A stretch of DNA of 64,000 nucleotides from Vicinamibacterales bacterium (GCA_965222905.1 OZ244976.1:7056020-7120019); one strand, 5' to 3'; counted from the stretch's first letter, positions 1 to 64,000 are shown. Program-made: numbers and translations. The notes: generated by a model from the sequence alone, not told the origin.

Positions 1-948
1 ACAACCGTCGGCGACTGGGCGAAGCTGCCGGATGGCCGTGAATGGGGCTCGACCGGCGGGGTCGACATGGACCGGGACGGGCGTCACGTCTGGGTTGCGG
101 AGCGCTGCGGCGGCAACTCCTGCGCCGGGGTCGACCTCGACCCGGTCCTGAAGTTCGACCCTGAGGGCAACCTCGTCACCAGCTTCGGGGCCGGGCTCAT
201 GATCCAGCCGCACGGACTGCACGTCGATCCGGAGGGCAACGTCTGGGTCACCGACGCGCAGGGCCCCGACGGCGCGAATCCCCACCGCGAGGGGAAGGGC
301 CACGTGGCGATGAAGTTCAGCCCGGAGGGCGAGCTGCTGATGACGCTCGGCACGCCCGGCGTGGGCGCCGCCGGCCAGGACACTCTCGACCAGCCGTGCG
401 ATGTCGTCGTCGCGAACGACGGCACGATCTACGTGGCCGACGGTCACGGCGGCCAGCAACCCGGCGCCGGGCCGCACACGACGGCGCGCGTCGTCAAGTT
501 CGCACCCGATGGGACCTACCTGGCGGAATGGGGCTCGCACGGCAACGGGCCGGGCCAGTTCCGCACGCCGCACGCCATCGATCTCGACTCGCGGGGCCGC
601 GTGGTGGTCGCCGACCGCGGCAACGACCGGCTGCAGGTCTTCGACCCGGACGGCGCGTTCATCGAGGAGTTCCACCAGTACAGCCGGCCGAGCGGTCTGC
701 ACATCGCCGACGACGATACGGTCTACGTCGCCGACTCGGCTTCGTCCCGCGGCGGCCAGCACCCCGGCTGGGAGTACGGCATCCGCGTCGGCAACCTCCG
801 GGACGGATCGCTGGACTGGTTCATCGACGGGTCGAACCCCGAGGGGGTGACCGTCGCTGCCGACGGGACGGTGTACGGCGCCGTCGTGGCGTTCGGAGGC
901 GCCCTCCTCAAGTACGCGCGGCCGGATGCGCCGGGCAACCGACGGTGA
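1..948 (+). CDS. NHL-repeat six-bladed beta-propeller protein (5' end runs off the window)
   Basis: ORF 67..948 stays open in the same frame back to base 1. It has repeated NHL-like blades (PHGLHVDPEGNVWVTD, IYVADGHGG, VVVADRGNDRLQVFDPDG, VYVADSASS) and strong GC3 bias. Confidence 0.7.
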   Translation, partial: TTVGDWAKLPDGREWGSTGGVDMDRDGRHVWVAERCGGNSCAGVDLDPVLKFDPEGNLVTSFGAGLMIQPHGLHVDPEGNVWVTDAQGPDGANPHREGKGHVAMKFSPEGELLMTLGTPGVGAAGQDTLDQPCDVVVANDGTIYVADGHGGQQPGAGPHTTARVVKFAPDGTYLAEWGSHGNGPGQFRTPHAIDLDSRGRVVVADRGNDRLQVFDPDGAFIEEFHQYSRPSGLHIADDDTVYVADSASSRGGQHPGWEYGIRVGNLRDGSLDWFIDGSNPEGVTVAADGTVYGAVVAFGGALLKYARPDAPGNRR

Positions 949-974
949 GCGCGCCGTCAGCCGGTGAGCCTGCC

Positions 975-1380
975 ATGAACGACGGACTTCCGGTCGGTCC
1001 GCTGGTGGCTGAACCTTCTCCCTGCGAGCTGCCGGACGCGCAACCGCTCGAAGGAAGGACCATCCGCCTGGAGCGGCCCGACGCCGCGCGGGACGCCGCT
1101 CCCCTGTTCGACGCGACCCACGGCGAGGACGCCGACCCAGGTCAGTGGACCTACATGGCGTACGGCCCGTTCGAGAGCGCGGACGCCATGCGCTCGGTGA
1201 TGGAGAGCCTCGTCGAGGGCTCGACGGATCCGCAATGGTGGCTCGTCCGCGAGCTGTCTTCGGGGGCCCCGGTAGGCTTGGCGGCGTTCATGAACATGGT
1301 CCCCGATCATCGCCGGCTGGAACTGGGACACATCTGGTACTCGCCCGCGGCACAGAGAACCGCGGTGAACACGGAGACCA
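975..1380 (+). pseudogene. GNAT (RimJ/RimL-type) N-acetyltransferase, 3'-truncated
   Basis: ATG at 975 lies inside track ORF 396..1553. MNDGLPVGP...IRLERPDAARDAAPLFDATHG...WTYMAYGPF...LELGHIWYSPAAQRTAVNTE is a typical GNAT N-half. Similarity stops abruptly after AVNTE (about 1380) and the expected acetyl-CoA-binding half is absent. Confidence 0.55.
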
Positions 1381-1516
1381 GGAAGAACTCGACGGGGTGC
1401 GCTGAACCGCCAATGATTGCAGGTGTATTCCGGCCGCAGGCCGCGAGCCGTTACCACGTTCACGCCCACGTATGGCGTATTAAACGTCAGCCGACAACGG
1501 GCAACGCCGAGCAACC

Positions 1517-1660
1517 TCAGAGCCCGGCCGCGGTCAGCCGCCGGACGATCTGAACTGGCGTGCAGTCGTCGCCGTGGCACTCGGCGAACCCCGCGCAGAT
1601 CACGTCCGTTCCCGGCCAGCCCTCGGAGTGACACGCGCGGGCGCCCCAGGATTGTAGTCG
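1517..1660 (-). CDS. C-terminal fragment of an unidentified Cys/His-rich protein (high GC3)
   Basis: Frame of ORF 1517..1705 reads WGARACHSEGWPGTDVICAGFAECHGDDCTPVQIVRRLTAAGL* with a strong GC3 signal. No recognisable N-terminus; it abuts the low-GC cassette end at 1662. Confidence 0.25.
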   Translation of the reverse strand, partial: RLQSWGARACHSEGWPGTDVICAGFAECHGDDCTPVQIVRRLTAAGL

Positions 1661-1661
1661 C

Positions 1662-1781
1662 TCATCCAAACAGGTCCTTGTACAGGACCTTTTGCGCGTA
1701 GTCAAACAACTGTGTATCTAGCACGAATGTTTCCGTCCCGTCCGCGGACACACCCGCGTATATCAACTCCCGATTCACTAG
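1662..1781 (-). pseudogene. 3' segment of SieB-like membrane protein gene (cassette gene B), separated from its 5' part by the IS1634-like copy 1
   Basis: Minus-strand reading from 1781 gives (L)VNRELIYAGVSADGTETFVLDTQLFDYAQKVLYKDLFG* with TGA at 1662..1664. It joins in frame to 3873..4262 once the IS and one CTAR copy are removed. Composition is lower-GC, like the 5' part. Confidence 0.55.
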
Positions 1782-3868
1782 CCCAAGTTTAACAGCCGCA
1801 GTACTAAGCAACGCGGAATCAGCAACTTACAGCGACAAAAGCGCTCGAGTGGCACTACAAACCTGCGCAAACCGGGAAATGGGTCGGTCAGATGGTTGTC
1901 TTGCGGACGCCTCCCGGTTGCGGGTCGACGCCGAGCGCGTCGTAGATGGCCCGCTGTTCGGGTTCGGCCTGCGTGGCGGTGCGCACGTGCAGGGTGCGCC
2001 CGTCGGGGCGCCGGAAGGTGGCGGTGACGCGCTGCTGGCCTTCGAGGATGCGGCGCAGGGTGGTCCAACTGGCGTGTTCGCCGTGGGCTCGCAGCCGGGT
2101 GCGGATGACCTGCACGAGCTGGTAGGCGATGACGGTGATGAACAGGTGGCCATCGGCCCGCTGCGGCTTGTGGTGGTAGATGGGGCGCAGGCCGAGTTCG
2201 GACTTCAGTGCACGGAAGACGGCTTCGACGTCGGTGAGGGTGGTGTAGGTGCGCCACAAGGCGTCTTCGTCCCAGTCGGTCTCGCTGCTGCGCAGGCAGT
2301 AGACGCCCGGATGGGTGGCCATCGAGCCGTCCTGGGGGCGACGGGTCCAGGTGACGGCGGCGGCCTTCTCGCCGGTCTGGTCGGGGGTGACCTCGATCTG
2401 GTAGTGCTTGGCGACGCGGGTATGCTTGGCTCTCAGTCGCCCAATGCGCTGCCAGACCTGTCCGAGGCGCTTGTGGGCGCGGGGGCGCGCCAGCCCCTCG
2501 TTGAGCGTGGTCAGCGCGGCCTCGAAGCGGGCGGCGGCCCGCTCAACGATGGCCCGCTCCTTGTGGGCCCGCTCTTCGGAGTAGCAGTACAGGCGGACCT
2601 CGCCGGGGTCGGTCGAGACGACCTTGTGCAGATGCACGGTGTGGTTCGACTGCGTGCGGACCGCCACGGCGGCCTCGGCGTCGAACTGCCGGTGGCGTTC
2701 ACGGCTGACGACCAGATAGCGGTAGCGGTTGTCGCGCAGCCACCCGATGGCGGCCTCGGTGGCGACGCCGCGGTCCATCACCACCAGGGCGCCGGCCGGC
2801 GCATCGAGTGCCTCCAGCATGCCGGCCAGGGTGCGGTGTTCCCGGACGTTGCCGGCGAAGACCTGCGAGCGGCGCACGAAGCCGCTGGCGTCGAGCATCA
2901 GGCCCAGGGTCAGCAGCGGACAGTCGCTGCGCTTCTCTTTCGAGTGCCCGCGCTTTGCCTGCGGCTGCGCGCCCGCCTCGCCTTCGAAATAGGTGTTGGT
3001 CAGGTCGTAGAGGGTCACCGTCGGCTGCAGGTCGAACAGTCCCATGGCCCGCTCGAACAGATGCGCCTCGATCGCCTCGCGGTGCTTCACCAGCGCATCC
3101 GAGGCGCGGTAGAGCTGCATCGGGCTGACGGTCTCGAAGTCGACGCCGAGCAACTCGCCGAGGCCGCTGCGTTCCTGCAGCCAGCGGTGCGTGGCGCGCT
3201 CCGAGGCCGGCTGGGCCAGGCGTCCGACGACGGCGCCGGTCGCCGCGGTGCGCAACGCGCCGTTGACGCCCAACTCGGTCAGCAGGGCCGGCAGGCCCAA
3301 TTGCTCCAGGGCCCACAGGCCGACCTGCTTGACGCCGACGCTGCGGGGGCGGACCAGGCGCAACGAGTCGACGTCGACCGGCTGCACGTCTGTCGGCCCG
3401 GCTGCCGGTCCCTGCACCGGTGTGCCGCGGGCGACCAACTGTGCGGCTATGCGCTGCGCTTCGCGTTCGACGGCGGCCGGGCAATCGGCCACCAGGGGCG
3501 TCTGGCCGGCCAGGATGTCGTCGCTGCGGGAGCAGACCAGCGGCCATTGCGCCTGGGGAATGTCGAAGTGGCGTCCGAGATTGAGCAGGGTGCGCTGGCG
3601 GACGGCGTTGCCGATGCGCTCGGAGTGGACGAGGCGATGCGAGAAGTAGGGCTGTCCGTCGGCGGTCCGCCGGGTTTGGGTGCGGCGAATGAACACACGC
3701 CCACGATAGCGGGTGCACGTCCCCAGAAGCAACAACCACTCACACGATTATGGCACTACATTCAGTACCGCCAACACCCGATCCTTTAGAATCAACAAGT
3801 TATGGGGATGCGATCCTCGAAATATCGCCTAAATCTACAAAATTGTCGGGAATCTTGCTAAAGATGGG
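1782..3868 (-). mobile_element. IS1634-family-like insertion sequence, copy 1 (2087 bp)
   Basis: Ends defined by where identity with copy 2 stops. Imperfect terminal IRs are CCCATCTTTAGCAAG / CCCAAGTTTAACAGC. Flanking tetranucleotides are CTAG (1778..1781) and TTAG (3869..3872). One 615-aa DDE transposase. Confidence 0.85.
1888..3735 (-). CDS. IS1634-family DDE transposase (intact, 615 aa)
   Basis: YDLTNTYFEGEAG...KRGHSKEKRSDCPLLTLGLMLDASGFV...FAGNVREHRTL...VVMDRG... is typical of IS1634/IS4-related transposases. An identical-length copy can be reconstructed at 53710..54441 plus 56490..57605. Confidence 0.85.
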   Translation of the reverse strand: MLLLGTCTRYRGRVFIRRTQTRRTADGQPYFSHRLVHSERIGNAVRQRTLLNLGRHFDIPQAQWPLVCSRSDDILAGQTPLVADCPAAVEREAQRIAAQLVARGTPVQGPAAGPTDVQPVDVDSLRLVRPRSVGVKQVGLWALEQLGLPALLTELGVNGALRTAATGAVVGRLAQPASERATHRWLQERSGLGELLGVDFETVSPMQLYRASDALVKHREAIEAHLFERAMGLFDLQPTVTLYDLTNTYFEGEAGAQPQAKRGHSKEKRSDCPLLTLGLMLDASGFVRRSQVFAGNVREHRTLAGMLEALDAPAGALVVMDRGVATEAAIGWLRDNRYRYLVVSRERHRQFDAEAAVAVRTQSNHTVHLHKVVSTDPGEVRLYCYSEERAHKERAIVERAAARFEAALTTLNEGLARPRAHKRLGQVWQRIGRLRAKHTRVAKHYQIEVTPDQTGEKAAAVTWTRRPQDGSMATHPGVYCLRSSETDWDEDALWRTYTTLTDVEAVFRALKSELGLRPIYHHKPQRADGHLFITVIAYQLVQVIRTRLRAHGEHASWTTLRRILEGQQRVTATFRRPDGRTLHVRTATQAEPEQRAIYDALGVDPQPGGVRKTTI

Positions 3869-3872
3869 TTAG

Positions 3873-4262
3873 TGACTCTATTCCGGCGCGCGAGAACGGC
3901 GCTAGATTAGTTTCTGACCATGTAATGACGCTGCCACCGTGCGAAACAAAGCCCTGTACAACGGCCCTCTCTTCGTGCCCGAGCTTGTCGAACAGCTCCT
4001 TGAGCTCGCGCTTGGTGCGGCTGCGTTCTCGTGACCTATTCCAGTAAGAGTGAGCCGCAGAGGCCAGAACCTTGACAATCGGGAATGTGATCATTGCCAC
4101 AAATCCGGCAACCGGCAAATCGTCCCCGTAGAGGTACATGGTTAATCCTGTACCACCTGCAGCGGCGATTGCGATGTTCGTCCCAAAGTCAGCTTCGCCG
4201 TAGATGCGCTCTATCCACTTATCCGGGTTCATGTCGGTCACCAGCTCAAACCATTCGGCCAC
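3873..4262 (-). pseudogene. 5' segment of SieB-like (superinfection-exclusion-like) membrane protein gene (cassette gene B)
   Basis: GTG start at 4262. Two hydrophobic helices (NIAIAAAGGTGLTMYLYG, LPVAGFVAMITFPIVKVLASAA) are followed by ELKELFDKLGHEERAVVQGFVSHGGSVITWSETN. The track ORF 3858..4262 only ends because it reads into the IS terminus. Confidence 0.5.
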
Positions 4263-4283
4263 GTTTCCCGAAGGCGACTATAT

Positions 4284-5701
4284 AGACGTCACCCGACGTC
4301 CGTAGCGCCTCCGCCGCGTGTCCCTTGCTTTTGCCTCATGAACAGGTTGACTCCGTCTAGTGCCAGCCGCACTCGTTTGCGATCGCTGACCTCGTCCCAT
4401 TCGCCGTGGGCAGCGTGGTTCCTTAGGACACTGCGCGAAACTAGTTTGCCATCTGCTGGGTTGCTGGTCATACTGGAGGTATGAAGCGAGACATCGAGCT
4501 GGAAGCGACCCTGGTTGCGAAGTATGCCGTGGTCGCGCCCGTGTTGGACGAGCGCAGTCGCCGCCGGTGGGCGGCGGCCGAGTCGCTCGCCATCGGCTAC
4601 GGCGGCGACGCGGTGGTTTCGTCGGCCACCGGTGTGGCTCGGGAGACGATTCGCAAGGGGCGCCGGGAGATTGCCCGCGACGAGGCGCCGACGGACCGCA
4701 TCCGACGCCCTGGCGGCGGACGGCCCCGCATCCAGCAGGATCAACCCGGCATCCAGGCCGCGCTCCAAGCGCTGGTGGATCCGCTCACGCGCGGCGACCC
4801 GACCTCGCCGCTGCGCTGGACGTGCAAGAGTCGCGCGAAGCTGGCGGCGGCGCTGACCGAGCAGGGGTGGCGGGTGAGTTCGACCACTGTGGGCCGGCTG
4901 CTGCACCGCCTGGGCTACCGGCTGCAATCGCCGCGCAAACGGCAGGAAGGCGCCACGCATCCGGACCGCAACGCGCAGTTCGAGCACATCAACCAGACCG
5001 CGGACGAGCATCTGACCGCCGGCCAGCCGGTGATCTCGGTCGACACGAAGAAGAAGGAGCTGGTCGGGAACTTCAAGAACGGCGGGCGGGAATGGCAGCC
5101 GAAGGGCACGCCGCCGGCGGTGCTGGTGCATGATTTCCCGACCGACGCCGAGGGCAAGGCGATTCCGTACGGCGTCTACGACATGGCGCGCAACGAAGCC
5201 TGGGTGAGCGTGGGCTGGGACCACGACACACCGGCCTTCGCGGTGGCGTCGATTCGACACTGGTGGCATCAGATGGGTTGCGGCGCCTACCCCGAGGCCA
5301 CGACCCTGTTCATCACGGCCGATGCGGGCGGGAGCAACGGGTATCGGTTGCGCGCCTGGAAGCATGAGCTTCAACAGTTGGCCGACGAGACCGGACTGAC
5401 CATCGAGGTGAGTCATTTTCCACCCGGCACCAGTAAGTGGAACAAGATCGAGCACCGGCTCTTCTGTCACATCACGGCGAACTGGCGCGGCACCCCGCTG
5501 ACGACGTATGAGACCATCGTCGACCGCATCGGGAACGTCCGGACGGCAACCGGGCTCCGGGTCCGGGCCGAACTCGACGCCGGGCAGTACCCCACGGGCG
5601 TTACGGTGACCAAGGAACAGATGGACGCACTCGCGCTGGTCCGCGATGAGTTTCACGGGGAATGGAATTACAAACTGTTACCCCGACCAAGTTGAAGACT
5701 T
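4284..5701 (+). mobile_element. ISAzo13-family insertion sequence (about 1418 bp)
   Basis: Flanked directly by an exact 5-bp direct repeat TATAT (4279..4283 and 5702..5706). Weak terminal IRs (AGACGTCA / AAGTCTTCA). A high-GC insert inside a lower-GC cassette. Confidence 0.7.
4481..5695 (+). CDS. ISAzo13-family transposase (DDE_Tnp_ISAZ013-like), 404 aa
   Basis: RRRWAAAESLAIGYGG...RIRRPGGGRP...LRWTCKS...HPDRNAQFEHIN...ISVDTKKKELVGNFKNGGREW...FITADAGGSNGYRLRAWK...VSHFPPGTSKWNKIEHRLF is the hallmark sequence of this family. Confidence 0.9.
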   Translation: MKRDIELEATLVAKYAVVAPVLDERSRRRWAAAESLAIGYGGDAVVSSATGVARETIRKGRREIARDEAPTDRIRRPGGGRPRIQQDQPGIQAALQALVDPLTRGDPTSPLRWTCKSRAKLAAALTEQGWRVSSTTVGRLLHRLGYRLQSPRKRQEGATHPDRNAQFEHINQTADEHLTAGQPVISVDTKKKELVGNFKNGGREWQPKGTPPAVLVHDFPTDAEGKAIPYGVYDMARNEAWVSVGWDHDTPAFAVASIRHWWHQMGCGAYPEATTLFITADAGGSNGYRLRAWKHELQQLADETGLTIEVSHFPPGTSKWNKIEHRLFCHITANWRGTPLTTYETIVDRIGNVRTATGLRVRAELDAGQYPTGVTVTKEQMDALALVRDEFHGEWNYKLLPRPS

Positions 5702-6250
5702 TATATCGATCACTGTCCTTACGCCAGCCCACGAGGTGATGTCCTTCACGTCCTGTTTAGAGATCAGCTCAGCGCCGCGCAGAGCCTTGCTGTAGGCGTC
5801 TATTCCAGGCTTCGACTTTCCGATAGACAAAGACTCTGCCTCGACCCACGTCCTCAGAAACTCCTCAAGGCAGGCGCCGATGAGTATCGCGGCGGCGGCT
5901 GGATGATACTTGGCGTCCTCAAGTAGCGAATTGGCTTGTCCCAAGAGATCGGAAACGACGTCCAACTGCGCCTGTCGCTCGGGCGATACTCCCGTCGTTA
6001 GGCCAGCCTGAAGGTACTCGATGAACGAATCCAGGGCCGAAACAAGCGTCGCAACCATATAGCTTGCGTTCCCTGGAGCAGCCTCAGCCAGTTTCAGGAA
6101 AGCACTCTTGGGGCCGGCATAGTTCCGAAGGAACTCGCAAACCTGGGCCTGGGCGGCCCATCCGTGGTTGCCATCCCCTTCACGCTGCGCGTACCCGCGA
6201 ATACGTGCTTGCAGGCTTCCGGCTTCTCGGATGATCTCTTCTGTGTCCAT
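5702..6250 (-). pseudogene. Cassette gene A: unknown protein with DUF4145/HEPN-like layout, 3' end displaced by the ISAzo13 insertion
   Basis: Track ORF 5678..6250; GGAGG sits 8 nt upstream of the ATG at 6250. The C-terminal part HPAAAAILIGACLEEFL...IDAYSKALRGAELISKQDVKDITSWAGVR resembles DUF4145/HEPN architecture, but no R-x4-6-H motif is seen. Removing the IS and one TATAT copy restores ...VIDIVAFGKRGRMV*, which overlaps the gene B start. Confidence 0.45.
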
Positions 6251-6257
6251 ATGCCTG

Positions 6258-6280
6258 CCTCCAGAGTCCGCCTCTGGAGG
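6258..6280. promoter_or_regulatory. 9-bp stem hairpin (CCTCCAGAG-tccgc-CTCTGGAGG) overlapping the gene A Shine-Dalgarno
   Basis: Read directly from the sequence. It lies between the stop of the Cys-rich ORF (6333) and the gene A start (6250). On the minus strand the 3' arm contains the GGAGG ribosome-binding site. Confidence 0.3.
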
Positions 6281-6332
6281 ACGAACGCCAGGATCCTAGC
6301 GCATGCGGGCCGGGGGCGGTCGGCGAACGGCC

Positions 6333-6860
6333 CTACGACGAATCCGCGCGGGCCGCCCGCCGCGTCCGATACGCCGCCGTAGAGTCCGCCGCGCGGCGCC
6401 GGCAGCGGGCGCACAGCTTCCGGTCGGCTGGACGGTCGCGCTCGCCGCCGCATTCGGGACACCGCCCGGCCGCGGTCCGCCGTTGGCGCCGCTCGGCGAG
6501 GTAGTCCCGGTGCGCTTGCTGCCCGGTAGCGAGAACGCCCGGATGGGCCAGCCGGTAGCGTTGCGTGGTGTCCGCCAGGCGCCGCCGGCAGCGTTTGCAA
6601 TTCACTCGGTCGGCTCGGTCCCGGCGCCGTCCGCAGTTGCACAGTCCGACCGCGCGGTACCGTTCACGGGCGCCGGGCGTGCCGGGCGGGAGCGGTAGCC
6701 GGCGCGGATTGTAAACGCTGGCATAGTCGGGCAGCCGCTCCGGGCGGGCGATGCAGATGCGGCAGATCCACGCGGGGCCGGCGATGCCGGGGCGGGCGCC
6801 GCACCGCGTACACCATGAGCCGTTCGGTAGCCGCTCCGGCCGCTCGACAATAGCGATCAT
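6333..6860 (-). CDS. Cys-rich multi-zinc-ribbon protein (phage-associated, function unknown)
   Basis: Probable start MIAIVERPE at 6860 within track ORF 6333..6965. Repeated CxxC pairs (CTRCG, CRIC, CNCG, CKRC, CPECG, CARC). Lies directly downstream of the portal gene. Confidence 0.4.
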   Translation of the reverse strand: MIAIVERPERLPNGSWCTRCGARPGIAGPAWICRICIARPERLPDYASVYNPRRLPLPPGTPGARERYRAVGLCNCGRRRDRADRVNCKRCRRRLADTTQRYRLAHPGVLATGQQAHRDYLAERRQRRTAAGRCPECGGERDRPADRKLCARCRRRAADSTAAYRTRRAARADSS

Positions 6861-6989
6861 CGGCGAGCCTTTCGCCGGCAGCGTGCACAGCGGGCGTGAC
6901 CGTCGGTCGTCGGTCTCGGGCAGTCGATGCACAACCCGGCCGCCTTGCGGCGAGCCCGGAAGCAATCGTCGGACAGCCGATCCAGGTCG

Positions 6990-8103
6990 TCAGCCATCGG
7001 CCCAACCCGTGAGCAGCATTGCATCGTCGGTGGATACGCCTGCTTTCGACAGGGCGCCCACGGCGCGCGCTCGAGCCGCCAAGTCCGCCATCCCGGACGG
7101 CCGGCCGTACGCGAGACTCACGGGCCGCTCGAGCACGCACGACAGTTCTTCCGCGATGACGGCGCCGAGCGGCTGAATCGTCATCGTCCACAGACGGCGG
7201 GCTGCTTCCCGCGCGGCGGTCCCGTCGGTCAGTCCGCCCGGTCCGAGCGGCGCCGGGACACCGAAGCACGCCAGCACCGAATCCTCTACATGCCGGCGAA
7301 GCTGGATCAGAGCTTGCGGCGGATCGGCGCCGAGCCGTTGCGGTTCGAAGTCTCGCCGCGGCGGTCTGGCGTTCGGATCGCCGTTCCAGTTGTCGGCCGT
7401 GGTCTCGGGTAGCAGGGTGCGGCCCTTGGCGGTACGGATCACTTCCGCCAGGTTGTCGGACGGCAGCGGATCATCCTGCGGTAGCGGTTCGCCGTCGTCG
7501 CCGGTCTCGGTCGGCGGCTGGCCGTTGAATCCCGCCGGCAGCGTAATCAGGTTCGCCACGGCGCCGCCGGCCTCAAACCCGAGCGACTGCTCAAGGCTCG
7601 CCGTCAAGGTGCCCGTCAGGGCAGCGTATTGCAGCGGCGAGATACCGCGGGCCGGGCTGTGCGTCTCGGTCGCGTAGCGGACGTGGACAACACTCGACGC
7701 GGGCGCCGTCACGGTTCGTGTGGTGCGCGGTCCCGTGACGGTCAGTCGATACCACCAATCCGCCGGATCGGGACCGTCGCCCCACACGTCCGTTGTCGTG
7801 GCCCGTAGCAGCCGCATACCGCCCCGTGGCGCCACGTCAAGCAGGTAGACGGCCTGACCTGACCATGCCGGGCCAGGGCGCGGCCGGTCTCGGCCAGCCA
7901 GCGCGGCCCTACAGGGACGCCGTGCACCGCGGCCGTGCACAGTGAACGCGCCCACAGTCCCGCGGCGGTTCGACGGCGCCGGCGGCCCACGTCTGCGCCG
8001 TCGACGTACCAACCGCGGCCGTGAGCAGGTTGATCGCCAGCGATGTTGCGTCCGTGCGAATCTCGGGACGGCGCGGCGGCTGGCCGATGCCCAATTCGAT
8101 CAT
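6990..8103 (-). pseudogene. Phage portal protein (HK97/GTA-type), N-terminal third broken by several frameshifts
   Basis: The C-terminal 270 aa are intact in ORF 6990..8012 (LLRATTTDVWGDGPDPADWWYRLTVTGP...VVHVRYA...ACFGVPAPLGPGG...RRLWTMTIQP). The N-terminal pieces lie in two other frames: MIELGIGQ... from the ATG at 8103, and TAAGLWARS...RWLAETGRALARHGQ in ORF 7742..7990. Confidence 0.75.
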
Positions 8104-8445
8104 GCGGTCCGCCTCACGTACGGCGCCAGCAACGCGGCGGCGCCCGACTGACGGACCGCGCCCCGCGGCTGCCGGCGACAAGTCCATCTGCACGCCACCG
8201 ACTTTCACGCGGCCGGACTGCGCGCCGAACGTCCGCCGGTCCTGCACGTGCCCGGCAGTCCGGATCACCGCCTCGTCTCGCACCGCGGCCGGGCAGTCGG
8301 TACCGCCCCGCAGGTAGGCGTCCACCAGCGGGCCGGCGATGGCGAGCAGCCGCGTAGCTTCCACGATGCCGGTGTCCGTGTCGTCGGCCGCATCGGCTAC
8401 GGTGATGCCAAGCGCCGCGGCGAGCGTTGCGGCCGTTGCAGCCAT
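8102..8445 (-). pseudogene. Head-tail adaptor/connector (gp6-like), frameshifted near the 3' end
   Basis: MAATAATLAAALGI...PAAVRDEAVIRTAGHVQD (ORF 7909..8445). The expected C-terminus AVRQSGAAALLAPYVRRTA* is in another frame, and its TGA overlaps the portal ATG as ATGA at 8100..8103. Confidence 0.45.
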
Positions 8446-8951
8446 CGCAGGATGCCGCGTAGGGGCGGGCGGTCAGGGGCGCCGGTACGGACTTCGACCG
8501 ACGTGCTCGGGTAGGACGGATCGTCGGTCAGGGCCGCACCGTCTAGGCGCGCCTCAGTGACGACTCGGCGCCCGCCCTGGCGATGCTCGCGCAGGCTGTG
8601 AAACTCGACACTGAGTCCGCTGTAGACGGGCGATTCGGCGCGCATCAATTCGGCCAGGTCTCGCGCGGCGGTCGTGTTCGGGAGCGGGCTGTCGATGCGA
8701 ACCTCGTCACCGTCGACCGTCGGCACGGCGCGCAGGATGGGCGGCTGCACGCTGCCGCGGGCCGGGCTGCTCGCGTGCTCAAGGTCGATCCGGATGCCGT
8801 TGTCAGGCCAGCGCAGGGCGCCGGGTGCGAAGACTTCCCCGCCGTGCTGGCCCGGCGAGCCGTAGCGCATCAATGTCCCGGTCAGACGTCCCGGCGAGTC
8901 GCCGGCACCGTCGCGTAATTCAACAGCTGCGTGGAATCGTGTCGTCTTCAT
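8397..8951 (-). CDS. HK97-family prohead (head maturation) protease
   Basis: MKTTRFHAAVELRD...GRLTGTLMRYG...EVFAPGALRW...IRIDLEHASSPARG...GLSVEF fits the Peptidase_S78 pattern. AAGGAA RBS sits upstream of the ATG at 8951 (track ORF 8397..8996). Confidence 0.7.
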   Translation of the reverse strand: MKTTRFHAAVELRDGAGDSPGRLTGTLMRYGSPGQHGGEVFAPGALRWPDNGIRIDLEHASSPARGSVQPPILRAVPTVDGDEVRIDSPLPNTTAARDLAELMRAESPVYSGLSVEFHSLREHRQGGRRVVTEARLDGAALTDDPSYPSTSVEVRTGAPDRPPLRGILRWLQRPQRSPRRLASP

Positions 8952-9085
8952 ACTCGGTTCCTTTTCGGCTCGGGCGGGGGCGCGCGGAATGGACAAACAC
9001 GCACCGCCCGCCTCCTACCTCGCCTCCTACCCGCGGCCCCTGGTACAAAAGCCACGGGCGCCGACGTGCTATCGACACGACCTTG

Positions 9086-10270
9086 CTACGCGAGTTTGAC
9101 TTTCGTCCGCACGAAACCGGCCGGCCGAAGCACCTTGAAGTTGTGCAGGGCGACGGCCGTTACCTGAATCTGGCCCTTGTCGGCGTTCGTGATTTCGTCA
9201 CGAATGAGTTTGAGACCTTCCCAGATCGGGCATACCGCGTTCATGCCATCCGCGGCGCCCAGCTTCGCGAGAATGCCGGATTGGATCTGACCGCTCGCCG
9301 CGGGAATGTTGGCGCTCGCCATGAAGTCACGCAAGATGCGGCGCAACCGCTCGGTCGCTGACGTACTGTCGTTGGCCTGAATCAATCCGACCAGGGCTTG
9401 GTACGTCGTCGTGCCGATCACCCATGCACACTCGTTTTCACCGCCAGCGAAAACGCCATCCACGCCCCGCGCGGCCTGTTCGGCCGCCTTGGCGAAGTCG
9501 ATGACGTCGCCCGGATCCGCGTAGTCGGGAATCCCGCCGTTGGCTGCCGTCGCCAGGAACCCGCGAACGGTCGCACTGCCGGCGCCGATTAATTGCTTGT
9601 CGAGCTGATCGGCGATGGTCAACCGCAAGTCTTCGGTCAGGGCCGCATCAAGCCCCATCGTCGTCATCTCGTCTTCGATGCGGAATTGAACGCGCGCCTG
9701 TACGCGCTTGGGCAGGAGCACGTTCGGCCCGATGACACCGGCCTCGGCGTCCTTCTCGCCGTCGGCGGCGACGAACGCGGCGGCCGGCCCGGTCGTGATG
9801 ATCGGATACAATGCCTGCCCGACTCCGACACTCGGCATCATGACACCGAGTCGGGCCACAGCCGCACGACTGAACACCCGCTGGAGGATCGCCGCCTGAT
9901 TGACCGGGTTCCCGCTCGCCGGGGCCGGCGTCACGGCATCGGCGCGCAGCTCGGCCGCGGCCGGTGGGGGCGGCAGCATGACGTCCCAAGGGACGTGATT
10001 CTGCGACAGCCCGCGATGCTCGGCCAGCTCGTTTTCGGCGCCGTCCACTTGTCCGCCGTCGGCGAACGCCGTCAGGTAACGCCCGAGAGACACGCGGCCC
10101 TGCAAGTCGCGCAACGCGCGGGTCTCCGCGTCCGGTTCGTCGGCGCCGCCGCGGGTCTCGGCCGCGCGTAGCTCCGCGTCTTCGGCGATCAGAGCGGCCC
10201 GGTGCCGAGTCTCGACGTTCCCGTACTCGGTCGTGAGCTTGTCCGCTTCGGTGCGGATCTCCGGTGTCAT
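9086..10270 (-). CDS. HK97-type major capsid protein
   Basis: 394-aa ORF with an N-terminal coiled delta-like region (EIRTEADKLTTEYGNVETRHRAALIAE) and a capsid fold region (...YPIITTG...VQFRIEDEMT...WEGLKLIRDEIT...). A capsid-like extension continues upstream to the ATG at 10354 but is cut by a TAG at 10346..10348. Confidence 0.85.
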   Translation of the reverse strand: MTPEIRTEADKLTTEYGNVETRHRAALIAEDAELRAAETRGGADEPDAETRALRDLQGRVSLGRYLTAFADGGQVDGAENELAEHRGLSQNHVPWDVMLPPPPAAAELRADAVTPAPASGNPVNQAAILQRVFSRAAVARLGVMMPSVGVGQALYPIITTGPAAAFVAADGEKDAEAGVIGPNVLLPKRVQARVQFRIEDEMTTMGLDAALTEDLRLTIADQLDKQLIGAGSATVRGFLATAANGGIPDYADPGDVIDFAKAAEQAARGVDGVFAGGENECAWVIGTTTYQALVGLIQANDSTSATERLRRILRDFMASANIPAASGQIQSGILAKLGAADGMNAVCPIWEGLKLIRDEITNADKGQIQVTAVALHNFKVLRPAGFVRTKVKLA

Positions 10271-10371
10271 CGCATCGTCGGCGAGCCCGGCAATCTCGGC
10301 CAGGCGCGTACGGATCTCGGATGCGCGAATCTGGTGTTGCTGGCTCTAGGTCATAAGCAGACGTTATCACA

Positions 10372-10434
10372 AGAACGGAATCAGGTTATAGAACGGAATC
10401 CGGACCCTCTTGAAAGACAACCCTACCAGTAGGG
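10372..10434. promoter_or_regulatory. Candidate operator/promoter region between the capsid gene and a divergent small ORF
   Basis: 11-bp direct repeat AGAACGGAATC at 10372..10382 and 10390..10400, plus palindrome CCCTAC-ca-GTAGGG at 10421..10434, in a locally AT-rich intergenic stretch. Confidence 0.3.
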
Positions 10435-10447
10435 TATATTTAGGAGC

Positions 10448-10618
10448 ATGAGCATTGCGGATTGGCTCGCATTGGGGAATTTTGGGTTGACGGCATTCGT
10501 TGCGTACGGCGTGTTCCGGTTGAACAGCAAGTTCGACACGCTCAAGGGCCGCGTAGACGAACAAGGCGAGAATCAACGGGCGCACGTCAACGCGGCCGGC
10601 CTGCACGCGCAACGCTAG
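10448..10618 (+). CDS. Small membrane protein (56 aa, below the ORF-track cut-off), probably 3'-truncated by IS-A
   Basis: AGGAG sits 7 nt upstream of the ATG at 10448. Translation is MSIADWLALGNFGLTAFVAYGVFRLNSKFDTLKGRVDEQGENQRAHVNAAGLHAQR*. Its TAG (10616..10618) is supplied by the CTAG terminus of the adjacent IS. Confidence 0.35.
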   Translation: MSIADWLALGNFGLTAFVAYGVFRLNSKFDTLKGRVDEQGENQRAHVNAAGLHAQR

Positions 10619-10679
10619 CCCTGCCTTGTACCCGCATTCAGGGCTGGACAAATCAGCTTCCGCCGTGTAGCGTCACGGC

Positions 10680-13073
10680 ATGGAGCACCAGAACCAGATA
10701 CTACAGACGCTTCGTGCGCCGGAGTCGCAAGCTCGCCTCGAGCGGATTGTGTCGCAGGAGTCGCTGAACAACCGAGCGGCGGTGGGGCGGCGGGTGTGCG
10801 CGGAGTTCGGGTTTGTCGATGCGCGCGGGTCGGCCCAACTCGCGGGTTGTCTCAAGGCGCTCAACACGCTGCACAAGGCGGGGCGGATTGCGTTGCCGGC
10901 GTCGCGGCGCGGCGGGGGCGCGCCCACGCCGCAGCGTTTCGACGCGCCGGTGGCAGCGGCCACGGCGGTGCCGGGTACGGTGGAGGCGGTCGCGGGGTTG
11001 TCGCTGGAGCGGGTAGAGCAAGGCGGGCAGCGCCGGGTGTGGAATACCTTGCTGCACTTCGAGCATCCGCAGGGGACGACGACCTTTGCGGGCTGCCAGG
11101 TTCGCTATCTGGTGGTCTCGGCGCACGGGGTGCTGGGCGCGGTCGGGTTTTCGGCCGCGGCGTTGCAATTGCGGGCGCGCGAGGCGTGGATGGGATGGAG
11201 CGCTGAGCAACGCCAAGCCCATCTGCACCGGGTGCTGTGCCTGAGCCGGTTCCTGATCCGCCCCGGGGTGCAATGCCGCAACCTGGCCAGCCAGGTGCTG
11301 GGCCAGGTGCTGGCGCGTGTGGCGGAGGATTTCGAAGCCCGCTACCAGTATCGTCCGTGGCTGGTGGAGACCTTCGTCGGCCCCGCGCATGACGGCGCCA
11401 GCTTCAAGGCGGCCAACTTCGTGTGGGTCGGCCAGACGGCCGGTCGCGGGCGCCAGGACCGCGACCACGCGCGGGCTCGTCCGGTCAAGTCGGTATATAT
11501 GTACGAGTTGGAGCCGCACTGGCGGCGGCGGTTGGGGGTGGCGCGGGTCGACGCGGCGCCGGCGCTGGCGCCGGCTGACGGTCTCGACAGCGCCGCCTGG
11601 ACGGGGAACGAGTTTGGAGGGGCGCCGTTGGGCGATCAGCGGTTGTCGGCGCGTCTGGTCAAGAGCGCGGGGCTGCTGGCGTCGTTGCCCGGCGAGGCGA
11701 TCACCGCCAACGCGTCCCACGACCGCGCGGCGGTCAAGGGCTACTACCGGCTCATCGACCAGCCGGTGTCGTCGGCGGTCACGCCCGGGAACATTCTCGC
11801 GCCGCACCGGGCGCGCACGCTGCAGCGGATGCGCGGCCAGGACACGGTGCTGTGCATCCAGGACGGGACGGATCTGAACTTTGCGACGCGCCCGCACTGC
11901 GAGGGGCTGGGCATCATCGGGCGCAACCAGACGGCCTCGAAGACGCTCGGCCTGCATCTGCATCTGACCCTGGCGGTCGATGGCGCGGGTCTGCCGCTGG
12001 GCGTGCTGCGCTGCGGTTTCGAGGCGCCGCCGGGCGGCGCGGCGCGGCTGGCGGACGAGCCACCGCCGGCGGCGGCGCAGGAGACGGCCCCCAAGACGGC
12101 GCAGGAAGCCCCCAAGGCGGCGCAGGAGACGGCCCCCAAGACGCGGCGCTGGGTCGACGGCCTGCGCGACATCGACCGGGCGGCGGCGGCGTTGAGCCGC
12201 AAGACGCGGGTGCTCAGCGTCATGGACCGGGAGGCGGATTGCTTCGCGGTGTTCGACGAGCAGCGCCGTCTGAACCGGGTGGAAGTGCTGGTGCGCGCCC
12301 ACCATGACCGCTGTCTCGCCAAGGGCGCCCCGAAGCTGTTCGCCGCCATGCGCGCCGGCGCCGCCGACGGGCACGTCGAGATCGAGATCGACCGCCTGAG
12401 CGCGCGCCGCAAATCCAGCGGCAGGCAGGCCCGCCCGGCACGCATCGGGCGGGTGGCGCGGGCCGAGGTGCGCCATCGCCAAGTGGTGGCGCCGCCGACC
12501 ATCGCCGGCGCCGAACCGGTGACGCTGTCAACGGTCCATGTGCGCGAAACCGCGCCGCCGCCCGGTGAGCCGGCGGTCGAGTGGTTCCTGCTCACCAGCC
12601 TCGACGTCGACAGCACCGAAACCGCGGTCGCGGTCATCGGCTACTACCTGCGGCGCTGGCGCATCGAAGACCTGTTCCGGGTGCTCAAGTCCGGATGCCG
12701 AGTCGAACAGCTCGCGTTCCACACCGCCGACCGGCTCCAACGCGCGGTCACCATCAATACCGTGATCGCCTGGCGCCTGATGGTGATGACCCTCCTCGGA
12801 CGTGACGTGCCGGGGTGCGACGCCCAGTTGCTGTTCACCGACATCGAGTTGCGTTTCCTGACCGACTATGCCGAAGAACTCGGCCTGCCGCCCCCTGACC
12901 ATCTCGCCGCCGCAGTCCTTCTGCTGGCCATCCTCGGCGGCTACCAGAACCGAACGCACGACCCGCCCCCCGGACACCAGATCATGTGGCGCGGTTACGA
13001 ACGAATGTCCATCGCAACCATCGGCTACCGCATTGGACGACGGGCGCGTGCTGGAGTTGTTCAGAACGAATAA
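10680..13073 (+). CDS. Fusion transposase: N-terminal DUF4338-like (DruA-like) domain plus Tn5/IS50-type DDE transposase (intact, 797 aa)
   Basis: N-terminal part: VRYLVVSAHGVLGAVGFSAAALQLRAREAWMGWSAEQRQAHLHRVLCLSRFLIRP...CRNLASQVLG...YRPWLVETFV...FKAANFVWVGQTAGRGRQDR. This is followed by a Tn5-type DNA-binding N-domain (EFGGAPLGDQRLSARLV), then DDE motifs (CIQDGTDLNF, VMDREAD, YYLRRWRIEDLFRVLKSG). Confidence 0.8.
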   Translation: MEHQNQILQTLRAPESQARLERIVSQESLNNRAAVGRRVCAEFGFVDARGSAQLAGCLKALNTLHKAGRIALPASRRGGGAPTPQRFDAPVAAATAVPGTVEAVAGLSLERVEQGGQRRVWNTLLHFEHPQGTTTFAGCQVRYLVVSAHGVLGAVGFSAAALQLRAREAWMGWSAEQRQAHLHRVLCLSRFLIRPGVQCRNLASQVLGQVLARVAEDFEARYQYRPWLVETFVGPAHDGASFKAANFVWVGQTAGRGRQDRDHARARPVKSVYMYELEPHWRRRLGVARVDAAPALAPADGLDSAAWTGNEFGGAPLGDQRLSARLVKSAGLLASLPGEAITANASHDRAAVKGYYRLIDQPVSSAVTPGNILAPHRARTLQRMRGQDTVLCIQDGTDLNFATRPHCEGLGIIGRNQTASKTLGLHLHLTLAVDGAGLPLGVLRCGFEAPPGGAARLADEPPPAAAQETAPKTAQEAPKAAQETAPKTRRWVDGLRDIDRAAAALSRKTRVLSVMDREADCFAVFDEQRRLNRVEVLVRAHHDRCLAKGAPKLFAAMRAGAADGHVEIEIDRLSARRKSSGRQARPARIGRVARAEVRHRQVVAPPTIAGAEPVTLSTVHVRETAPPPGEPAVEWFLLTSLDVDSTETAVAVIGYYLRRWRIEDLFRVLKSGCRVEQLAFHTADRLQRAVTINTVIAWRLMVMTLLGRDVPGCDAQLLFTDIELRFLTDYAEELGLPPPDHLAAAVLLLAILGGYQNRTHDPPPGHQIMWRGYERMSIATIGYRIGRRARAGVVQNE
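12075..12143 (+). repeat. In-frame 24/21/24-nt tandem repeat inside the IS-A transposase (AQETAPKT-AQEAPKA-AQETAPKT)
   Basis: gcgcaggagacggcccccaagacg / gcgcaggaagcccccaaggcg / gcgcaggagacggcccccaagacg, read directly from the sequence. Confidence 0.9.
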
Positions 13074-13091
13074 TGTGGGTACAGGGCAGCG

Positions 13092-13330
13092 CTAGCCGTC
13101 CGCCAGGCGCCGCGCGAGTTCGGCGCGCCACTCGGACCGATCCGGCCCCGGCCGGCGCCCATCCGCGGCGCAGTGGCACGGACGGCACAGCGGGCGCAGG
13201 TTCGCCGGCCGGTCGTCGTTCGGGTCTCCGTTGACATGGTGCAATTCGAGCCGGCCGGCCCGGCCGCACTCGGCGCAACCCCAGCCGGCAGCGTCCATGA
13301 GGCGGCGCCGTAGCCGTTGTGTACGGCGAG
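13092..13330 (-). pseudogene. HNH endonuclease domain (phage-type); upstream part unclear, stop codon supplied by the IS-A terminus
   Basis: C-terminus of ORF 13092..13601: WGCAECGRAGRLELHHVNGDPNDDRPANLRPLCRPCH. The TAG at 13092..13094 lies inside the IS-A CTAG end. The N-terminal region overlaps the AlpA frame, so the gene structure is degraded. Confidence 0.55.
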
Positions 13331-13399
13331 CCCGGCCGCGCCGCGCCGTCCAAGTATCTCCGGGACAAACGGCCCGTCGCCGTAAATCGTGATCGCCAG

Positions 13400-13567
13400 A
13401 AACCGGCCGTTCTTCGCCGAGACCGACGAACGCATGCCGGCAACCGCGGCCCGGTGCCGTTCCTGTAACACGCGCGGGAAGTCGCCGGACTTCTCCCAGT
13501 CCCATATCGAAGTCCGGGAGTAAGACGTTCGCTTGATGACGTCCTTGACGGTGATTAGCTGCTCCAT
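13400..13567 (-). CDS. AlpA-like (prophage CP4-57 regulatory / excisionase-type) helix-turn-helix protein; 3' boundary uncertain
   Basis: MEQLITVKDVIKRTSYSRTSIWDWEKSGDFPRVL...AAVAGMRSSV matches the AlpA HTH pattern. The track ORF 13061..13567 lacks a natural stop and runs on into the HNH region and the IS. Confidence 0.55.
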
Positions 13568-13626
13568 GCTGTGATGATACGCGGCTGTGGATGCGTGTCA
13601 AATAAGAATCGAGTATGGTTCGTGCT

Positions 13627-13648
13627 CATACCCCAATAATGGGGTATG
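13627..13648. promoter_or_regulatory. Palindrome CATACCCC-aataat-GGGGTATG upstream of the AlpA-like gene
   Basis: 8-bp arms read directly from the sequence. A further GGGGTATA half-site lies at 13672..13679, and a related GGGTATAT at 10432..10439 sits in the capsid-upstream region. Confidence 0.3.
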
Positions 13649-13783
13649 CGTCAGTCACGGTTATTATTACCGGGGTATAACTTAGAACTGACAAACGGGT
13701 GCTCCGGGAACCAACACGCCCGTACGCAACGAACCCCGCCGAGCGGGGGCGGGGTCCCTGCCGGGGGCGCCGGGGCCGGGCGC

Positions 13784-14023
13784 CTACGCGATGTAGGCAG
13801 CCCACGCATCCATCAGGGCGCGGCGACGGTCGAAGAGGTCCGAGCGGGCGTACGATCGCTCAACGGTGCTGCCGACGACGTGTGACAGCGCGTGCTCGGC
13901 AGCCTCGCGATCCTGTCCCGTCTCGCCGGCCCAGTCGCGGAAGCTGCTTCGGAACCCGTGGACCGTGGCCCCGCTGTCCTTGATGCACCGGCTCAGACCT
14001 TCGGCCGACATCGGGCGCCGGGT
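13784..14023 (-). pseudogene. Tyrosine integrase, C-terminal catalytic part (split from the N-part by IS-B)
   Basis: MSAEGLSRCIKDSGATVHGFRSSFRDWAGE...ALSHVVGSTVERSYARSDLFDRRRALMDAW contains the HxxR and catalytic Tyr region. It joins in frame to ...YVFASERTGRP at 16190. Confidence 0.8.
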
Positions 14024-16189
14024 CTAGCAGTCAATCACAGTTAACACAGGCAAGGGGTTCCGTGTAGAACGTGCTGTGTGCGGATTGGTCTGCGGATATT
14101 GCAGCCGGAGACGGTGGAATGGCTGCGCGGGGCGTTGGAGCGTGGGGAGCAGTCGCGGGCTTCTCTGGGGCGTGAGCTGTGCGCGCGTGACGGGTGGCGC
14201 AACGCGCGGGGGGCGTTGTGCGCGGCGTCGGCTCGCAAGGCACTGCCGCGTCTGGCGGCGGCGTTGGGGTTGTCTCTGCCGCCGGCGCAGCCGGGTCCGT
14301 TGCGTCGTGGTTGCGGTCCGGCGGCGTGCGCGTCGGGGTTGCCGCTGACGGCATTCAGCGGCAGCCTGGCGGCGTTGGGCGCAGTCGGTGTGCGGGTGGC
14401 GGACACGGCAGCGGAGCGCCGGTTGTGTGGTCGTCTTCTGGAGGCGTGCCACCCGCTGGGTCGGTCGCGCGCGCCGGGCTGCCGTCTGACGTATCTGTTG
14501 GAGGCGGAGTCTGGCGTGTTGGGGGTTCTGAGCTTCGTGTCGGCGCCGTTGCGGTTGGGTCCTCGCGACGCGCACCTGGGTTGGGACGACCGCACGCGGG
14601 GGTTGCACATCGGGCAGGTTGTTTCCAACGACCGCTTTCTGCTGTTGCCTTCGGTTCGGGTACCGCACTTGGCGTCGCACGTGTTGGGGCGTGCGGTGGG
14701 TCGTCTGGCGTCGGACTGGTCGTCGCGGCACGGGGTTCGGCCGGTGTTGGTGGAGACGTGCGTGGAGGCGTCGCGTCCGGCGACCAGCTACCGTGCGGCG
14801 GGTTGGGAGTGCGTGGGCCGGACGGCGGGTCGGCCGCCGGGGTCTGCGGCGCCGGTCGCGCCGAAGGGGGTGTGGCTGCGGGGTCTGGAATCGGGTTGGG
14901 CGGAGACGTTGCGGCGGCCGGCGGTTCGGGCGCCGGGGTCGTATCCGGCGCTCGGGGCCGAAGACGCGTCGTGTTGGGCGCGGCGCGAGTTCGGGCGTTC
15001 GGACCTGGCCGACGGGCGCTTGCGGTCGCGTCTGGAGCGGTTGGGCGGGGCCTGGGAGCGGCATCCGGGCGCGCCGCTGCCGGCGGTCTTTCCGGGCAGC
15101 GCCGAGCAACAGGCGGCGTATCGTTTCCTGCACAATAAGAAGGTGCATGGCGACGACATCCTGCAACCGCACCGCGAGGCGCTGGTGGAACGCTGCCGGC
15201 AGGAATCGGCGGTGCTGCTGGTGCAGGATACGACGACGCTGAACTACACCGGGTTGAAGGAGAGCACGCAGGGGTTGGGTCCGCTTCAGGAACGTACGAG
15301 CAGCGCGCGGGGTCTGTTCGTGCATGCGGCGGTGGCGTTCAGCGAGGGTCGGCGGGCGTTGGGGGTGAGCGGCCTGGAGACGTGGGCGCGGCCGGAAGCC
15401 GAACCCGAGACCGAGCGGGAGAAGGAGAGCCGGCGCTGGTTCCGGGGGTTCGACCAGGGCCGGGCATTGGGGCGGGCCTGCCCGCACACGCGGGTGGTGG
15501 TGGTCGGGGACCGCGAGAGCGACATCTACGCCCTGCTGAAGTGGCAGGCCGAGCACGCGGCCGAGGCGGGTCTGGTGGTGCGGGCGAACGCGAGCCGGCG
15601 ACGGCGGGTGCAGGTGTGGGACCCGCACCTGCGGGCGACAATGCTGCGCACGCTGGGGTCGCAGCCGGACTTCGAGACGCCGGTGCGGACCGGCCGGGCG
15701 GTGCGGATCGGCGCGCAGGGCGGAAAGCGGGCGCGGCGGAAGCGGACGGCGGTGACCGAGTGTGCATCGGGCAGGTGGCACTGCAGCCGCCGAAGGAGCG
15801 GCCGGATGACGGTCCGGTGACCGCGTGGGTGGTGCGCGTGCTGGAGACCGACCCGCCGGCGGGACAAGCGCCGCTGGAGTGGCTGTTGGTGTCGAGCGAG
15901 GGGGGACCGACGGCCGAATGGGCCGAACGCATCGTGGGCTGGTATGAGGCCCGCTGGGGCATCGAGGAGTACTTCCGGGTGCTCAAGAGCGGAACGCGGA
16001 TCGAGGACCGGCGGCTGCAGGAGGCCGACGCGCTGGTCAAGTGCCTGGCCTTCGACGCTATCACGGCCTGGCGGGTGTGCAGCCTGGACCGCTACGCCCG
16101 GGACGCGCCCGACACGCCGGCCGACGAGGTGCTGACCGACGACGAGCGGCAGGTGATCGGTACCGTGGTGCGGGCCGAACGGCTGCTGC
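14024..16189 (+). mobile_element. IS-B: second, divergent DUF4338-like/Tn5-type element inserted in the integrase gene
   Basis: Bounded by an 11/12-bp direct repeat (14012..14023 cgggcgccgggt; 16190..16201 cgggcgcccggt) whose removal restores the integrase reading frame. The left end CTAGCAGTCAATC resembles the CTAGC ends of IS-A and IS-C. The right end is only weakly inverted-repeat-like. Confidence 0.7.
14078..16189 (+). pseudogene. DUF4338-like/Tn5-type fusion transposase, frameshifted (about 15760) and lacking the C-terminal about 45 aa
   Basis: ORF 14078..15820 (LTYLLEAESGVLGVLSFVSAPLRLGPRDAHLGWD...HLASHVLG...RPVLVETCV...YRAAGWECVGRTAGR; VQDTTTLNY; VGDRESD) continues in the frame of ORF 15382..16647 (LEWLLVSS...YEARWGIEEYFRVLKSG). 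Similarity ends at RAERLLP at the element boundary. Confidence 0.75.
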
Positions 16190-17236
16190 CGGGCGCCCGG
16201 TCCGCTCGGATGCGAAGACGTAGCGCTTGTGCAGGCCGGCCCGCTCGCGCAGGATTGCCAGGGCCGCATCCGACAGCGGTACCCGATGCTCGCGCTTGGT
16301 CTTCATGCGCGATGCCGGGATCGTCCACGTCGCCGCGTCAAGGTCGAACTCATCCCACTGCGCTTCGCGAGCTTCGACCGAGCGGACAGCGGTCAGCACG
16401 ACGAACCGGATGCAGGCTTTCACCGCATCGCCTGACGAACCGGAGTCGACACCGGCGAGGATGCCGGCAACCTCGCCGTACGGCGCCGCGGCGTGGTGCT
16501 CGTTGTTCTGGCGCTTCAGGCGCGGCAAGCTCGCATCAAGGCCGCCGTTCGCGGCGCAGTTGGAATCGACCCACTCGCGCGACAGTGCCAGCTCGAGCAC
16601 CGCGGCGATCCGCTGCTTTGCCTTGCGCGCCTCGGACACGGACGTGATCGCCGACAGCGTGTCGATCACGTCCTGCCGAGTCAGCGTGTTGACGCGCCGA
16701 CTCCCGAGCCGCGGCAGCACGTAGCGCCGCATCGTCCCCTGCCACGACTTCATGGACGCGGCGGACCATCTGTCCCGGTTGGCGTCCAGAGTGGCGATCA
16801 CCGCGTCCGCGATGGTCGGCGCCGCCTCTCGCTTGACCGCGGCGAACGGCTGCCCACCGCGGCGAGCGGCGAACCGGTTGCGTGCGGCGGTCTCGCGAGC
16901 TTCCGCCAGCGTCACGAGGCCGTCCTGTACGACCCTGCCTGCCGCGAGGCCCTGACGGCGCTCAATGCGCGGCTTGTGAAGGCCCTGCCGCCGCGCGGAT
17001 GACACCCGGATGCCGGATGTCTCCGCGCGTGAGGTACATCGGTGCTACGCCGCGATCCCCCAGAGGCGTCGCACGAACTGCAGATAGGCGGTCCGCAAGT
17101 GCTGTGAACGCCGGGCATCGGTCGCCCGTCGGAGCGACTCGTGGGGATCCTGGCGCGGCGGCGCGGCGGAAAGCCGCAGCCGCGGGTGGGCATTACGGGC
17201 GACGGTCGCCCCGTTCGCCTGTCGTCGTGTCGGCAT
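16190..17236 (-). pseudogene. Tyrosine integrase, N-terminal part (P4/DUF4102-like arm region) with an in-frame TAG
   Basis: GGAGGAG RBS plus ATG at 17236 (MPTRRQANGATVARNAHP...). In-frame TAG at 17045..17047. It then continues in the same frame as ORF 16061..17005 (LVTLAEARE...WTIPASRMKTKREHRVPLSDAALAILRE...YVFASERTGRP). Confidence 0.8.
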
Positions 17237-17489
17237 CGTTTTCTCCTCCTCCACAGGCAGGGCGAATCGGCCTCTGCCCAACTAATAATCTTAACGCGGA
17301 GATACATGTAAAAAAGCATCTTCACGTAAATTTTTTGTATATTCGGCGTTTCTCAGGATTCAAAGAGAGCGCCCGCGTGCGGGAGAACGGATCGGAGCAT
17401 GCGGCGCCGGACGATCGACGCGACGGCGCACTGGAGCCGGGTGGCCGGTCTTCGGCCCGACGGTCATGGGACGCTGGTAGAATGCGCGG

Positions 17490-18164
17490 ATGGACGGCGC
17501 GAGACGCGTGGCGTTCGCGGCGGGGGCGGTGGCCGTCGGATGTCTGGCCGGTCCGGCCCCGTCGGCGCAAGAGCAGCCACAGCCCGCCCCGGAGACGTAC
17601 CACTGGATCCTGCCGGTGGATGAGTCGACGGTCGAGGTGGCGACGCTCCATCCGAACGACTGCTACGTGGTCCAGGCGGCCGAGGGACTCGCGTACTTCG
17701 GGGAACCGACCCCCGTGCTGCAGAAGTTGCAGGACCAGTTGCTGCTCCCGGTCGCGCACCTCGTCGAAACGCGCGACGAGCACGCCGAGTGCACACTCGG
17801 AGCCTGCGTGCAGGTGACCCGCGTCGCGGCCACCATCGAGCGCGAGATGGCGTCTGTCAACCGGCGCCACCTGCGCCGCGTCGACCACCGTCCGGCGCCG
17901 ATCGACCAGTGGTACGGCGGGGCGTACACCGACGTCGGCTCCGACGACCGGGAGACCTTCAGGAGAGCGCCCGAGCAGCGCATGCTCTTCCAGCACCTGT
18001 CGACGGCGCGCCGAGGCAACTGCTACGAGGCGAAGGCGCCGCGCACGCTGACCATTCACGTACGCGATCAGGGGCGGCGCGCGCACCGCACCGGCGTCTA
18101 CCACGGATTCCTGTACATCGAGCACCATCATCCGGAGATCGCAGGCAGGGCGGCCGCGGACTGA
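17490..18164 (+). CDS. Secreted hypothetical protein
   Basis: Signal-peptide-like N-terminus (RRVAFAAGAVAVGCLAGPAPSAQE) and a strong GC3 bias throughout. No family recognised. Confidence 0.55.
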   Translation: MDGARRVAFAAGAVAVGCLAGPAPSAQEQPQPAPETYHWILPVDESTVEVATLHPNDCYVVQAAEGLAYFGEPTPVLQKLQDQLLLPVAHLVETRDEHAECTLGACVQVTRVAATIEREMASVNRRHLRRVDHRPAPIDQWYGGAYTDVGSDDRETFRRAPEQRMLFQHLSTARRGNCYEAKAPRTLTIHVRDQGRRAHRTGVYHGFLYIEHHHPEIAGRAAAD

Positions 18165-18249
18165 CGTCCGGCCGCACCGGCAGGCACCGCACGAAGACCG
18201 CCGGGAACGAACCGAAACGGACAGGAACGAAAGAAGAGGAACGCACGAC

Positions 18250-19326
18250 ATGTTCAAGACACGACGAAGCGCAGCGCGGGCAGTGGTTCTGACGGCGACA
18301 TTGATCACGACCGGCCTGCTGGCCGCGGCCCAGGAGACGGATCCGACCGACGGCGCGGCGGCCTGGCGGTTCGAGGAGATCGGCGACGGCGTCTTCTTCG
18401 CCACCGGCACCGGCGCGATGACGACGATGAGCAACGCGCTGGTCATCGTCAACGACGATCACGGGATGCTCGTCGACACCAGCGTTTCGCCGGCGGCGGC
18501 GCGGAAGCTGATCGCGGAGATCGCGTCGGAAGTGACCGACAAGCCGATCCGCTACGTGTTCAACACGCACTTCCATTTCGACCATTCCCACGGGAACCAG
18601 CTCTTCGGCGACGACGTGGAGATCATCGGCCACGACTACGTGCGGTCGCAGCACCTCGCGGATCCGCTCAACCAGCGGACCAACCGGTCGTTCTCGGCCG
18701 CTCTCCCGGTCCAGATCGAGCAGATCGAGGCGCAGTTCGCCGACGCGACGGACGCGACCGAACGGACCCGGCTGGAGACCGCCCTCCGCATCAGCGAGGC
18801 GCACTTCAACGCCATCCAGGAGACGGTCGTGAAGGCGCCCAACGTGACCTACAGCGACACGATGACCCTCGTCAAGGGCGGGCGCGAGGTGCAGCTCCAC
18901 TTCGTCGGCCGCGGCCACACCGGCGGCGACACGATGGTGTTCCTGCCGGAAGAGCGCATCGTCTTCACCGGCGACTTCTTCGTCGGGAGCCCCGGCGCCA
19001 ACGGGCTGCCGTACATGGGCGACGGGTTCGTCAACGAGTGGCCCGCGAGCCTCGACGGCCTGAAGGCGCTCGATTTCGACGTCATCGTGCCGGGGCACGG
19101 GGCGCCGTTCCGCGACCGCGGCCAGATCGACGACCTGCAGGCCTATCTGCGCGACCTGTGGGCACAGGCCTCGAAGCTGCGTGCCGAAGGAGTGTCGGCG
19201 GAAGAAGCGACGGCGCGCATCGACCTGAGCGCGCACGAGGACGCGTACGGCGTGCGTGCACGCAGCGTCGACCCGCGTGCGGTGGTGCGGATGTACGAGG
19301 TGCTGCAGATCCGGCACCCGATGTAG
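18250..19326 (+). CDS. MBL-fold metallo-hydrolase (secreted)
   Basis: Signal peptide plus the HFHFDHSHGN (HxHxDH) motif, later HTGGDT and PGHG. Confidence 0.8.
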   Translation: MFKTRRSAARAVVLTATLITTGLLAAAQETDPTDGAAAWRFEEIGDGVFFATGTGAMTTMSNALVIVNDDHGMLVDTSVSPAAARKLIAEIASEVTDKPIRYVFNTHFHFDHSHGNQLFGDDVEIIGHDYVRSQHLADPLNQRTNRSFSAALPVQIEQIEAQFADATDATERTRLETALRISEAHFNAIQETVVKAPNVTYSDTMTLVKGGREVQLHFVGRGHTGGDTMVFLPEERIVFTGDFFVGSPGANGLPYMGDGFVNEWPASLDGLKALDFDVIVPGHGAPFRDRGQIDDLQAYLRDLWAQASKLRAEGVSAEEATARIDLSAHEDAYGVRARSVDPRAVVRMYEVLQIRHPM

Positions 19327-19475
19327 GCGCAGGCGCGCGATACGCAGGGGCGCGCACCGCGGCGACGCGGGCGCGCCCCTTGCTCGCTCTGCCACCCTGG
19401 TCGTCATGCATGCGGCCCGCACGGATGGAGCGCCGGCAAGGGATGCGGAACCACAACGGATCGGGAGGACGTGAC

Positions 19476-21533
19476 ATGCGAAGTCAGCGGATGCGTATGA
19501 TTGTCGCGGCGGCGGGCGTGACGCTCGCCGCCGCCGTCAGCCCGGCCCCGGCGCAGGAAGGGTCGCTTGAGCGGGTCCTGTCGGCCCGCGACACCCTGCG
19601 CATCAACCAGGTCGGCTCTCCCGAGCTTTCGCCCGACGGCGAGTGGGTCGTCTACACGCTCCGGACACGTGACATGGACGCTGACGACCTGGCGGCGGTC
19701 ACCCACCTCTGGCGGGTGCGAGTCGACGGCACCGGGAACCGGCAGCTCACCCGCGGTCCGCAGAACGCGACCGCGCCGGCATGGTCGCCCGACGGCGGAA
19801 TCATCGCGTTCCTGGCCGCCCGCGGGGAGGAGGCGGACGCGAAGACGCAGGTGCACTTCCTGTACGCGGACGGGGGCGAGGCTTGGCAGGTCACCGAGCA
19901 CGGCGAGTCGGTACGGTCGTTCTCTTTCGCGCCCGACGGCTCCGCTCTGCTGTTCACGGCGCGCGACCCGCTCCCCGAAGCGGAAGAGGAGCGCCGCGAG
20001 AAAGAGGGCGACGCCGAGGTGGTCGACGGGCTGCACCGGATGACGCACCTGTGGCTGCACGATATCGAGAGCGCGGAGACGCGGCGGCTCACCGAGGGCG
20101 AGTTCACGGCGGCCAACTCCGACTGGGCGCCCGACTCCCGGCAGATCGCCTTCGAGACACGGCCAAATCCCACCGCCAACGACGGCTGGCGGAGCGACGT
20201 CTGGATCGTCGACGTGACGACCGGCGAGCGTCGTCTCCTCCACGAGAACGGCGGCAGCGACACGTCTCCGCGCTGGTCCCCCGACGGCCGGACCATCGCG
20301 TTCGCCTCGAACGCCACCCCGACGAGCAACACGCTGCACGACAAGCTGTACCTGATGGCTTCCGACGGGGGGACGCCGCGGGTGCTCCTGGAGGACGTCG
20401 ACCGGAACTTCTCGGTGCCCATCTGGTCGGCGAACGGGCGGTACGTCTTCTGGCCCACCGGCGAGGGCACCTCGACCGGCCTGTTCCGGGTCAGCGTCGA
20501 ATCAGGCACGGTCATCACCGCCTCGGCCCCGGGCGGACGCAACGGCGCCTGGTCGCTCTCCGAGGACGGGACCCGCTGGGTGTGGGTCCACACGAGCCCC
20601 GACCGGCCCGCCGAGATCCACACCGCAGCCACCGACGGCGAACCGGTCCGGTTGACCGACGCGAACGCCTGGCTCCGCGAGGAAGGCGTGCAACTCGGGA
20701 AGGTGGAGACCGTGCGCTGGACCAACAGCGACGGCGCTCCCGTGGAGGGGGTGCTGACGAAGCCGGTCGGCTACGAGGAGGGCGTCGCCTATCCTTTCAT
20801 CGTCAATCCGCACGGCGGCCCCACCGGCGCGTCGCTCGCCGCCTTCAACGCCGCCGCCCAGTTCTTCGCGGGCAACGGCTACGTCGTCCTGCAACCGAAC
20901 TTCCGGGGCAGTACCAACTACGGACAGGACTTCGTCAGCGCCAACGTCGACAACTGGGGGATCACCGACTACGACGACGTGATGACCGGCGTGGACCATG
21001 CGATCGCCATGGGCTGGGCCGATCCCGACCGGCTGATCTGCTACGGCTGGAGCTACGGCGGGTATCTGTCGGCCTGGATCGTCACCCGGACCGACCGCTT
21101 CAAGGCGGTCTCGCCGGGAGCCGGCCTCACCAATCTCTACAGCATGTACAGCACCAACGACATCCAGGACTACCTGGCGTCGTTCTTCGGCGGGACGCCG
21201 TGGACCGCCACCGACAACTACCGCGAGCACTCCCCCATGACCTACGTCGCCAACGTGAGCAGCCCGGTGCTGCTGATGCACGGGGGCAGCGACACGCGGG
21301 TGCCTCCGGAGCAGTCGGTCGAGTTCTACCGGGCGTTGCGGGACCTCGGCAAGGACGTCACCTTCGTCCGTTTCCCGCGCGAGGGGCACGGCATCGTCGA
21401 GCCGCTCCACCAGATGGACCGGCTGCGGCGCTACGCCGCGTTCTTCGGCGAGCACGTGGACAACCCGCCCATCAGCGAGAACCAGCCGCACGAGGCCGAG
21501 CCGGTCGACACCGAGGACAGCGAGGAGCAGTGA
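19476..21533 (+). CDS. S9-family serine peptidase (prolyl oligopeptidase/acylaminoacyl peptidase type) with an N-terminal beta-propeller
   Basis: GGGAGG RBS and ATG at 19476 within track ORF 19038..21533, with a signal peptide. TolB-like repeats (SPDGEWVVY, SPDGGIIAF, APDSRQIAF, SPDGRTIAF). Nucleophile elbow GWSYGGY and the C-terminal DTRVP...H catalytic region. Confidence 0.85.
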   Translation: MRSQRMRMIVAAAGVTLAAAVSPAPAQEGSLERVLSARDTLRINQVGSPELSPDGEWVVYTLRTRDMDADDLAAVTHLWRVRVDGTGNRQLTRGPQNATAPAWSPDGGIIAFLAARGEEADAKTQVHFLYADGGEAWQVTEHGESVRSFSFAPDGSALLFTARDPLPEAEEERREKEGDAEVVDGLHRMTHLWLHDIESAETRRLTEGEFTAANSDWAPDSRQIAFETRPNPTANDGWRSDVWIVDVTTGERRLLHENGGSDTSPRWSPDGRTIAFASNATPTSNTLHDKLYLMASDGGTPRVLLEDVDRNFSVPIWSANGRYVFWPTGEGTSTGLFRVSVESGTVITASAPGGRNGAWSLSEDGTRWVWVHTSPDRPAEIHTAATDGEPVRLTDANAWLREEGVQLGKVETVRWTNSDGAPVEGVLTKPVGYEEGVAYPFIVNPHGGPTGASLAAFNAAAQFFAGNGYVVLQPNFRGSTNYGQDFVSANVDNWGITDYDDVMTGVDHAIAMGWADPDRLICYGWSYGGYLSAWIVTRTDRFKAVSPGAGLTNLYSMYSTNDIQDYLASFFGGTPWTATDNYREHSPMTYVANVSSPVLLMHGGSDTRVPPEQSVEFYRALRDLGKDVTFVRFPREGHGIVEPLHQMDRLRRYAAFFGEHVDNPPISENQPHEAEPVDTEDSEEQ

Positions 21534-21535
21534 CC

Positions 21536-22585
21536 ATGGAGTCCATGAAGGCCGGGCGACCGTCCGGACACGCGCCGGAACGGCGCGCAGCACGAACGAG
21601 GGCAACGGCGACAAGAACTCGATTCCTCGGTGTGCTCGTCACCGCCGCGCTCGGGTGGCTCGCGGGCGGGGCGCTGCTGACCGACGGCGTGCAGGCCCAG
21701 ACCGACCAGCCGGGCATCTACCTCGACCTCGACGAGATCCGGGCCATCGCCAACCAGGTGCGCGCGGGGCGCAGCCTGCAGCCCACCTCCTGGCCGAACG
21801 GCGCCCGCGTCGCGGTGATGATCTCGTTCGACGTCGACAACGACACCATCCAGATCGGGCGCAACGCCGAGCCGTCCATCGGCGCGATGTCGCAGGGCGA
21901 GTACGGCGCACGGGTCGGCCTGCAGCGGGTGGTCGACCTGATGGACCGCCACGAGATCCCGGCGTCGTTCTTCATCCCGGCGGTCAGCCTGGTGCTGCGG
22001 CCCGAGATGGTCGACGTCATCCAGGCCTCCGGACGCCACGAGTTCGCGGTGCACGGCTGGATCCACGAGCTGAACACCGCCCTCGACGCCGAGACCGAGC
22101 GCGCCCTCGTCATCCGGGCCACGAACTACCTGGAGCAGGCGACCGGCAGCCGGCCGGTCGGCTACCGCGCCCCGTCCTGGAACTTCAGCCCCAACACGCT
22201 CGACATCATCCGCGGGCTCGGCTTCCTCTACGACAGCTCGCTGATGGCCGACGACCGCCCCTACGAGATCATGCAGAACGGCGAGCCGACCGGCCTCGTC
22301 GAGCTGCCGGTGGAGTGGATCCTCGACGACGCCCCGCTGATGAACCCACGCGGCAACAGCTACACACCGCCCCGCGAGCTGCTGCAGGTCTACATCGACG
22401 AGTTCGACAAGGCGTACGAGGAGGGGACGATGTTCCTCCTCACGACGCACCCGCACATCATCGGCCACCGCTCGCGCGTGGTGATACTCGAGGAGCTGAT
22501 CGACCACATCCAGGCGAAGGGCGACGTCTGGTTCGCCACCCACGAGCAGGTGGCGCGCTACGTGAAGGAGCAGGCCGGACTGTGA
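21536..22585 (+). CDS. Polysaccharide deacetylase family protein (secreted)
   Basis: ATG at 21536, immediately after the peptidase stop, with a signal/Tat-like leader. VMISFDVDND..., HEFAVHGWIHE, GYRAPSW, LLTTHPHIIGHRSR are typical of the NodB/PuuE-like deacetylase fold. Confidence 0.75.
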   Translation: MESMKAGRPSGHAPERRAARTRATATRTRFLGVLVTAALGWLAGGALLTDGVQAQTDQPGIYLDLDEIRAIANQVRAGRSLQPTSWPNGARVAVMISFDVDNDTIQIGRNAEPSIGAMSQGEYGARVGLQRVVDLMDRHEIPASFFIPAVSLVLRPEMVDVIQASGRHEFAVHGWIHELNTALDAETERALVIRATNYLEQATGSRPVGYRAPSWNFSPNTLDIIRGLGFLYDSSLMADDRPYEIMQNGEPTGLVELPVEWILDDAPLMNPRGNSYTPPRELLQVYIDEFDKAYEEGTMFLLTTHPHIIGHRSRVVILEELIDHIQAKGDVWFATHEQVARYVKEQAGL

Positions 22586-22662
22586 GCGTCGAGATCGACG
22601 CCGTGGTCTCCGGCCGGTTCCGGATGACGATGGGGTAGCGCCCGTCGGCGCGCGCTACCGGC

Positions 22663-23479
22663 TCATCGGCGCTCGGCCCCCGCGGTGCTCGGGTCGTCGA
22701 GATCGAGGGCCAGGATTTGGTGCCGGTCGCGCACGTACAACGTGCTGCCCACGAGGGTGGGCGGGGTCCAGGCGTTGGAGGTCAGCACCGCCGCGCGCGC
22801 GTGCACCTGCAGTCCGTTCAGGGTGACCGATGCCACGGCCAACTCCCCGTCCTCGTCGAGGATGACGAGGCGGCCGCCGGCGTCCAGCATCTGCGCCCGG
22901 GCGAAGGTGCGCTCCCGCCACACCTCCGCCCCGGTCTCGACGTCGAGCGCGGCCACGAATGCCGGGCCGAAGTCGCCCGTGCTGGCGAGCACGAGCCCGC
23001 CGAGGTGCAGGGCGCTGCCGAAGTGCACCCGCATGCGGTTGTTGAACCAGATCTCCTCGGAAGTACCCGTTGTGCACGAGCGGCGTGTGGTAGGCGTACT
23101 GCCAGCGCGTGGCGCCGGTGGCGGCGTCGAGCGCGATGATGACTTCGTCGTCCTTGCGGTACATCGTCACGAGCAGGTCGCCGTCGGCGAGGATCGACGA
23201 GTAACCTTCGCCGAGCGACCGGCTCCACAGGCGGGTCGGTCCGCCCGCGCCCCACGCGGTTGCAACCGCCGCGGAGTCCACGCGGAAGTTGCGGTGCGGG
23301 CCGCCCAGTTGGCGCCAGGCATCCGGCCGCGGCCGCGCGGCATATTCGGTTCCTTCTATCGACAGGGCCCCATCGCGTTCTCCCGCAGTCGAGGCACCCT
23401 GAGTCTGAGCGCGCGCAGTGGATGCAAGACTCAGGGGCAACAGGCAGAAGACGAACAGCACGACACTCCCTCTTGTCAT
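22663..23479 (-). pseudogene. PQQ-like (BamB-type) beta-propeller repeat protein, single frameshift near 23060
   Basis: The N-part lies in the frame of ORF 22655..23644, starting at MTRGSVVLFVFCLL (23479): ...LWSRSLGEGYSSILADGDLLVTMYRKDDEVIIALDAATGATRWQY. The C-part is ORF 22663..23034 (...ALDVETGAEVWRER...TLYVRD). The junction reads HNGYF / EEIWFNNRMRV, offset by one nucleotide. Confidence 0.6.
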
Positions 23480-23559
23480 CGCTCTCTCGGTCCCTGTGAT
23501 GGTGAGTACGCGGACGAGCCGCAACACGGTCACGGTCGTGCTACGGGGGCCAGACTGCG

Positions 23560-26021
23560 CTAGCGCTGCCCGTGCCCCGGATGTCCGGGGCTGGACTGTA
23601 GTGAGCAGGAGGTCATCCGAACTCGTCCCGCAGTTCGAAGCCAAAGGTCATGGCAACCAGTTGAGTGTAGCCGTGCCACATCAACTGTGCGCCGGGCGGG
23701 TCGCGTTGGCGTCCGAGCCACCCGCCGAGGCGCCCGACCAGGCCGACAGCGTCGCCGAGGCGCGTCGGCGGCGGCAGCTTGCGTGAGCGGGCGAAGGTGG
23801 CGAGCACGCGCAACTCGCCATCGGAGAACAGCAGGTCGCCCGGCAGGTCGGGCACTTCGCGCCCGAGTTGGACCATCAACTGGATGCGCCACGCGATGAC
23901 CATCTTGATGGCCATGGCGCGTTCGAGCCGCTCGGCCGTGTGGTGCTGCAACTCCTCGACCTTGCAGCCGGACTTGAGCACCCGGAAGTATTCTTCGATG
24001 CGCCAGCGCCGGACGTACCATTGCAGGATGCGCATGGCGTCGTCGGCGCTGCTCACGGGCAACGTGGTCAGCAGGAACCACTCCAGCGGCTCGACCGCGG
24101 GCGGTGGTTGTTCCTCGCGCACGTGGACGACCCACAGTGCGACCGGCTCGTCGCCGGGGCAGGGCAGCGGCACCTGCTGGTAGCGCAGCGTCACGTCGGC
24201 GACCCGCTCCGCCCGGCGGTCCTTGCGGGCCTGTTTGCTGGCCTTCACGCGCGCGCTCAGCCGCTGCACCTCGACCTTGGCGGCGCCTCGGGCCGGCGCG
24301 TTGCGCACCGTATCGAACAGACGGCGTGAGACCGTCTGCCCGTCGGGCGTCTTTTCCCTGCCGAGGACGCGGTCGGCCTTGGCGCGGACCAGCAGGTCGA
24401 CCTGCTGGGCAGCCGCGCGGTGCTCGACGAACAGGTCGAGGAAATCGGCCTCGCGGTCCATCACGCACACCACGCGGGTCTCGGACAATTGTTCGGCTGC
24501 CTGCGCGCAGTCGCGCAGCCCCTCGATCCAACGGAACGACTTGCGCTCCTCGCGCGGCTTCGGGGGCGGCTCGCCTTCCGCCTCGGGATTCGGGGGCGCA
24601 GGCGCGTCGAAGGCGGCCCGCAGCACGCCCAACGCCAGCCCGTCGGGATTGACGGCCAAGGTCGTGTGCAACTCCAGGCCGCGCGCCACCGCCCCGGTCT
24701 GGTTCGAGCCGATGGCCCCCAGCCCCTGCGTCTGCCCGCGCCGGGTGAAGTTCAACCGGGTGCCGTCCTGGATGCACAGCACCGTGTCGTGCGCCTGCAT
24801 CCGGCGCAGCGTCTGCTCGCGATGCGGCGCGAGGATGTTGTCGACCGTCACCGCACTGTCGGCGGGCTGGTCGATCAGCCGGTAATGGCCCTTGACCATC
24901 GCGCGGGCGCCGTGGGCGGCGCCGGTGATGGCGCGCATCGGAGACTCTGCCATTTGCTGCGCGCTCTGCACCAGCCGCGCGCTCAGACGCGCGTCGCCCA
25001 AACGCGCCCCGCCGAACTCGTGCTCCGCCCAGACCGCGGCGTCGAGACCGTCGCCAACCGCCAGCGGCGCCAAGACCGGTGCAGGCACTGCGAGGCGGGT
25101 GTGCCACGCCGGCTCCAACGCATACATATACACCGCCTTGCGCGTTTCCGGCGCCGCGTGCGTGCGATCCTGGCGACCGCGACCGCAGGTCTCACCCACC
25201 CGAACCCAGTTCGCCGCGCGCACGCTCGCCCCCGTCTGTTCGGTCTCGTCGACGAACGTCTCCAGCAGCCAGGGGCGATAGCCATACAGACCCTCGCAGT
25301 CGTCGCCGACCGTCCGGACGACCGGCCCAGCACGTGCGAGGCCAGGTTGCGACACATAATGCCGGGGCGCACCAGCAGCCGGCACAGTCCCAACACCCGG
25401 TGCAGGTGCGCGCGCCGGCCCGCATCGTCCCACCCGACCCAGGCGTCGCGGGACCGCAGCCGCCGCGCACTCGCCGCAAACCCGACCCCGCCCAGCCAGC
25501 CATGCGCCGAACCCACCAGATACCGCAGTTGCGGGCCGACGAACGGACCAGCCCCGCGCGGGTGCTCGTACGCCATCAGCGTGTTCCAGACCTGCCGCTG
25601 CTCGTCGGTTTCCACCAGCTCCAGGGTCAGACCCACAACCTTGCCGACCGTGTCCGGCACGTCCACCGCCGGCGCCAGCGGGTGCGGGAGCACCCGCGCC
25701 CGGCCCCCACCACCGCGGGCACCTCGACCCGCAGGCAGCGAGACGTGGCCGGCCGCCTGCAGGTCGGACAACGCCCGGCAGCAGCTCGCGCGTTGCCACC
25801 GGCCCCGTCCGTCGCGGAAATCGAACGCTTCACAGACGCGATCAGCGACTTGGCCGAGGCTGCCGACACCCTGCGAAACCGCCCCGTCCAGCACGTCGCG
25901 CAGGCGGGCGAGGTTGTCCCGTAGAATACGTGAGACCTGATTCTGAATCTCCATGCCGGCCACCGTAGCGAAGTGGCGGCAGGAAGTCCAGCAAAAAATT
26001 ATGGGCCACGGGCAGCGCTAG
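23560..26021 (-). mobile_element. IS-C: third, divergent DUF4338-like/Tn5-type element (2462 bp)
   Basis: Terminal IRs are CTAGCGCTGCCCGTGCCCC (23560..23578) and the reverse complement of 26003..26021, CTAGCGCTGCCCGTGGCCC (18/19 match). No matching target duplication. Confidence 0.85.
23613..25963 (-). pseudogene. DUF4338-like/Tn5-type fusion transposase with a 1-nt frameshift near 25320
   Basis: The N-part is ORF 24983..25963 (LRYLVGSAHGWLGGVGFAASARRLRSRDAWVGWD...CRNLASHVLG). It continues in ORF 23613..25799 (VVRTVGDDCEGLYGYRPWLLETFVD...ANWVRVGETCGRGRQDR...EFGGARLGDARLSARLV...IQDGTRLNF...VMDREAD...YVRRWRIEEYFRVLKSG). Confidence 0.8.
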
Positions 26022-26174
26022 CGAGCCCGGCGTCCGTAGGATCGTCGTATCCGACGATCTCTGTCGCGTCTTGAAACGCCACCCCTGCGACGTCTGGACG
26101 AGCGTGTCGTCATAGCGAGAATACGTGGCCACCGTGGGTGGGGTCGCGGTGATGTCGATCTGCACGACGTACAC
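26022..26174 (-). pseudogene. SnoaL/NTF2-like protein fragment, cut by IS-C
   Basis: VYVVQIDITATPPTVATYSRYDDTLVQTSQGWRFKTR resembles the C-terminal strands of NTF2-like proteins. The ORF is bounded upstream by a stop and downstream reads into the IS-C end. Confidence 0.3.
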
Positions 26175-26286
26175 GCTGCCGTTCGCTCCGTTCCCCGACG
26201 GCGTGATCCTCCAGGCTGATGGTCGATCTGCGGGGCGTGCCGGGCTACTATACCTGGTAGTCGGCGGCCCTTTTCACGGTGAGCCC

Positions 26287-27132
26287 ATGCGAAAAATCGA
26301 CATCTTCACGCACATCTTCCCCGAGAGCTATGTCGCCGCGTATGCGACAGGTCGCGCCCGACTGGAAGGACATCGGCAAGCGCGTCCGCAACATTCCGAT
26401 GCTCGTCGATCTGGACGTGCGCTTCCGGATCATGGACAGGCACGAGGGCTATCAGCAGATTCTGTCCATCGCCACGCCGCCCATCGAGGTCTACGCGCAG
26501 GGGGCCGAGGCCGCGGACCTGGCGCGCCGAGCCAACGACGGCATGGCCGAGCTCGTGGCGCGCTACCCGGATCGGTTTCCCGGCTTCATCGCGTCGCTGC
26601 CGTTCGACGCTGGGGAGGCGGCACTGGACGAGGCGCGCCGGGCCCTCGACGAGCTCGGTGCGCGCGGCATCCAGATGTTCTCGAACCTCAACGGGAGGCC
26701 GACGACCGATGACGAGTTCCTGCCGTTGTTCGAGCTGATGGCCGGCCACGACCTCCCGATCTGGCTGCACCCGATTCGCGACGCGAGCTTTCCGGACTAC
26801 AAGACGGAGGACAAGTCCCTCTTCGAGATCTGGTGGACGTTCGGGTGGCCCTACCGGCGCTGCTCCGCGAACTCCAGAAGCGGCCCTTCGAGTATTTCAA
26901 GATGTTCTACGCCGACACGGCGCTGTTCGGCGCCTACGACGGAACCGTGTGCGGGCTGAACTTCTTCGGCGTCGACCACGTTTTGTTTGCGTCCGATGCG
27001 CCGTTCGATCCGGAAAAGGGGTCCATGTACATCCGTGAGACCATCAACGTCATCGACCGGCTGCCGATTTCCGCCGATGAGCGCGAGCGGATCTACTCCG
27101 GCAACGCGATGCGGCTCCTGAAGCTGCAGTGA
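26287..27132 (+). pseudogene. Amidohydrolase-2 (ACMSD-like) family gene with a frameshift and an internal deletion
   Basis: MRKIDIFTHIFPESYV (ATG at 26287, frame of ORF 26125..26712), then the frame of ORF 26279..26959 (MLVDLDVRFRIMD...GIQMFSNLNG...PIWLHP...EIWWTFGWPY), then ORF 26833..27132 (RPFEYFKMFYADTA...VLFASDAPFD). The usual HxGG segment between WPY and the C-terminal part is missing. Confidence 0.6.
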
Positions 27133-27159
27133 CCCGCTCTCGCCCCGACCGTGGCACCG

Positions 27160-29037
27160 CTACCTTGGCGGATCGGCGAAGACCAGGGTCTGCACCACGC
27201 GTCGGGTGTCGTTTGGCTGCACACCCTCGAGCGTCAGCTCCACCGGATCGGTCGTGTCGAACTCGAAGTCGTACGTTTCGCCGACGGAGATCTGCAGGTC
27301 CGCTCGCCGCATCGTGGCTGCGGATGCCGGCAGGTCGACCGCGTCCTTCGCCACCGGGCGCCATTCCACCGGAACGCCGGCCTGCCTCAGCGACACGCGC
27401 AGGTTCGCTACCGACGGCGTGATGTTCAGGAACCGGAACCGGTACTTCGTACCGGTCGCAAGCTCCATCGTGCGTGGTTGGGGGACGCCGTTCATCAAGA
27501 GCATCGCCGCTCCGAACGGTTCGCGCGGCGTCTGGCTGAACAGGAACGTCTTGTCGGTGGCGGGATCGTGCGTCCGTCCCGCAGGCATCACGATCAACGG
27601 GCCGTGAACCCCGCCCGTGAGCTGCCGTTCGTCGTGCCAGTGGGTGTGGTAGAGCATCGTTCCCGCACGCGGCGGCGTCATCCGGGCCACGAACGTCTGC
27701 CCGGGCCCCACGGGGGGCGCTCTCATGTCGCCGATCCCGGAGACAATCGGCACCCCGTCGTAGTAGCTCTCCAGCTCCATCCCATGCCAGTGGATGGCGG
27801 TGGCGTCATCGAGACGGTTGACCACCGCGATTTCCACGGGCTGGCCTTGCTCGAGCACGATCGCCGGGCCCGAAAGAGCCGGACCCGTCCGTTCGTCGGG
27901 CACCGCGTGGGCGAGGGTCCGATCGCTCAATGTCAGCTCGTAGAAGCGAGGGTCCCCGTTTCGCGCTCCGATCTCGAGCTCCAGCTTGCGCGCCCTCCGC
28001 CACACCTCCTCGGGTGTTTCCGTGTGAGGGCCCGTCACGGTGATCTCGACGATCATCCCGCCCATCCCTGCGTAGAGCGGATCGTCGTGCGCGTGCGCGT
28101 GGTCGTCGGCGACCATCACGTCCGCAGGATCCAGACCGACGGGGAGCCGCATGTGCGGCTGGCGGTGGCAATGGAACAGCCATCGGCCGGGCTCATGGGG
28201 CACCCAGGTCATCTCGAACGTCTCGCCGATCTCCACGTTGTGCGTGAAGACCAACGGGCGCTCGGCGGCATCGTACGGGCGGTAATGCTCGCCGTCGCCT
28301 ACCCCCTCGATGTTGAAGTGCAGGCCGTGCAGATGCATTGGATGGCTGAGGTCCGACGCGTTGACCACGCGCCAGTGGACGGGCTCGCCCCGCTGGTAGG
28401 TGAGCCGTTCGGTGAACGGCCACGATTTCCCGTTGATGGCCGTGCGCGTCGGTCCGTTCCAACGCTCGAGCACGAAGATCCGATCGTCCGTGGGGGCCCC
28501 GTGCGCGTCGACCACGAGGGCTCCCCCAGCCAAGGCGTCCGCGACCCGGCGGTCCCCTCGCAGACCATCGGGTGTTCGGGCCCAGTACAGATACGTGCCA
28601 GGATCGCCGGCCGCGAAGCGCATTTCGTGCCTCGCTCCTGCGTCCACGGTCACTACGTCGCCCGCGTCTGCCGGCCGCTCCTGCAATCCATGCAGGGTCG
28701 CGGGGATGGCGAGCGTGTTGTGCACGGAAACCTCGACGACAGTTCCCTCGGGCACGCGAACCAGCGGACCGGGAACCTGGAGCGGCTCTCCCTCTTCGCC
28801 GAACGCATAGACCGGAATGGCCTCACCGTCCTCACCCTCCGGGTGCCAGACGCCCCTGCGAAGCTCCAGTCGCAAGGTCAGAACGCCGTCTCGCAGCTCT
28901 CCGCCCGGCACCCGATTGTCGTTCGCCACGATGGACTCGAGGCTCTGTGCCAAGAGCGGGTCTGCTGCCCAGGCCGCAATCAGGCAGACGAAACCGGTCG
29001 CTGCAACGACGCTGAAACGTACGTGGAGACCGGTCAT
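27160..29037 (-). CDS. Multicopper oxidase (secreted), with copper-binding motifs in permuted order
   Basis: GGAGGAA RBS plus ATG at 29037 within track ORF 27160..29772, with a signal peptide. HPMHLHGLHF and FHCHRQPHM occur in the N-terminal half; IHWHGMEL and LYHTHWHD occur in the C-terminal half. Confidence 0.85.
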   Translation of the reverse strand: MTGLHVRFSVVAATGFVCLIAAWAADPLLAQSLESIVANDNRVPGGELRDGVLTLRLELRRGVWHPEGEDGEAIPVYAFGEEGEPLQVPGPLVRVPEGTVVEVSVHNTLAIPATLHGLQERPADAGDVVTVDAGARHEMRFAAGDPGTYLYWARTPDGLRGDRRVADALAGGALVVDAHGAPTDDRIFVLERWNGPTRTAINGKSWPFTERLTYQRGEPVHWRVVNASDLSHPMHLHGLHFNIEGVGDGEHYRPYDAAERPLVFTHNVEIGETFEMTWVPHEPGRWLFHCHRQPHMRLPVGLDPADVMVADDHAHAHDDPLYAGMGGMIVEITVTGPHTETPEEVWRRARKLELEIGARNGDPRFYELTLSDRTLAHAVPDERTGPALSGPAIVLEQGQPVEIAVVNRLDDATAIHWHGMELESYYDGVPIVSGIGDMRAPPVGPGQTFVARMTPPRAGTMLYHTHWHDERQLTGGVHGPLIVMPAGRTHDPATDKTFLFSQTPREPFGAAMLLMNGVPQPRTMELATGTKYRFRFLNITPSVANLRVSLRQAGVPVEWRPVAKDAVDLPASAATMRRADLQISVGETYDFEFDTTDPVELTLEGVQPNDTRRVVQTLVFADPPR

Positions 29038-29204
29038 GGAGTTCCTCCACCGACCGCGATGACCAGAGTGTAAGAACCCAATCCTACCAGACGGGCTGAC
29101 CGGGCGCAGGACGAACTTCAACCGCACGGGCGGGTTCAGGGGTCCCTGCCCCGAGCAGACCGGAGCGGGCGGTCCGCGTGATCGAGCTGGCAGAGCACGC
29201 GCCC

Positions 29205-31472
29205 TCAGAAGCGGAACGTGTATTGAAGTTTCGTGGCCAGCCTCGAGTCCTGTCTCCTGAAGTCGTAGCCTCGCTCGAGTTCCTGCACCCAGCCCTGACC
29301 GAATACGAAGAAAAGGTCGTTTCCCGGCTCTATGGTCCAGTGCACGCGGCTCTGGAGGCCGAGATTTCCGGATCGGTTGTCGAACTGGATCAGGTTGGAG
29401 AACGACAGGAAGGGCGAAACCGCATAGCTCACCTGGGAGCTGTAGATGCGGGCCACGAAATCTCCTTCCGGCAGGCTGGCGAACGTCTGGTTGGCATTGA
29501 AGCTGATCAGGAAGTTGGGAGGGAGCTTGTAGCTGAGGCCGGTCTGGATCTCCTTCGCGGCGCCCGACCAGTAGTTGCCGAACCGCAAGCCGATGCTGCC
29601 CTGGATCCGCCGCTTCTGCGCCGAGGTGAAGAAGATCCGCATGGGCATGAAGCGGTACTCGCCCGCGGGAAGCACGACGCCGGGCGAAATCTCGAACGGC
29701 TCGAACAGGCGCTCGTAGGTCGGGTTCAGGTCGAACAGGCTGTGCAGGGAGTCCCCGGAGTTCAGATGCCAATCGACCAGGGTGGCGTAGATGTCCCAGC
29801 TCTCGACCAAGCCGTTGTCCAGTCGGGTGAAGCGCGTGTAGAAGACGTCGTGGAACATCTGCTGAATGCCCGTCGACGGTCTCGGGCGCGGGTTGAAGCT
29901 GCCGGCGACCCGCAGCATCCGCACGTTGCTGCGCTGCACGAAACCGATCGCCGGATCGAAGTTCTCCTGAATTTCCCGCCAGAGAATCTGCGCTTCGAAC
30001 CTGTCGTTGGGATACTGCGCCCCGAAGCCATAGGACGAATTCTTGTCGGCGACGCCTTCGTTGTTGCTCGTGAGGCCGTAGGCGTTGAACACCACGTTTC
30101 GATTGCTGCCCAGGAAATCGGAAGTGGCCAGGCGCACGTCCACTCCCGCGGTGCTGCTCGAGAGCGCGGAAGCGGGATTGCCGCTCGTGAGAATGGCGCC
30201 CACGTACGACTGCTCCAGGAAGTTCTGCTTGACGCGCCCGACCGACAGGTTGCCGGCGTCCGCGTTCGTCACGTCGCGGGTGCGCACGTCGAGCATGCCG
30301 ATTTCAGTCCGGCCGACTCTCCCGGTCAGTTTGGCGCCGTAGTCGATCGGCACCTCTTGCCCCCCGAGCAGGCCGATCTTCCGGCTGAAGAACGGAAACA
30401 CTTCGGCTCCGGTACCGGGAATGCCGCCCGGCGGATCGATGCCGGTCGTGGCAAAGTTGAAGACGCCGGCATCCTGCAGGAAGAACGTCCGTTTCTCGGG
30501 AAAGAAGATGGAGAAACGCGTGAGATTGATCTGCCGCGCATCCACTTCCGTCTCGCCGAAGTCGGTGTTCGCGGTGACGGACAGCTTGAGACTCGGGGTG
30601 ATGTTGTAGAACACGTCCAGTCCCGGCTTTCCGACGACCGTGTCGCCGCCGGTGCCCGGACGCGGCCAGAGCCGCGCGATGAACGGGCGGACGTCGAGGC
30701 CGACACCTTGCTCCAGGCCTTCGAGATTCGTGATTTCGCCCGCTTCGGAGATCTGGAAGAACTGCGTTTGAAAACGTGCTCCCGTCCAGCGGTTCTCCTC
30801 CAGTTTTCGTTGAATGGTACGAGTGATGTTGAAGCCCCAAACGGTCTCACCCGATGGGAAGCTCAGGGTCTTGAACGGGATGGCGAATTCCGCGCTCCAC
30901 CCTTCGTCCGTGCGCGCGGTTCGCACGATCCAGATGCCGTCCCAGTCGTCATTCGTCTCACCGTTCGCAAACACCAGACCGTCGACCATGGCGCCGGCCG
31001 GATTGGTCGCAAAGTGGAAGGCGTTGCTCTGGTCGCGGAACGTGTCGAGCACGATGCCCAGCCGGTCATCCCCGTTCAAGCTCGCGTCCCGCGCCATCTG
31101 CGACGCCAGCACGCGGCGGGGCTCTGCGTCGTAGCACATGACGCCGATATAGAGGTTGTCGTTGTCGTACAGCAGCGTGACTTCGGTCCTCTCCGTGGGC
31201 ACTGCGCCGGCCACCGGGATTCTCTGGACCAGATCGCCAATCTTCGGTGCCTGTCGCCACGGCGCCTCGTCCAGCGACCCATCGATGACAATCTCCGAGG
31301 TGACCGCCGTTGCGACGGCCGATCTGACCGGGGCTGTCGGGCTGGTCTGTTGGGAAGCGGCGACGCCAAAAGCCGGCCCGACGATGCAGTGCCAGGCGCA
31401 GATCATCGCCACGGAGCCGATCCGGGCCGACAAATACCGCAGAACCGAGAGGCTATCCAAGAGTTTCTTCAT
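29205..31472 (-). CDS. CBM9-like/DUF5916 family outer-membrane-type protein
   Basis: Signal peptide, then IDGSLDEAPW...LYIGVMCYD...WDGIWIVRTARTDEGWSAEFAIPFKTL (carbohydrate-binding family 9-like), then a long beta-rich region ending ...KLQYTFRF (C-terminal Phe). The start could be 31487 or 31472. Confidence 0.7.
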   Translation of the reverse strand: MKKLLDSLSVLRYLSARIGSVAMICAWHCIVGPAFGVAASQQTSPTAPVRSAVATAVTSEIVIDGSLDEAPWRQAPKIGDLVQRIPVAGAVPTERTEVTLLYDNDNLYIGVMCYDAEPRRVLASQMARDASLNGDDRLGIVLDTFRDQSNAFHFATNPAGAMVDGLVFANGETNDDWDGIWIVRTARTDEGWSAEFAIPFKTLSFPSGETVWGFNITRTIQRKLEENRWTGARFQTQFFQISEAGEITNLEGLEQGVGLDVRPFIARLWPRPGTGGDTVVGKPGLDVFYNITPSLKLSVTANTDFGETEVDARQINLTRFSIFFPEKRTFFLQDAGVFNFATTGIDPPGGIPGTGAEVFPFFSRKIGLLGGQEVPIDYGAKLTGRVGRTEIGMLDVRTRDVTNADAGNLSVGRVKQNFLEQSYVGAILTSGNPASALSSSTAGVDVRLATSDFLGSNRNVVFNAYGLTSNNEGVADKNSSYGFGAQYPNDRFEAQILWREIQENFDPAIGFVQRSNVRMLRVAGSFNPRPRPSTGIQQMFHDVFYTRFTRLDNGLVESWDIYATLVDWHLNSGDSLHSLFDLNPTYERLFEPFEISPGVVLPAGEYRFMPMRIFFTSAQKRRIQGSIGLRFGNYWSGAAKEIQTGLSYKLPPNFLISFNANQTFASLPEGDFVARIYSSQVSYAVSPFLSFSNLIQFDNRSGNLGLQSRVHWTIEPGNDLFFVFGQGWVQELERGYDFRRQDSRLATKLQYTFRF

Positions 31473-31629
31473 TTGGCTGTCCGGCATGGCAGCGATAGTC
31501 GCCGCCGGCTATGCTGCCAGCGATGATAATGCATCGTAGAGCAACGGCGGTTCGACAGCCGCCGCCGCCAACGTCGGCGCCGAGCAGCCGATGCCTGTCA
31601 TGCCGTTCCACGCATTGGGGTTCGGGTGA

Positions 31630-31810
31630 TCAGGCCGCCCTCTCCTCGCCGTAGACTTCGGCCGGCGTGCGTCCCCCAGGGGCCGCGTGCGGGCGCTCGG
31701 AACCGTAGAACGTCATCCCCGCCGCGACAACCCGCTCGGCCGCGACCCCGTCGGCCAGCTCGTGAAGACACACCGCCTCGTCCTTCAGCGGCCGGCCACA
31801 GCCGCTCGAT
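31630..31810 (-). pseudogene. IS3-family transposase fragment (C-terminal end of the rve integrase core)
   Basis: LKDEAVCLHELADGVAAERVVAAGMTFYGSERPHAAPGGRTPAEVYGE* in ORF 31630..31863. Nothing upstream resembles the rest of the transposase. Confidence 0.5.
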
Positions 31811-31935
31811 GAAGACGTACGGTCGGCCCAGGCGCAGCAGGCTTTGGGCCTCGGGCCCCACAAGACCCTAAAAATGTCAAGGAAAACCCGGTCCTTGGGC
31901 TATACTCGCAAGTTCGAGCCGCAAGGAGCACGTCA

Positions 31936-33129
31936 ATGACAATGACAATCCGTCGATTCGTAGCGGCGGGAGCAGCCGCAACAATCATGGTCGCCGTGGG
32001 CCTGCTGGGCGCGAGCCAGATTGGCCTGTCGGGCCAGACCGCCGGCGGCCAGGCCGATGCATCAACCAGGACACCCTGGGGCGAGCCTGATCTGCAGGGC
32101 ATCTGGACCGACCCCTACGCGACGAACCTGCAGCGCCCCTCCAGCCTGGGGGAGCGAGAGTTCTATACAGAGGAAGAAGTCGCCGAGCTGGATCGTCGAC
32201 GTATCGAGAGTGACGTTCGCCCTCGCGCGGAGAGGGGGAGCATCGCGGACGTCGCCGGCGCCTATGACGGGGTGTACGTCTCCGTGCGGCCGACGGGGCG
32301 GCGCACGTCGCTCATCGTCGACCCGCCGGACGGGCGACTCCCCCCGCTGACGCCGGAGGTCCAGCAGCGGCGGGCGGCGCTGCGCGAATATGCGCTCGCG
32401 CTGAAGCAGAACACGGTGACGTGTCAGAACAAGGAAGGGGACTGCGCCGACGGGACCTACGGGCCACCGTCACCAAGACGCGAGGAGATGCCCCCGTCGT
32501 ATTCGACGATCAACTTGAATCGCGCCAACGGTCCCGAAGACCGGAGTTCGGGCGAGCGGTGCATGGCGACTCGGCTTCCGGTGTTCAACGGATACTGGCG
32601 GATCGTGCAATCGCCCGGCGTCGTCTCGATCTACTATGACGTCGGCCAGGGCCAGGGCTTCCATCGCACCATCCCGGTGACCGATCTTCCGCATCTCCCT
32701 CCGCAGGTCCGCGAACCCTTTGGGGACTCGCGCGGCCGGTGGGAGGGCGATACCCTGGTCGTCGATGTCACCAACTTCGAGCCGTATCTCGATTTTCAGA
32801 ATTCCCGCGAGAACCTGCATCTCGTCGAGCGCTGGACCCCGCTGGACGCCGACACGCTCGAGTACTCCGTCACGATCGAAGACCCGACGACGTGGACACG
32901 CCCCTGGACCACGACGCAGGCACTGGAGCGGCAGGACGGTCGGCTGAATCGGATCTACTACGAACCGCGATGTCACGAAGGCAATTTTGGAATGGTCGGG
33001 CTCCTGCAGGGCAATCGCGCGGTCGAGCAGGCATTTGCCGAGGGCCGGGGTCCGCATCCGGCCTCGTTCGACATCTCCTCGAACTCCGGCTCCCTTGGCA
33101 CGGGTATCAATGATCCGAGGGAGGACTGA
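31936..33129 (+). CDS. Secreted protein of unknown function (paralog 1)
   Basis: AAGGAG RBS and signal peptide. Shares PDLQGIW, ...GRWEGDTLVVDVTNF..., LHLVERWT...LEYSVTIEDPTTWTRPWT with the next gene. Confidence 0.7.
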   Translation: MTMTIRRFVAAGAAATIMVAVGLLGASQIGLSGQTAGGQADASTRTPWGEPDLQGIWTDPYATNLQRPSSLGEREFYTEEEVAELDRRRIESDVRPRAERGSIADVAGAYDGVYVSVRPTGRRTSLIVDPPDGRLPPLTPEVQQRRAALREYALALKQNTVTCQNKEGDCADGTYGPPSPRREEMPPSYSTINLNRANGPEDRSSGERCMATRLPVFNGYWRIVQSPGVVSIYYDVGQGQGFHRTIPVTDLPHLPPQVREPFGDSRGRWEGDTLVVDVTNFEPYLDFQNSRENLHLVERWTPLDADTLEYSVTIEDPTTWTRPWTTTQALERQDGRLNRIYYEPRCHEGNFGMVGLLQGNRAVEQAFAEGRGPHPASFDISSNSGSLGTGINDPRED

Positions 33130-33130
33130 C

Positions 33131-34096
33131 ATGCGAAACAGACTGCTGCGAGGATCGATGGCAGTGGCGACGGGGGTGGCGGTGGCCACCGTCGTCGCGT
33201 TGTCGGTGGCGCGACCGGCGAGCCAGGGTACGCGGGTCGACCGTATCGATGGCCGGCCGAATCTGAGCGGGATCTGGCAGGCCAACAACGAAGCGAACTG
33301 GGACCTCCAGGCCCATGAAGCCCGAGCCGGCGCGGTGATGCAGCCGGGCGTGTATCCGTACGACTTCGCCCAGGTGCCGGCGGCCCCGTCGCTCCCCTTT
33401 GGTGCGGCCGGCGGAGTTCCCGGATCGCTCGGTGTGGTGCAGGGCGACGGACAGATTCCGTACACACCGGAAGCCCTGGCACGGAAGCAGGACAACGCCG
33501 CGCACTGGCTGGACCGCGACCCGGAACTGAAATGTCAGCTTCCCGGGGTGCCACGGGCCATGTATATGCCCTACCCGTACCAGATCGTGCAGAGCACCGA
33601 GAAGATCCATATCTTCTTCGCGTTTTCGAATGCGGCGCGTGTGATTCATCTGGACGACGTGGACCCGGCGCCCATCCCGCAGTCGATGGGGCATTCGGTC
33701 GGTCGGTGGGAGGGAGACACGCTGGTCGTCGAAGTCGGGGACTTCAACGGCCAGACCTGGTTCGATCGCGCCGGTAACTTCCACAGTGACGCGTTGCGGC
33801 TGGTCGAACGCTTTACGCTGATCGACCAGCACGCCATCCAGTATGAAGTCACAATCGAGGACCCGAACGTCTTCACGCGGCCCTGGACAATCTCGATGCC
33901 GCTGTATCGTCGTCTCGAACCCAACATGCAGGTTCTTCACTACCGCTGCACGCCGTTCGTGGAGGAGTACCTGTTTGGTCATCTTCGCAACGAGCCGCTT
34001 GTCACCCGTTGGGAGGGGGAGACGATGATCGTGGAAATCAAGCGACCGGAAGAGATCTCTCCGGAGGCCAGTTATGAGCGAATCGGTGGACGCTAA
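33131..34096 (+). CDS. Secreted protein of unknown function (paralog 2)
   Basis: ATG at 33131, 1 nt after the previous stop. PNLSGIW, GRWEGDTLVVEVGDF, LRLVERFT...IQYEVTIEDPNVFTRPWT; clearly homologous to 31936..33129. Confidence 0.7.
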   Translation: MRNRLLRGSMAVATGVAVATVVALSVARPASQGTRVDRIDGRPNLSGIWQANNEANWDLQAHEARAGAVMQPGVYPYDFAQVPAAPSLPFGAAGGVPGSLGVVQGDGQIPYTPEALARKQDNAAHWLDRDPELKCQLPGVPRAMYMPYPYQIVQSTEKIHIFFAFSNAARVIHLDDVDPAPIPQSMGHSVGRWEGDTLVVEVGDFNGQTWFDRAGNFHSDALRLVERFTLIDQHAIQYEVTIEDPNVFTRPWTISMPLYRRLEPNMQVLHYRCTPFVEEYLFGHLRNEPLVTRWEGETMIVEIKRPEEISPEASYERIGGR

Positions 34097-35771
34097 GGCG
34101 AGGCATCGCGACCTCGTCTACCGCCTGAAGCGGCGGCCGAGGATGAGCCGGCTGGTCATGGCGCTATTGAGCGCCACGCTATTGTGTGCCGTCATCGTTC
34201 GCGCCTCACAGGCCACCGCCGGCCAGAGCCCTCCGGCACGGCCCACGGCTCCCGATCGAGCGTGTGGAGAGTTGGTCGGCCTGACCTTTGAAGGCAACAC
34301 GACCATTACCGCGTCGACGACAGTCTCCACGGGCGCCCTCGTCACGCCGACAGGCCAGAGTCTGACTGATCTTCCGGCGTTTTGCCGCGTGACTGGAGTC
34401 AGTCGGCCGACCAGCGATTCCGATATTCGTTTCGAGGTCTGGTTGCCGGCCGATTCATGGAACGGAAAGTTCGTGTCATCCGGAGAGGGTGGCTTCGCGG
34501 GACGGCTCAACTACACGCGTCTGGGCCTGGATGGCGGTCTCGACGAGTGGCTGAGGAGAGGCTACGCCACGGCGTCGACCGACACGGGGCATCGCTCGAC
34601 CGACGACAACTGGGCCGTTGGCCATCCGGAACGGGTCATCGACTACGCCTATCGGTCGAAACATCTCGTGACCGTGGCGGCGAAAGGCCTGATCGCAGCC
34701 TATTACGGACGACCGGCCACCCATGCCTACTTCAACTCCTGTTCGAATGGTGGACGCCAGGGCCTCATGGAAGTCCAGCGTTACCCGGGCGACTATGACG
34801 GGGTGGTGGTGGGAGCCCCGTGGAATTATCAGTCGCGTTCGAACGCGGGATTCGTCTGGGATGCACAGACGCTCGGTGCGTCAGGGGCGGCGATACCATC
34901 GTCCAAGCTGCCCGCCATCCAGGCTGCGGCGGTCGCCGCGTGCGATGCGACCGACGGGCTCGTCGACGGTCTGATCGAACAGCCGGACAAGTGCAGCTTT
35001 GCGCCCGAGGTCCTGCAATGCACCACGGCGGACAGCGACGATTGCCTGACGGAGGCGCAGATTGCGTCGTTGGGAAGACTCTACGGTGGTCCGAAGAATC
35101 CACGGACCGGCGCAGCCATCTTTCCTGGCTGGGCGATGGGCAGCGAGCGTGGCTGGGCGAGATGGGTCGACGCCGACGGCGTGACGAACCTCGGGCACTC
35201 GTACTTCTCGAACCTGGTGTTTGAAGATCCCGACTGGGACTATCGAACCTTCGATTTCGAAGAGGACCTGACCTTCGCCGAGTCAAGGGTCGGCTCCCTT
35301 GCCGACGCCATCGCCACCGATCTCTCGGCCGCGAAACGGCAGGGCGTCAAGATCATCCAGTATCACGGATGGAACGATCAGACACTGCAACCGGCTTACA
35401 GCCCAGGCTACTACGATCTCGTCACGGCGGAAATGGGTGGCCTGGCCGAGACCCAGGATTTCTATCGACTGTTCATGGTCCCCGGGATGGCGCACTGCTA
35501 CCGCGGCCCAGGGGCGAACAGCTTCGGAGGAGTCGGCCAACAGATCCCTCCCCAACGCGACGCCCTCCACGATGTCCAGCTCGCCCTGGAGAAGTGGGTA
35601 GAAACAGGCGTGGCGCCGGACCGGTTGGTTGCCACGAAGTACGTCGACGACGATGCGGACACGACGACCGTGGAGTTCACTCGCACGCTGTGCCCGTATC
35701 CGTCCGTCGCGCGATACAGTCAATCCGGGGATCCCGGCGAGGCCGTGAATTTCGCCTGCGCAAATCCGTGA
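34074..35771 (+). CDS. Tannase/feruloyl esterase family alpha/beta hydrolase
   Basis: GGAGG RBS before the ATG at 34074 and a long R-rich leader. FNSCSNGGRQGLMEVQRYPGDYDGVVVGAPW is the family signature around the catalytic Ser. C-terminal GMAHCYRGPG. Confidence 0.8.
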   Translation: MSESVDAKARHRDLVYRLKRRPRMSRLVMALLSATLLCAVIVRASQATAGQSPPARPTAPDRACGELVGLTFEGNTTITASTTVSTGALVTPTGQSLTDLPAFCRVTGVSRPTSDSDIRFEVWLPADSWNGKFVSSGEGGFAGRLNYTRLGLDGGLDEWLRRGYATASTDTGHRSTDDNWAVGHPERVIDYAYRSKHLVTVAAKGLIAAYYGRPATHAYFNSCSNGGRQGLMEVQRYPGDYDGVVVGAPWNYQSRSNAGFVWDAQTLGASGAAIPSSKLPAIQAAAVAACDATDGLVDGLIEQPDKCSFAPEVLQCTTADSDDCLTEAQIASLGRLYGGPKNPRTGAAIFPGWAMGSERGWARWVDADGVTNLGHSYFSNLVFEDPDWDYRTFDFEEDLTFAESRVGSLADAIATDLSAAKRQGVKIIQYHGWNDQTLQPAYSPGYYDLVTAEMGGLAETQDFYRLFMVPGMAHCYRGPGANSFGGVGQQIPPQRDALHDVQLALEKWVETGVAPDRLVATKYVDDDADTTTVEFTRTLCPYPSVARYSQSGDPGEAVNFACANP

Positions 35772-35887
35772 TCCGGGCGGATCTCGGCGGACGATGTGAA
35801 CTGCATCGAGATGAGCGCGCCGTGCGAGTGAACGCCGTACGCTCGTCGTGGGTATTTCGCTGAACGTGAACACTGATTCCGGCGAAC

Positions 35888-36100
35888 GTGGACGCTCGTC
35901 GGAGCGCAGCGATGCGGGAGGACCCGTTCGCCGACGTGTGGCAGTCGGAGGTTGTGCCGCAGTTGGTGGCGGATACGGAGGGACGGCTGCAGGTGCTGAC
36001 GCTGTTGACGGCGCTGTGCCGGCGGCATCCGGGCCACTTTCAGCCGGGGCAGCTACGGACGCTGCAGCGGCGGGTCCGCGACTGGCGGGTGCAGTTTTGG
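35888..36100 (+). pseudogene. DDE transposase/integrase C-terminal fragment (family uncertain)
   Basis: REDPFADVWQSEVVPQLVADTEGRLQVLTLLTALCRRHPGHFQPGQLRTLQRRVRDWR resembles the C-terminal tail of Mu/rve-type transposases. No catalytic core is present. Confidence 0.35.
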
Positions 36101-36623
36101 CTCCGCCCCGACCGCTACCGGCTGGAGCGCCAGTTGCCGGGCGGGATTCGCACCCGCTGGGAAACGGCGCCTTGTCACGGCGCACTGAATAAATTGGCTA
36201 ATACGAGCGTTCGACACATGGCAACCTCCTTGCCGGACCATGAACCACCGATCGCAGCCGACGCGCGAGGAGCAAGCGACCCTCAGTTCAACCGCACGCC
36301 CCACCTGTGAGCGCTAGCTGCGTCCAGCGCAATGGCCCAGCAGCATCGTGAACCCCTATTCACACAATGTCAAACACTGTTCACGAAGAGGAGGACGGGC
36401 TCATGCTCCAATAATTTGGATCTCTGCGTTTTCGTCAGATTCTGGCCAGGTCATCAAGGCGATGTCGACATCGACCGATGCGGCGCGTGGTTTGCGGGCG
36501 CAAGTCGGCTGAAGAGAGCTGCGTCTCCGACCGCGAGGTTCCGCGCGCAGCCCACCGTAACCCGTCAACGTGCCACCCGCGTGACGCCGCGCACGCAGAT
36601 CGCGTCTTATCTTGTCTATCGAT

Positions 36624-37319
36624 CTACGAGACTTCCCCGGACGAGCTGAGCAACCCCCGCAACAGTGTCTCAGTGAACGCCGTCGCGCACGTCTGGTACT
36701 GATGCCGGTCCGGATCATCCAACCACAGATCCACAAAGGTGCTGGTCACGGTCATGAAAGCGACCGCGAGATGGTACGCGTCGCCCTTCACGAACAAACC
36801 GCGGTCCATTCCGCTCTGAAATACGGCCGCGAGCCGGGCCCGAAGCAGATCGCGGAGATCGTTGCTCAGTTGTTCCGTCGCCCCGCAGAGTCCCAATTCC
36901 GGACAGCCCATAGTCTGCATGTAGAACCGCGCCATCTTCACGTTACTAGCGACGAACTCGCCATTGACCCGGACATAGTTGCGTAGCGTCGACGGCTCGT
37001 CGTGGCCGTCTCGAAGCGCCGGCAAGGCAACCGAGCGGAAACTCTCGGTGAACCGCCGCACAAGCTCTTCGTAGAGCGCCTGCTTACTCGGGAACAGATT
37101 GTAGACTGACCCGATGGCGACCTCTGCCCTCTCCGCAATTGCATTCATCGGCGCGCGTTCGTATCCGTGTTCAGAGAACACTTCGAGTGCGGCGTCGAGT
37201 ATGTCGTTCTCATACAACGCCCGCACTCGCTCTTTGCGTCTGATTCTCGGCAACAGCTTGTGTTCTTGGTCATCGTTCCGGACCACGGTCAATCGATGCT
37301 GGCTTCCCCTGCTCGCCAT
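36624..37319 (-). CDS. TetR/AcrR family transcriptional regulator
   Basis: N-terminal HTH ILDAALEVFSEHGYERAPMNAIAERAEVAIGSVYNLFPSKQALYEELV. Confidence 0.85.
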   Translation of the reverse strand: MASRGSQHRLTVVRNDDQEHKLLPRIRRKERVRALYENDILDAALEVFSEHGYERAPMNAIAERAEVAIGSVYNLFPSKQALYEELVRRFTESFRSVALPALRDGHDEPSTLRNYVRVNGEFVASNVKMARFYMQTMGCPELGLCGATEQLSNDLRDLLRARLAAVFQSGMDRGLFVKGDAYHLAVAFMTVTSTFVDLWLDDPDRHQYQTCATAFTETLLRGLLSSSGEVS

Positions 37320-37438
37320 TTCTTGGCCACCTCCCGTGTGAGTCGGTCCATAGTCTCAAGCTCGTCCCGGACGCTCCCAGGCAAGCACCATTATACTGCT
37401 CGTTGCGTCGGATCGATGGCGGTCGGCACGCATCGTGA

Positions 37439-40400
37439 TCAGCGGCGGCGCAGTTCCGCCAAGGCGACAGGCAGATACGTCTCGGACACGACGTTCTCGG
37501 GATCCAGTGTCAGGGCTTCGGCGAAGTACGACACCGCGGCGTCCAGATTTCGCGATTCCATTTCCAGCAACCCGAGGTTCGCGTACGTTGAAGCGTCCCG
37601 CGGACTGGCCTCAAGCGATGCTCGAAAGGCTTGGCGGGCACGGTCATTCTGACCGAGGGTGGCGCTGGCCGCGCCGATCAGGTTATGCGCGGGAGCGTGT
37701 CGGGGGTTCAACTGAATGACCCGCTGCGCCCGAGCGATCGCCTCCTCCATGTTGCCTTCCAGGAAGCTCACCATCGCGGCATAGTACCAAGTCTCTTCGC
37801 GCTCTGGACTGGTCTGCTGCATGCGCATGACGAGGGGGCGGAGCCTATCGACGTTGCCGGCATCGGCGGCAATCGAGGCGAGCAACTCAATCCCACGCGG
37901 ATTCTGGGGCTCGGCCACCGTCACCTCTCGCGCTCGCACGGTCGCCTCGTCGAACGCGCCGATCGCAGCCAGTAGCCGCACCAGGGCGATGCGCACGACC
38001 GCGCTGTCGGGCCGCGCCGTCGCCAGCGACTCGAGAAGCTGTCTGGCCTCCGTCACACGCTGCGCCGCTCCGGCTGAATCGATCAGCCCCATCAGTGCCG
38101 TTTCGTTGTCCGAGTCGAGGCGCAGCGAGCGCGCAAAGTCCTCGAAGGCCGCCGCGTGAGCCCGTGCCGTGAGCAGCATCTCCCCGCGATGGCTCCACTC
38201 GAGCGCCCCGGCGGCCGCGATTGCGGTGCGAACAGCGGCTGGGGCGTCAGCCGGATCGAGCAGCCCTCGAAGCGTGGGCGCGTTTTGGTTCACGCTTCGG
38301 TCGTACACACCGCGCGGGCCCGAGTACTCGAGCCGTGGCCGGTCATCGGTCTGAATGAACGCGCCCCGGCTGTAGCGCAGCACCTCCAGAGGGCCGCCCA
38401 CGTAGAGCGACAGCACGCTGAACGGTTCGAACACCGATACCTTCGCGAGGTCGGCAGCCACACCGGGCCGCTGCCACGCGGCGGAGATATTGTCGAGCCG
38501 CGGCCCGACGAGATCGTTCGACGCGACGAACAAGACGTCGTTCTCCGCGACGAGCCACATCGTTCCGTTCGGGAAGACGCTGGCGAACGTCGCGGCTATC
38601 GAGCGGAGATCCGGCTCGGAGATCTCATAGGTATGCGCCCACTGGCAGAAGATGCCGCCTGGCGTGAGCCTGGCGCGAGTGGCCAGGAAGAATTCGCGTG
38701 TGAAGAGCGACGCTATGCCCGCCATCCAAGGATTGGACGGCTCCGAGATGATCACATCGTAGCGACGTGAAGTGAGCTGCATGTGCGAGCGTCCGTCGCC
38801 CACGAGCAGGCGCGTGCGCGGGTCATCGAGCGCATGGCCGTTGGCGTCGGCAAAAAACGACGAGGCTTCGACGACCGCGGGCGAGATCTCGACGACGTCG
38901 GCCCGGTCTATCCCATGCCGTAACGCCGCGCCCAGCGTGACTCCGCTGCCCAGGCCTATGACAGCGACGTTGTGAGGATCGGAATGCATCAGCAGCGGCA
39001 GATGGGCCAGCAACTTCTGCGTGAGCATGTCGGTCCAGTTCGAGGCATCGACCTTTCCGTCTATCGCTAGCGCGAGGGTATCAGCCAGCCGCCTGACCGA
39101 CACGGTTGCCGTCGCCCCCTCGCGGTAATAGAGGAGCCTGCCTGCCTTGAGCCCTGTCGCGAGATCGATATTCCGAACCTCGCTTGCATACCTATAGCCG
39201 CCGCTGGACAACAGGTCCACGTCCCAGGCTGGCACCATGAACAGGAGTGCACCGACAGGAACGGCCATCGTGATGCCCGCCCACCGCTGCCGCGCGGGGA
39301 GCCGGCCGGCGACGAACGCCAGACACCCGGCGCCAACGGCGAACACGCCCGCAAGACGAAGGGTCGACTGCAGCCCGAATGCCGGCACGAGAAGGAAGGC
39401 TCCTGCGATCGACCCGGTCACGGCGCCGATCGTGTTGACGCCGTAGACCACCGACACCTCGCGCGAAACGCCTTCGTCGCTCCGCGCCGCCAGCGCGGCC
39501 CCAAGTGGAAACGCGGCGCCGAGCGTCAACGTGAGCGGCAGCAGCACGCCCACGGCGTACAGGGCCTGGCGGGCCAGGATGGTGGCAGGGCCGGCGGATG
39601 GATTGGCGACCGTTTCTGCTATCAAGAGCGGCAGGTGCGTGCCAGCAAACCATCCTGCGCCCGACGCGGCCGCCGCGCTCGCGAGCATCAACAGCCCAAG
39701 CCAGAAGGCTGGAGCCTTGGCGGTCCACGTCATGCGCGAGGCGAACGCCGCACCGATGGCGATCCCCGTCACGAACCCCGTCAGCATGGCCGCAAAAGCG
39801 TACGTCGTGGGACCGAGCGCGAGCGCGAGCACGCGGGTGAAGGTCACTTCGTAGACCAGCGCGGCAAAGCCCGACAGCCCGAGGACGGCGGCCGGAAGCC
39901 ACGGGGCCACGGAGCGCCGGACGGGCTCGGCGGGCCTGCGTCGACGCCCCGGCCGTGCGGCCGAACGGCCGGCCGTCTGCTGCGCGCGCGTCGCAACGGA
40001 ATCCAGCCCTCTGTTCGCGATGAGCCAAGCCCCGGCGGCGGCGGCTATATTCAAGCCCACGCCGACGAAAGTGGTCGCGCGGAGACCGACCGCGGGGATG
40101 AGCACGAACCCGGTCAGCAGCGCGGCAACCGCCGCGCCCGCCGAGTTGAGGGCATAGAGCCCCCCGGCATCACGTCCGGCGGCCGACGCAGCCGCCCCGA
40201 GCCACCGAACCGCCAGCGGGAACGTGGCTCCCATCGCGAACGCCGGGATGAACAAGAGTAGAAGGCTCGACACCAGCCGTACGAGCGCGAACCCTGGACC
40301 CGGCTCGTCCCCGTACGCCCGCACGAACAGCGGTTCCAGGGTGCTCAGTGCAAGCGGCAGCGCGAGGGCGGAGAGGGCGATCACGCACTCGAGCGCGGCG

Positions 40401-40621
40401 TACCCTTGCAGCGCGCGGCCACGGTCCAGGCGAGGCGCCACGCGACCGCCGAGCAGGGCCCCGGCGGAGAGTCCGCCCATGAAAGCAGCGAGCACGGTGC
40501 CGGCCGCCGCCAGCGTATGGCCCATCTGCAGCGCCATTAGACGCATCCAAACGATCTCGTAGATGAGTCCGGCCGCACCGGAGAACGTGAAAAGGAGGAA
40601 GAAGAGCCGCCGCGCGTCCAT
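37439..40621 (-). CDS. Fused polytopic membrane domain / spermidine-synthase-like methyltransferase fold / TPR-repeat protein (1060 aa)
   Basis: N-terminus FFLLFTFSGAAGLIYEIVWMRL followed by many TM helices. Central VAVIGLGSGVTLGAAL...DVIISEPSNPWMAG (aminopropyltransferase fold). C-terminal TPR-like repeats (AIARAQRVIQLNPRHAPAHNLIG...). Confidence 0.8.
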   Translation of the reverse strand: MDARRLFFLLFTFSGAAGLIYEIVWMRLMALQMGHTLAAAGTVLAAFMGGLSAGALLGGRVAPRLDRGRALQGYAALECVIALSALALPLALSTLEPLFVRAYGDEPGPGFALVRLVSSLLLLFIPAFAMGATFPLAVRWLGAAASAAGRDAGGLYALNSAGAAVAALLTGFVLIPAVGLRATTFVGVGLNIAAAAGAWLIANRGLDSVATRAQQTAGRSAARPGRRRRPAEPVRRSVAPWLPAAVLGLSGFAALVYEVTFTRVLALALGPTTYAFAAMLTGFVTGIAIGAAFASRMTWTAKAPAFWLGLLMLASAAAASGAGWFAGTHLPLLIAETVANPSAGPATILARQALYAVGVLLPLTLTLGAAFPLGAALAARSDEGVSREVSVVYGVNTIGAVTGSIAGAFLLVPAFGLQSTLRLAGVFAVGAGCLAFVAGRLPARQRWAGITMAVPVGALLFMVPAWDVDLLSSGGYRYASEVRNIDLATGLKAGRLLYYREGATATVSVRRLADTLALAIDGKVDASNWTDMLTQKLLAHLPLLMHSDPHNVAVIGLGSGVTLGAALRHGIDRADVVEISPAVVEASSFFADANGHALDDPRTRLLVGDGRSHMQLTSRRYDVIISEPSNPWMAGIASLFTREFFLATRARLTPGGIFCQWAHTYEISEPDLRSIAATFASVFPNGTMWLVAENDVLFVASNDLVGPRLDNISAAWQRPGVAADLAKVSVFEPFSVLSLYVGGPLEVLRYSRGAFIQTDDRPRLEYSGPRGVYDRSVNQNAPTLRGLLDPADAPAAVRTAIAAAGALEWSHRGEMLLTARAHAAAFEDFARSLRLDSDNETALMGLIDSAGAAQRVTEARQLLESLATARPDSAVVRIALVRLLAAIGAFDEATVRAREVTVAEPQNPRGIELLASIAADAGNVDRLRPLVMRMQQTSPEREETWYYAAMVSFLEGNMEEAIARAQRVIQLNPRHAPAHNLIGAASATLGQNDRARQAFRASLEASPRDASTYANLGLLEMESRNLDAAVSYFAEALTLDPENVVSETYLPVALAELRRR

Positions 40622-41011
40622 GGAGGCAGTCTACTATACGGACGAGGGCAGGCCCCGGGAGACCAGTCGAACCGGACCGCACCGTCGCGGACGATACTTG
40701 CCTGCGCGTCATGCGCGGCCGCCTGCGCGTGAAGGGACCGCGCCCGCGAACACCCTTCCTGCTCGTCTCCAACGACCTGAGCTTCATCCATGTTCCGGCC
40801 CTGGCGGCATGCATCGACGCGTGGTTCGTCCCCAAGTTCGAGATCCGGGCTTGGCCACTGGCCGGCATGCTCGCCATCGAGGTCAAGGGTGGATCAACGT
40901 GAGCAACGCGCCAGCGCACGAAGACGGTCAACGCGCTGCGGTTGCGGAAGGCAACCGACCCGACCGCCCGGGCGCCGTGATCGCCATGACATGAACGTCA
41001 CTTCCTCCTCA

Positions 41012-41549
41012 GATGCGGATGATTGACGAGCGTCTGGCCCCATGTGTGGAGGACGGCGAAGCCGATGTCGGCGCCGAGCTGGCGGGGGTCCGCGACTATG
41101 GTGCGCAGTGTCTCGGCGACAGCGCGGAAGAGGAGACCGTAGACGAAGGCCTCGTTCTGGGCGGCGATCACGGCGATCGCCGGAGGAACGGTGAAGACGA
41201 CGTGGAAGTACTCGGTGGGCAGCAGGTCCGCCCGGCGCCGTTCGAGCCACGCGGCGCGGGCCAGCGACTGACAGGTCGGACAGTGGCGTTTGCGACAGGA
41301 CTTGTACCAGACGCGCCGATGACCGCAGTGGTCACACTGCTCGACGTGGCCGCCGAGGACGCCGGCGGTGCGGCATTGCTCGATGGCCGTCATCACGCGG
41401 CTGTGCACCGTCGAGAGGGCGGCCCCGACCTCGACCCAGAAGTATCGCTGCCAACGGCGGAACACCTCCGACACGGTGAGCACGGCCCCTTCGCGATACA
41501 CGGCACCATGCGTCCAGGCACTCGCAGACCAGCATATGGCGAGGCTCAC
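41012..41549 (-). pseudogene. IS91-family (Y2/HUH) transposase, N-terminal fragment
   Basis: VMTAIEQCRTAGVLGGHVEQCDHCGHRRVWYKSCRKRHCPTCQ...LLPTEYFHVVFTVP...LHTWGQTLVNHPHL then breaks off. The catalytic C-half is missing. Confidence 0.7.
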
Positions 41550-41630
41550 GACCGGCTGTGGGGGCTCGACGGTCCGGCCGGACGTCTCAGTGGCGGCAGG
41601 TCGATCCGCCGTCTACCGCGGAGCGGTCTA

Positions 41631-42446
41631 GGGCCTGTTAACACTTACCTCAGCACGTCGAAGATGAGCACGAAGTGGATGAAGCCGATGAACATCACAT
41701 CCAGCTTCTCGAATCGGGAGAATATCCGGCGATAGCCCTTCAGCCGGCGGAACAGACGCTCGACCTCGTTACGTCGCTTGTACATCTCCCGGTCGTACTC
41801 CCACGGGTCCGTCCGAGTCTTGAGCGGCGGCACCACGGGTGTGAACCCCAGGTCCAGCGCCAGTTGGCGAGTTTCGTCGCCCTGGTACGCGCGGTCCATC
41901 ACCAAGGCCACATTGTCATCCTGCGGCCCCATGCTGGCCAGGAGCTTTCGGCCTTCCGGGCTGTCGTGGGCCTGGCCGGGCGAGAGCGCGAACGTCAGTG
42001 CCGTTCGAGCATCCGCGGCAACCAGATGAATCTTGGTGGTCCACCCGCCGCGGGACTTTCCGATGGCGCTTGGGGGCCGTTTTTTTCGAGCCCCCGTGCC
42101 GTCGGGATGGACCTTGACGACGGTGCTGTCCAGCGACACCGCCTCCAGCTTGATACGGATCAACTGGGCGCGTGGCAGGTGTTCGAAGACCCGGTCGAGC
42201 ACCCCGTTCTTGGACCAACGATTCATACGGGTGTAGATCGTGTGCCAGTTCCCAAAGCGCTTCGGCAACCCTCGCCACTTGCACCCCTGCTCGGCGACGT
42301 ACAGGATCGCGTTGAGCACCTGCAAATTGGGCATGCTGACATCGCCACGCTGTCGCGGGAGGCAGGGCTCGATGCGTGCGTACTGCGTCTCGGTGAGCTC
42401 CATCCAGCAACGATATCACGAACCACCCAATAGTGTTAACAGGCCC
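41631..42446 (-). mobile_element. IS5-family (IS427/IS1031-like) insertion sequence, 816 bp
   Basis: Perfect 15-bp terminal IRs GGGCCTGTTAACACT / AGTGTTAACAGGCCC. TA duplication (41629..41630 and 42447..42448) within a CTAG target. Confidence 0.9.
41645..42403 (-). CDS. IS5-family DDE transposase (252 aa)
   Basis: LTETQYARIEPCLP...NAILYVAEQGCKWRGLPKRFGNWHTIYTRMNRWSKNGVLDRV...DSTVVKVH...DRAYQGDETR...RNEVERLFRRLKGYRRIFSRFEK. Confidence 0.9.
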   Translation of the reverse strand: MELTETQYARIEPCLPRQRGDVSMPNLQVLNAILYVAEQGCKWRGLPKRFGNWHTIYTRMNRWSKNGVLDRVFEHLPRAQLIRIKLEAVSLDSTVVKVHPDGTGARKKRPPSAIGKSRGGWTTKIHLVAADARTALTFALSPGQAHDSPEGRKLLASMGPQDDNVALVMDRAYQGDETRQLALDLGFTPVVPPLKTRTDPWEYDREMYKRRNEVERLFRRLKGYRRIFSRFEKLDVMFIGFIHFVLIFDVLR

Positions 42447-42597
42447 TAGTCCAATGACGTATATGACCAGACTGGTCATAACGATCAGCTCTCGGTGCTC
42501 GCTGACACCACCGACGAGACCCACGCGGACCACGCCGGACCCGAGCAACCTTGACGGCCCAGGGATACCCCAAGAGGCACGAATTCCTACTGGACGA

Positions 42598-42906
42598 ATG
42601 ACGATGTCGGCTGTACAGGGCTCCTACGACAACAAGAATCCAGAGACCCTGGCCCTGTTCCAGGCAGCCAGCGGCGAAAAGATGCGCGAAGCGATCTTTA
42701 ACGTCTCGAGAGCGATCGCCGACAAATCCACCGAGATGAGCGGTACCCTGATCGACGAGTCCCGCCAGATCAGCGCGAAGACCGCCAGCACAGTGATGGC
42801 GCGGGGACGCGACATCGCCCACTACGGACGGAAGAAGCTCGGCCGACGCAAAGATCCCGACGAAGCCGAGACAGCCAACGACAACCACGAAAGGGAAACA
42901 AGTTAG
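42598..42906 (+). CDS. Hypothetical protein (lower GC)
   Basis: ATG at 42598 within track ORF 42433..42906: MTMSAVQGSYDNKNPETLALFQAASGEKMREAIFNVSRAIADKSTEMS... No family recognised. Confidence 0.35.
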   Translation: MTMSAVQGSYDNKNPETLALFQAASGEKMREAIFNVSRAIADKSTEMSGTLIDESRQISAKTASTVMARGRDIAHYGRKKLGRRKDPDEAETANDNHERETS

Positions 42907-43197
42907 TCCAGACGACAGCGTTCGGTGCGGGAACTCAGGGTCGCCCAGGACGGCCGCCGCCAAGTAGAGCGGGGAACCAGGATATCGACGGCGCTCCGAC
43001 GTCAGACGACGCGATCGGGTCGCTCGACTTTCTCGAACGATGGGGCACGCGCTCGCCGAGCCGGCGGGCGACGACGCGACGACCCGCGTCCGTATCGTCG
43101 AGACCGCACCCGGAGACGTCGCGAGCGTGATCGCCGACACGGCGTACCACACCGCCGCGGTCTCTGCGGCGGCCAGCGCCCGAGACTCGCGCCGGGT

Positions 43198-43314
43198 TCA
43201 GCCTTGTTTCGCTTTCGCCTGCTTGTCCCGCTGCTTTTTCTTCTTTGCTTCGTCTTTTGCGGCCCTTTGCTTCTGGTCCTTGGCCTTGTCCTTCTGACCG
43301 CCTTTGTCTCCCAT
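43198..43314 (-). CDS. Small lysine-rich protein (38 aa, below the ORF-track cut-off)
   Basis: AGGAG sits 8 nt upstream of the ATG at 43314. Translation is MGDKGGQKDKAKDQKQRAAKDEAKKKKQRDKQAKAKQG*. Confidence 0.45.
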   Translation of the reverse strand: MGDKGGQKDKAKDQKQRAAKDEAKKKKQRDKQAKAKQG

Positions 43315-43361
43315 TGCATGTCTCCTTTGCTACAGGCGCGCGAGCTGAATTGATGACGCCG

Positions 43362-43811
43362 TTACCAACCGGCGGACTGCAGCGTGTTCCAACTGGTCTC
43401 GACCTCCACGTCACCCTCGTTGACCGATGAAGCGATCACCGGCCCGCTCCGCGTCCGCACGAACAGGTCGCCGCGGACGCGCTTCACCTCGATTCCGCTG
43501 CTCGAGGTCGTCACCCTGAGCTGACCGGCACCGTCAACGGCCATCGCGCCAGATCCGGTGTCGGCCCGGGTCTCGCCCAGAGCCGTCAACTCGATGGCGC
43601 TGGATCGCCTTCGGGCCGAGACCGTGGCGCGCACGCCTTCGACGCGCGTCTCGCCCGACGCGAGGAGCACGCCAACCAAGCGTGCAGGCATGGCCATCCG
43701 GGAGGTGCTCATTGCAGAGTGTAACCTGCCCCCATGTTCGCCTCGCCAAGCGCGTCGTCGACAGCCCGTGGCTCTCGGGGGTCGGCGCGGCTGAGAGGTG
43801 CGCCGCGGCAT
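43362..43811 (-). pseudogene. DUF4097/adhesin-like beta-helix fragment
   Basis: Repetitive ...GETRVEGVRATVSA...IELTALGETRADTGSGAMAVDGAGQLRVTTSSSGIEVKRVRGDLFVRTRSGPVIASSVNEGDVEVET... The N-terminus is not convincing. Confidence 0.25.
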
Positions 43812-43833
43812 ACTGCCAAGCCGTCGCCCAGGG

Positions 43834-43877
43834 CGGCGTCAACCGGTTGGCCGTCGACGGCCAACCGGTTGACGCCG
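43834..43877. repeat. 44-bp perfect palindrome
   Basis: cggcGTCAACCGGTTGGCCGTCGACGGCCAACCGGTTGACgccg equals its own reverse complement, checked base by base. Confidence 0.95.
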
Positions 43878-44301
43878 GGCCAGTACCAGTAGATCCTGGG
43901 CGATGTCGTCCATCGTGACGCGGGTGCGCCCGAAGGGCGGCGGTTCATCGGGAACGGCCGTGTCGACGAAGATTTTCCCCGAGCAGAGTCCCCGGCGGGC
44001 CAGCGCGTGCCTCAATTTTGCAGGTCGGCTTCCCCGTGACCCGATCAAATGTCGGGACCCCTTGCCAAGGTGGAGGGAATGTGCGACGCTTGGGCGGCTA
44101 GTTTTATGAGATTTGCGCTGACTCTCTCGGCGTTCTGCCGAACCTGAGGCTCCAATCCTCACCAAAGCAGCTACAAAATGGCGCGCGGCCTCATGAGGAG
44201 GCAGACCGCACTGTCGTCGTCGACTTGACAGTGCATCGACGAGAGCATCCGTCGGCGCGTTCACGGCCTATTTCGGCCGACCACACTCAGAGGACTCACG
44301 T

Positions 44302-44505
44302 ATGGCATCTACGACCGGCACGATCAAGCGCATCACGGACAAGGGCTTCGGCTTCATCCTCGCTCCAGACGGCATCGAATACTTCTTCCACCAGTCCGCG
44401 TGCACGAGCACGCCGTTCGACTCCATGCGCGAAGGCGATAGCGTGACGTTTACGCTCGGCCAGGGCCCGAAGGGCCCCCGCGCCGAGAACGTCACACCCG
44501 CCTAG
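44302..44505 (+). CDS. cspA: Cold-shock protein (CspA family)
   Basis: GTIKRITDKGFGFILAPDGIEYFFHQS carries the RNP1/RNP2 motifs; 67 aa. Confidence 0.9.
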   Translation: MASTTGTIKRITDKGFGFILAPDGIEYFFHQSACTSTPFDSMREGDSVTFTLGQGPKGPRAENVTPA

Positions 44506-44515
44506 CCGGCTCCAC

Positions 44516-44555
44516 ATTCGAACCCCGGTGACCGTAAGGCCATCGGGGTTCGAAT
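44516..44555 (+). terminator. 12-bp-stem hairpin just downstream of csp (no U-tract)
   Basis: ATTCGAACCCCG-(16 nt)-CGGGGTTCGAAT, 11 nt after the csp stop. Confidence 0.35.
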
Positions 44556-44722
44556 CTCGTTGCGGACCCCCGTTTCGCCGTTGCTGCGATCTGCTCCGGC
44601 TGAGGGTTCTCGGCCTCGCTGCTGGTGGTGCGGCCTGACCGTGGACCTTCCGCGGCCCGGAGGATCCCTCCCCACCCCGTACGCGCGCACCGGGATGGAG
44701 GCGCGGGCGTCCGCGGTGAGTC

Positions 44723-45145
44723 TCAGTCCTGGTCGGGTGGCCGGCGGGCACGCTTGAGTTGTGCGCGGCGGCGCTTCTGCTCTGCTTGGCGCCGCGTCGA
44801 CGCCAGGCTCGGTCGCGTCGCCCTTCTCGTTTTCGCAACGACCGCGGCCCGGCGCACGAGCGATACGAGCCGCTCGAGCGCATCCGCGCGGTTTCGCTCG
44901 CGGGTACGGAACCGGTGGGCGTTGATGAGGATCTCACCGTGCTTCGTCGCCCGCGCACCCGCGAGCTCGAGGAGCCGGGTGCGGACGTCGTCCGGCAGCG
45001 ACGTCGACCCGCGCGCATCGAAGCGAAGCTGGACCGCGGTTGCGAGCTTGTTGACGTTCTGCCCGCCGGGTCCTGGCGCACGCACGAACTGCTCGCCAAT
45101 CTCGTCCTCGGCGAGACTGATTCGATCGGTGACGAAGATCCCCAT
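44723..45145 (-). CDS. arfB: Alternative ribosome-rescue factor ArfB (peptidyl-tRNA hydrolase, GGQ family)
   Basis: VRAPGPGGQNVNKLATAVQLRFD, plus a basic C-terminal tail; 140 aa. Confidence 0.85.
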   Translation of the reverse strand: MGIFVTDRISLAEDEIGEQFVRAPGPGGQNVNKLATAVQLRFDARGSTSLPDDVRTRLLELAGARATKHGEILINAHRFRTRERNRADALERLVSLVRRAAVVAKTRRATRPSLASTRRQAEQKRRRAQLKRARRPPDQD

Positions 45146-45146
45146 G

Positions 45147-47392
45147 CCTGACTGGCTCCACCGCCATTATGGCATCGTGGGCGCGGCCGGGCGCGTCGAT
45201 CTGGATCTCGCGCAGTTTCGCGTCTCGGCGACGGACCTGCGCTTCGCCGCGGGGGACCAGGGCGCCGCGCCGTTTCTCACCATCGACGACATGCACATCG
45301 ACCTGCCGTGGGCGGCACTGTGGGCGTCGTACGACTCGATGGCGACCTCGGCTTCGACGGTGCGGCCCTCGACATCCATCGGTTGACGGTGGCGGCACCC
45401 GAGGGCGAGGTCACCGTTCGTGGCCGTATCGAAGAGCTCTTCGCGCGCCCGCGGCTCGATCTCGACTACGCCGCGCGGCTCCACGTGGGGGAACTCGCGT
45501 CGTGGCTCTCAGACGCCTCCGTCGCGGGGACGCTGTCGGCCGAGGGCCGCGCCAGCGGCAGGCTCGACGCATTGGCCGCGTCGGTCACCATCGCCGGCGA
45601 CGGGCGCGCGTGGCAGGCCACGCGGATCGAGCGGGTCGCGGCGACGGTCCAGGTGACCGGGTCGGAGCTACGCCTCGACGCGTTGGACAATGACGCGCGC
45701 GCGGGTCGACGCGGCGTTCCGGGGCAGGCTCGGCGAAGTGCAGGCTGAAGCGGTCCTAGCGTTGGAACCGGTCGAGATCGCCGGACAGCGATTCGAGTCC
45801 GCGACCGGGCGTCTGCGCCTCGACGGAACCCGGGTGGCCGTCGATGAGTTCCGCGTCGTTCGAGACGGGCACGCCTGGACGCATCCGGACGGTACGACGG
45901 GCGCGACGCCACGTTCACCGTCGCCGTCACGGCCGAGGACTTCCGGCGGGCCGGCTGATCCCCACGCCGGCGCCGCCGATCTCCCCGGAAAGGCGCGCGA
46001 TCCGAAGCTCGACGGCGATCTCGGACGGCTGGCCGCGGGCCTCGCTCCGGCGGATTCGCCGATGCGCGATATGGAAGCGGCGGGCGCCCTCTCCGTCGAG
46101 TGACGTCCCCCCCGCTGACCGACCTCTCGCTCCGGGCGTCGCTGCGTGACGGCGCCCCGCAGGTCGACGCTCTCCACGCAGCTTGGGCCGGCGCCACGCT
46201 CGACGCCTCGGCCACGCTGCCCGCCGACGTCGCCGCGAATGCGTTGCCGGGCGCCCTTTCCGAGCGGTACGCGCGCGGGCGGCCGGCCTGCACGCGGAGT
46301 TCGGATCGCTGACGCCATCGATGCTGGCGGCATTCGTCGATCCGGCCACCATCGCCCCGGTCACCGGCATCGCCTCGGCGGTCCTCGATCTGGAGTTGCC
46401 GTCGCTGGATTGGGAAAGCGCGGGCGGCCGGCTGACGTTCCCCGCGGCGTCGTTCCTCATCTCCGGCGTCCCGATGGCTCAGCGCCGGCCGACCGAAGCC
46501 CTCCTCGATCGGGGCCGTGTGACCGTGACCGCGTTCGACTGGGACAACGACCAGGACTACGTCACCGGCGGCGGCACGCTCGACCTCGGTGACGCGTCGG
46601 CCGCCGACTTCTCGATCACCGGCGAGCTGGACCTGCGCGCCGTGAGCGCCTTCGCGCCGGCGATCGGGACCGCGGGCGTGGCGCACGTGATCGCCGAGGT
46701 GACCGGCACGCTGGACGCTCCGGAGGTCCGCGGCACGGTGGAAGTCGAGGATGGCGAGCTGCGGCTGAACGACCCCCGGCTGATCGTCTCCGATCTCGAT
46801 GGGACCTCCTCCTGACCGGGGACACCCTCATGGTCCACGAGCTGACGGGTGGCGCCACCGGGGGCCGGGTGGAGGTGGGCGGCCGGTGGTCGCGGTGGCC
46901 CGAGTGCGGACAATGCCGTCCCGCCCGATCGGCCTCGACGTGCACGTGACAACCGCTGACGACATCATCATCGACAACAACTATCTGGAGGCGGAGATCG
47001 CCGGCGATCTGCAGATCGCGGGGACCCTCGAGCGTCCCACGGTGACGGGACGCGTGGCGGTGAGCGACGGCGGACGCGTCCGCTTCGGCAATCGCGTCTA
47101 CGAGATCGACACGGCCGTGGTCGACCTCGTCGACCCCACCGGCATCGAGCCGGAGTTGACGCTGACGGCACGCACGCAAGCGGGGTCGTATGAGGTCACG
47201 CTCGAGGCCAACGGCGGCCGCGACGATCTGACGACGGAGCTGCGCTCCGAACCGCCGCTGCCCGTTCGACGTCAGGGCGCGCATCGCACGGTTCGACGGC
47301 AGTGTCCTGGTCGACACCCGGGACAGCCCGGGGCGATGGCCGGCGGCAACGCCCTGCTGATCCTCAACCAGGAGATCCGCGTGTGCGCATGA
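45147..47392 (+). pseudogene. TamB/AsmA-like (DUF490) translocation-assembly-module gene, N-terminally truncated and split over at least five frames
   Basis: Consecutive homologous pieces lie in the ORFs ending at 45386, 45308..45748, 45690..46103, 46183..46815 and 46799..47392. Examples: LDAPEVRGTVEVEDGELRLNDPRLIVSDLDG; IIIDNNYLEAEIAGDLQIAGTLERPTVTGRVAVSDGGRVRFGNRVYEID; LTLTARTQAGSYEVTLE. Confidence 0.65.
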
Positions 47393-47585
47393 TCGACTCG
47401 ACGCGCGATTGCTCCGGCGCGTCGGGCGCCTGGGGCCGGGCGCGCGGCGCACGGGCGCGACGGTCCCACTGACTCTCGAGGGGTCACGTGGTGAACTGGC
47501 AGAACACTGACCGTCCCTCGCCTGCGGCTTCCGGCAAAGAGAACCCGGCCGAGCACGCCGAGCACCGGTCGCAGACGGTGCTACC

Positions 47586-49378
47586 TAGTGTCAGCCAGAA
47601 AACCCCCGTTCCGGGCGGAGATTTGCGCCAATTCGTGGCATCCTGAGCGTGATTTCGGCACGACCCGGCCGCGACGGAGGCGCCTGACGGGCTGCGGGAT
47701 AGCAAAGGCCAGCAAATCAGCCCGGATGTCCTGTTTCCAGGGACAGTAGGACCGTGCCGTCTCTTGTCGGCTCGGAATCCGGCCTGGTTGTCAGGGCCGG
47801 TCGGTCAGGCGACGAGTCGTTGTCGTTGTCGTTTGCGCTCCCGCTTCTGCAGGATCAATCCGATGCGATGCAGGTTGGCCGCCAGCACCGACAAGGCAAC
47901 CGTCCGCGCGAAGCCGTCCGCACCATGGCTGCGAACGCGGTCGAGTCCCCGATGTTCCAACCCATTGATGGCAGACTCGATCGCCGGATGCGCACGCCGC
48001 GCGGCCGCAAACGACTCCTCCTCTTCACGCTCCCGGTCGGCTTTTGAAAGATACCCTTTCCCCGGCAACGCATTGACGTCGAGCAACGCATCGAGGCGGA
48101 CCCGATTGCCGCGGCTGTGAAAGCCCCGGTCGAAACTGCACGCCCGCAACTCCGGATACAGTGCCTGCGCTTCCTGCACCATCGGCACTGCCACGTCCAC
48201 ATCCTCGCCCTCCCACAGGACCTTGTGGTGAAGGATGAGTTGATACTGATCCTCGATAACGGCGACAGGAACCCCGAGTTCGACCGGCGTGCCCGCCTTG
48301 CCTTTGGAAATCCAACGCGTGTGTCCCTCGAAAATCGAAAAGACCTTCTCCTCGTGAGGTATCGTCTCGCCACGCAGAAGACGCCGCTCCACCTGGTCAA
48401 TCTGCCGCCGGGCGTGAGCGACGAGGCCTGTGATGGAGCGACAGCGCAATTCCCCCACGCCCTGGTCTCGCAACGCGTCGAGCGTTGTCTCCGCCCGCTC
48501 CACCAGCCCCCGGCAGCGCTCCACATACGCCTCCACCCGCTCCGGATGCCGCTGCGCCCGCCGCGTCGAGCGCACCTTGTTGAACAGTTTCTTGACCTCT
48601 CGGGACAGATGGCGCCACTGACGCCACCCGCCCACCGCGTACTTCTCAGCCGCCCGGCCCGTCTCCCGCAGCAGGCAACGCGTCGCGTCCCACAACAGGC
48701 TGACGTCCGTCGGGTAGTGCACGTCCGTTTCAACCACGAACGAATCACACCGCCCGCGCAATGGCTCGCCAGGCTTTTTTTTAGCGACCTTGTGACCGCT
48801 CTCCACCACCAGGCGCCCCACTGCCGACAACAGCTCGGGCGTCAACAAGGACACGTTATCGACTACCGTTTGGTATTCGTAACGCGTCTTGTCATCGAAA
48901 TCGCCGTGTCCCAGGAACTCACGTATCGTCCCATGATGGTTCGTCAGGTCGTGAAGACGGTCGAAGTCGCAACCCAGTCCCTGCTTCAGGACCCCCAGCA
49001 CCAGAATCTGCCACAGGTCCATTCCCGGACGCCCCACCGTGCGATCCGCCTCCGGCAGAATATGCTCGTCCAGCAGTGTCAACAATCGCGCGCGCAACTC
49101 CTCGTCGCCCCAGATGTGCTGAATCCCCTTCAACACCGCCGGGATGTCGTCCCGCGACTTCGGGTTGATCCAGATTTTCTCGATCGGCACCTGCCCGAGC
49201 TGGAACTGCGATCTGTGAACTTCTCTCATGATGGCAATGTCGCGAAGATGGTCCCGGAACGGGTCGATCCTTGGGAGATCACCCGCAAAGAATACGACAT
49301 CTGGACGATCTTCGCCACTTGAAATCGGCGGTTACACCCTGTAGAATCAATGACTTGCGGGTTTTCCGCCGAACACTA
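47586..49378 (-). mobile_element. ISNCY/IS5-like insertion sequence (1793 bp)
   Basis: Imperfect terminal IRs TAGTGTCAGCCAGAAAACCC (47586..) and the reverse complement of ..49378, TAGTGTTCGGCGGAAAACCC. Target duplication not resolved. Confidence 0.7.
47805..49229 (-). CDS. DDE transposase (ISNCY/IS5-like), 474 aa
   Basis: ...RPGMDLWQILVLGVLKQGL...CDSFVVETDVHYPTD...SFDRGFHS...HPAIESAINGLEHRGLDRVRSHG is typical of this IS4/IS5-superfamily group. The exact family was not verified. Confidence 0.7.
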   Translation of the reverse strand: MREVHRSQFQLGQVPIEKIWINPKSRDDIPAVLKGIQHIWGDEELRARLLTLLDEHILPEADRTVGRPGMDLWQILVLGVLKQGLGCDFDRLHDLTNHHGTIREFLGHGDFDDKTRYEYQTVVDNVSLLTPELLSAVGRLVVESGHKVAKKKPGEPLRGRCDSFVVETDVHYPTDVSLLWDATRCLLRETGRAAEKYAVGGWRQWRHLSREVKKLFNKVRSTRRAQRHPERVEAYVERCRGLVERAETTLDALRDQGVGELRCRSITGLVAHARRQIDQVERRLLRGETIPHEEKVFSIFEGHTRWISKGKAGTPVELGVPVAVIEDQYQLILHHKVLWEGEDVDVAVPMVQEAQALYPELRACSFDRGFHSRGNRVRLDALLDVNALPGKGYLSKADREREEEESFAAARRAHPAIESAINGLEHRGLDRVRSHGADGFARTVALSVLAANLHRIGLILQKRERKRQRQRLVA

Positions 49379-49804
49379 CCTATGCACGAGCGTCTCTGCG
49401 AGTCGGTCAATACGCCGACCAACCGGCGTATAAGACACGGCCACGGAAAAGACGAACGCGCCGATGGCGGTGAACGCAGCTTCTGTGTACGCGCCCGGAT
49501 AGTGTGACGCGTGGATCGCGGCGTCCGCGACAAACGTGCAGACCGCGAGGAACACGGACGACGTCCACCGATTGGTGAGATGCCTGGCGTACCGGGTGAG
49601 GGTGACGCCAAGGACTGGAACGACTGCGAGCAGGCCAGTCTGACTGGCAATGCCGATATGACCCAATGTCAGCCCGGCGAGGTTCCCCTGCACCATCAGA
49701 ATCATGCACACGCCGCCAACCTCGACAGCTTTGTGCCCGCATACCGCCAGACGGAACTGGTGCTTTTCGTGCATGCCCATCTTGGTTCCTCGTGCCCCGT
49801 ACAC
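49376..49804 (-). pseudogene. Membrane protein of unknown function, C-terminus separated by the ISNCY-like insertion
   Basis: Four predicted hydrophobic helices; lower GC3. The TAG stop is supplied by the IS end. Reading across the excised IS continues in frame into 47484..47585 (GSTVCDRCSACSAGFSLPEAAGEGRSVFCQFTT*). Confidence 0.4.
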
Positions 49805-49817
49805 GTCGATCCGCCGC

Positions 49818-50060
49818 TCACGCTTCGATCATCCGCGATCGCAGCATCATCCGCACGAACCGCGCGAGGCGCTCCCCGGCCGGCTCGACCCGCTCGCCGC
49901 ATGCGTCGCGCAGCCTCCGGCCCATCTCAGTCAGCGGCGTCTCGCCGTCGCACGCCTTCCAGATGATTCGTCCCGATGTCGTCGAGCCGGACGCGGTAGC
50001 AGGGATCGCCGAGCCGGGCGGCCAGCCAGCGGCCGATGCGACTGTCGCCGAGCTTCGGAC
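49818..50060 (-). pseudogene. PqqD-family (RiPP-recognition-element-like) protein, frameshifted
   Basis: C-terminal part GRIIWKACDGETPLTEMGRRLRDACGERVEPAGERLARFVRMMLRSRMIEA* (ORF 49818..50108). The N-terminal part VLRPKLGDSRIGRWLAARLGDPCYRVRLDDIG is in a second frame, and the GC3 signal switches frame at about 49975. Confidence 0.45.
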
Positions 50061-50187
50061 GCAGCACATGATAACGGTAACACCTGCGGCAGGAGTGCAG
50101 CCGCCCACCGCGTCCGCCTGCTCGGGATCCTGACGTTCGGCGGCCGCCGTTCCCGGCGTGTCACCTTTACGAGCACGACCCCGGGGC

Positions 50188-50946
50188 TCAGAAGCGATAG
50201 CTTGCGCGCGCGGTCACCCGGGCCGTGTCGAGGGCGTCGTAGTTGCGGAGGATCCGCAGCCAGCGGATGTCGACGCCGGTGCCCAGTCCCCGCCACAGCC
50301 GCACGTCGACCCCGCCGCCGAGCACCAGGCCGAGGCCGAGTTCAGAATACGCCGGCCTCTGGAAGGTCCCGGTGTCGCTGAAATGAAGCGCGCCGGCGGC
50401 GTGGACGGTGCCGCCGGCTCGACCAATGGATCGGTTGTCTTCCAACGGAATCCACGGGATCGGATCGATGACGACACTGAAGCGTTCCGTCACCCGTCCG
50501 ATGCCGCCGCCACCCGTGAGGTAGGGGAACAGGCGTCCGTTCGCGATCGGAAACTCGACGGTGAACTTCGTCAGGAACGTCGTCACGTCTCTTCCCCGGT
50601 CCTCGAAGCTGACGGAAGGGAACGGGTAGTCTTCCAGGGCGGCGCCTGCCGTCGAAGTCACGCCGCTGAACACGGAAATGCCGCCGAACAGGGGCGCGGT
50701 CGCCCCGGTTTCGCCGCGTCCCGACAGGTGTGTCAGCTCCAGGTCCAGGCCGAGGTACGGTGTCAGCCGGAGGCCCGCGCCGGCCCCGGTCGCGACGAAC
50801 CTCCCGTCGCCGAACCCGCCGCCGACCAGGCCGTACACGCGCCCGCCGGTATCCGGAACGTCCTGCTGCCCCGCCACCGGCACCGCGGGTAGTGAGAGTG
50901 CGGCAATCGCCAAAACCAGAGTCGCTCGCATCCGCAAGGTCGTCAT
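50188..50946 (-). CDS. Outer-membrane beta-barrel protein (OmpA-barrel/OmpW-like)
   Basis: Signal peptide, alternating Gly/aromatic beta-strand pattern, C-terminal ...ARASYRF. Confidence 0.7.
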   Translation of the reverse strand: MTTLRMRATLVLAIAALSLPAVPVAGQQDVPDTGGRVYGLVGGGFGDGRFVATGAGAGLRLTPYLGLDLELTHLSGRGETGATAPLFGGISVFSGVTSTAGAALEDYPFPSVSFEDRGRDVTTFLTKFTVEFPIANGRLFPYLTGGGGIGRVTERFSVVIDPIPWIPLEDNRSIGRAGGTVHAAGALHFSDTGTFQRPAYSELGLGLVLGGGVDVRLWRGLGTGVDIRWLRILRNYDALDTARVTARASYRF

Positions 50947-51094
50947 CGTCGGTCACTCCGGGCCGCACGGTCGCGCGCGGCGGTTTCGGGCAGGCAGTCA
51001 GGCTGGCTCCTTCCAGTATAGATAGAGGGACACGTCTCAGCCCTTGGCTTTCCTTCCAGTCGGCCGGACCCTCGCGAACGGTCCTTGAGACGGC

Positions 51095-51290
51095 CTCTCT
51101 CGCTCATTTCGTGAGCGTGCTGGAGCATCTTGGGCAGCGTCGTTGCGGATACCGGCTTCCCGCGCCGGCTGGGGAACACCAGCGGACTGCCGGCGTCGCC
51201 GAGCCTGCGGGCCTCGTCAAGAATCTCCACGGCCCGCCCGCACAACGGGACCCGGTGCTCGCGAGCGCCTTCATGCCGACCGCGCCGATG
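51095..51290 (-). pseudogene. Second tyrosine-integrase fragment
   Basis: REHRVPLCGRAVEILDEARRLGDAGSPLVFPSRRGKPVSATTLPKMLQ within ORF 50943..51593. It parallels KREHRVPLSDAALAILRE...YVFASERTGRP of the integrase at 16190..17236. Neither an N-terminal nor a catalytic C-terminal part is present. Confidence 0.55.
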
Positions 51291-51295
51291 AGGTG

Positions 51296-53071
51296 TCAAG
51301 GCAGGGCAAACACGAAGAGGTTGTTCCCCAGGCTCGGGCGCAGCTCCGGGGTCAGCACCAGGAGGCCTCCCGACGTGCCGGCCACACCGGTGCTCACTGC
51401 CACGTACTGCCGGCCGTCGACGGCATACGTGATCGGGAACCCGGTTACCGGCGATCCGAGGTTGATCTCCCAGAGAACCTCCCCCGTCTCGTGGTCGAAC
51501 GCCCGAAAGCGCCCGTTCGCGTCGCCCCCGAAGACGAGGCCGCCGCCCGTGGCGACGAGGGACATCGTCATCGCCCGCTGGTCGTGCTGCCAAACGGTCT
51601 CCCCGGTCTCCACCGAGATCGCGCGCACCGTGCCGAGCTGGTCGAAGCCGGGCGCGAACTGGTTGCGCACGGCCAGCGAGTACAACCGGGCCCCGAGGTC
51701 ATCCTCCCGCGGGGGCGTCGCCATCATCCGCGCGCAGGCGTTGCGGAGCGGGAAGTACATCGTGTTGGTCAGAGGACTGTACGCGCCCGCCTCCCAGTCC
51801 TTGCCGCCGAGCCACGTCGGGCAGGCGAGAACATCCTGGCCGATCCCCGTGAAGACGACCTCCGCGTTCTCCGTCACCGTGCCGGTGGCGCCGTCGATGT
51901 CGCTGATGACGTTCTGGGTGACGGTAGGCGTAGCCCACAGGAACTCGCCGGTCTCCCGGTCGAGGGTATAGACCACCCCGGTCTTGCCGGGAATCCCCGT
52001 GACGACCTTCCGCTCTTCCCCCGCGCGCAGCCGGGGATTGATCCAGCTCACCGCATCGGGATCGGGCGCAACGACGGTGTCGACCAGCAGGCGCTCGAAC
52101 GGGTGATCGAGGTCCCAGTGGTCGTTCAGATGCTGGTAGAACCAGCGGATCTCACCCGTGGCGCCGTCGAGCGCGAGGGTCGAGTTGTGATACAGGTGCG
52201 TGTTGTCGGTGCCGCCGAGCAGGAACTTCGGGGCGGGCGACGTGACCGACGTTCCGATGTAGACGAGATCCAGCGCCGGATCGTAGCTCGGCACCATCCA
52301 CGCCCCGACGTGCGCGCGCTGCTCGAACGGCACGCCGCCCCACGTCTCGTCGCCGGGCTCGCCGGGACCGGGGATCGTCCGCCGGCGCCAGAGCTCCGCC
52401 CCCGTCGCCGCGTCATGGGCCGTTATGACGCAGGCATCCGGACCGCCCAGCGGCATGCAGCTACGCCCCGAGACCACTCTGCCGTTGGCGACGATCGGGC
52501 CGGAAGTCTGGTTGGCCGGGTGCGTGCGGTAGTCGAGGATCTGCGTCTCCCACGCCGGCTCGCCCGTCGTCGCGTCGACCGCGTAGACGTAGTCGTCGGC
52601 GCTGTTGTCGATGATCAGGTTGCCGTAGATGGCGACGTTGCGGTTGGTGGCGACCGCGAAGAGGTAGTCGTCGAGGTCGTCCGGGAGGTCGCGACGGTAC
52701 TCCCACAGTAGATCGCCGGTGACCGCATCGATGGCCTGGATGATGTCGCGCGGGTTCGGCATGTAGAGCACGCCGCCGTAGGCGAGCGGCGTCCCCTCCT
52801 GCGTGCCGGGCATCAACGCGCGCGACCAGACCATGCGCAGATCGCCGACGTTCTCCTGTGTGATCGAATCCAGCGGGCTGTAGCCCCAACCGTCGAGCGT
52901 CCGGCGCCACATCAGCCAGTCCGCCGGATCGGGATCTTGCAGCATCGCGTCGGTGACCGGGACGAAGTCCTCGTCCTGCGCCCAGCCGGGGACTTCGGCC
53001 GCGACGACGAGCGCCACGCACGTCAACACCGCCAAGCAGGTCCGGGACGTAGCCGATCGCGTCGCACGCAT
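51296..53071 (-). CDS. PQQ-dependent dehydrogenase (quinoprotein alcohol/sugar dehydrogenase family), secreted
   Basis: GGAGGAGG RBS and signal peptide. VTDAMLQDPDPADWLMWRRTLDGWGYSPL...AIDAVTGDLLWEY... and eight-bladed propeller W-motif repeats throughout. Confidence 0.85.
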   Translation of the reverse strand: MRATRSATSRTCLAVLTCVALVVAAEVPGWAQDEDFVPVTDAMLQDPDPADWLMWRRTLDGWGYSPLDSITQENVGDLRMVWSRALMPGTQEGTPLAYGGVLYMPNPRDIIQAIDAVTGDLLWEYRRDLPDDLDDYLFAVATNRNVAIYGNLIIDNSADDYVYAVDATTGEPAWETQILDYRTHPANQTSGPIVANGRVVSGRSCMPLGGPDACVITAHDAATGAELWRRRTIPGPGEPGDETWGGVPFEQRAHVGAWMVPSYDPALDLVYIGTSVTSPAPKFLLGGTDNTHLYHNSTLALDGATGEIRWFYQHLNDHWDLDHPFERLLVDTVVAPDPDAVSWINPRLRAGEERKVVTGIPGKTGVVYTLDRETGEFLWATPTVTQNVISDIDGATGTVTENAEVVFTGIGQDVLACPTWLGGKDWEAGAYSPLTNTMYFPLRNACARMMATPPREDDLGARLYSLAVRNQFAPGFDQLGTVRAISVETGETVWQHDQRAMTMSLVATGGGLVFGGDANGRFRAFDHETGEVLWEINLGSPVTGFPITYAVDGRQYVAVSTGVAGTSGGLLVLTPELRPSLGNNLFVFALP

Positions 53072-53129
53072 GATGCCTCCTCCGGGAACTGCGCCCGGTC
53101 ACCGGCGCGATTATACGCACGTGCCGTGT

Positions 53130-53546
53130 TCAGGCGGGTGCCGGCCAGGGGTCCCGGGGCGCCCGTATCTCGAACACGTACCTCTGCAGCTCCAATGCGT
53201 GATCGAACTCCTCGCCGTGGCGGCGCCTCAGCTCTACGAACTCCTCGAACATCTGCCGCCGGATCTCGCCTTCCTCTTCGAGCAGCGCGTACACCGCCTG
53301 TTCATGGGAGTGTCCGGTCTGCGCGGCCAACAGAGCCGCGAGCACTTTCACCTCCCCCAGTGGGTCTTCCTGCTTGAGCACTACAGGCCGCAAACGGTCG
53401 GGAGCGGGTCCTCGGGGTCCTTTGGTCCATGCGTCGATGATTCTTCCCCAGCGTTGTGCGGTTCTCTGAGCCGGCCCCGTCCGATCTCGCCCATCCCGAT
53501 TCCTACCCCGGCACGCAACAGCCCCGTGCGGGACACGCGGCGGCAC
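53130..53546 (-). CDS. Hypothetical protein
   Basis: Good GC3 in the C-terminal two thirds (…HEQAVYALLEEEGEIRRQMFEEFVELRRRHGEEFDHALELQRYVFEI…). The start is uncertain and no family was recognised. Confidence 0.35.
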   Translation of the reverse strand: MPPRVPHGAVACRGRNRDGRDRTGPAQRTAQRWGRIIDAWTKGPRGPAPDRLRPVVLKQEDPLGEVKVLAALLAAQTGHSHEQAVYALLEEEGEIRRQMFEEFVELRRRHGEEFDHALELQRYVFEIRAPRDPWPAPA

Positions 53547-53709
53547 GTTGCCCGGCTGAGCGAGCCGGCCTCCTAACCCATCTTTAGCAAGATTCCCGAC
53601 AATTTTGTAGATTTAGGCGATATTTCGAGGATCGCATCCCCATAACTTGTTGATTCTAAAGGATCGGGTGTTGGCGGTACTGAATGTAGTGCCATAATCG
53701 TGTGAGTGG

Positions 53710-54441
53710 TTGTTGCTTCTGGGGACGTGCACCCGCTATCGTGGGCGTGTGTTCATTCGCCGCACCCAAACCCGGCGGACCGCCGACGGACAGCCCTACT
53801 TCTCGCATCGCCTCGTCCACTCCGAGCGCATCGGCAACGCCGTCCGCCAGCGCACCCTGCTCAATCTCGGACGCCACTTCGACATTCCCCAGGCGCAATG
53901 GCCGCTGGTCTGCTCCCGCAGCGACGACATCCTGGCCGGCCAGACGCCCCTGGTGGCCGATTGCCCGGCCGCCGTCGAACGCGAAGCGCAGCGCATAGCC
54001 GCACAGTTGGTCGCCCGCGGCACACCGGTGCAGGGACCGGCAGCCGGGCCGACAGACGTGCAGCCGGTCGACGTCGACTCGTTGCGCCTGGTCCGCCCCC
54101 GCAGCGTCGGCGTCGAGCAGGTCGGCCTGTGGGCCCTGGAGCAATTGGGCCTGCCGGCCCTGCTGACCGAGTTGGGCGTCAACGGCGCGTTGCGCACCGC
54201 GGCGACCGGCGCCGTCGTCGGACGCCTGGCCCAGCCGGCCTCGGAGCGCGCCACGCACCGCTGGCTGCAGCAACGCAGCGGCCTCGGCGAGTTGCTCGGC
54301 GTCGACTTCGAGACCGTCAGCCCGATGCAGCTCTACCGCGCCTCGGATGCGCTGGTGAAGCACCGCGAGGCGATCGAGGCGCATCTGTTCGAGCGGGCCA
54401 TGGGACTGTTCGACCTGCAGCCGACGGTGACCCTCTACGAC
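53710..54441 (+). pseudogene. IS1634-family transposase, N-terminal 244 codons (interrupted)
   Basis: Identical to copy 1 except VGVEQV versus VGVKQV and LQQRSG versus LQERSG. It breaks after ...TVTLYD. Confidence 0.85.
54431..54441. repeat. 11-bp target-site duplication CCCTCTACGAC (left copy) of the nested IS4-family element
   Basis: The same 11-mer occurs at 56479..56489. The uninterrupted copy 1 has this sequence once. Confidence 0.9.
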
Positions 54442-54604
54442 CAGCCCTTTCAAGGTGCTAATTGATACTCATACAAGGACTTAGTCATTAGCCAGGCTTC
54501 TGCGGCTGCCAGAGAAGGGCACGGTCGGCTTGCTCGCTTGGCGTTTGGAGGGGCCTCCGCGTCGGGCGTGATGCGCCGTTCCAATCCCAGAAACCGCTGG
54601 ACAT

Positions 54605-56059
54605 TTGCACCTCCGATCGCCAGACTCGTCTGGGAGAGCGCCTCTCTCGATGGGCGCGATTGGAGGTGCCATGGTACTGGATGCGTTTTTCCGCCGAGCC
54701 AGCGAGACGTTTCCGATCCCGGTGATGCTGCGAGCGCTGCTCGAACGCGTCTTCGAACCCGCCCGCCTCAACGACTGGTTCGAGGCCGTCACCGAGAAGC
54801 AGTATACGCGGGAGCTGCTGTTCTCGTCGGCGTTCGAGCTGATGAGTGTGGTGGTCTTCAAAGCCTTTGGGAGTGTCCATGCCGCGTATCAGGCGAAGCG
54901 GACGGCGGGGGAGATCACGGTCTCCGTCACGTCGGTGTACAACAAGCTCAACGGCGTGGAGGCCCAGACCTCCCGGGCGTTGGTGCGCGACACCGCGGGG
55001 CACCTCCGCCACCTCGTCGAGGACGTGCAGGGGGGCTGTCGCCCGTGGCTGCCGGGCTATCGGGTGAAAGTCCTGGATGGGAACTGCATTGCAGCGACGG
55101 AGCATCGCCTGCAGGTGTTGCGCACCACCGCCGCGGGACCGCTGCCAGGCAAGGCGCTGGTGGTCTATGACCCGGCGGTGGAGATGGCGATCGATGTCTT
55201 CCCGTGCGAAGACGGGCACGCACAAGAACGGGCCCTGTTGGGCGAGGTGGTGCCGACGGTCCAAGCGGGCGATCTCTGGATCATGGATCGCAATTTCTGC
55301 GTCCGTGCGTTCCTGGCCGGCATCGAGACCCGCGCCGGCACATTCCTGTGCCGCTACCACAAAGGCCTGCCGGTGACCGCGCTGGCGCCGGCGCGGTTCG
55401 TGGGGTCGATCGAGACCGGGGAAGTGTATGAACAGCAGGTCGAAGTCCTCATGGCGCCGCGCCCGGGCGAGGACGCGGACGACGTCCGCATCTATCGCCT
55501 GGTCCGGGTCGAACTCACCCGTGCGACCCGCGGCGGCGACAAGACCTTGCTCCTGCTGACCGACCTGTCGAAGTCGGCCGCCACGGGGAAGCAAGTCGCG
55601 GAGCTGTATCGGCGGCGGTGGACGATTGAGACGATGTTCCAGCAGCTGGAAGCGCACCTGCACTCGGAAGTGAACACGCTCGGGTATCCCGCGGCCGCCC
55701 TGTTCGCGTTCTGCGTCGCGCTCGTGGCCTATAACGTGCTGGCGGTGGTGAAGGGGGCCCTTCGCGGCCTGCACGGCGAGCAGACGATCCACGACAGGGT
55801 CTCCGGCTACTACATCGCGGGCGAGATCGGCCGGACCTATGAAGCGCTGCTGGGGTTCGTCCCGGCCGACCAGTGGACGCAGGTGCAGGCCCTCTCGCAT
55901 GAAGCCTTCCTCACGCTTCTTATGGGGCTTGCCCGGGCGGTGGATCTGGCGAAGTACCGCAAGCATCCCCGCGGGCCCAAGAAGCCGAAGCCCAAGCGCA
56001 CCATGCATGCCGGCCAGCCCCACGTTTCCACCGCCAAGCTCTTGGGGAAGAAACGATGA
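54605..56059 (+). CDS. IS4-family DDE transposase
   Basis: VKVLDGNCI, LWIMDRNF and YRRRWTIETMFQQLEAHL (the Y-R-E signature). The true start may be an internal Met (54650 or 54671). Confidence 0.8.
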   Translation: MHLRSPDSSGRAPLSMGAIGGAMVLDAFFRRASETFPIPVMLRALLERVFEPARLNDWFEAVTEKQYTRELLFSSAFELMSVVVFKAFGSVHAAYQAKRTAGEITVSVTSVYNKLNGVEAQTSRALVRDTAGHLRHLVEDVQGGCRPWLPGYRVKVLDGNCIAATEHRLQVLRTTAAGPLPGKALVVYDPAVEMAIDVFPCEDGHAQERALLGEVVPTVQAGDLWIMDRNFCVRAFLAGIETRAGTFLCRYHKGLPVTALAPARFVGSIETGEVYEQQVEVLMAPRPGEDADDVRIYRLVRVELTRATRGGDKTLLLLTDLSKSAATGKQVAELYRRRWTIETMFQQLEAHLHSEVNTLGYPAAALFAFCVALVAYNVLAVVKGALRGLHGEQTIHDRVSGYYIAGEIGRTYEALLGFVPADQWTQVQALSHEAFLTLLMGLARAVDLAKYRKHPRGPKKPKPKRTMHAGQPHVSTAKLLGKKR

Positions 56060-56301
56060 CACTCCCACGCGACTCGGAGGGGCCCAGGAGCTACCGGCAC
56101 GTCTCGTCCTCAACCGTGGCGGCGATTACCTATGAGCGCTCGACGCGCACGCTCGGGATCCGCTTTCAGCGCGGCGCTGAGTACCGGTATTTCTCCGTTC
56201 CTGAGACGGTCTACCTCGAGTTGCGCTCTGCGGATTCCAAAGGGCGATACTTCAACGCTCGGATACGAGATGCTGGGTATACGTGTCAGCGGGTACACTA
56301 G
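56056..56301 (+). CDS. KTSC-domain protein (passenger gene inside the IS4-family element)
   Basis: VSSSTVAAITYERSTRTLGIRFQRGAEYRYFSVPETVYLELRSADSKGRYFNARIR matches the KTSC domain pattern. The ATGA start/stop overlaps the transposase gene. Confidence 0.7.
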   Translation: MTLPRDSEGPRSYRHVSSSTVAAITYERSTRTLGIRFQRGAEYRYFSVPETVYLELRSADSKGRYFNARIRDAGYTCQRVH

Positions 56302-56478
56302 ATTCCTTGAGCGGCCGGGATCTTTACAGTTGAGTCAAGTTCAGGTTTTGATCGTGGTTTCTTCGCTACCATAGCGCCCCCAATGGCCAAAGGGCCACGC
56401 GGCGAGGCGCACGCTCAACCTACATGCTTGTTGGTCTGAGGCGGAGCCTCGCTAGTGACGTGCACCTTGAAAGGGCTG

Positions 56479-56489
56479 CCCTCTACGAC
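56479..56489. repeat. 11-bp target-site duplication CCCTCTACGAC (right copy)
   Basis: See 54431..54441. Confidence 0.9.
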
Positions 56490-57605
56490 CTGACCAACAC
56501 CTATTTCGAAGGCGAGGCGGGCGCGCAGCCGCAGGCAAAGCGCGGGCACTCGAAAGAGAAGCGCAGCGACTGTCCGCTGCTGACCCTGGGCCTGATGCTC
56601 GACGCCAGCGGCTTCGTGCGCCGCTCGCAGGTCTTCGCCGGCAACGTCCGGGAACACCGCACCCTGGCCGGCATGCTGGAGGCACTCGATGCGCCGGCCG
56701 GCGCCCTGGTGGTGATGGACCGCGGCGTCGCCACCGAGGCCGCCATCGGGTGGCTGCGCGACAACCGCTACCGCTATCTGGTCGTCAGCCGTGAACGCCA
56801 CCGGCAGTTCGACGCCGAGGCCGCCGTGGCGGTCCGCACGCAGTCGAACCACACCGTGCATCTGCACAAGGTCGTCTCGACCGACCCCGGCGAGGTCCGC
56901 CTGTACTGCTACTCCGAAGAGCGGGCCCACAAGGAGCGGGCCATCGTTGAGCGGGCCGCCGCCCGCTTCGAGGCCGCGCTGACCACGCTCAACGAGGGGC
57001 TGGCGCGCCCCCGCGCCCACAAGCGCCTCGGACAGGTCTGGCAGCGCATTGGGCGACTGAGAGCCAAGCATACCCGCGTCGCCAAGCACTACCAGATCGA
57101 GGTCACCCCCGACCAGACCGGCGAGAAGGCCGCCGCCGTCACCTGGACCCGTCGCCCCCAGGACGGCTCGATGGCCACCCATCCGGGCGTCTACTGCCTG
57201 CGCAGCAGCGAGACCGACTGGGACGAAGACGCCTTGTGGCGCACCTACACCACCCTCACCGACGTCGAAGCCGTCTTCCGCGCACTGAAGTCCGAACTCG
57301 GCCTGCGCCCCATCTACCACCACAAGCCGCAGCGGGCCGATGGCCACCTGTTCATCACCGTCATCGCCTACCAGCTCGTGCAGGTCATCCGCACCCGGCT
57401 GCGAGCCCACGGCGAACACGCCAGTTGGACCACCCTGCGCCGCATCCTCGAAGGCCAGCAGCGCGTCACCGCCACCTTCCGGCGCCCCGACGGGCGCACC
57501 CTGCACGTGCGCACCGCCACGCAGGCCGAACCCGAACAGCGGGCCATCTACGACGCGCTCGGCGTCGACCCGCAACCGGGAGGCGTCCGCAAGACAACCA
57601 TCTGA
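56490..57605 (+). pseudogene. IS1634-family transposase, C-terminal 371 codons (interrupted)
   Basis: Resumes with LTNTYFEGEAG... 244 + 371 = 615 codons, equal to the intact copy 1. Confidence 0.85.
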
Positions 57606-57711
57606 CCGACCCATTTCCCGGTTTGCGCAGGTTTGTAGTGCCACTCGAGCGCTTTTGTCGCTGTAAGTTGCTGATTCCGCGTTGCTTAGTACTGCGGCTG
57701 TTAAACTTGGG

Positions 57712-58644
57712 CTAACGGCCCGCTTCCCTCCGTAGCGCGGGCGTCACACCGCCCGTGAACAGGCGCGCTCCCTGCTCGATGCGCTCTATCATGTTGGTCG
57801 TGCTCGTCATGGCGACGGGGAGGCCGAACTCCTTCCCGGCGGCGAGCACGGTATCGATGGCTTGCGCCACGGCCTCCAGGCTGCCTCCGTGCGTGTTCAG
57901 CATGTCTCCGCCGGTCTCGGAACCGGCGAACAGCACGGCGCCGATGTTCCGCTCGCTGAGCTGGCGGGCGATCTCGCGCACGTTGGCCACCCCGAGCGGG
58001 CTCTCGATGAGGATCCAGGGCAGCAGGTTGCCGTTCGGCGGATCCAGCCGCCAGACGTCCGCCCGCTCGATGTAGTCCGGAACCGACAGGCCCCAGTAGC
58101 GCGCCGCGAGCCGGGGATTGGTGCCCCGCAACCCCGCCGGCTCCGGGTCCGGCGCACCCAGCCTCTGCGGGTAGCGCATGGCGCGGATGGCCATCAGCGC
58201 CTGCTCCGCGGTCTCGACCGTCGGGAAGATGATGCCGTGCGCACCCACGTCGAGCACCTGCTTGACCATCCAGATGTTCTGGTCGAGCTCGCGGCCGGTC
58301 GCCGGAATCCGCACGATGACGGCCTTGCCCGCCATCGCGTCGCCCGTCACGGCGATCGCGGCAGGATTCAGAAGCCACTGCATCCACGTCCGCAACGCGC
58401 TGACGTCGTAGGGGCCGTGCTCCATGTCGAAGAAGACGAAGTCGATATCGTCGTTTGCCGAGAGAGCAACGGGGTCCGCGCGCGCGTCGACCGTGACGCC
58501 GAAGGCCACCTTGTCCTCGTCGAGCAGCCTGACGAGGCCGGCCTGGGGCGTCGCCTCCCGATTCTGCTGTCCGTGCACGACAAGCGCGGGCGCCGCCATG
58601 GCGAGGACCACGATGAGTGCAAGCCGAGAGGGAATGGTTCGCAT
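57712..58644 (-). CDS. HpcH/HpaI aldolase/citrate-lyase family protein with a signal-peptide-like N-terminus
   Basis: AAGGAG RBS plus ATG at 58644 (MRTIPSRLALIVVLAMAAPALVVHGQQ). FVFFDMEHGPYD, VKQVLDVGAHGIIFPTVETAEQA, RYPQ...GLRG, WILIESPLGVANVREIA. Its TAG stop lies inside the CTAA tetranucleotide flanking IS1634-like copy 2. Confidence 0.7.
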   Translation of the reverse strand: MRTIPSRLALIVVLAMAAPALVVHGQQNREATPQAGLVRLLDEDKVAFGVTVDARADPVALSANDDIDFVFFDMEHGPYDVSALRTWMQWLLNPAAIAVTGDAMAGKAVIVRIPATGRELDQNIWMVKQVLDVGAHGIIFPTVETAEQALMAIRAMRYPQRLGAPDPEPAGLRGTNPRLAARYWGLSVPDYIERADVWRLDPPNGNLLPWILIESPLGVANVREIARQLSERNIGAVLFAGSETGGDMLNTHGGSLEAVAQAIDTVLAAGKEFGLPVAMTSTTNMIERIEQGARLFTGGVTPALRREAGR

Positions 58645-58976
58645 GGGTTCTCCTTGGTTGTCCGGCCGTCCCGCTACAACGCCGGACTCGTCGTCCGGCT
58701 GCAACTGGAAGCCGAAGGCGCAGCTTCACCAGTGTAATTGTCGTGCACACCTTGTTCGCGTCGGCGCCCGCAGACCGATCGTTTCAGATCCACGACGGAC
58801 TGCCGGAAGTCGAGCCGGCTCGACGACTGCCGTGCGACGCCGAGAAGCGTGAGGGCGGCTGCAGCCCCGCGCGTGCGAGGCGGCCTCTTCGTGCGGTGTC
58901 CCCGCCGTAGCGGGGTCTTCGACCGTGTTTCCGCGCGTCGTCGCGGATCGAATGGCTCATCCGCCGTGGCGGCGGG

Positions 58977-59390
58977 TTACTCGCCGGCTCGCAGGTGCGT
59001 GCCTGCGTCTTGGCGGGCTCTGTCGCCGGCTATTCGGCGGGAGGCCGCCGGTTGCGCCGTGCCGGCGTCCAGGTGTAGTTGGATCAACCTGTCGATGTTC
59101 GTCTCGATTCGGTCGAGCCGATCGTCGACCCGTTCCTCGAACCCGTTCAGGCGTTCGTTGATCGTCTTGATTGAGCCTTCAATCCGCGCCAGTCCCTCGG
59201 CCATGTTGGTCGTTGCCGACTCGACGTTGGCGAGCCGTGCATTGTTCTCGCTCAACCGTGCGTTGTGCTCGCTCAACGCCCAACTGAGCACGCCGCCCAG
59301 CACGGCCACCGCGATCGTGGCGATCGCAATCCAGTGGCCGGGCGTCAAGCCCCTGCCGCGCGTCGCCTTGTCCTCTGGCGTATCGGTCAT
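58977..59390 (-). CDS. Membrane-anchored coiled-coil protein of unknown function
   Basis: One TM helix (HWIAIATIAVAVLGGVLSWAL) followed by a heptad-like region (ARLSENNARLANVESATTNMAEGLARIEGSIKTINERLNGFEERVDDRLDRIETNIDRL). Confidence 0.45.
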   Translation of the reverse strand: MTDTPEDKATRGRGLTPGHWIAIATIAVAVLGGVLSWALSEHNARLSENNARLANVESATTNMAEGLARIEGSIKTINERLNGFEERVDDRLDRIETNIDRLIQLHLDAGTAQPAASRRIAGDRARQDAGTHLRAGE

Positions 59391-59624
59391 TCCTGGTTCC
59401 TCATTCTACGCCGCCCGCCACGTGCGTGCCGTGCCCGTTCCCTGTGACGGGCCCCGGCGCTTCCTGCTCCTCGGGGGCCCGGAGTGACCAGCGGCGAAGT
59501 CGAACCGTAGGCTGGAGGCGACCGGAACCTGGTGAACGTGTGGAGCCCCTCAACCTTGTGCAAGGCCGTTACCAGCTCCCGGACGGTGTAGACGTGTTCT
59601 CCCCAGCTCTTCTCGGTAGCCGGG

Positions 59625-62234
59625 TCAGAACGAAACGGTCGCGGTCATCGAAATCGTCCGCGGCGCTCCCAGCCACGCAGCATTCTCGGTGATCGCCGAC
59701 AGGTAGGCCTTGTCGAACAGGTTGTTCGCCACGATTGCGAACTCCGTCGAACGGAGCAGATCGCTCAACGCCTCTCCCGAGAAGCTGATGTAGGCGTCCA
59801 CCAGCCAGTAGGCGTCCGAGTACCAGTCCGCCGTCAGGCTGACCCGCCGGGGCGCTGTGTACTTGGCGCTCAGTCCCGCGCCGACTGGACCGCTGCGGTC
59901 CAGCGAGACCACCCACAGCCGGGCCGGCACCCCGGTGACGTCGGTCCCCGCCACGATGCCCTGGTTGGCGTCCACGAGCGGATCCCCGCTCCCGATGTAC
60001 TCCGAGTCGTTGAACGTGAACGCCGTGTAGAACGACGTCCGGCGCGGCAATTGCACCGTCGCCGACAGCTCGACGCCGCTCGTGTCGATGCCGCCCGCAT
60101 TGAAGTAGGCGCCTCCCCCCGGGATGAGGTAGTTGGGGCCGGCCGGCGTCTGCGGGCCCAGGTAGAACACCCGGTTCTGGAAATCGATCGTGTACCAGGT
60201 CGCGCCCAGCGCAACCCCGTCGCCGGCATACTGCAGCCCGACGTCGATGTTGGAGGCGGTCTCGGGCTCGAGCAGGTCCAGGCTCCGGCCCGGTACCTCG
60301 AGCAGCGTGCTGCTGATCGCCTTGAAGTTCTCCGCATACCCGGCGAACAGGTCCAGGCCCTCGACCGGTGTCTCGTAGGTCACACCGCCGGAGAAGAGCA
60401 GGTCCGAATCGGAGTCGACGTCGAGCGCCGGGTCGACGCCGAACAGGTCCTCGCGGGCCACGCCCACCCGGAACTGCTTGATCCCGCCGCTCAGTGCCAC
60501 CGGGCCGGCGTAGAGCGTCTCCTCCGCGTACCACTTGAAGATGTGCTGCGGGAAATCCCATTCGTACTGGTGCCAGTAGGCCTGCTCGTTCCACTTGAAG
60601 CTGAGCGTCGGGTCCAGCATCTGGTGCCAATCTCGGCCCAGGTCCCGCCGTGAGTCCTCGTACCAGATGCCGGCGCGCAGCGTGCTGCCGGCGGCGCCCA
60701 GAGAGGTCGACCATTCCTCGTCGAGCGTTACGCCCAGGCGGTCCTTCCCGTAATGGCTGTGGCGGTATGACTGCACCGCCGTCGCGCCCGGGTGGCACCC
60801 GGGGTCGGCCGCCGGTCCTCCCGACCCGTAGTAGTTGAAGATGTAGGACGACGTGCATCCGGCGGTCGGTCCGACCGCGACTCCGTCCCGGTTCACGAAA
60901 CGGATCAGCCCGAGCTGCGCGCCGCCCATCACCGGTGCCCGGCCCGCCAGCTCCGATTCCGGTTCGTTCCCGTCGTCCACGACGTCGACGATGTAGGGAG
61001 GCAGCCAGTCGCCCCGCCCGCGGTTGCGGTGGAAATAGGCGCCCAGGTTCAACGACGCCGCCTCGCTGAACGACCAGTCCGCCTTGAGGTAGCCGAACGT
61101 GTTGTTCCGCCGCGTCTGCCAGCCGGGCCGGTAGAACTGGTTCAGGTACGGCACGCCGGGCCAGTCGCCGACCAGGCGGTCCCAGCGCGGGTTGGCCCTG
61201 AAGTCGGCCTCGCTGTAGAGCCGCTGGTAGGTGTCCTCGTGGATGCTGTCGTACGAGAGGTAGCTGGTCAGATCGAGGCGTCCTCGCGACGATACGAGCT
61301 TGGCGGCGACGTGCTCCCGCTCGTTCCGCGCCGAGCCCTGCACCCAGTCGGTCGCCTCCTGACGGACGGCGGCGATCCAGGCGCGCGTCTCGCCGCCGAA
61401 CAGCGGTCCGGTGTCGACCCGCATGGAGAACCGCTTGCCGTCGTTCTCGCCGATCGTGGTCGACGCGGTGTAGGTCCGCTCCGCCGCCGGATCGTCCGTC
61501 AGGTAGTCGAAAGTGCCGCCCAGCGCCTCGACCGACCGGGAGGCGATGTCGGCCGTCCCCTGTGACACCTCGACGCCGCCGAGGTTCATCGGGTCGATGA
61601 ACCGGTTCGCCTTGGCGCCGCTGAAGTAGTCGGAGGTGCCGTTCGGAAAACCGTCGATGGTGGTGCCGATCTGCGCTTCGCTGATGGTCACCTGGAAGCC
61701 GCGCACGGCGACGTTGCTCGACCAGTCGTCGAAGCCGTACGCGTCCCCCTCCTGGATGGATACCCCCGGCAGGTTGTCCACCACCGACGTGACGCTGGTG
61801 ATGTTCGACTGCTGTTGCATCATCGGTTGAGCCACGACGTTGCGCGCGAAGATCCGGGGCTCGTCGGCAACGACGCTGACCGTCTCCAGCAGACGGGCGA
61901 TCTGCATGACGATCCGGAGCGTCTCGCTGACGCCCGCCCCGACGGAGATCGCAAGCTCCATCGTCTCGAATCCCGGCAGGACCGCCGTGACCAGATAATC
62001 GCCGACCGCCAGACCGGCGGCTGTGTATGAGCCGTCCACACCGGTCACGCGTTCCTCGCGCACGCCCGGAGCGGTTACCGTCACCACGACGCCGGGCAGC
62101 GGGTTGCCGTTCGCGTCGACGACCGCGCCTTCGATCGCTCCGTTGCTCTGGCCGCTCGCCGTCGCCGCTGTCGTCAACCACAACAGTATCGTGGCGATCG
62201 CGAGGCCGACGTGCTTTCGTCCGTGCGATGTCAT
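59625..62234 (-). CDS. TonB-dependent receptor with an N-terminal carboxypeptidase-regulatory-like domain
   Basis: GAGGAG RBS and signal peptide. GAIEGAVVDANGNPLPGVVVTV...GSYTAAGLAVGDYLVTAVLPGF. Plug region VTSVVDNLPGVSIQEGD...VAVRGF. Long beta-barrel ending TATVSF. Confidence 0.85.
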   Translation of the reverse strand: MTSHGRKHVGLAIATILLWLTTAATASGQSNGAIEGAVVDANGNPLPGVVVTVTAPGVREERVTGVDGSYTAAGLAVGDYLVTAVLPGFETMELAISVGAGVSETLRIVMQIARLLETVSVVADEPRIFARNVVAQPMMQQQSNITSVTSVVDNLPGVSIQEGDAYGFDDWSSNVAVRGFQVTISEAQIGTTIDGFPNGTSDYFSGAKANRFIDPMNLGGVEVSQGTADIASRSVEALGGTFDYLTDDPAAERTYTASTTIGENDGKRFSMRVDTGPLFGGETRAWIAAVRQEATDWVQGSARNEREHVAAKLVSSRGRLDLTSYLSYDSIHEDTYQRLYSEADFRANPRWDRLVGDWPGVPYLNQFYRPGWQTRRNNTFGYLKADWSFSEAASLNLGAYFHRNRGRGDWLPPYIVDVVDDGNEPESELAGRAPVMGGAQLGLIRFVNRDGVAVGPTAGCTSSYIFNYYGSGGPAADPGCHPGATAVQSYRHSHYGKDRLGVTLDEEWSTSLGAAGSTLRAGIWYEDSRRDLGRDWHQMLDPTLSFKWNEQAYWHQYEWDFPQHIFKWYAEETLYAGPVALSGGIKQFRVGVAREDLFGVDPALDVDSDSDLLFSGGVTYETPVEGLDLFAGYAENFKAISSTLLEVPGRSLDLLEPETASNIDVGLQYAGDGVALGATWYTIDFQNRVFYLGPQTPAGPNYLIPGGGAYFNAGGIDTSGVELSATVQLPRRTSFYTAFTFNDSEYIGSGDPLVDANQGIVAGTDVTGVPARLWVVSLDRSGPVGAGLSAKYTAPRRVSLTADWYSDAYWLVDAYISFSGEALSDLLRSTEFAIVANNLFDKAYLSAITENAAWLGAPRTISMTATVSF

Positions 62235-62414
62235 CGCGCTACTCCTCTGACTTCCTTTGGTGGACCCGTCACTATAGCCTTCCCCACCCTCGCTCGTCTC
62301 CTGCTCGAGATTCCTCTTCGGGAGGTCCGAGAGCCCCCTCGGCGTTGAGATTGGCTCTGTGGCACGGCGAATTTCCCCAGCCGAGTTCGGAATCTACCGG
62401 CGTCACCGGCAGGA

Positions 62415-63136
62415 TCACTCTCCGCCGCCGCGACGATTCGCCTCCAGCGCCTCCCACAGCGCCGCCCCCTCCGTATCCACCCCCGTCCCCGGGGCTATCA
62501 CGGAGCCCAGCTCCAGGTGCCGGTCGGTTTCGGGATCGAACACCGGCCACGGCGGCAGCCCGCCGCGGTTGGGATTGCCGGTGGCGGCGAACTGCACCCA
62601 GTAGCCGCGCATCGCGGCGGAGAGCGCCGTGTCCGTGTCGGTGTAGTCGCCGACCGGGGCGAGGCCGAGCGGGCGCTCGCCGCCTTCCTCTCTCCGGGTC
62701 AACGTTCCGAAGACGTAGACGAGCTCCGCCGCGTGGTGCGACCCAAGGTCTGCGCCCCAAGCGGTCGGCGGCACGTGGGTGAAGTGATACAGCCAGGTCT
62801 GCGCGCCGGAGGCGGCCTGCACTCGGCGTGGGCACGCGCCGGCCCGGCGAAGAACAGGTCGTGGATGACCTTGTCGATGGCGGCCTGCGCGGCGTCGGGC
62901 GACGAGGCGTCGTAGTGCGCGAGCATCTCGTCGGCCAGCTCCGGGTAGACGGACCGGACGAGGTCTCGAACGCCGCGACGTCCGGGATATCCGTTCCGCG
63001 GGTCATCAGGAAGCCCTCATTGCCGTTCAGCCCGGTGATGAGCGGAACCCTGATGCTGCCGGCCGGCGCGGTACATCGCCAGCGAGTCGTCCGGGATGAC
63101 CCACCGTCGACGTTGGGGGACCAGACGGAAGCGGCG
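62415..63136 (-). pseudogene. Type-B carboxylesterase/lipase gene remnant, 5'-truncated, with at least four frameshifts
   Basis: Pieces in different frames: WVIPDDSLAMYRAG; SIRVPLITGLNGNEGFLM; MLAHYDASSPDAAQAAIDKVIHDLFFAGPA; TWLYHFTH...GSHHAAELVYVFG...MRGYWVQFAATGNPN...LPPWPVF. The upstream part is replaced at about 63137 by the duplicated segment. Confidence 0.65.
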
Positions 63137-64000
63137 CCGGCCGAAACCGAGGACAGCGAGGAGCAGTGACCCTGGAGTCGATGAAGGCCGGGCGACCGTC
63201 CGGACACGCGCCGGAACGGCGCGCAGCACGAACGAGGGCAACGGCGACGAGAACTCGATTCCTCGGTGTGCTCGTCACCGCCGCGCTCGGGTGGCTCGCG
63301 GGCGGGGCGCTGCTGACTGACGGCGTGTAGGGACGTCGACAACGACACCATCCAGATCGGGCGCAACGCCGAGCCGTCCATCGGCGCGATGTCGCAGGGC
63401 GAGTACGGCGCACGGGTCGGCCTGCAGCGGGTGGTCGACCTGATGGACCGCCACCAGATCCCGGCGTCGTTCTTCATCCCGGCGGTCAGCCTGGTGCTGC
63501 GGCCGGAGATGGTCGACGTCATCCAGGCCTCCGGACGCCACGAGTTCGCGGTGCACGGATGGATCCACGAGCTGAACACCGCCCTCGACGCCGAGACCGA
63601 ACGCGCCCTCGTCATCCGGGCCACGAACTACCTGGAGCAGGCGACCGGCAGCCGGCCGGTCGGCTACCGCGCCCCGTCCTGGAACTTCAGCCCCAACACG
63701 CTCGACATCATCCGCGGGCTCGGCTTCCTCTACGACAGCTCGCTGATGGCCGACGACCGCCCCTACGAGATCATGCAGAACGGCGAGCCGACCGGCCTCG
63801 TCGAGCTGCCGGTGGAGTGGATCCTCGACGACGCCCCGCTGATGACCCGCGCGGCAACAGCTATACCCCGCCGCGCGAGCTGCTGCAGGTCTACATCGAC
63901 GAGTTCGACAAGGCGTACGAGGAGGGAACGATGTTCCTCCTGACGACGCACCCGCATATCATCGGTCACCGCTCGCGCATGGTGAACATCGATGAGTTGA
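63137..64000 (+). pseudogene. Decayed second copy of the peptidase-3'-end/polysaccharide-deacetylase segment (paralogous to 21507..22540)
   Basis: Collinear with 21507 onward. The first ATG is changed to CTG (63172..63174). An approximately 135-bp deletion (equivalent to 21692..21826) creates a TAG. A 1-nt deletion in LMNPRGNSY leads to LMTRAATAI. Runs off the window. Confidence 0.8.

Follow-up and report, generated by a model that had tools for sequence, protein, structure and literature searches.

The window analysed here is a stretch of 64 kb from a Vicinamibacterales bacterium. Two adjacent genes on its minus strand, designated gene A and gene B, are each interrupted by an insertion sequence (IS) (Table 1). 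The initial annotation had described the pair as lower in GC than its surroundings and as interrupted by two different IS elements, and both observations hold. The GC content is 0.595 for repaired gene A and 0.542 for repaired gene B, compared with about 0.70 in the flanks. The IS in gene A encodes an ISAzo13-family transposase (PF07592, E 1.5e-140) and has the terminal inverted repeat GGACA[C/G]TG, with ends GGACAC and GGACAG. The transposase of the IS in gene B matches the general DDE_Tnp_1 domain only (E 4e-11); the element, formerly called IS1634-like, is placed in the IS4 superfamily. An inverted second copy that is 100% identical is found at positions 53573–54447 and 56479–57714, and both copies are flanked by CTA/TAG.

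Table 1. Features at and around the two interrupted genes (positions are those of the window)
Feature	Position	Strand	Description
GNAT acetyltransferase gene, 5' two thirds	975..1380	+	Acetyltransf_3 match
Gene B 3' part, (L)VNRELIYAGVSADGTETFVLDTQLFDYAQKVLYKDLFG*	1662..1781	-	stop 1662-1664; in-frame join gives the homologues' invariant IESL-xNR motif
IS4-superfamily IS	1782..3869	-	2088 bp; transposase 1888..3735; TAG duplication 1779-1781 and 3870-3872
Gene B 5' part	3870..4262	-	two hydrophobic segments, basic linker and first two thirds of predicted winged-helix domain
Gene A 3' part, ...RNHAAHGEWDEVSDRKRVRLALDGVNLFMRQKQGTRGGGATDVG*	4289..4425	-	stop 4289-4291; histidine half of HEPN R-x4-H motif
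ISAzo13-family IS	4426..5718	+	1293 bp; transposase 4481..5695; TTA duplication 4423-4425 and 5719-5721
Gene A 5' part	5722..6250	-	codons 1-176 and first base of codon 177; ORF from ATG 6250
Phage head-gene cluster remnant	6990..10270	-	Pfam and PHROGs matches; context, outside the two genes
Portal	6990..8012	-	within head-gene remnant
Unassigned ORF of head-gene remnant	7909..8445	-	
S78 prohead protease	8397..8996	-	within head-gene remnant
Capsid	9086..10270	-	within head-gene remnant

The boundaries of gene A differ from those first drawn. The initial repair, which removed 4284–5701 and one copy of a TATAT repeat, is wrong; it yields a protein of 193 aa in which the final 15 residues have no counterpart in any homologue. 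Intact homologues of about 212 aa have a different C-terminus, ...SWAGVRNHAAHGEWDEVSDRNRIRLMLEGVNLFMRQKQG, and this tail is encoded at 4425–4289 on the minus strand, inside the supposed IS. The segment aligns to the C-termini of 44 homologues and joins the 5' part in frame to give a repaired gene A of 221 aa. Metagenomic contig L008 is a natural empty site. It is 100% identical over the 5' part and 100%/99.3% identical across the junction, and it encodes a 221-aa protein, P0158, to which the repaired product is identical. This empty site proves the repair and confirms the limits of the ISAzo13 copy (GGACAC.../...ACTGTCC), although the repeated stretch can be read as up to 6 nt, TCCTTA. The TATAT repeat at the earlier junction is coincidental. 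The restored stop codon is 26 nt ahead of GTG 4262 and 56 nt ahead of ATG 4232, the two candidate starts of gene B, so the genes do not overlap as had been supposed. A hairpin at about 6258–6281 sequesters the Shine-Dalgarno sequence of gene A. It is not kept beyond the closest strains and was rejected as a conserved feature of the gene.

The repair of gene B, in contrast, was placed correctly. The joined sequence, ...AGIESL/VNREL... (slash at the junction), matches 14 homologues, and G127, I128, S130 and L131 are invariant. The duplication is better read as a 3-bp TAG with the IS ending at 3869 than as the CTAR tetranucleotide and IS end at 3868 that were first given. Other joins, which remove 1 or 7 nt, are in frame but misfit the invariant motif. 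The likely start is ATG 4232 (MNPDKW...), with GTG 4262 as an alternative; homologues begin MNxxRW. Contigs L008 and L071 carry this insertion as well.

A synteny comparison shows that homology to a related Vicinamibacterales chromosome, OZ219745, stops at position 1380, inside the GNAT gene. This is the left border of the incoming segment with gene B, a segment whose arrival removed part of the GNAT gene. On the other side, the head-gene remnant is truncated by a Tn5-like IS that begins at 10680, and the window's gene B copy adjoins this remnant. The two genes had been regarded as a moron downstream of phage head genes. Head genes are indeed present, and small portal remnants adjoin gene A in contigs L004 and L062. 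However, IMG/VR scans show no relative of gene A or of gene B, and OZ219745 keeps gene A without the head-gene cluster. A defence island was also considered and rejected, as the rest of the window consists of IS elements and ordinary metabolic genes (multicopper oxidase, tannase, spermidine synthase-TPR and polysaccharide deacetylase). There are no tRNA genes in the 64-kb window and thus no tRNA-type attachment site.

HEPN proteins carry an R-x4-6-H motif, usually R-N/D/H-x3-H, where helix 3 ends and, near this motif, a conserved acidic residue in helix 2, and the superfamily is characterized by metal-independent RNase activity. The motif had not been seen in gene A in the initial annotation, but it is present as R178-N179-H-A-A-H183. 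Across 45 sequences of the gene A family, no variation occurs at R178, N179, H183, E129 or E130. The mis-drawn IS boundary had hidden the motif: the ISAzo13 insertion separates R178 from N179-x3-H183, and the gene A product of the window therefore cannot be catalytic. E129/E130 fall within the 5' part, which covers the N-terminal four-helix region and the larger share of the HEPN domain. By hhalign, these two residues align with the LEK/LET positions of DUF4145 proteins.

The AF2 model of gene A has a mean pLDDT of 86, with values >90 over residues 100–210, and together with Foldseek it predicts a four-helix up-and-down HEPN bundle. The best PDB matches by Foldseek are HEPN domains and toxins (1ylm, 7ae8, 2hsb, 1o3u and 6m6u), with probabilities of 0.97–1.0 and TM-scores up to 0.74 normalised to the target, but with weak E-values of 0.06–1. 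Alignment by hhalign to two DUF4145-annotated proteins gives probabilities of 98.4% (E 1e-14) and 97.0% (E 9e-11), and tblastn against such proteins gives E values of 6e-8 and 2e-4. The earlier DUF4145/HEPN assignment is supported by these alignments and structural matches. The Pfam DUF4145 model (PF13643) does not score the full 221 aa in hmmscan at E up to 10, where the sole return is HEPN_RiboL-PSP (E 0.021, 15 bits). Pfam HEPN_AbiU2 does not match gene A, and a sequence search with a gene A profile matches none of the PDB chains, 3jrt included. PADLOC, a check first suggested for the repaired genes in the initial annotation, returns no match for gene A or gene B, nor do PHROGs and NCBIfam. 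Values of dN/dS between relatives of gene A are 0.18–0.38, which indicates purifying selection.

These comparisons and the model suggest that gene A is a divergent DUF4145-type HEPN protein, in which an N-terminal helical region (residues 1–88) is followed by the HEPN domain. It shares with DUF4145 the predicted HEPN fold and an upstream LEE acidic helix, and its W-A-G-x-R-N-x-A-A-H-G segment corresponds in the alignments to WADIRNKAAHGEF and IAGIRNSAAHGK from plasmid proteins annotated as DUF4145. Identity over the domain is only 29–33%, however, and the Pfam model does not detect gene A. Unlike DUF4145 proteins, gene A has its own conserved N-terminal helical region of ~90 residues and no fusion to restriction-modification or TM modules. 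In structure, its HEPN domain is best matched by HEPN-MNT (HepT-MntA) type II/VII toxin-antitoxin proteins (7ae8, 6m6u, 7bxo and 5yep). Gene A is ~80 residues longer at the N-terminus than these HEPN proteins, and no nucleotidyltransferase gene adjoins it in any of about 60 loci.

Many bacterial phyla and also archaea contain homologues of gene A, and the GC content of gene A is low relative to every host. An attC-like site is directly beside the homologue in 11 of 54 non-redundant loci (about 20%), where about 2 are expected. The scan used our own pattern-plus-fold method (R'' RYYYAAC ... R' GTTRRRY, paired ends). A homologue in Aquabacterium is found in a cassette of ~790 bp within an array of ~24 attC-like sites (26 in a relaxed scan), and cassettes of this size are too short for anything besides gene A. 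The family is thus mobile as integron cassettes. The window's own copy is not in an integron, and the whole 64-kb window has no attC-like site. Gene A has no conserved neighbour; when the ORFs around it were clustered, the only groups that formed came from redundant copies of one genome. In its closest relatives the adjacent slot holds other genes or none. A TIR/NDT-like protein adjoins gene A in OZ219745, and relatives carry other defence-like genes there, so that a lineage-specific functional coupling of gene A with its neighbour may exist.

Protection against phage has been demonstrated for single-gene HEPN integron cassettes, some of which act by growth arrest (bioRxiv 10.1101/2024.07.02.601686; 10.64898/2026.03.17.712381). 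Single-gene HEPN abortive-infection and integron-cassette proteins (the PDB 3jrt family, Esos and an AbiU2-HEPN cassette) are, like gene A, small, stand-alone and partnerless. The integron-cassette proteins are cassette-borne (PMC3710099), as are the attC-flanked homologues of gene A. The differences are the lack of a 3jrt or HEPN_AbiU2 match and the position of the window copy outside any integron. The gene A branch travels as a one-gene integron cassette, and this makes it a good candidate for an abortive-infection RNase of minimal, single-protein type. Gene A would be a triggered enzyme with the mode of action of other HEPN RNases, toxins or abortive-infection proteins, that consist of a single protein. 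A pair of HEPN domains would dimerise, with the R178-N-x3-H183 motifs and E129/E130 forming the RNase site, and the N-terminal region may keep the protein silent until a trigger arrives.

Gene B has a Pfam match to SieB (PF14163) at residues 52–120, with an E value of 2.7e-5 and 24.2 bits, which is below the cut-off of 26. The same sub-threshold match is given by 13 of 15 members of the gene B family (best E 7.2e-6), and more distant members show 16–23 bits or no match. Hydropathy analysis reveals a strong hydrophobic segment at residues 49–70 and a weaker Gly/Ala-rich one at 26–44. In the AF2 model helices are followed by a winged helix; the pLDDT is 64.5 overall, with low confidence in the membrane part. 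The sub-threshold PF14163 match, the two hydrophobic segments and the layout of lambda SieB agree with the initial description of gene B as SieB-like with two N-terminal TM helices. An hhalign comparison to lambda SieB alone is weak (E 0.028). A gene B profile against PDB sequences gave noise only, a BFVD search gave generic winged-helix matches only, and a scan of JGI metagenomes for gene B gave one 2.4-kb contig without usable context.

SieB of P22 and lambda and gene B have the same elements in the same order: two N-terminal hydrophobic segments, a basic linker and a helix-rich cytoplasmic domain. Lambda SieB and gene B also share the pattern L-[TG]-x-E-E...G...V-x-[TS]...I-x-[SE]-L-[IV]. 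A homologue with 40% identity is present in the temperate coliphage Ayreon between the tail-fibre and integrase genes, a moron position; another adjoins a type III restriction-modification system. On the other hand, every gene B family member tested is below the Pfam cut-off, most are in bacterial chromosomes and none is found in IMG/VR. On these sequence and model features gene B is a putative SieB-like membrane protein, probably of the inner membrane, where two hydrophobic segments and a basic linker would precede a cytoplasmic MarR-like winged helix. SieB, a prophage gene that is expressed in the lysogen, aborts the lytic growth of a superinfecting phage while an internal product, Esc, protects the carrier; P22 and lambda are the only phages for which this phenotype is known (PMC10883804). 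Gene B may similarly halt a superinfecting phage midway through its cycle. In the window, the IS4-type element removes its last 38 residues, which correspond to the wing and terminal helix of the model. An anti-phage role has candidate status for both genes.

The initial annotation had considered the two genes to be a candidate two-component exclusion or abortive-infection module that was inactivated twice; such a module could combine, e.g., a HEPN effector with a membrane sensor. They are co-directional and only 26–56 nt apart, both are low in GC, and both are defence-like and IS-hit. Nevertheless, gene B is beside gene A in 0 of 54 non-redundant gene A loci, and gene A is present in 0 of 4 independent gene B loci, these four being the whole of the gene B side of the test. 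The module reading fails because the homologues are never adjacent; both genes occur together only in the window and in the near-identical strain contig L008. The gene A family is also far larger (472 versus 37 matches), gene A is alone in the ~790-bp cassettes, the slot beside it is variable or empty in the closest relatives, and gene B came with the segment that truncated the GNAT gene. A joint module is highly improbable, and genes A and B are probably unrelated mobile single genes. Alternatively, gene A may be a toxin whose antitoxin, a small adjoining ORF or RNA, was missed. It may then serve to stabilise mobile DNA or to cause addiction to it, and not to defend against phage. MNT antitoxins accompany many HEPN proteins that are toxins, and these are the best structural matches of gene A; integron arrays are rich in toxin-antitoxin cassettes (PMC3710099), and several loci have 250–550 nt with no called gene upstream of gene A. 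This explanation is nonetheless improbable, as there is no conserved neighbouring ORF, the upstream regions are unconserved across taxa save for attC cores, Rfam has no match within positions 1–11000, and the cassettes leave no room for a second gene. An RNA-processing or stress-dormancy role has been proposed for integron HEPN cassettes (PMC3710099), and a housekeeping or stress function of this kind, in place of an anti-phage one, would make the loss of gene A neutral. It would fit the purifying selection on gene A at a syntenic chromosomal site in Vicinamibacterales relatives without phage genes, and its absence from IMG/VR and from 50,697 phage genomes. We consider it unlikely in view of the patchy distribution over both domains of life, the variable and often mobile or defence-like neighbourhoods and the low GC, which are typical of accessory conflict genes, and in view of the repeated loss of gene A within one population.

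A further question is whether positive selection favoured the insertions because they silenced genes that were costly or autoimmune. Near-identical strains show three different forms of gene A that are disrupted or deleted, the IS in gene A sits precisely within the catalytic motif, and the gene B insertion is in all three assemblies. The double IS hit had also been considered unusual. However, the window holds at least six IS copies, one nested inside another, and the density of target sequences in the low-GC cassette exceeds that in the rest of the window 4 times for TTA, 3.2 times for TAG and 12 times for CTAG. Intact (L008), interrupted and mostly deleted alleles of gene A coexist among near-identical strains, and the intact allele still circulates. 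In such an IS-dense region, with TTA and TAG enriched 3–4 times, the double hit needs no special explanation. Target availability in an IS-rich genome would be the simplest account; the cost of carrying such genes possibly helps, while selection as the main cause has perhaps a modest chance of being correct. The locus represents ordinary decay of two independent candidate abortive-infection genes. It is probable that these are two horizontally mobile single-gene modules that became neighbours by chance and that both are being lost to IS activity.

Part of the gene B family has a C-terminal feature that resembles the tail of SSB. A third of the full-length members (40 of 120) end ...PF after the winged-helix domain, about ten end D-[DE]-I-P-F, and one ends ...DFDDDIPF. 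This tail is absent from lambda SieB, and the window's gene B ends ...KDLFG, without the SSB-like motif. The TIR/NDT-like protein beside gene A in OZ219745 ends ...EDDIPF. The acidic tip of SSB recruits ExoI, RecQ, PriA, the chi subunit and other proteins. The SieB-like family could be a membrane-tethered mimic of the SSB C-terminal tail, a speculative idea that we regard as doubtful.

The window itself matters little, as it represents routine IS-driven erosion of two accessory genes. What it provides is the correction of a mis-drawn IS boundary and, with it, the recovery of a catalytic motif. Gene A and its homologues form a branch of DUF4145-type HEPN proteins that is uncatalogued and for which there is no Pfam, NCBIfam or PADLOC model, and this branch is strongly conserved, with 44–50% identity between bacteria and archaea. 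The gene B family has a testable representative in a temperate phage of E. coli K-12, Ayreon gene SJJBTUD_0023. To our knowledge, the mechanism of SieB has been an open question since the 1990s. If the SSB-like tail is functional, the gene B family would sense or sequester SSB-tail-binding proteins of host or phage at the membrane, and this would be the first molecular handle on SieB-type exclusion.

The region at 1662-6250 contains two minus-strand genes of lower GC content, gene A, which encodes a DUF4145-type HEPN-like protein, and gene B, which encodes a SieB-like membrane protein. They probably represent two independent, stand-alone candidate abortive-infection genes, each of which has been inactivated by an IS element. 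After repair the GC content is 0.595 for gene A and 0.542 for gene B, compared with approximately 0.70 in the flanks and 0.673 in the window, in agreement with the initial annotation.

Features of the two-gene region and of other parts of the window
Feature	Position	Strand	Details
Segment shared with L004	1546-1645		100 bp; overlaps a minus-strand ORF (62 aa) whose end is rich in Cys and His
Repaired gene B	3873..4262 plus 1662..1781	-	product ends ...AGIESLVNRELIYAGVSADGTETFVLDTQLFDYAQKVLYKDLFG, followed by the stop
IS4-type element	1782..3869		3-bp TAG duplication
DDE_Tnp_1 transposase of the IS4-type element	1888..3735		615 aa
ISAzo13-family element	4426..5718		ends GGACAC... and ...ACTGTCC; TTA duplication
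ISAzo13-family transposase	4481..5695		PF07592, E 1.5e-140
Repaired gene A	6250..5722 plus 4425..4289	-	221 aa; stop 4289-4291
Hairpin	6258-6281		9-bp stem, CCTCCAGAG-GCGGA-CTCTGGAGG (coding strand)
Cys-rich ORF	6333-6965	-	210 aa; many CxxC pairs and Arg
Portal, unassigned ORF, S78 protease and capsid genes	6990-10270	-	upstream of gene A, beyond the Cys-rich ORF
Tn5-like transposase gene	10680-13073		N-terminal Druantia DruA domain (PF14236, E 2e-24) fused to Tnp_DNA_bind, DDE and Tn5 dimerisation domains
Second Tn5-like transposase gene	23613-25799		diverged from the first, 71-75% DNA identity
Direct segmental duplication	21492-22499 and 63128-64000		91-99% identity; covers part of a polysaccharide-deacetylase-containing ORF; second copy runs past the window end
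Second copy of the IS4-type element	53573-54447 plus 56479-57714		inverted, 100% identical
Insertion in the second copy	54448-56478		~2.0 kb; inverted ends GGGCTTTCAAGGTGC.../...GCACCTTGAAAGGGC; duplicated target ~12-17 bp
ORF within that insertion	54488..56113		541 aa; no Pfam match

Gene A homologues are about 212 aa in length, and past ...DITSWAGVR their sequence runs NHAAHGEWDEVSDRNRIRLMLEGVNLFMRQKQG. The window encodes exactly this tail at 4425..4289 on the minus strand, a segment that had been assigned to the IS, and the earlier repair of the gene is thus wrong. The exact TATAT duplication described for it is a coincidence. The actual duplication is TTA, and the flanking repeat allows a reading of up to 6 nt (TCCTTA). 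Given its stop position, the repaired gene does not overlap gene B, contrary to the original proposal. The corrected repair is proved by a natural empty site in L008, an 8-kb metagenome contig that is without the ISAzo13 copy and has 100% and 99.3% identity to the window on either side of the junction. It encodes P0158, exactly the repaired 221-aa protein. The hairpin listed in the table directly precedes the start of gene A, with the GGAGG Shine-Dalgarno sequence within its 3' arm; a comparison of the upstream regions of homologues shows no conservation outside the closest strains.

The original repair of gene B is correct. Residues G127, I128, S130 and L131 at the junction are invariant in an alignment with 14 homologues, and downstream of it TETFVLDTQLFDYAQ fits the homologue consensus. 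Most homologues begin MNxxRW, which makes ATG 4232 (159 aa) a likelier start than GTG 4262. CTA/TAG flanks both copies of the IS4-type element, and this sets the element limits and TAG duplication shown in the table. Gene B is already interrupted by this element in L008 and also in L071, a contig (ERZ25072076) from a third near-identical strain. In L071 just 182 bp of gene A is left, fused near 4282; the deletion runs from 5997 to ~4282 and takes in the ISAzo13 site. At the contig end (L071 1-1626) gene A is bordered, at window position ~6179, by a transposase-like ORF of 471 aa. The L071 arrangement may be an assembly chimera. The interruption of gene B is therefore older or fixed, whereas gene A is disappearing by several routes within one population.

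The gene A family is large, with 472 matches in a 90%-clustered protein set, none of which carries a Pfam domain. Pfam analysis of gene A itself gives nothing beyond a 15-bit HEPN_RiboL-PSP match, there are no matches in NCBIfam or PADLOC, and the family profile finds none among PDB sequences. The family shows strong conservation, and R178, N179, H183, E129 and E130 are invariant in a comparison of 45 sequences. The R-N-H-A-A-H segment is the HEPN R-x4-H motif, which the ISAzo13-family element splits between R178 and N179...H183. The initial annotation saw no R-x4-6-H motif because its IS limits were wrong. The AlphaFold model (mean pLDDT 86, >90 over residues 100-210) places a helical bundle after an N-terminal helical region. 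The best Foldseek matches in the PDB are HEPN domains and toxins, i.e., YutE (1ylm), a HEPN toxin (7ae8/7ae9) and AF_0298 (2hsb), with further matches to TM0613 (1o3u), HepT (6m6u/7bxo) and SO_3166 (5yep). The probabilities are 0.97-1.0, but the E-values are 0.06-1. A tblastn search of plasmids returned proteins annotated as "DUF4145 domain-containing". When two of these were compared with the gene A profile by hhalign, the probabilities were 98.4% (E 1e-14, 165 columns) and 97% (E 9e-11), and WAGiRNhAAHGeW was placed opposite WADIRNKAAHGEF and IAGIRNSAAHGK. This places gene A on a divergent branch of DUF4145-type HEPN proteins, and the original family assignment was right. The dN/dS of gene A between Vicinamibacterales relatives is 0.18-0.38.

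Gene A homologues, at 40-80% identity, were found at 54 non-redundant species-representative loci in many phyla. The hosts include Vicinamibacterales and other Acidobacteriota, Planctomycetota, Methylomirabilis, Chloroflexota, Nitrospira, Gemmatimonadota, Gamma- and Betaproteobacteria, Bacteroidota, Cyanobacteria, Clostridia and Actinomycetota, as well as the archaeal ANME-1 and Methanobacteria. In every host the homologue is 4-16 GC points under its own locus. The Pfam-annotated genes around it vary from locus to locus, and many are of mobile or defence-like type (integrase, MobA, HicA, NYN, Hypoth_Ymh, ISL3, Uma2, Gp49). No neighbouring ORF family recurs across the loci compared, and no MNT partner was found beside gene A. 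There is no gene A match in either phage collection (IMG/VR; 50,697 phage genomes).

In unrelated taxa GTTAGGC is located 25-45 nt ahead of the gene A start codon, often preceded by GCCTAAC. The two motifs correspond to the R' (GTTRRRY) and R'' (RYYYAAC) cores of integron attC sites. A pattern-plus-fold scan places an attC-like site directly adjoining gene A at 11 of the 54 loci, versus ~2 expected from a background density of ~0.08 attC-like sites per kb. In Aquabacterium sp. CECT 9606 (L019 1-16528) the homologue is in a ~790-bp cassette of a chromosomal integron-like array with ~24 attC-like sites by strict scan, or 26 by relaxed scan, spaced 0.5-0.9 kb apart. Three to six such sites are also present around the homologues of an Acidobacteriaceae MAG, a second Aquabacterium and a Cyanobium (L018, L022 and L040). 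The 64-kb window has no attC-like site, so its copy of gene A lies outside any integron. HEPN proteins borne by integrons are a recognised class (PMC3710099; PDB 3jrt), although a profile search gives no sequence relationship between gene A and 3jrt. Two single-gene HEPN cassettes, Esos (bioRxiv 10.1101/2024.07.02.601686) and an AbiU2-HEPN dimer (bioRxiv 10.64898/2026.03.17.712381), were shown to protect against phage via growth arrest.

The gene B family is small (37 matches in the clustered set; 166 representatives at 50% identity). The proposed resemblance to SieB is supported. Repaired gene B matches Pfam SieB with E 2.7e-5, at 24.2 bits where the cut-off is 26, and the same sub-threshold match is found in 13 of 15 relatives; among more distant members the score falls to 16-23 bits or there is no match. 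A strong hydrophobic segment at 49-70 is preceded by a weaker Gly/Ala-rich one and followed by a basic linker. The C-terminal domain model (pLDDT ~80) matches MarR-like winged helices such as 3lfk (probability 1.0; 86 columns aligned at an rmsd of 3.0 A). The parts follow one another in the same order in lambda SieB, which also shows a similar pattern, L-T-x-E-E...G...V-x-T...I-S-E-L-I. One clear homologue is present among 50,697 phage genomes (tblastn, 40% identity, 92% of query, E 1e-20). It is SJJBTUD_0023 of Ayreon, a lambda-like temperate coliphage, and is located between the side tail fibre and integrase genes with annotated terminators after it, which is a classic moron slot. Other homologues adjoin a type III restriction-modification system or a DUF5681 phage gene, or sit among IS elements. 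Of 120 full-length family members (within proteins P0003-P0282), 40 end in ...PF and about ten in D-[DE]-I-P-F. P0192 ends ...DFDDDIPF, which matches the acidic tip at the C-terminus of bacterial SSB. In the window protein, whose C-terminus is encoded at 1662-1700, the end is ...KDLFG instead.

The initial annotation proposed that genes A and B form a two-component module. A tblastn of the loci compared found both only in L008, the window's strain; L071, which was outside that scan, carries gene B with the gene A fragment. Gene B is absent from the other gene A loci (0 of 54 non-redundant loci), and gene A is absent from all 4 independent gene B loci. The two genes thus occur together only in near-identical strain contigs, and a joint module is very improbable. 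Comparison with relatives points to gene B as a recent arrival beside a resident gene A, given the variable content of the slot. The gene order in OZ219745, a Vicinamibacterales chromosome, is NHL - (Uma2) - GNAT - 249-aa gene - gene A. Homology of the window GNAT gene ends at 1380, and ~0.8 kb with gene B replaces the 3' part of GNAT and the 249-aa gene. In L004 an unrelated 127-aa gene is in this slot. The gene for the 249-aa protein (6723-7472 of L005, the OZ219745 locus) is convergent with the gene A homologue. The protein has sub-threshold N-terminal TIR_2 and Nuc_deoxyrib_tr matches; towards the C-terminus it can be aligned, weakly, to the winged helix of gene B, and its last residues are ...EDDIPF. 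The segment shared with L004 has 96% identity to intergenic DNA there, located downstream of both the gene A homologue and the 127-aa gene, far above the ~85% of neighbouring genes.

The phage head genes may bear on the origin of gene A. On the coding strand their order is capsid, protease, unassigned ORF and portal, the reverse of the usual portal-protease-capsid. A Tn5-like IS cuts the cluster at 10680, and no terminase or tail genes are adjacent to it. OZ219745 is without window 6823-17060, yet has gene A and 570 bp upstream. About 570 bp of the Cys-rich ORF is conserved beside gene A there, where no gene was called. The ORF, which directly adjoins gene A on its upstream side, has no match in Pfam or PHROGs. 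Small portal fragments adjoin gene A in L004 and L062, so gene A may have arrived in the lineage on a phage-like element, which later decayed while gene A was kept. The rest of the window consists of IS copies and ordinary metabolic genes, with no defence island.

Two IS insertions in one gene pair had been considered unusual. At least six IS copies are present in the window, and one of them lies inside another. The target duplication is TTA for the ISAzo13 copy and TAG at both copies of the IS4-type element, and compared with the rest of the window the region is 4x denser in TTA, 3.2x in TAG and 12x in CTAG. This enrichment of target triplets in a low-GC island of a 70%-GC genome would most simply account for both insertions. 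Selection against costly genes may add to the pattern, given the three states of gene A, and is not needed as an explanation.

The original observation is confirmed in part and its interpretation supported in part. The corrected IS limits are of importance in that the wrong limits hid the HEPN motif. From its fold, motif and family resemblance, gene A would act as a HEPN RNase. The fold and family resemblance of gene B suggest a SieB-like exclusion mechanism; SieB acts on a superinfecting phage partway through its cycle, bringing macromolecular synthesis to a halt (PMC10883804).
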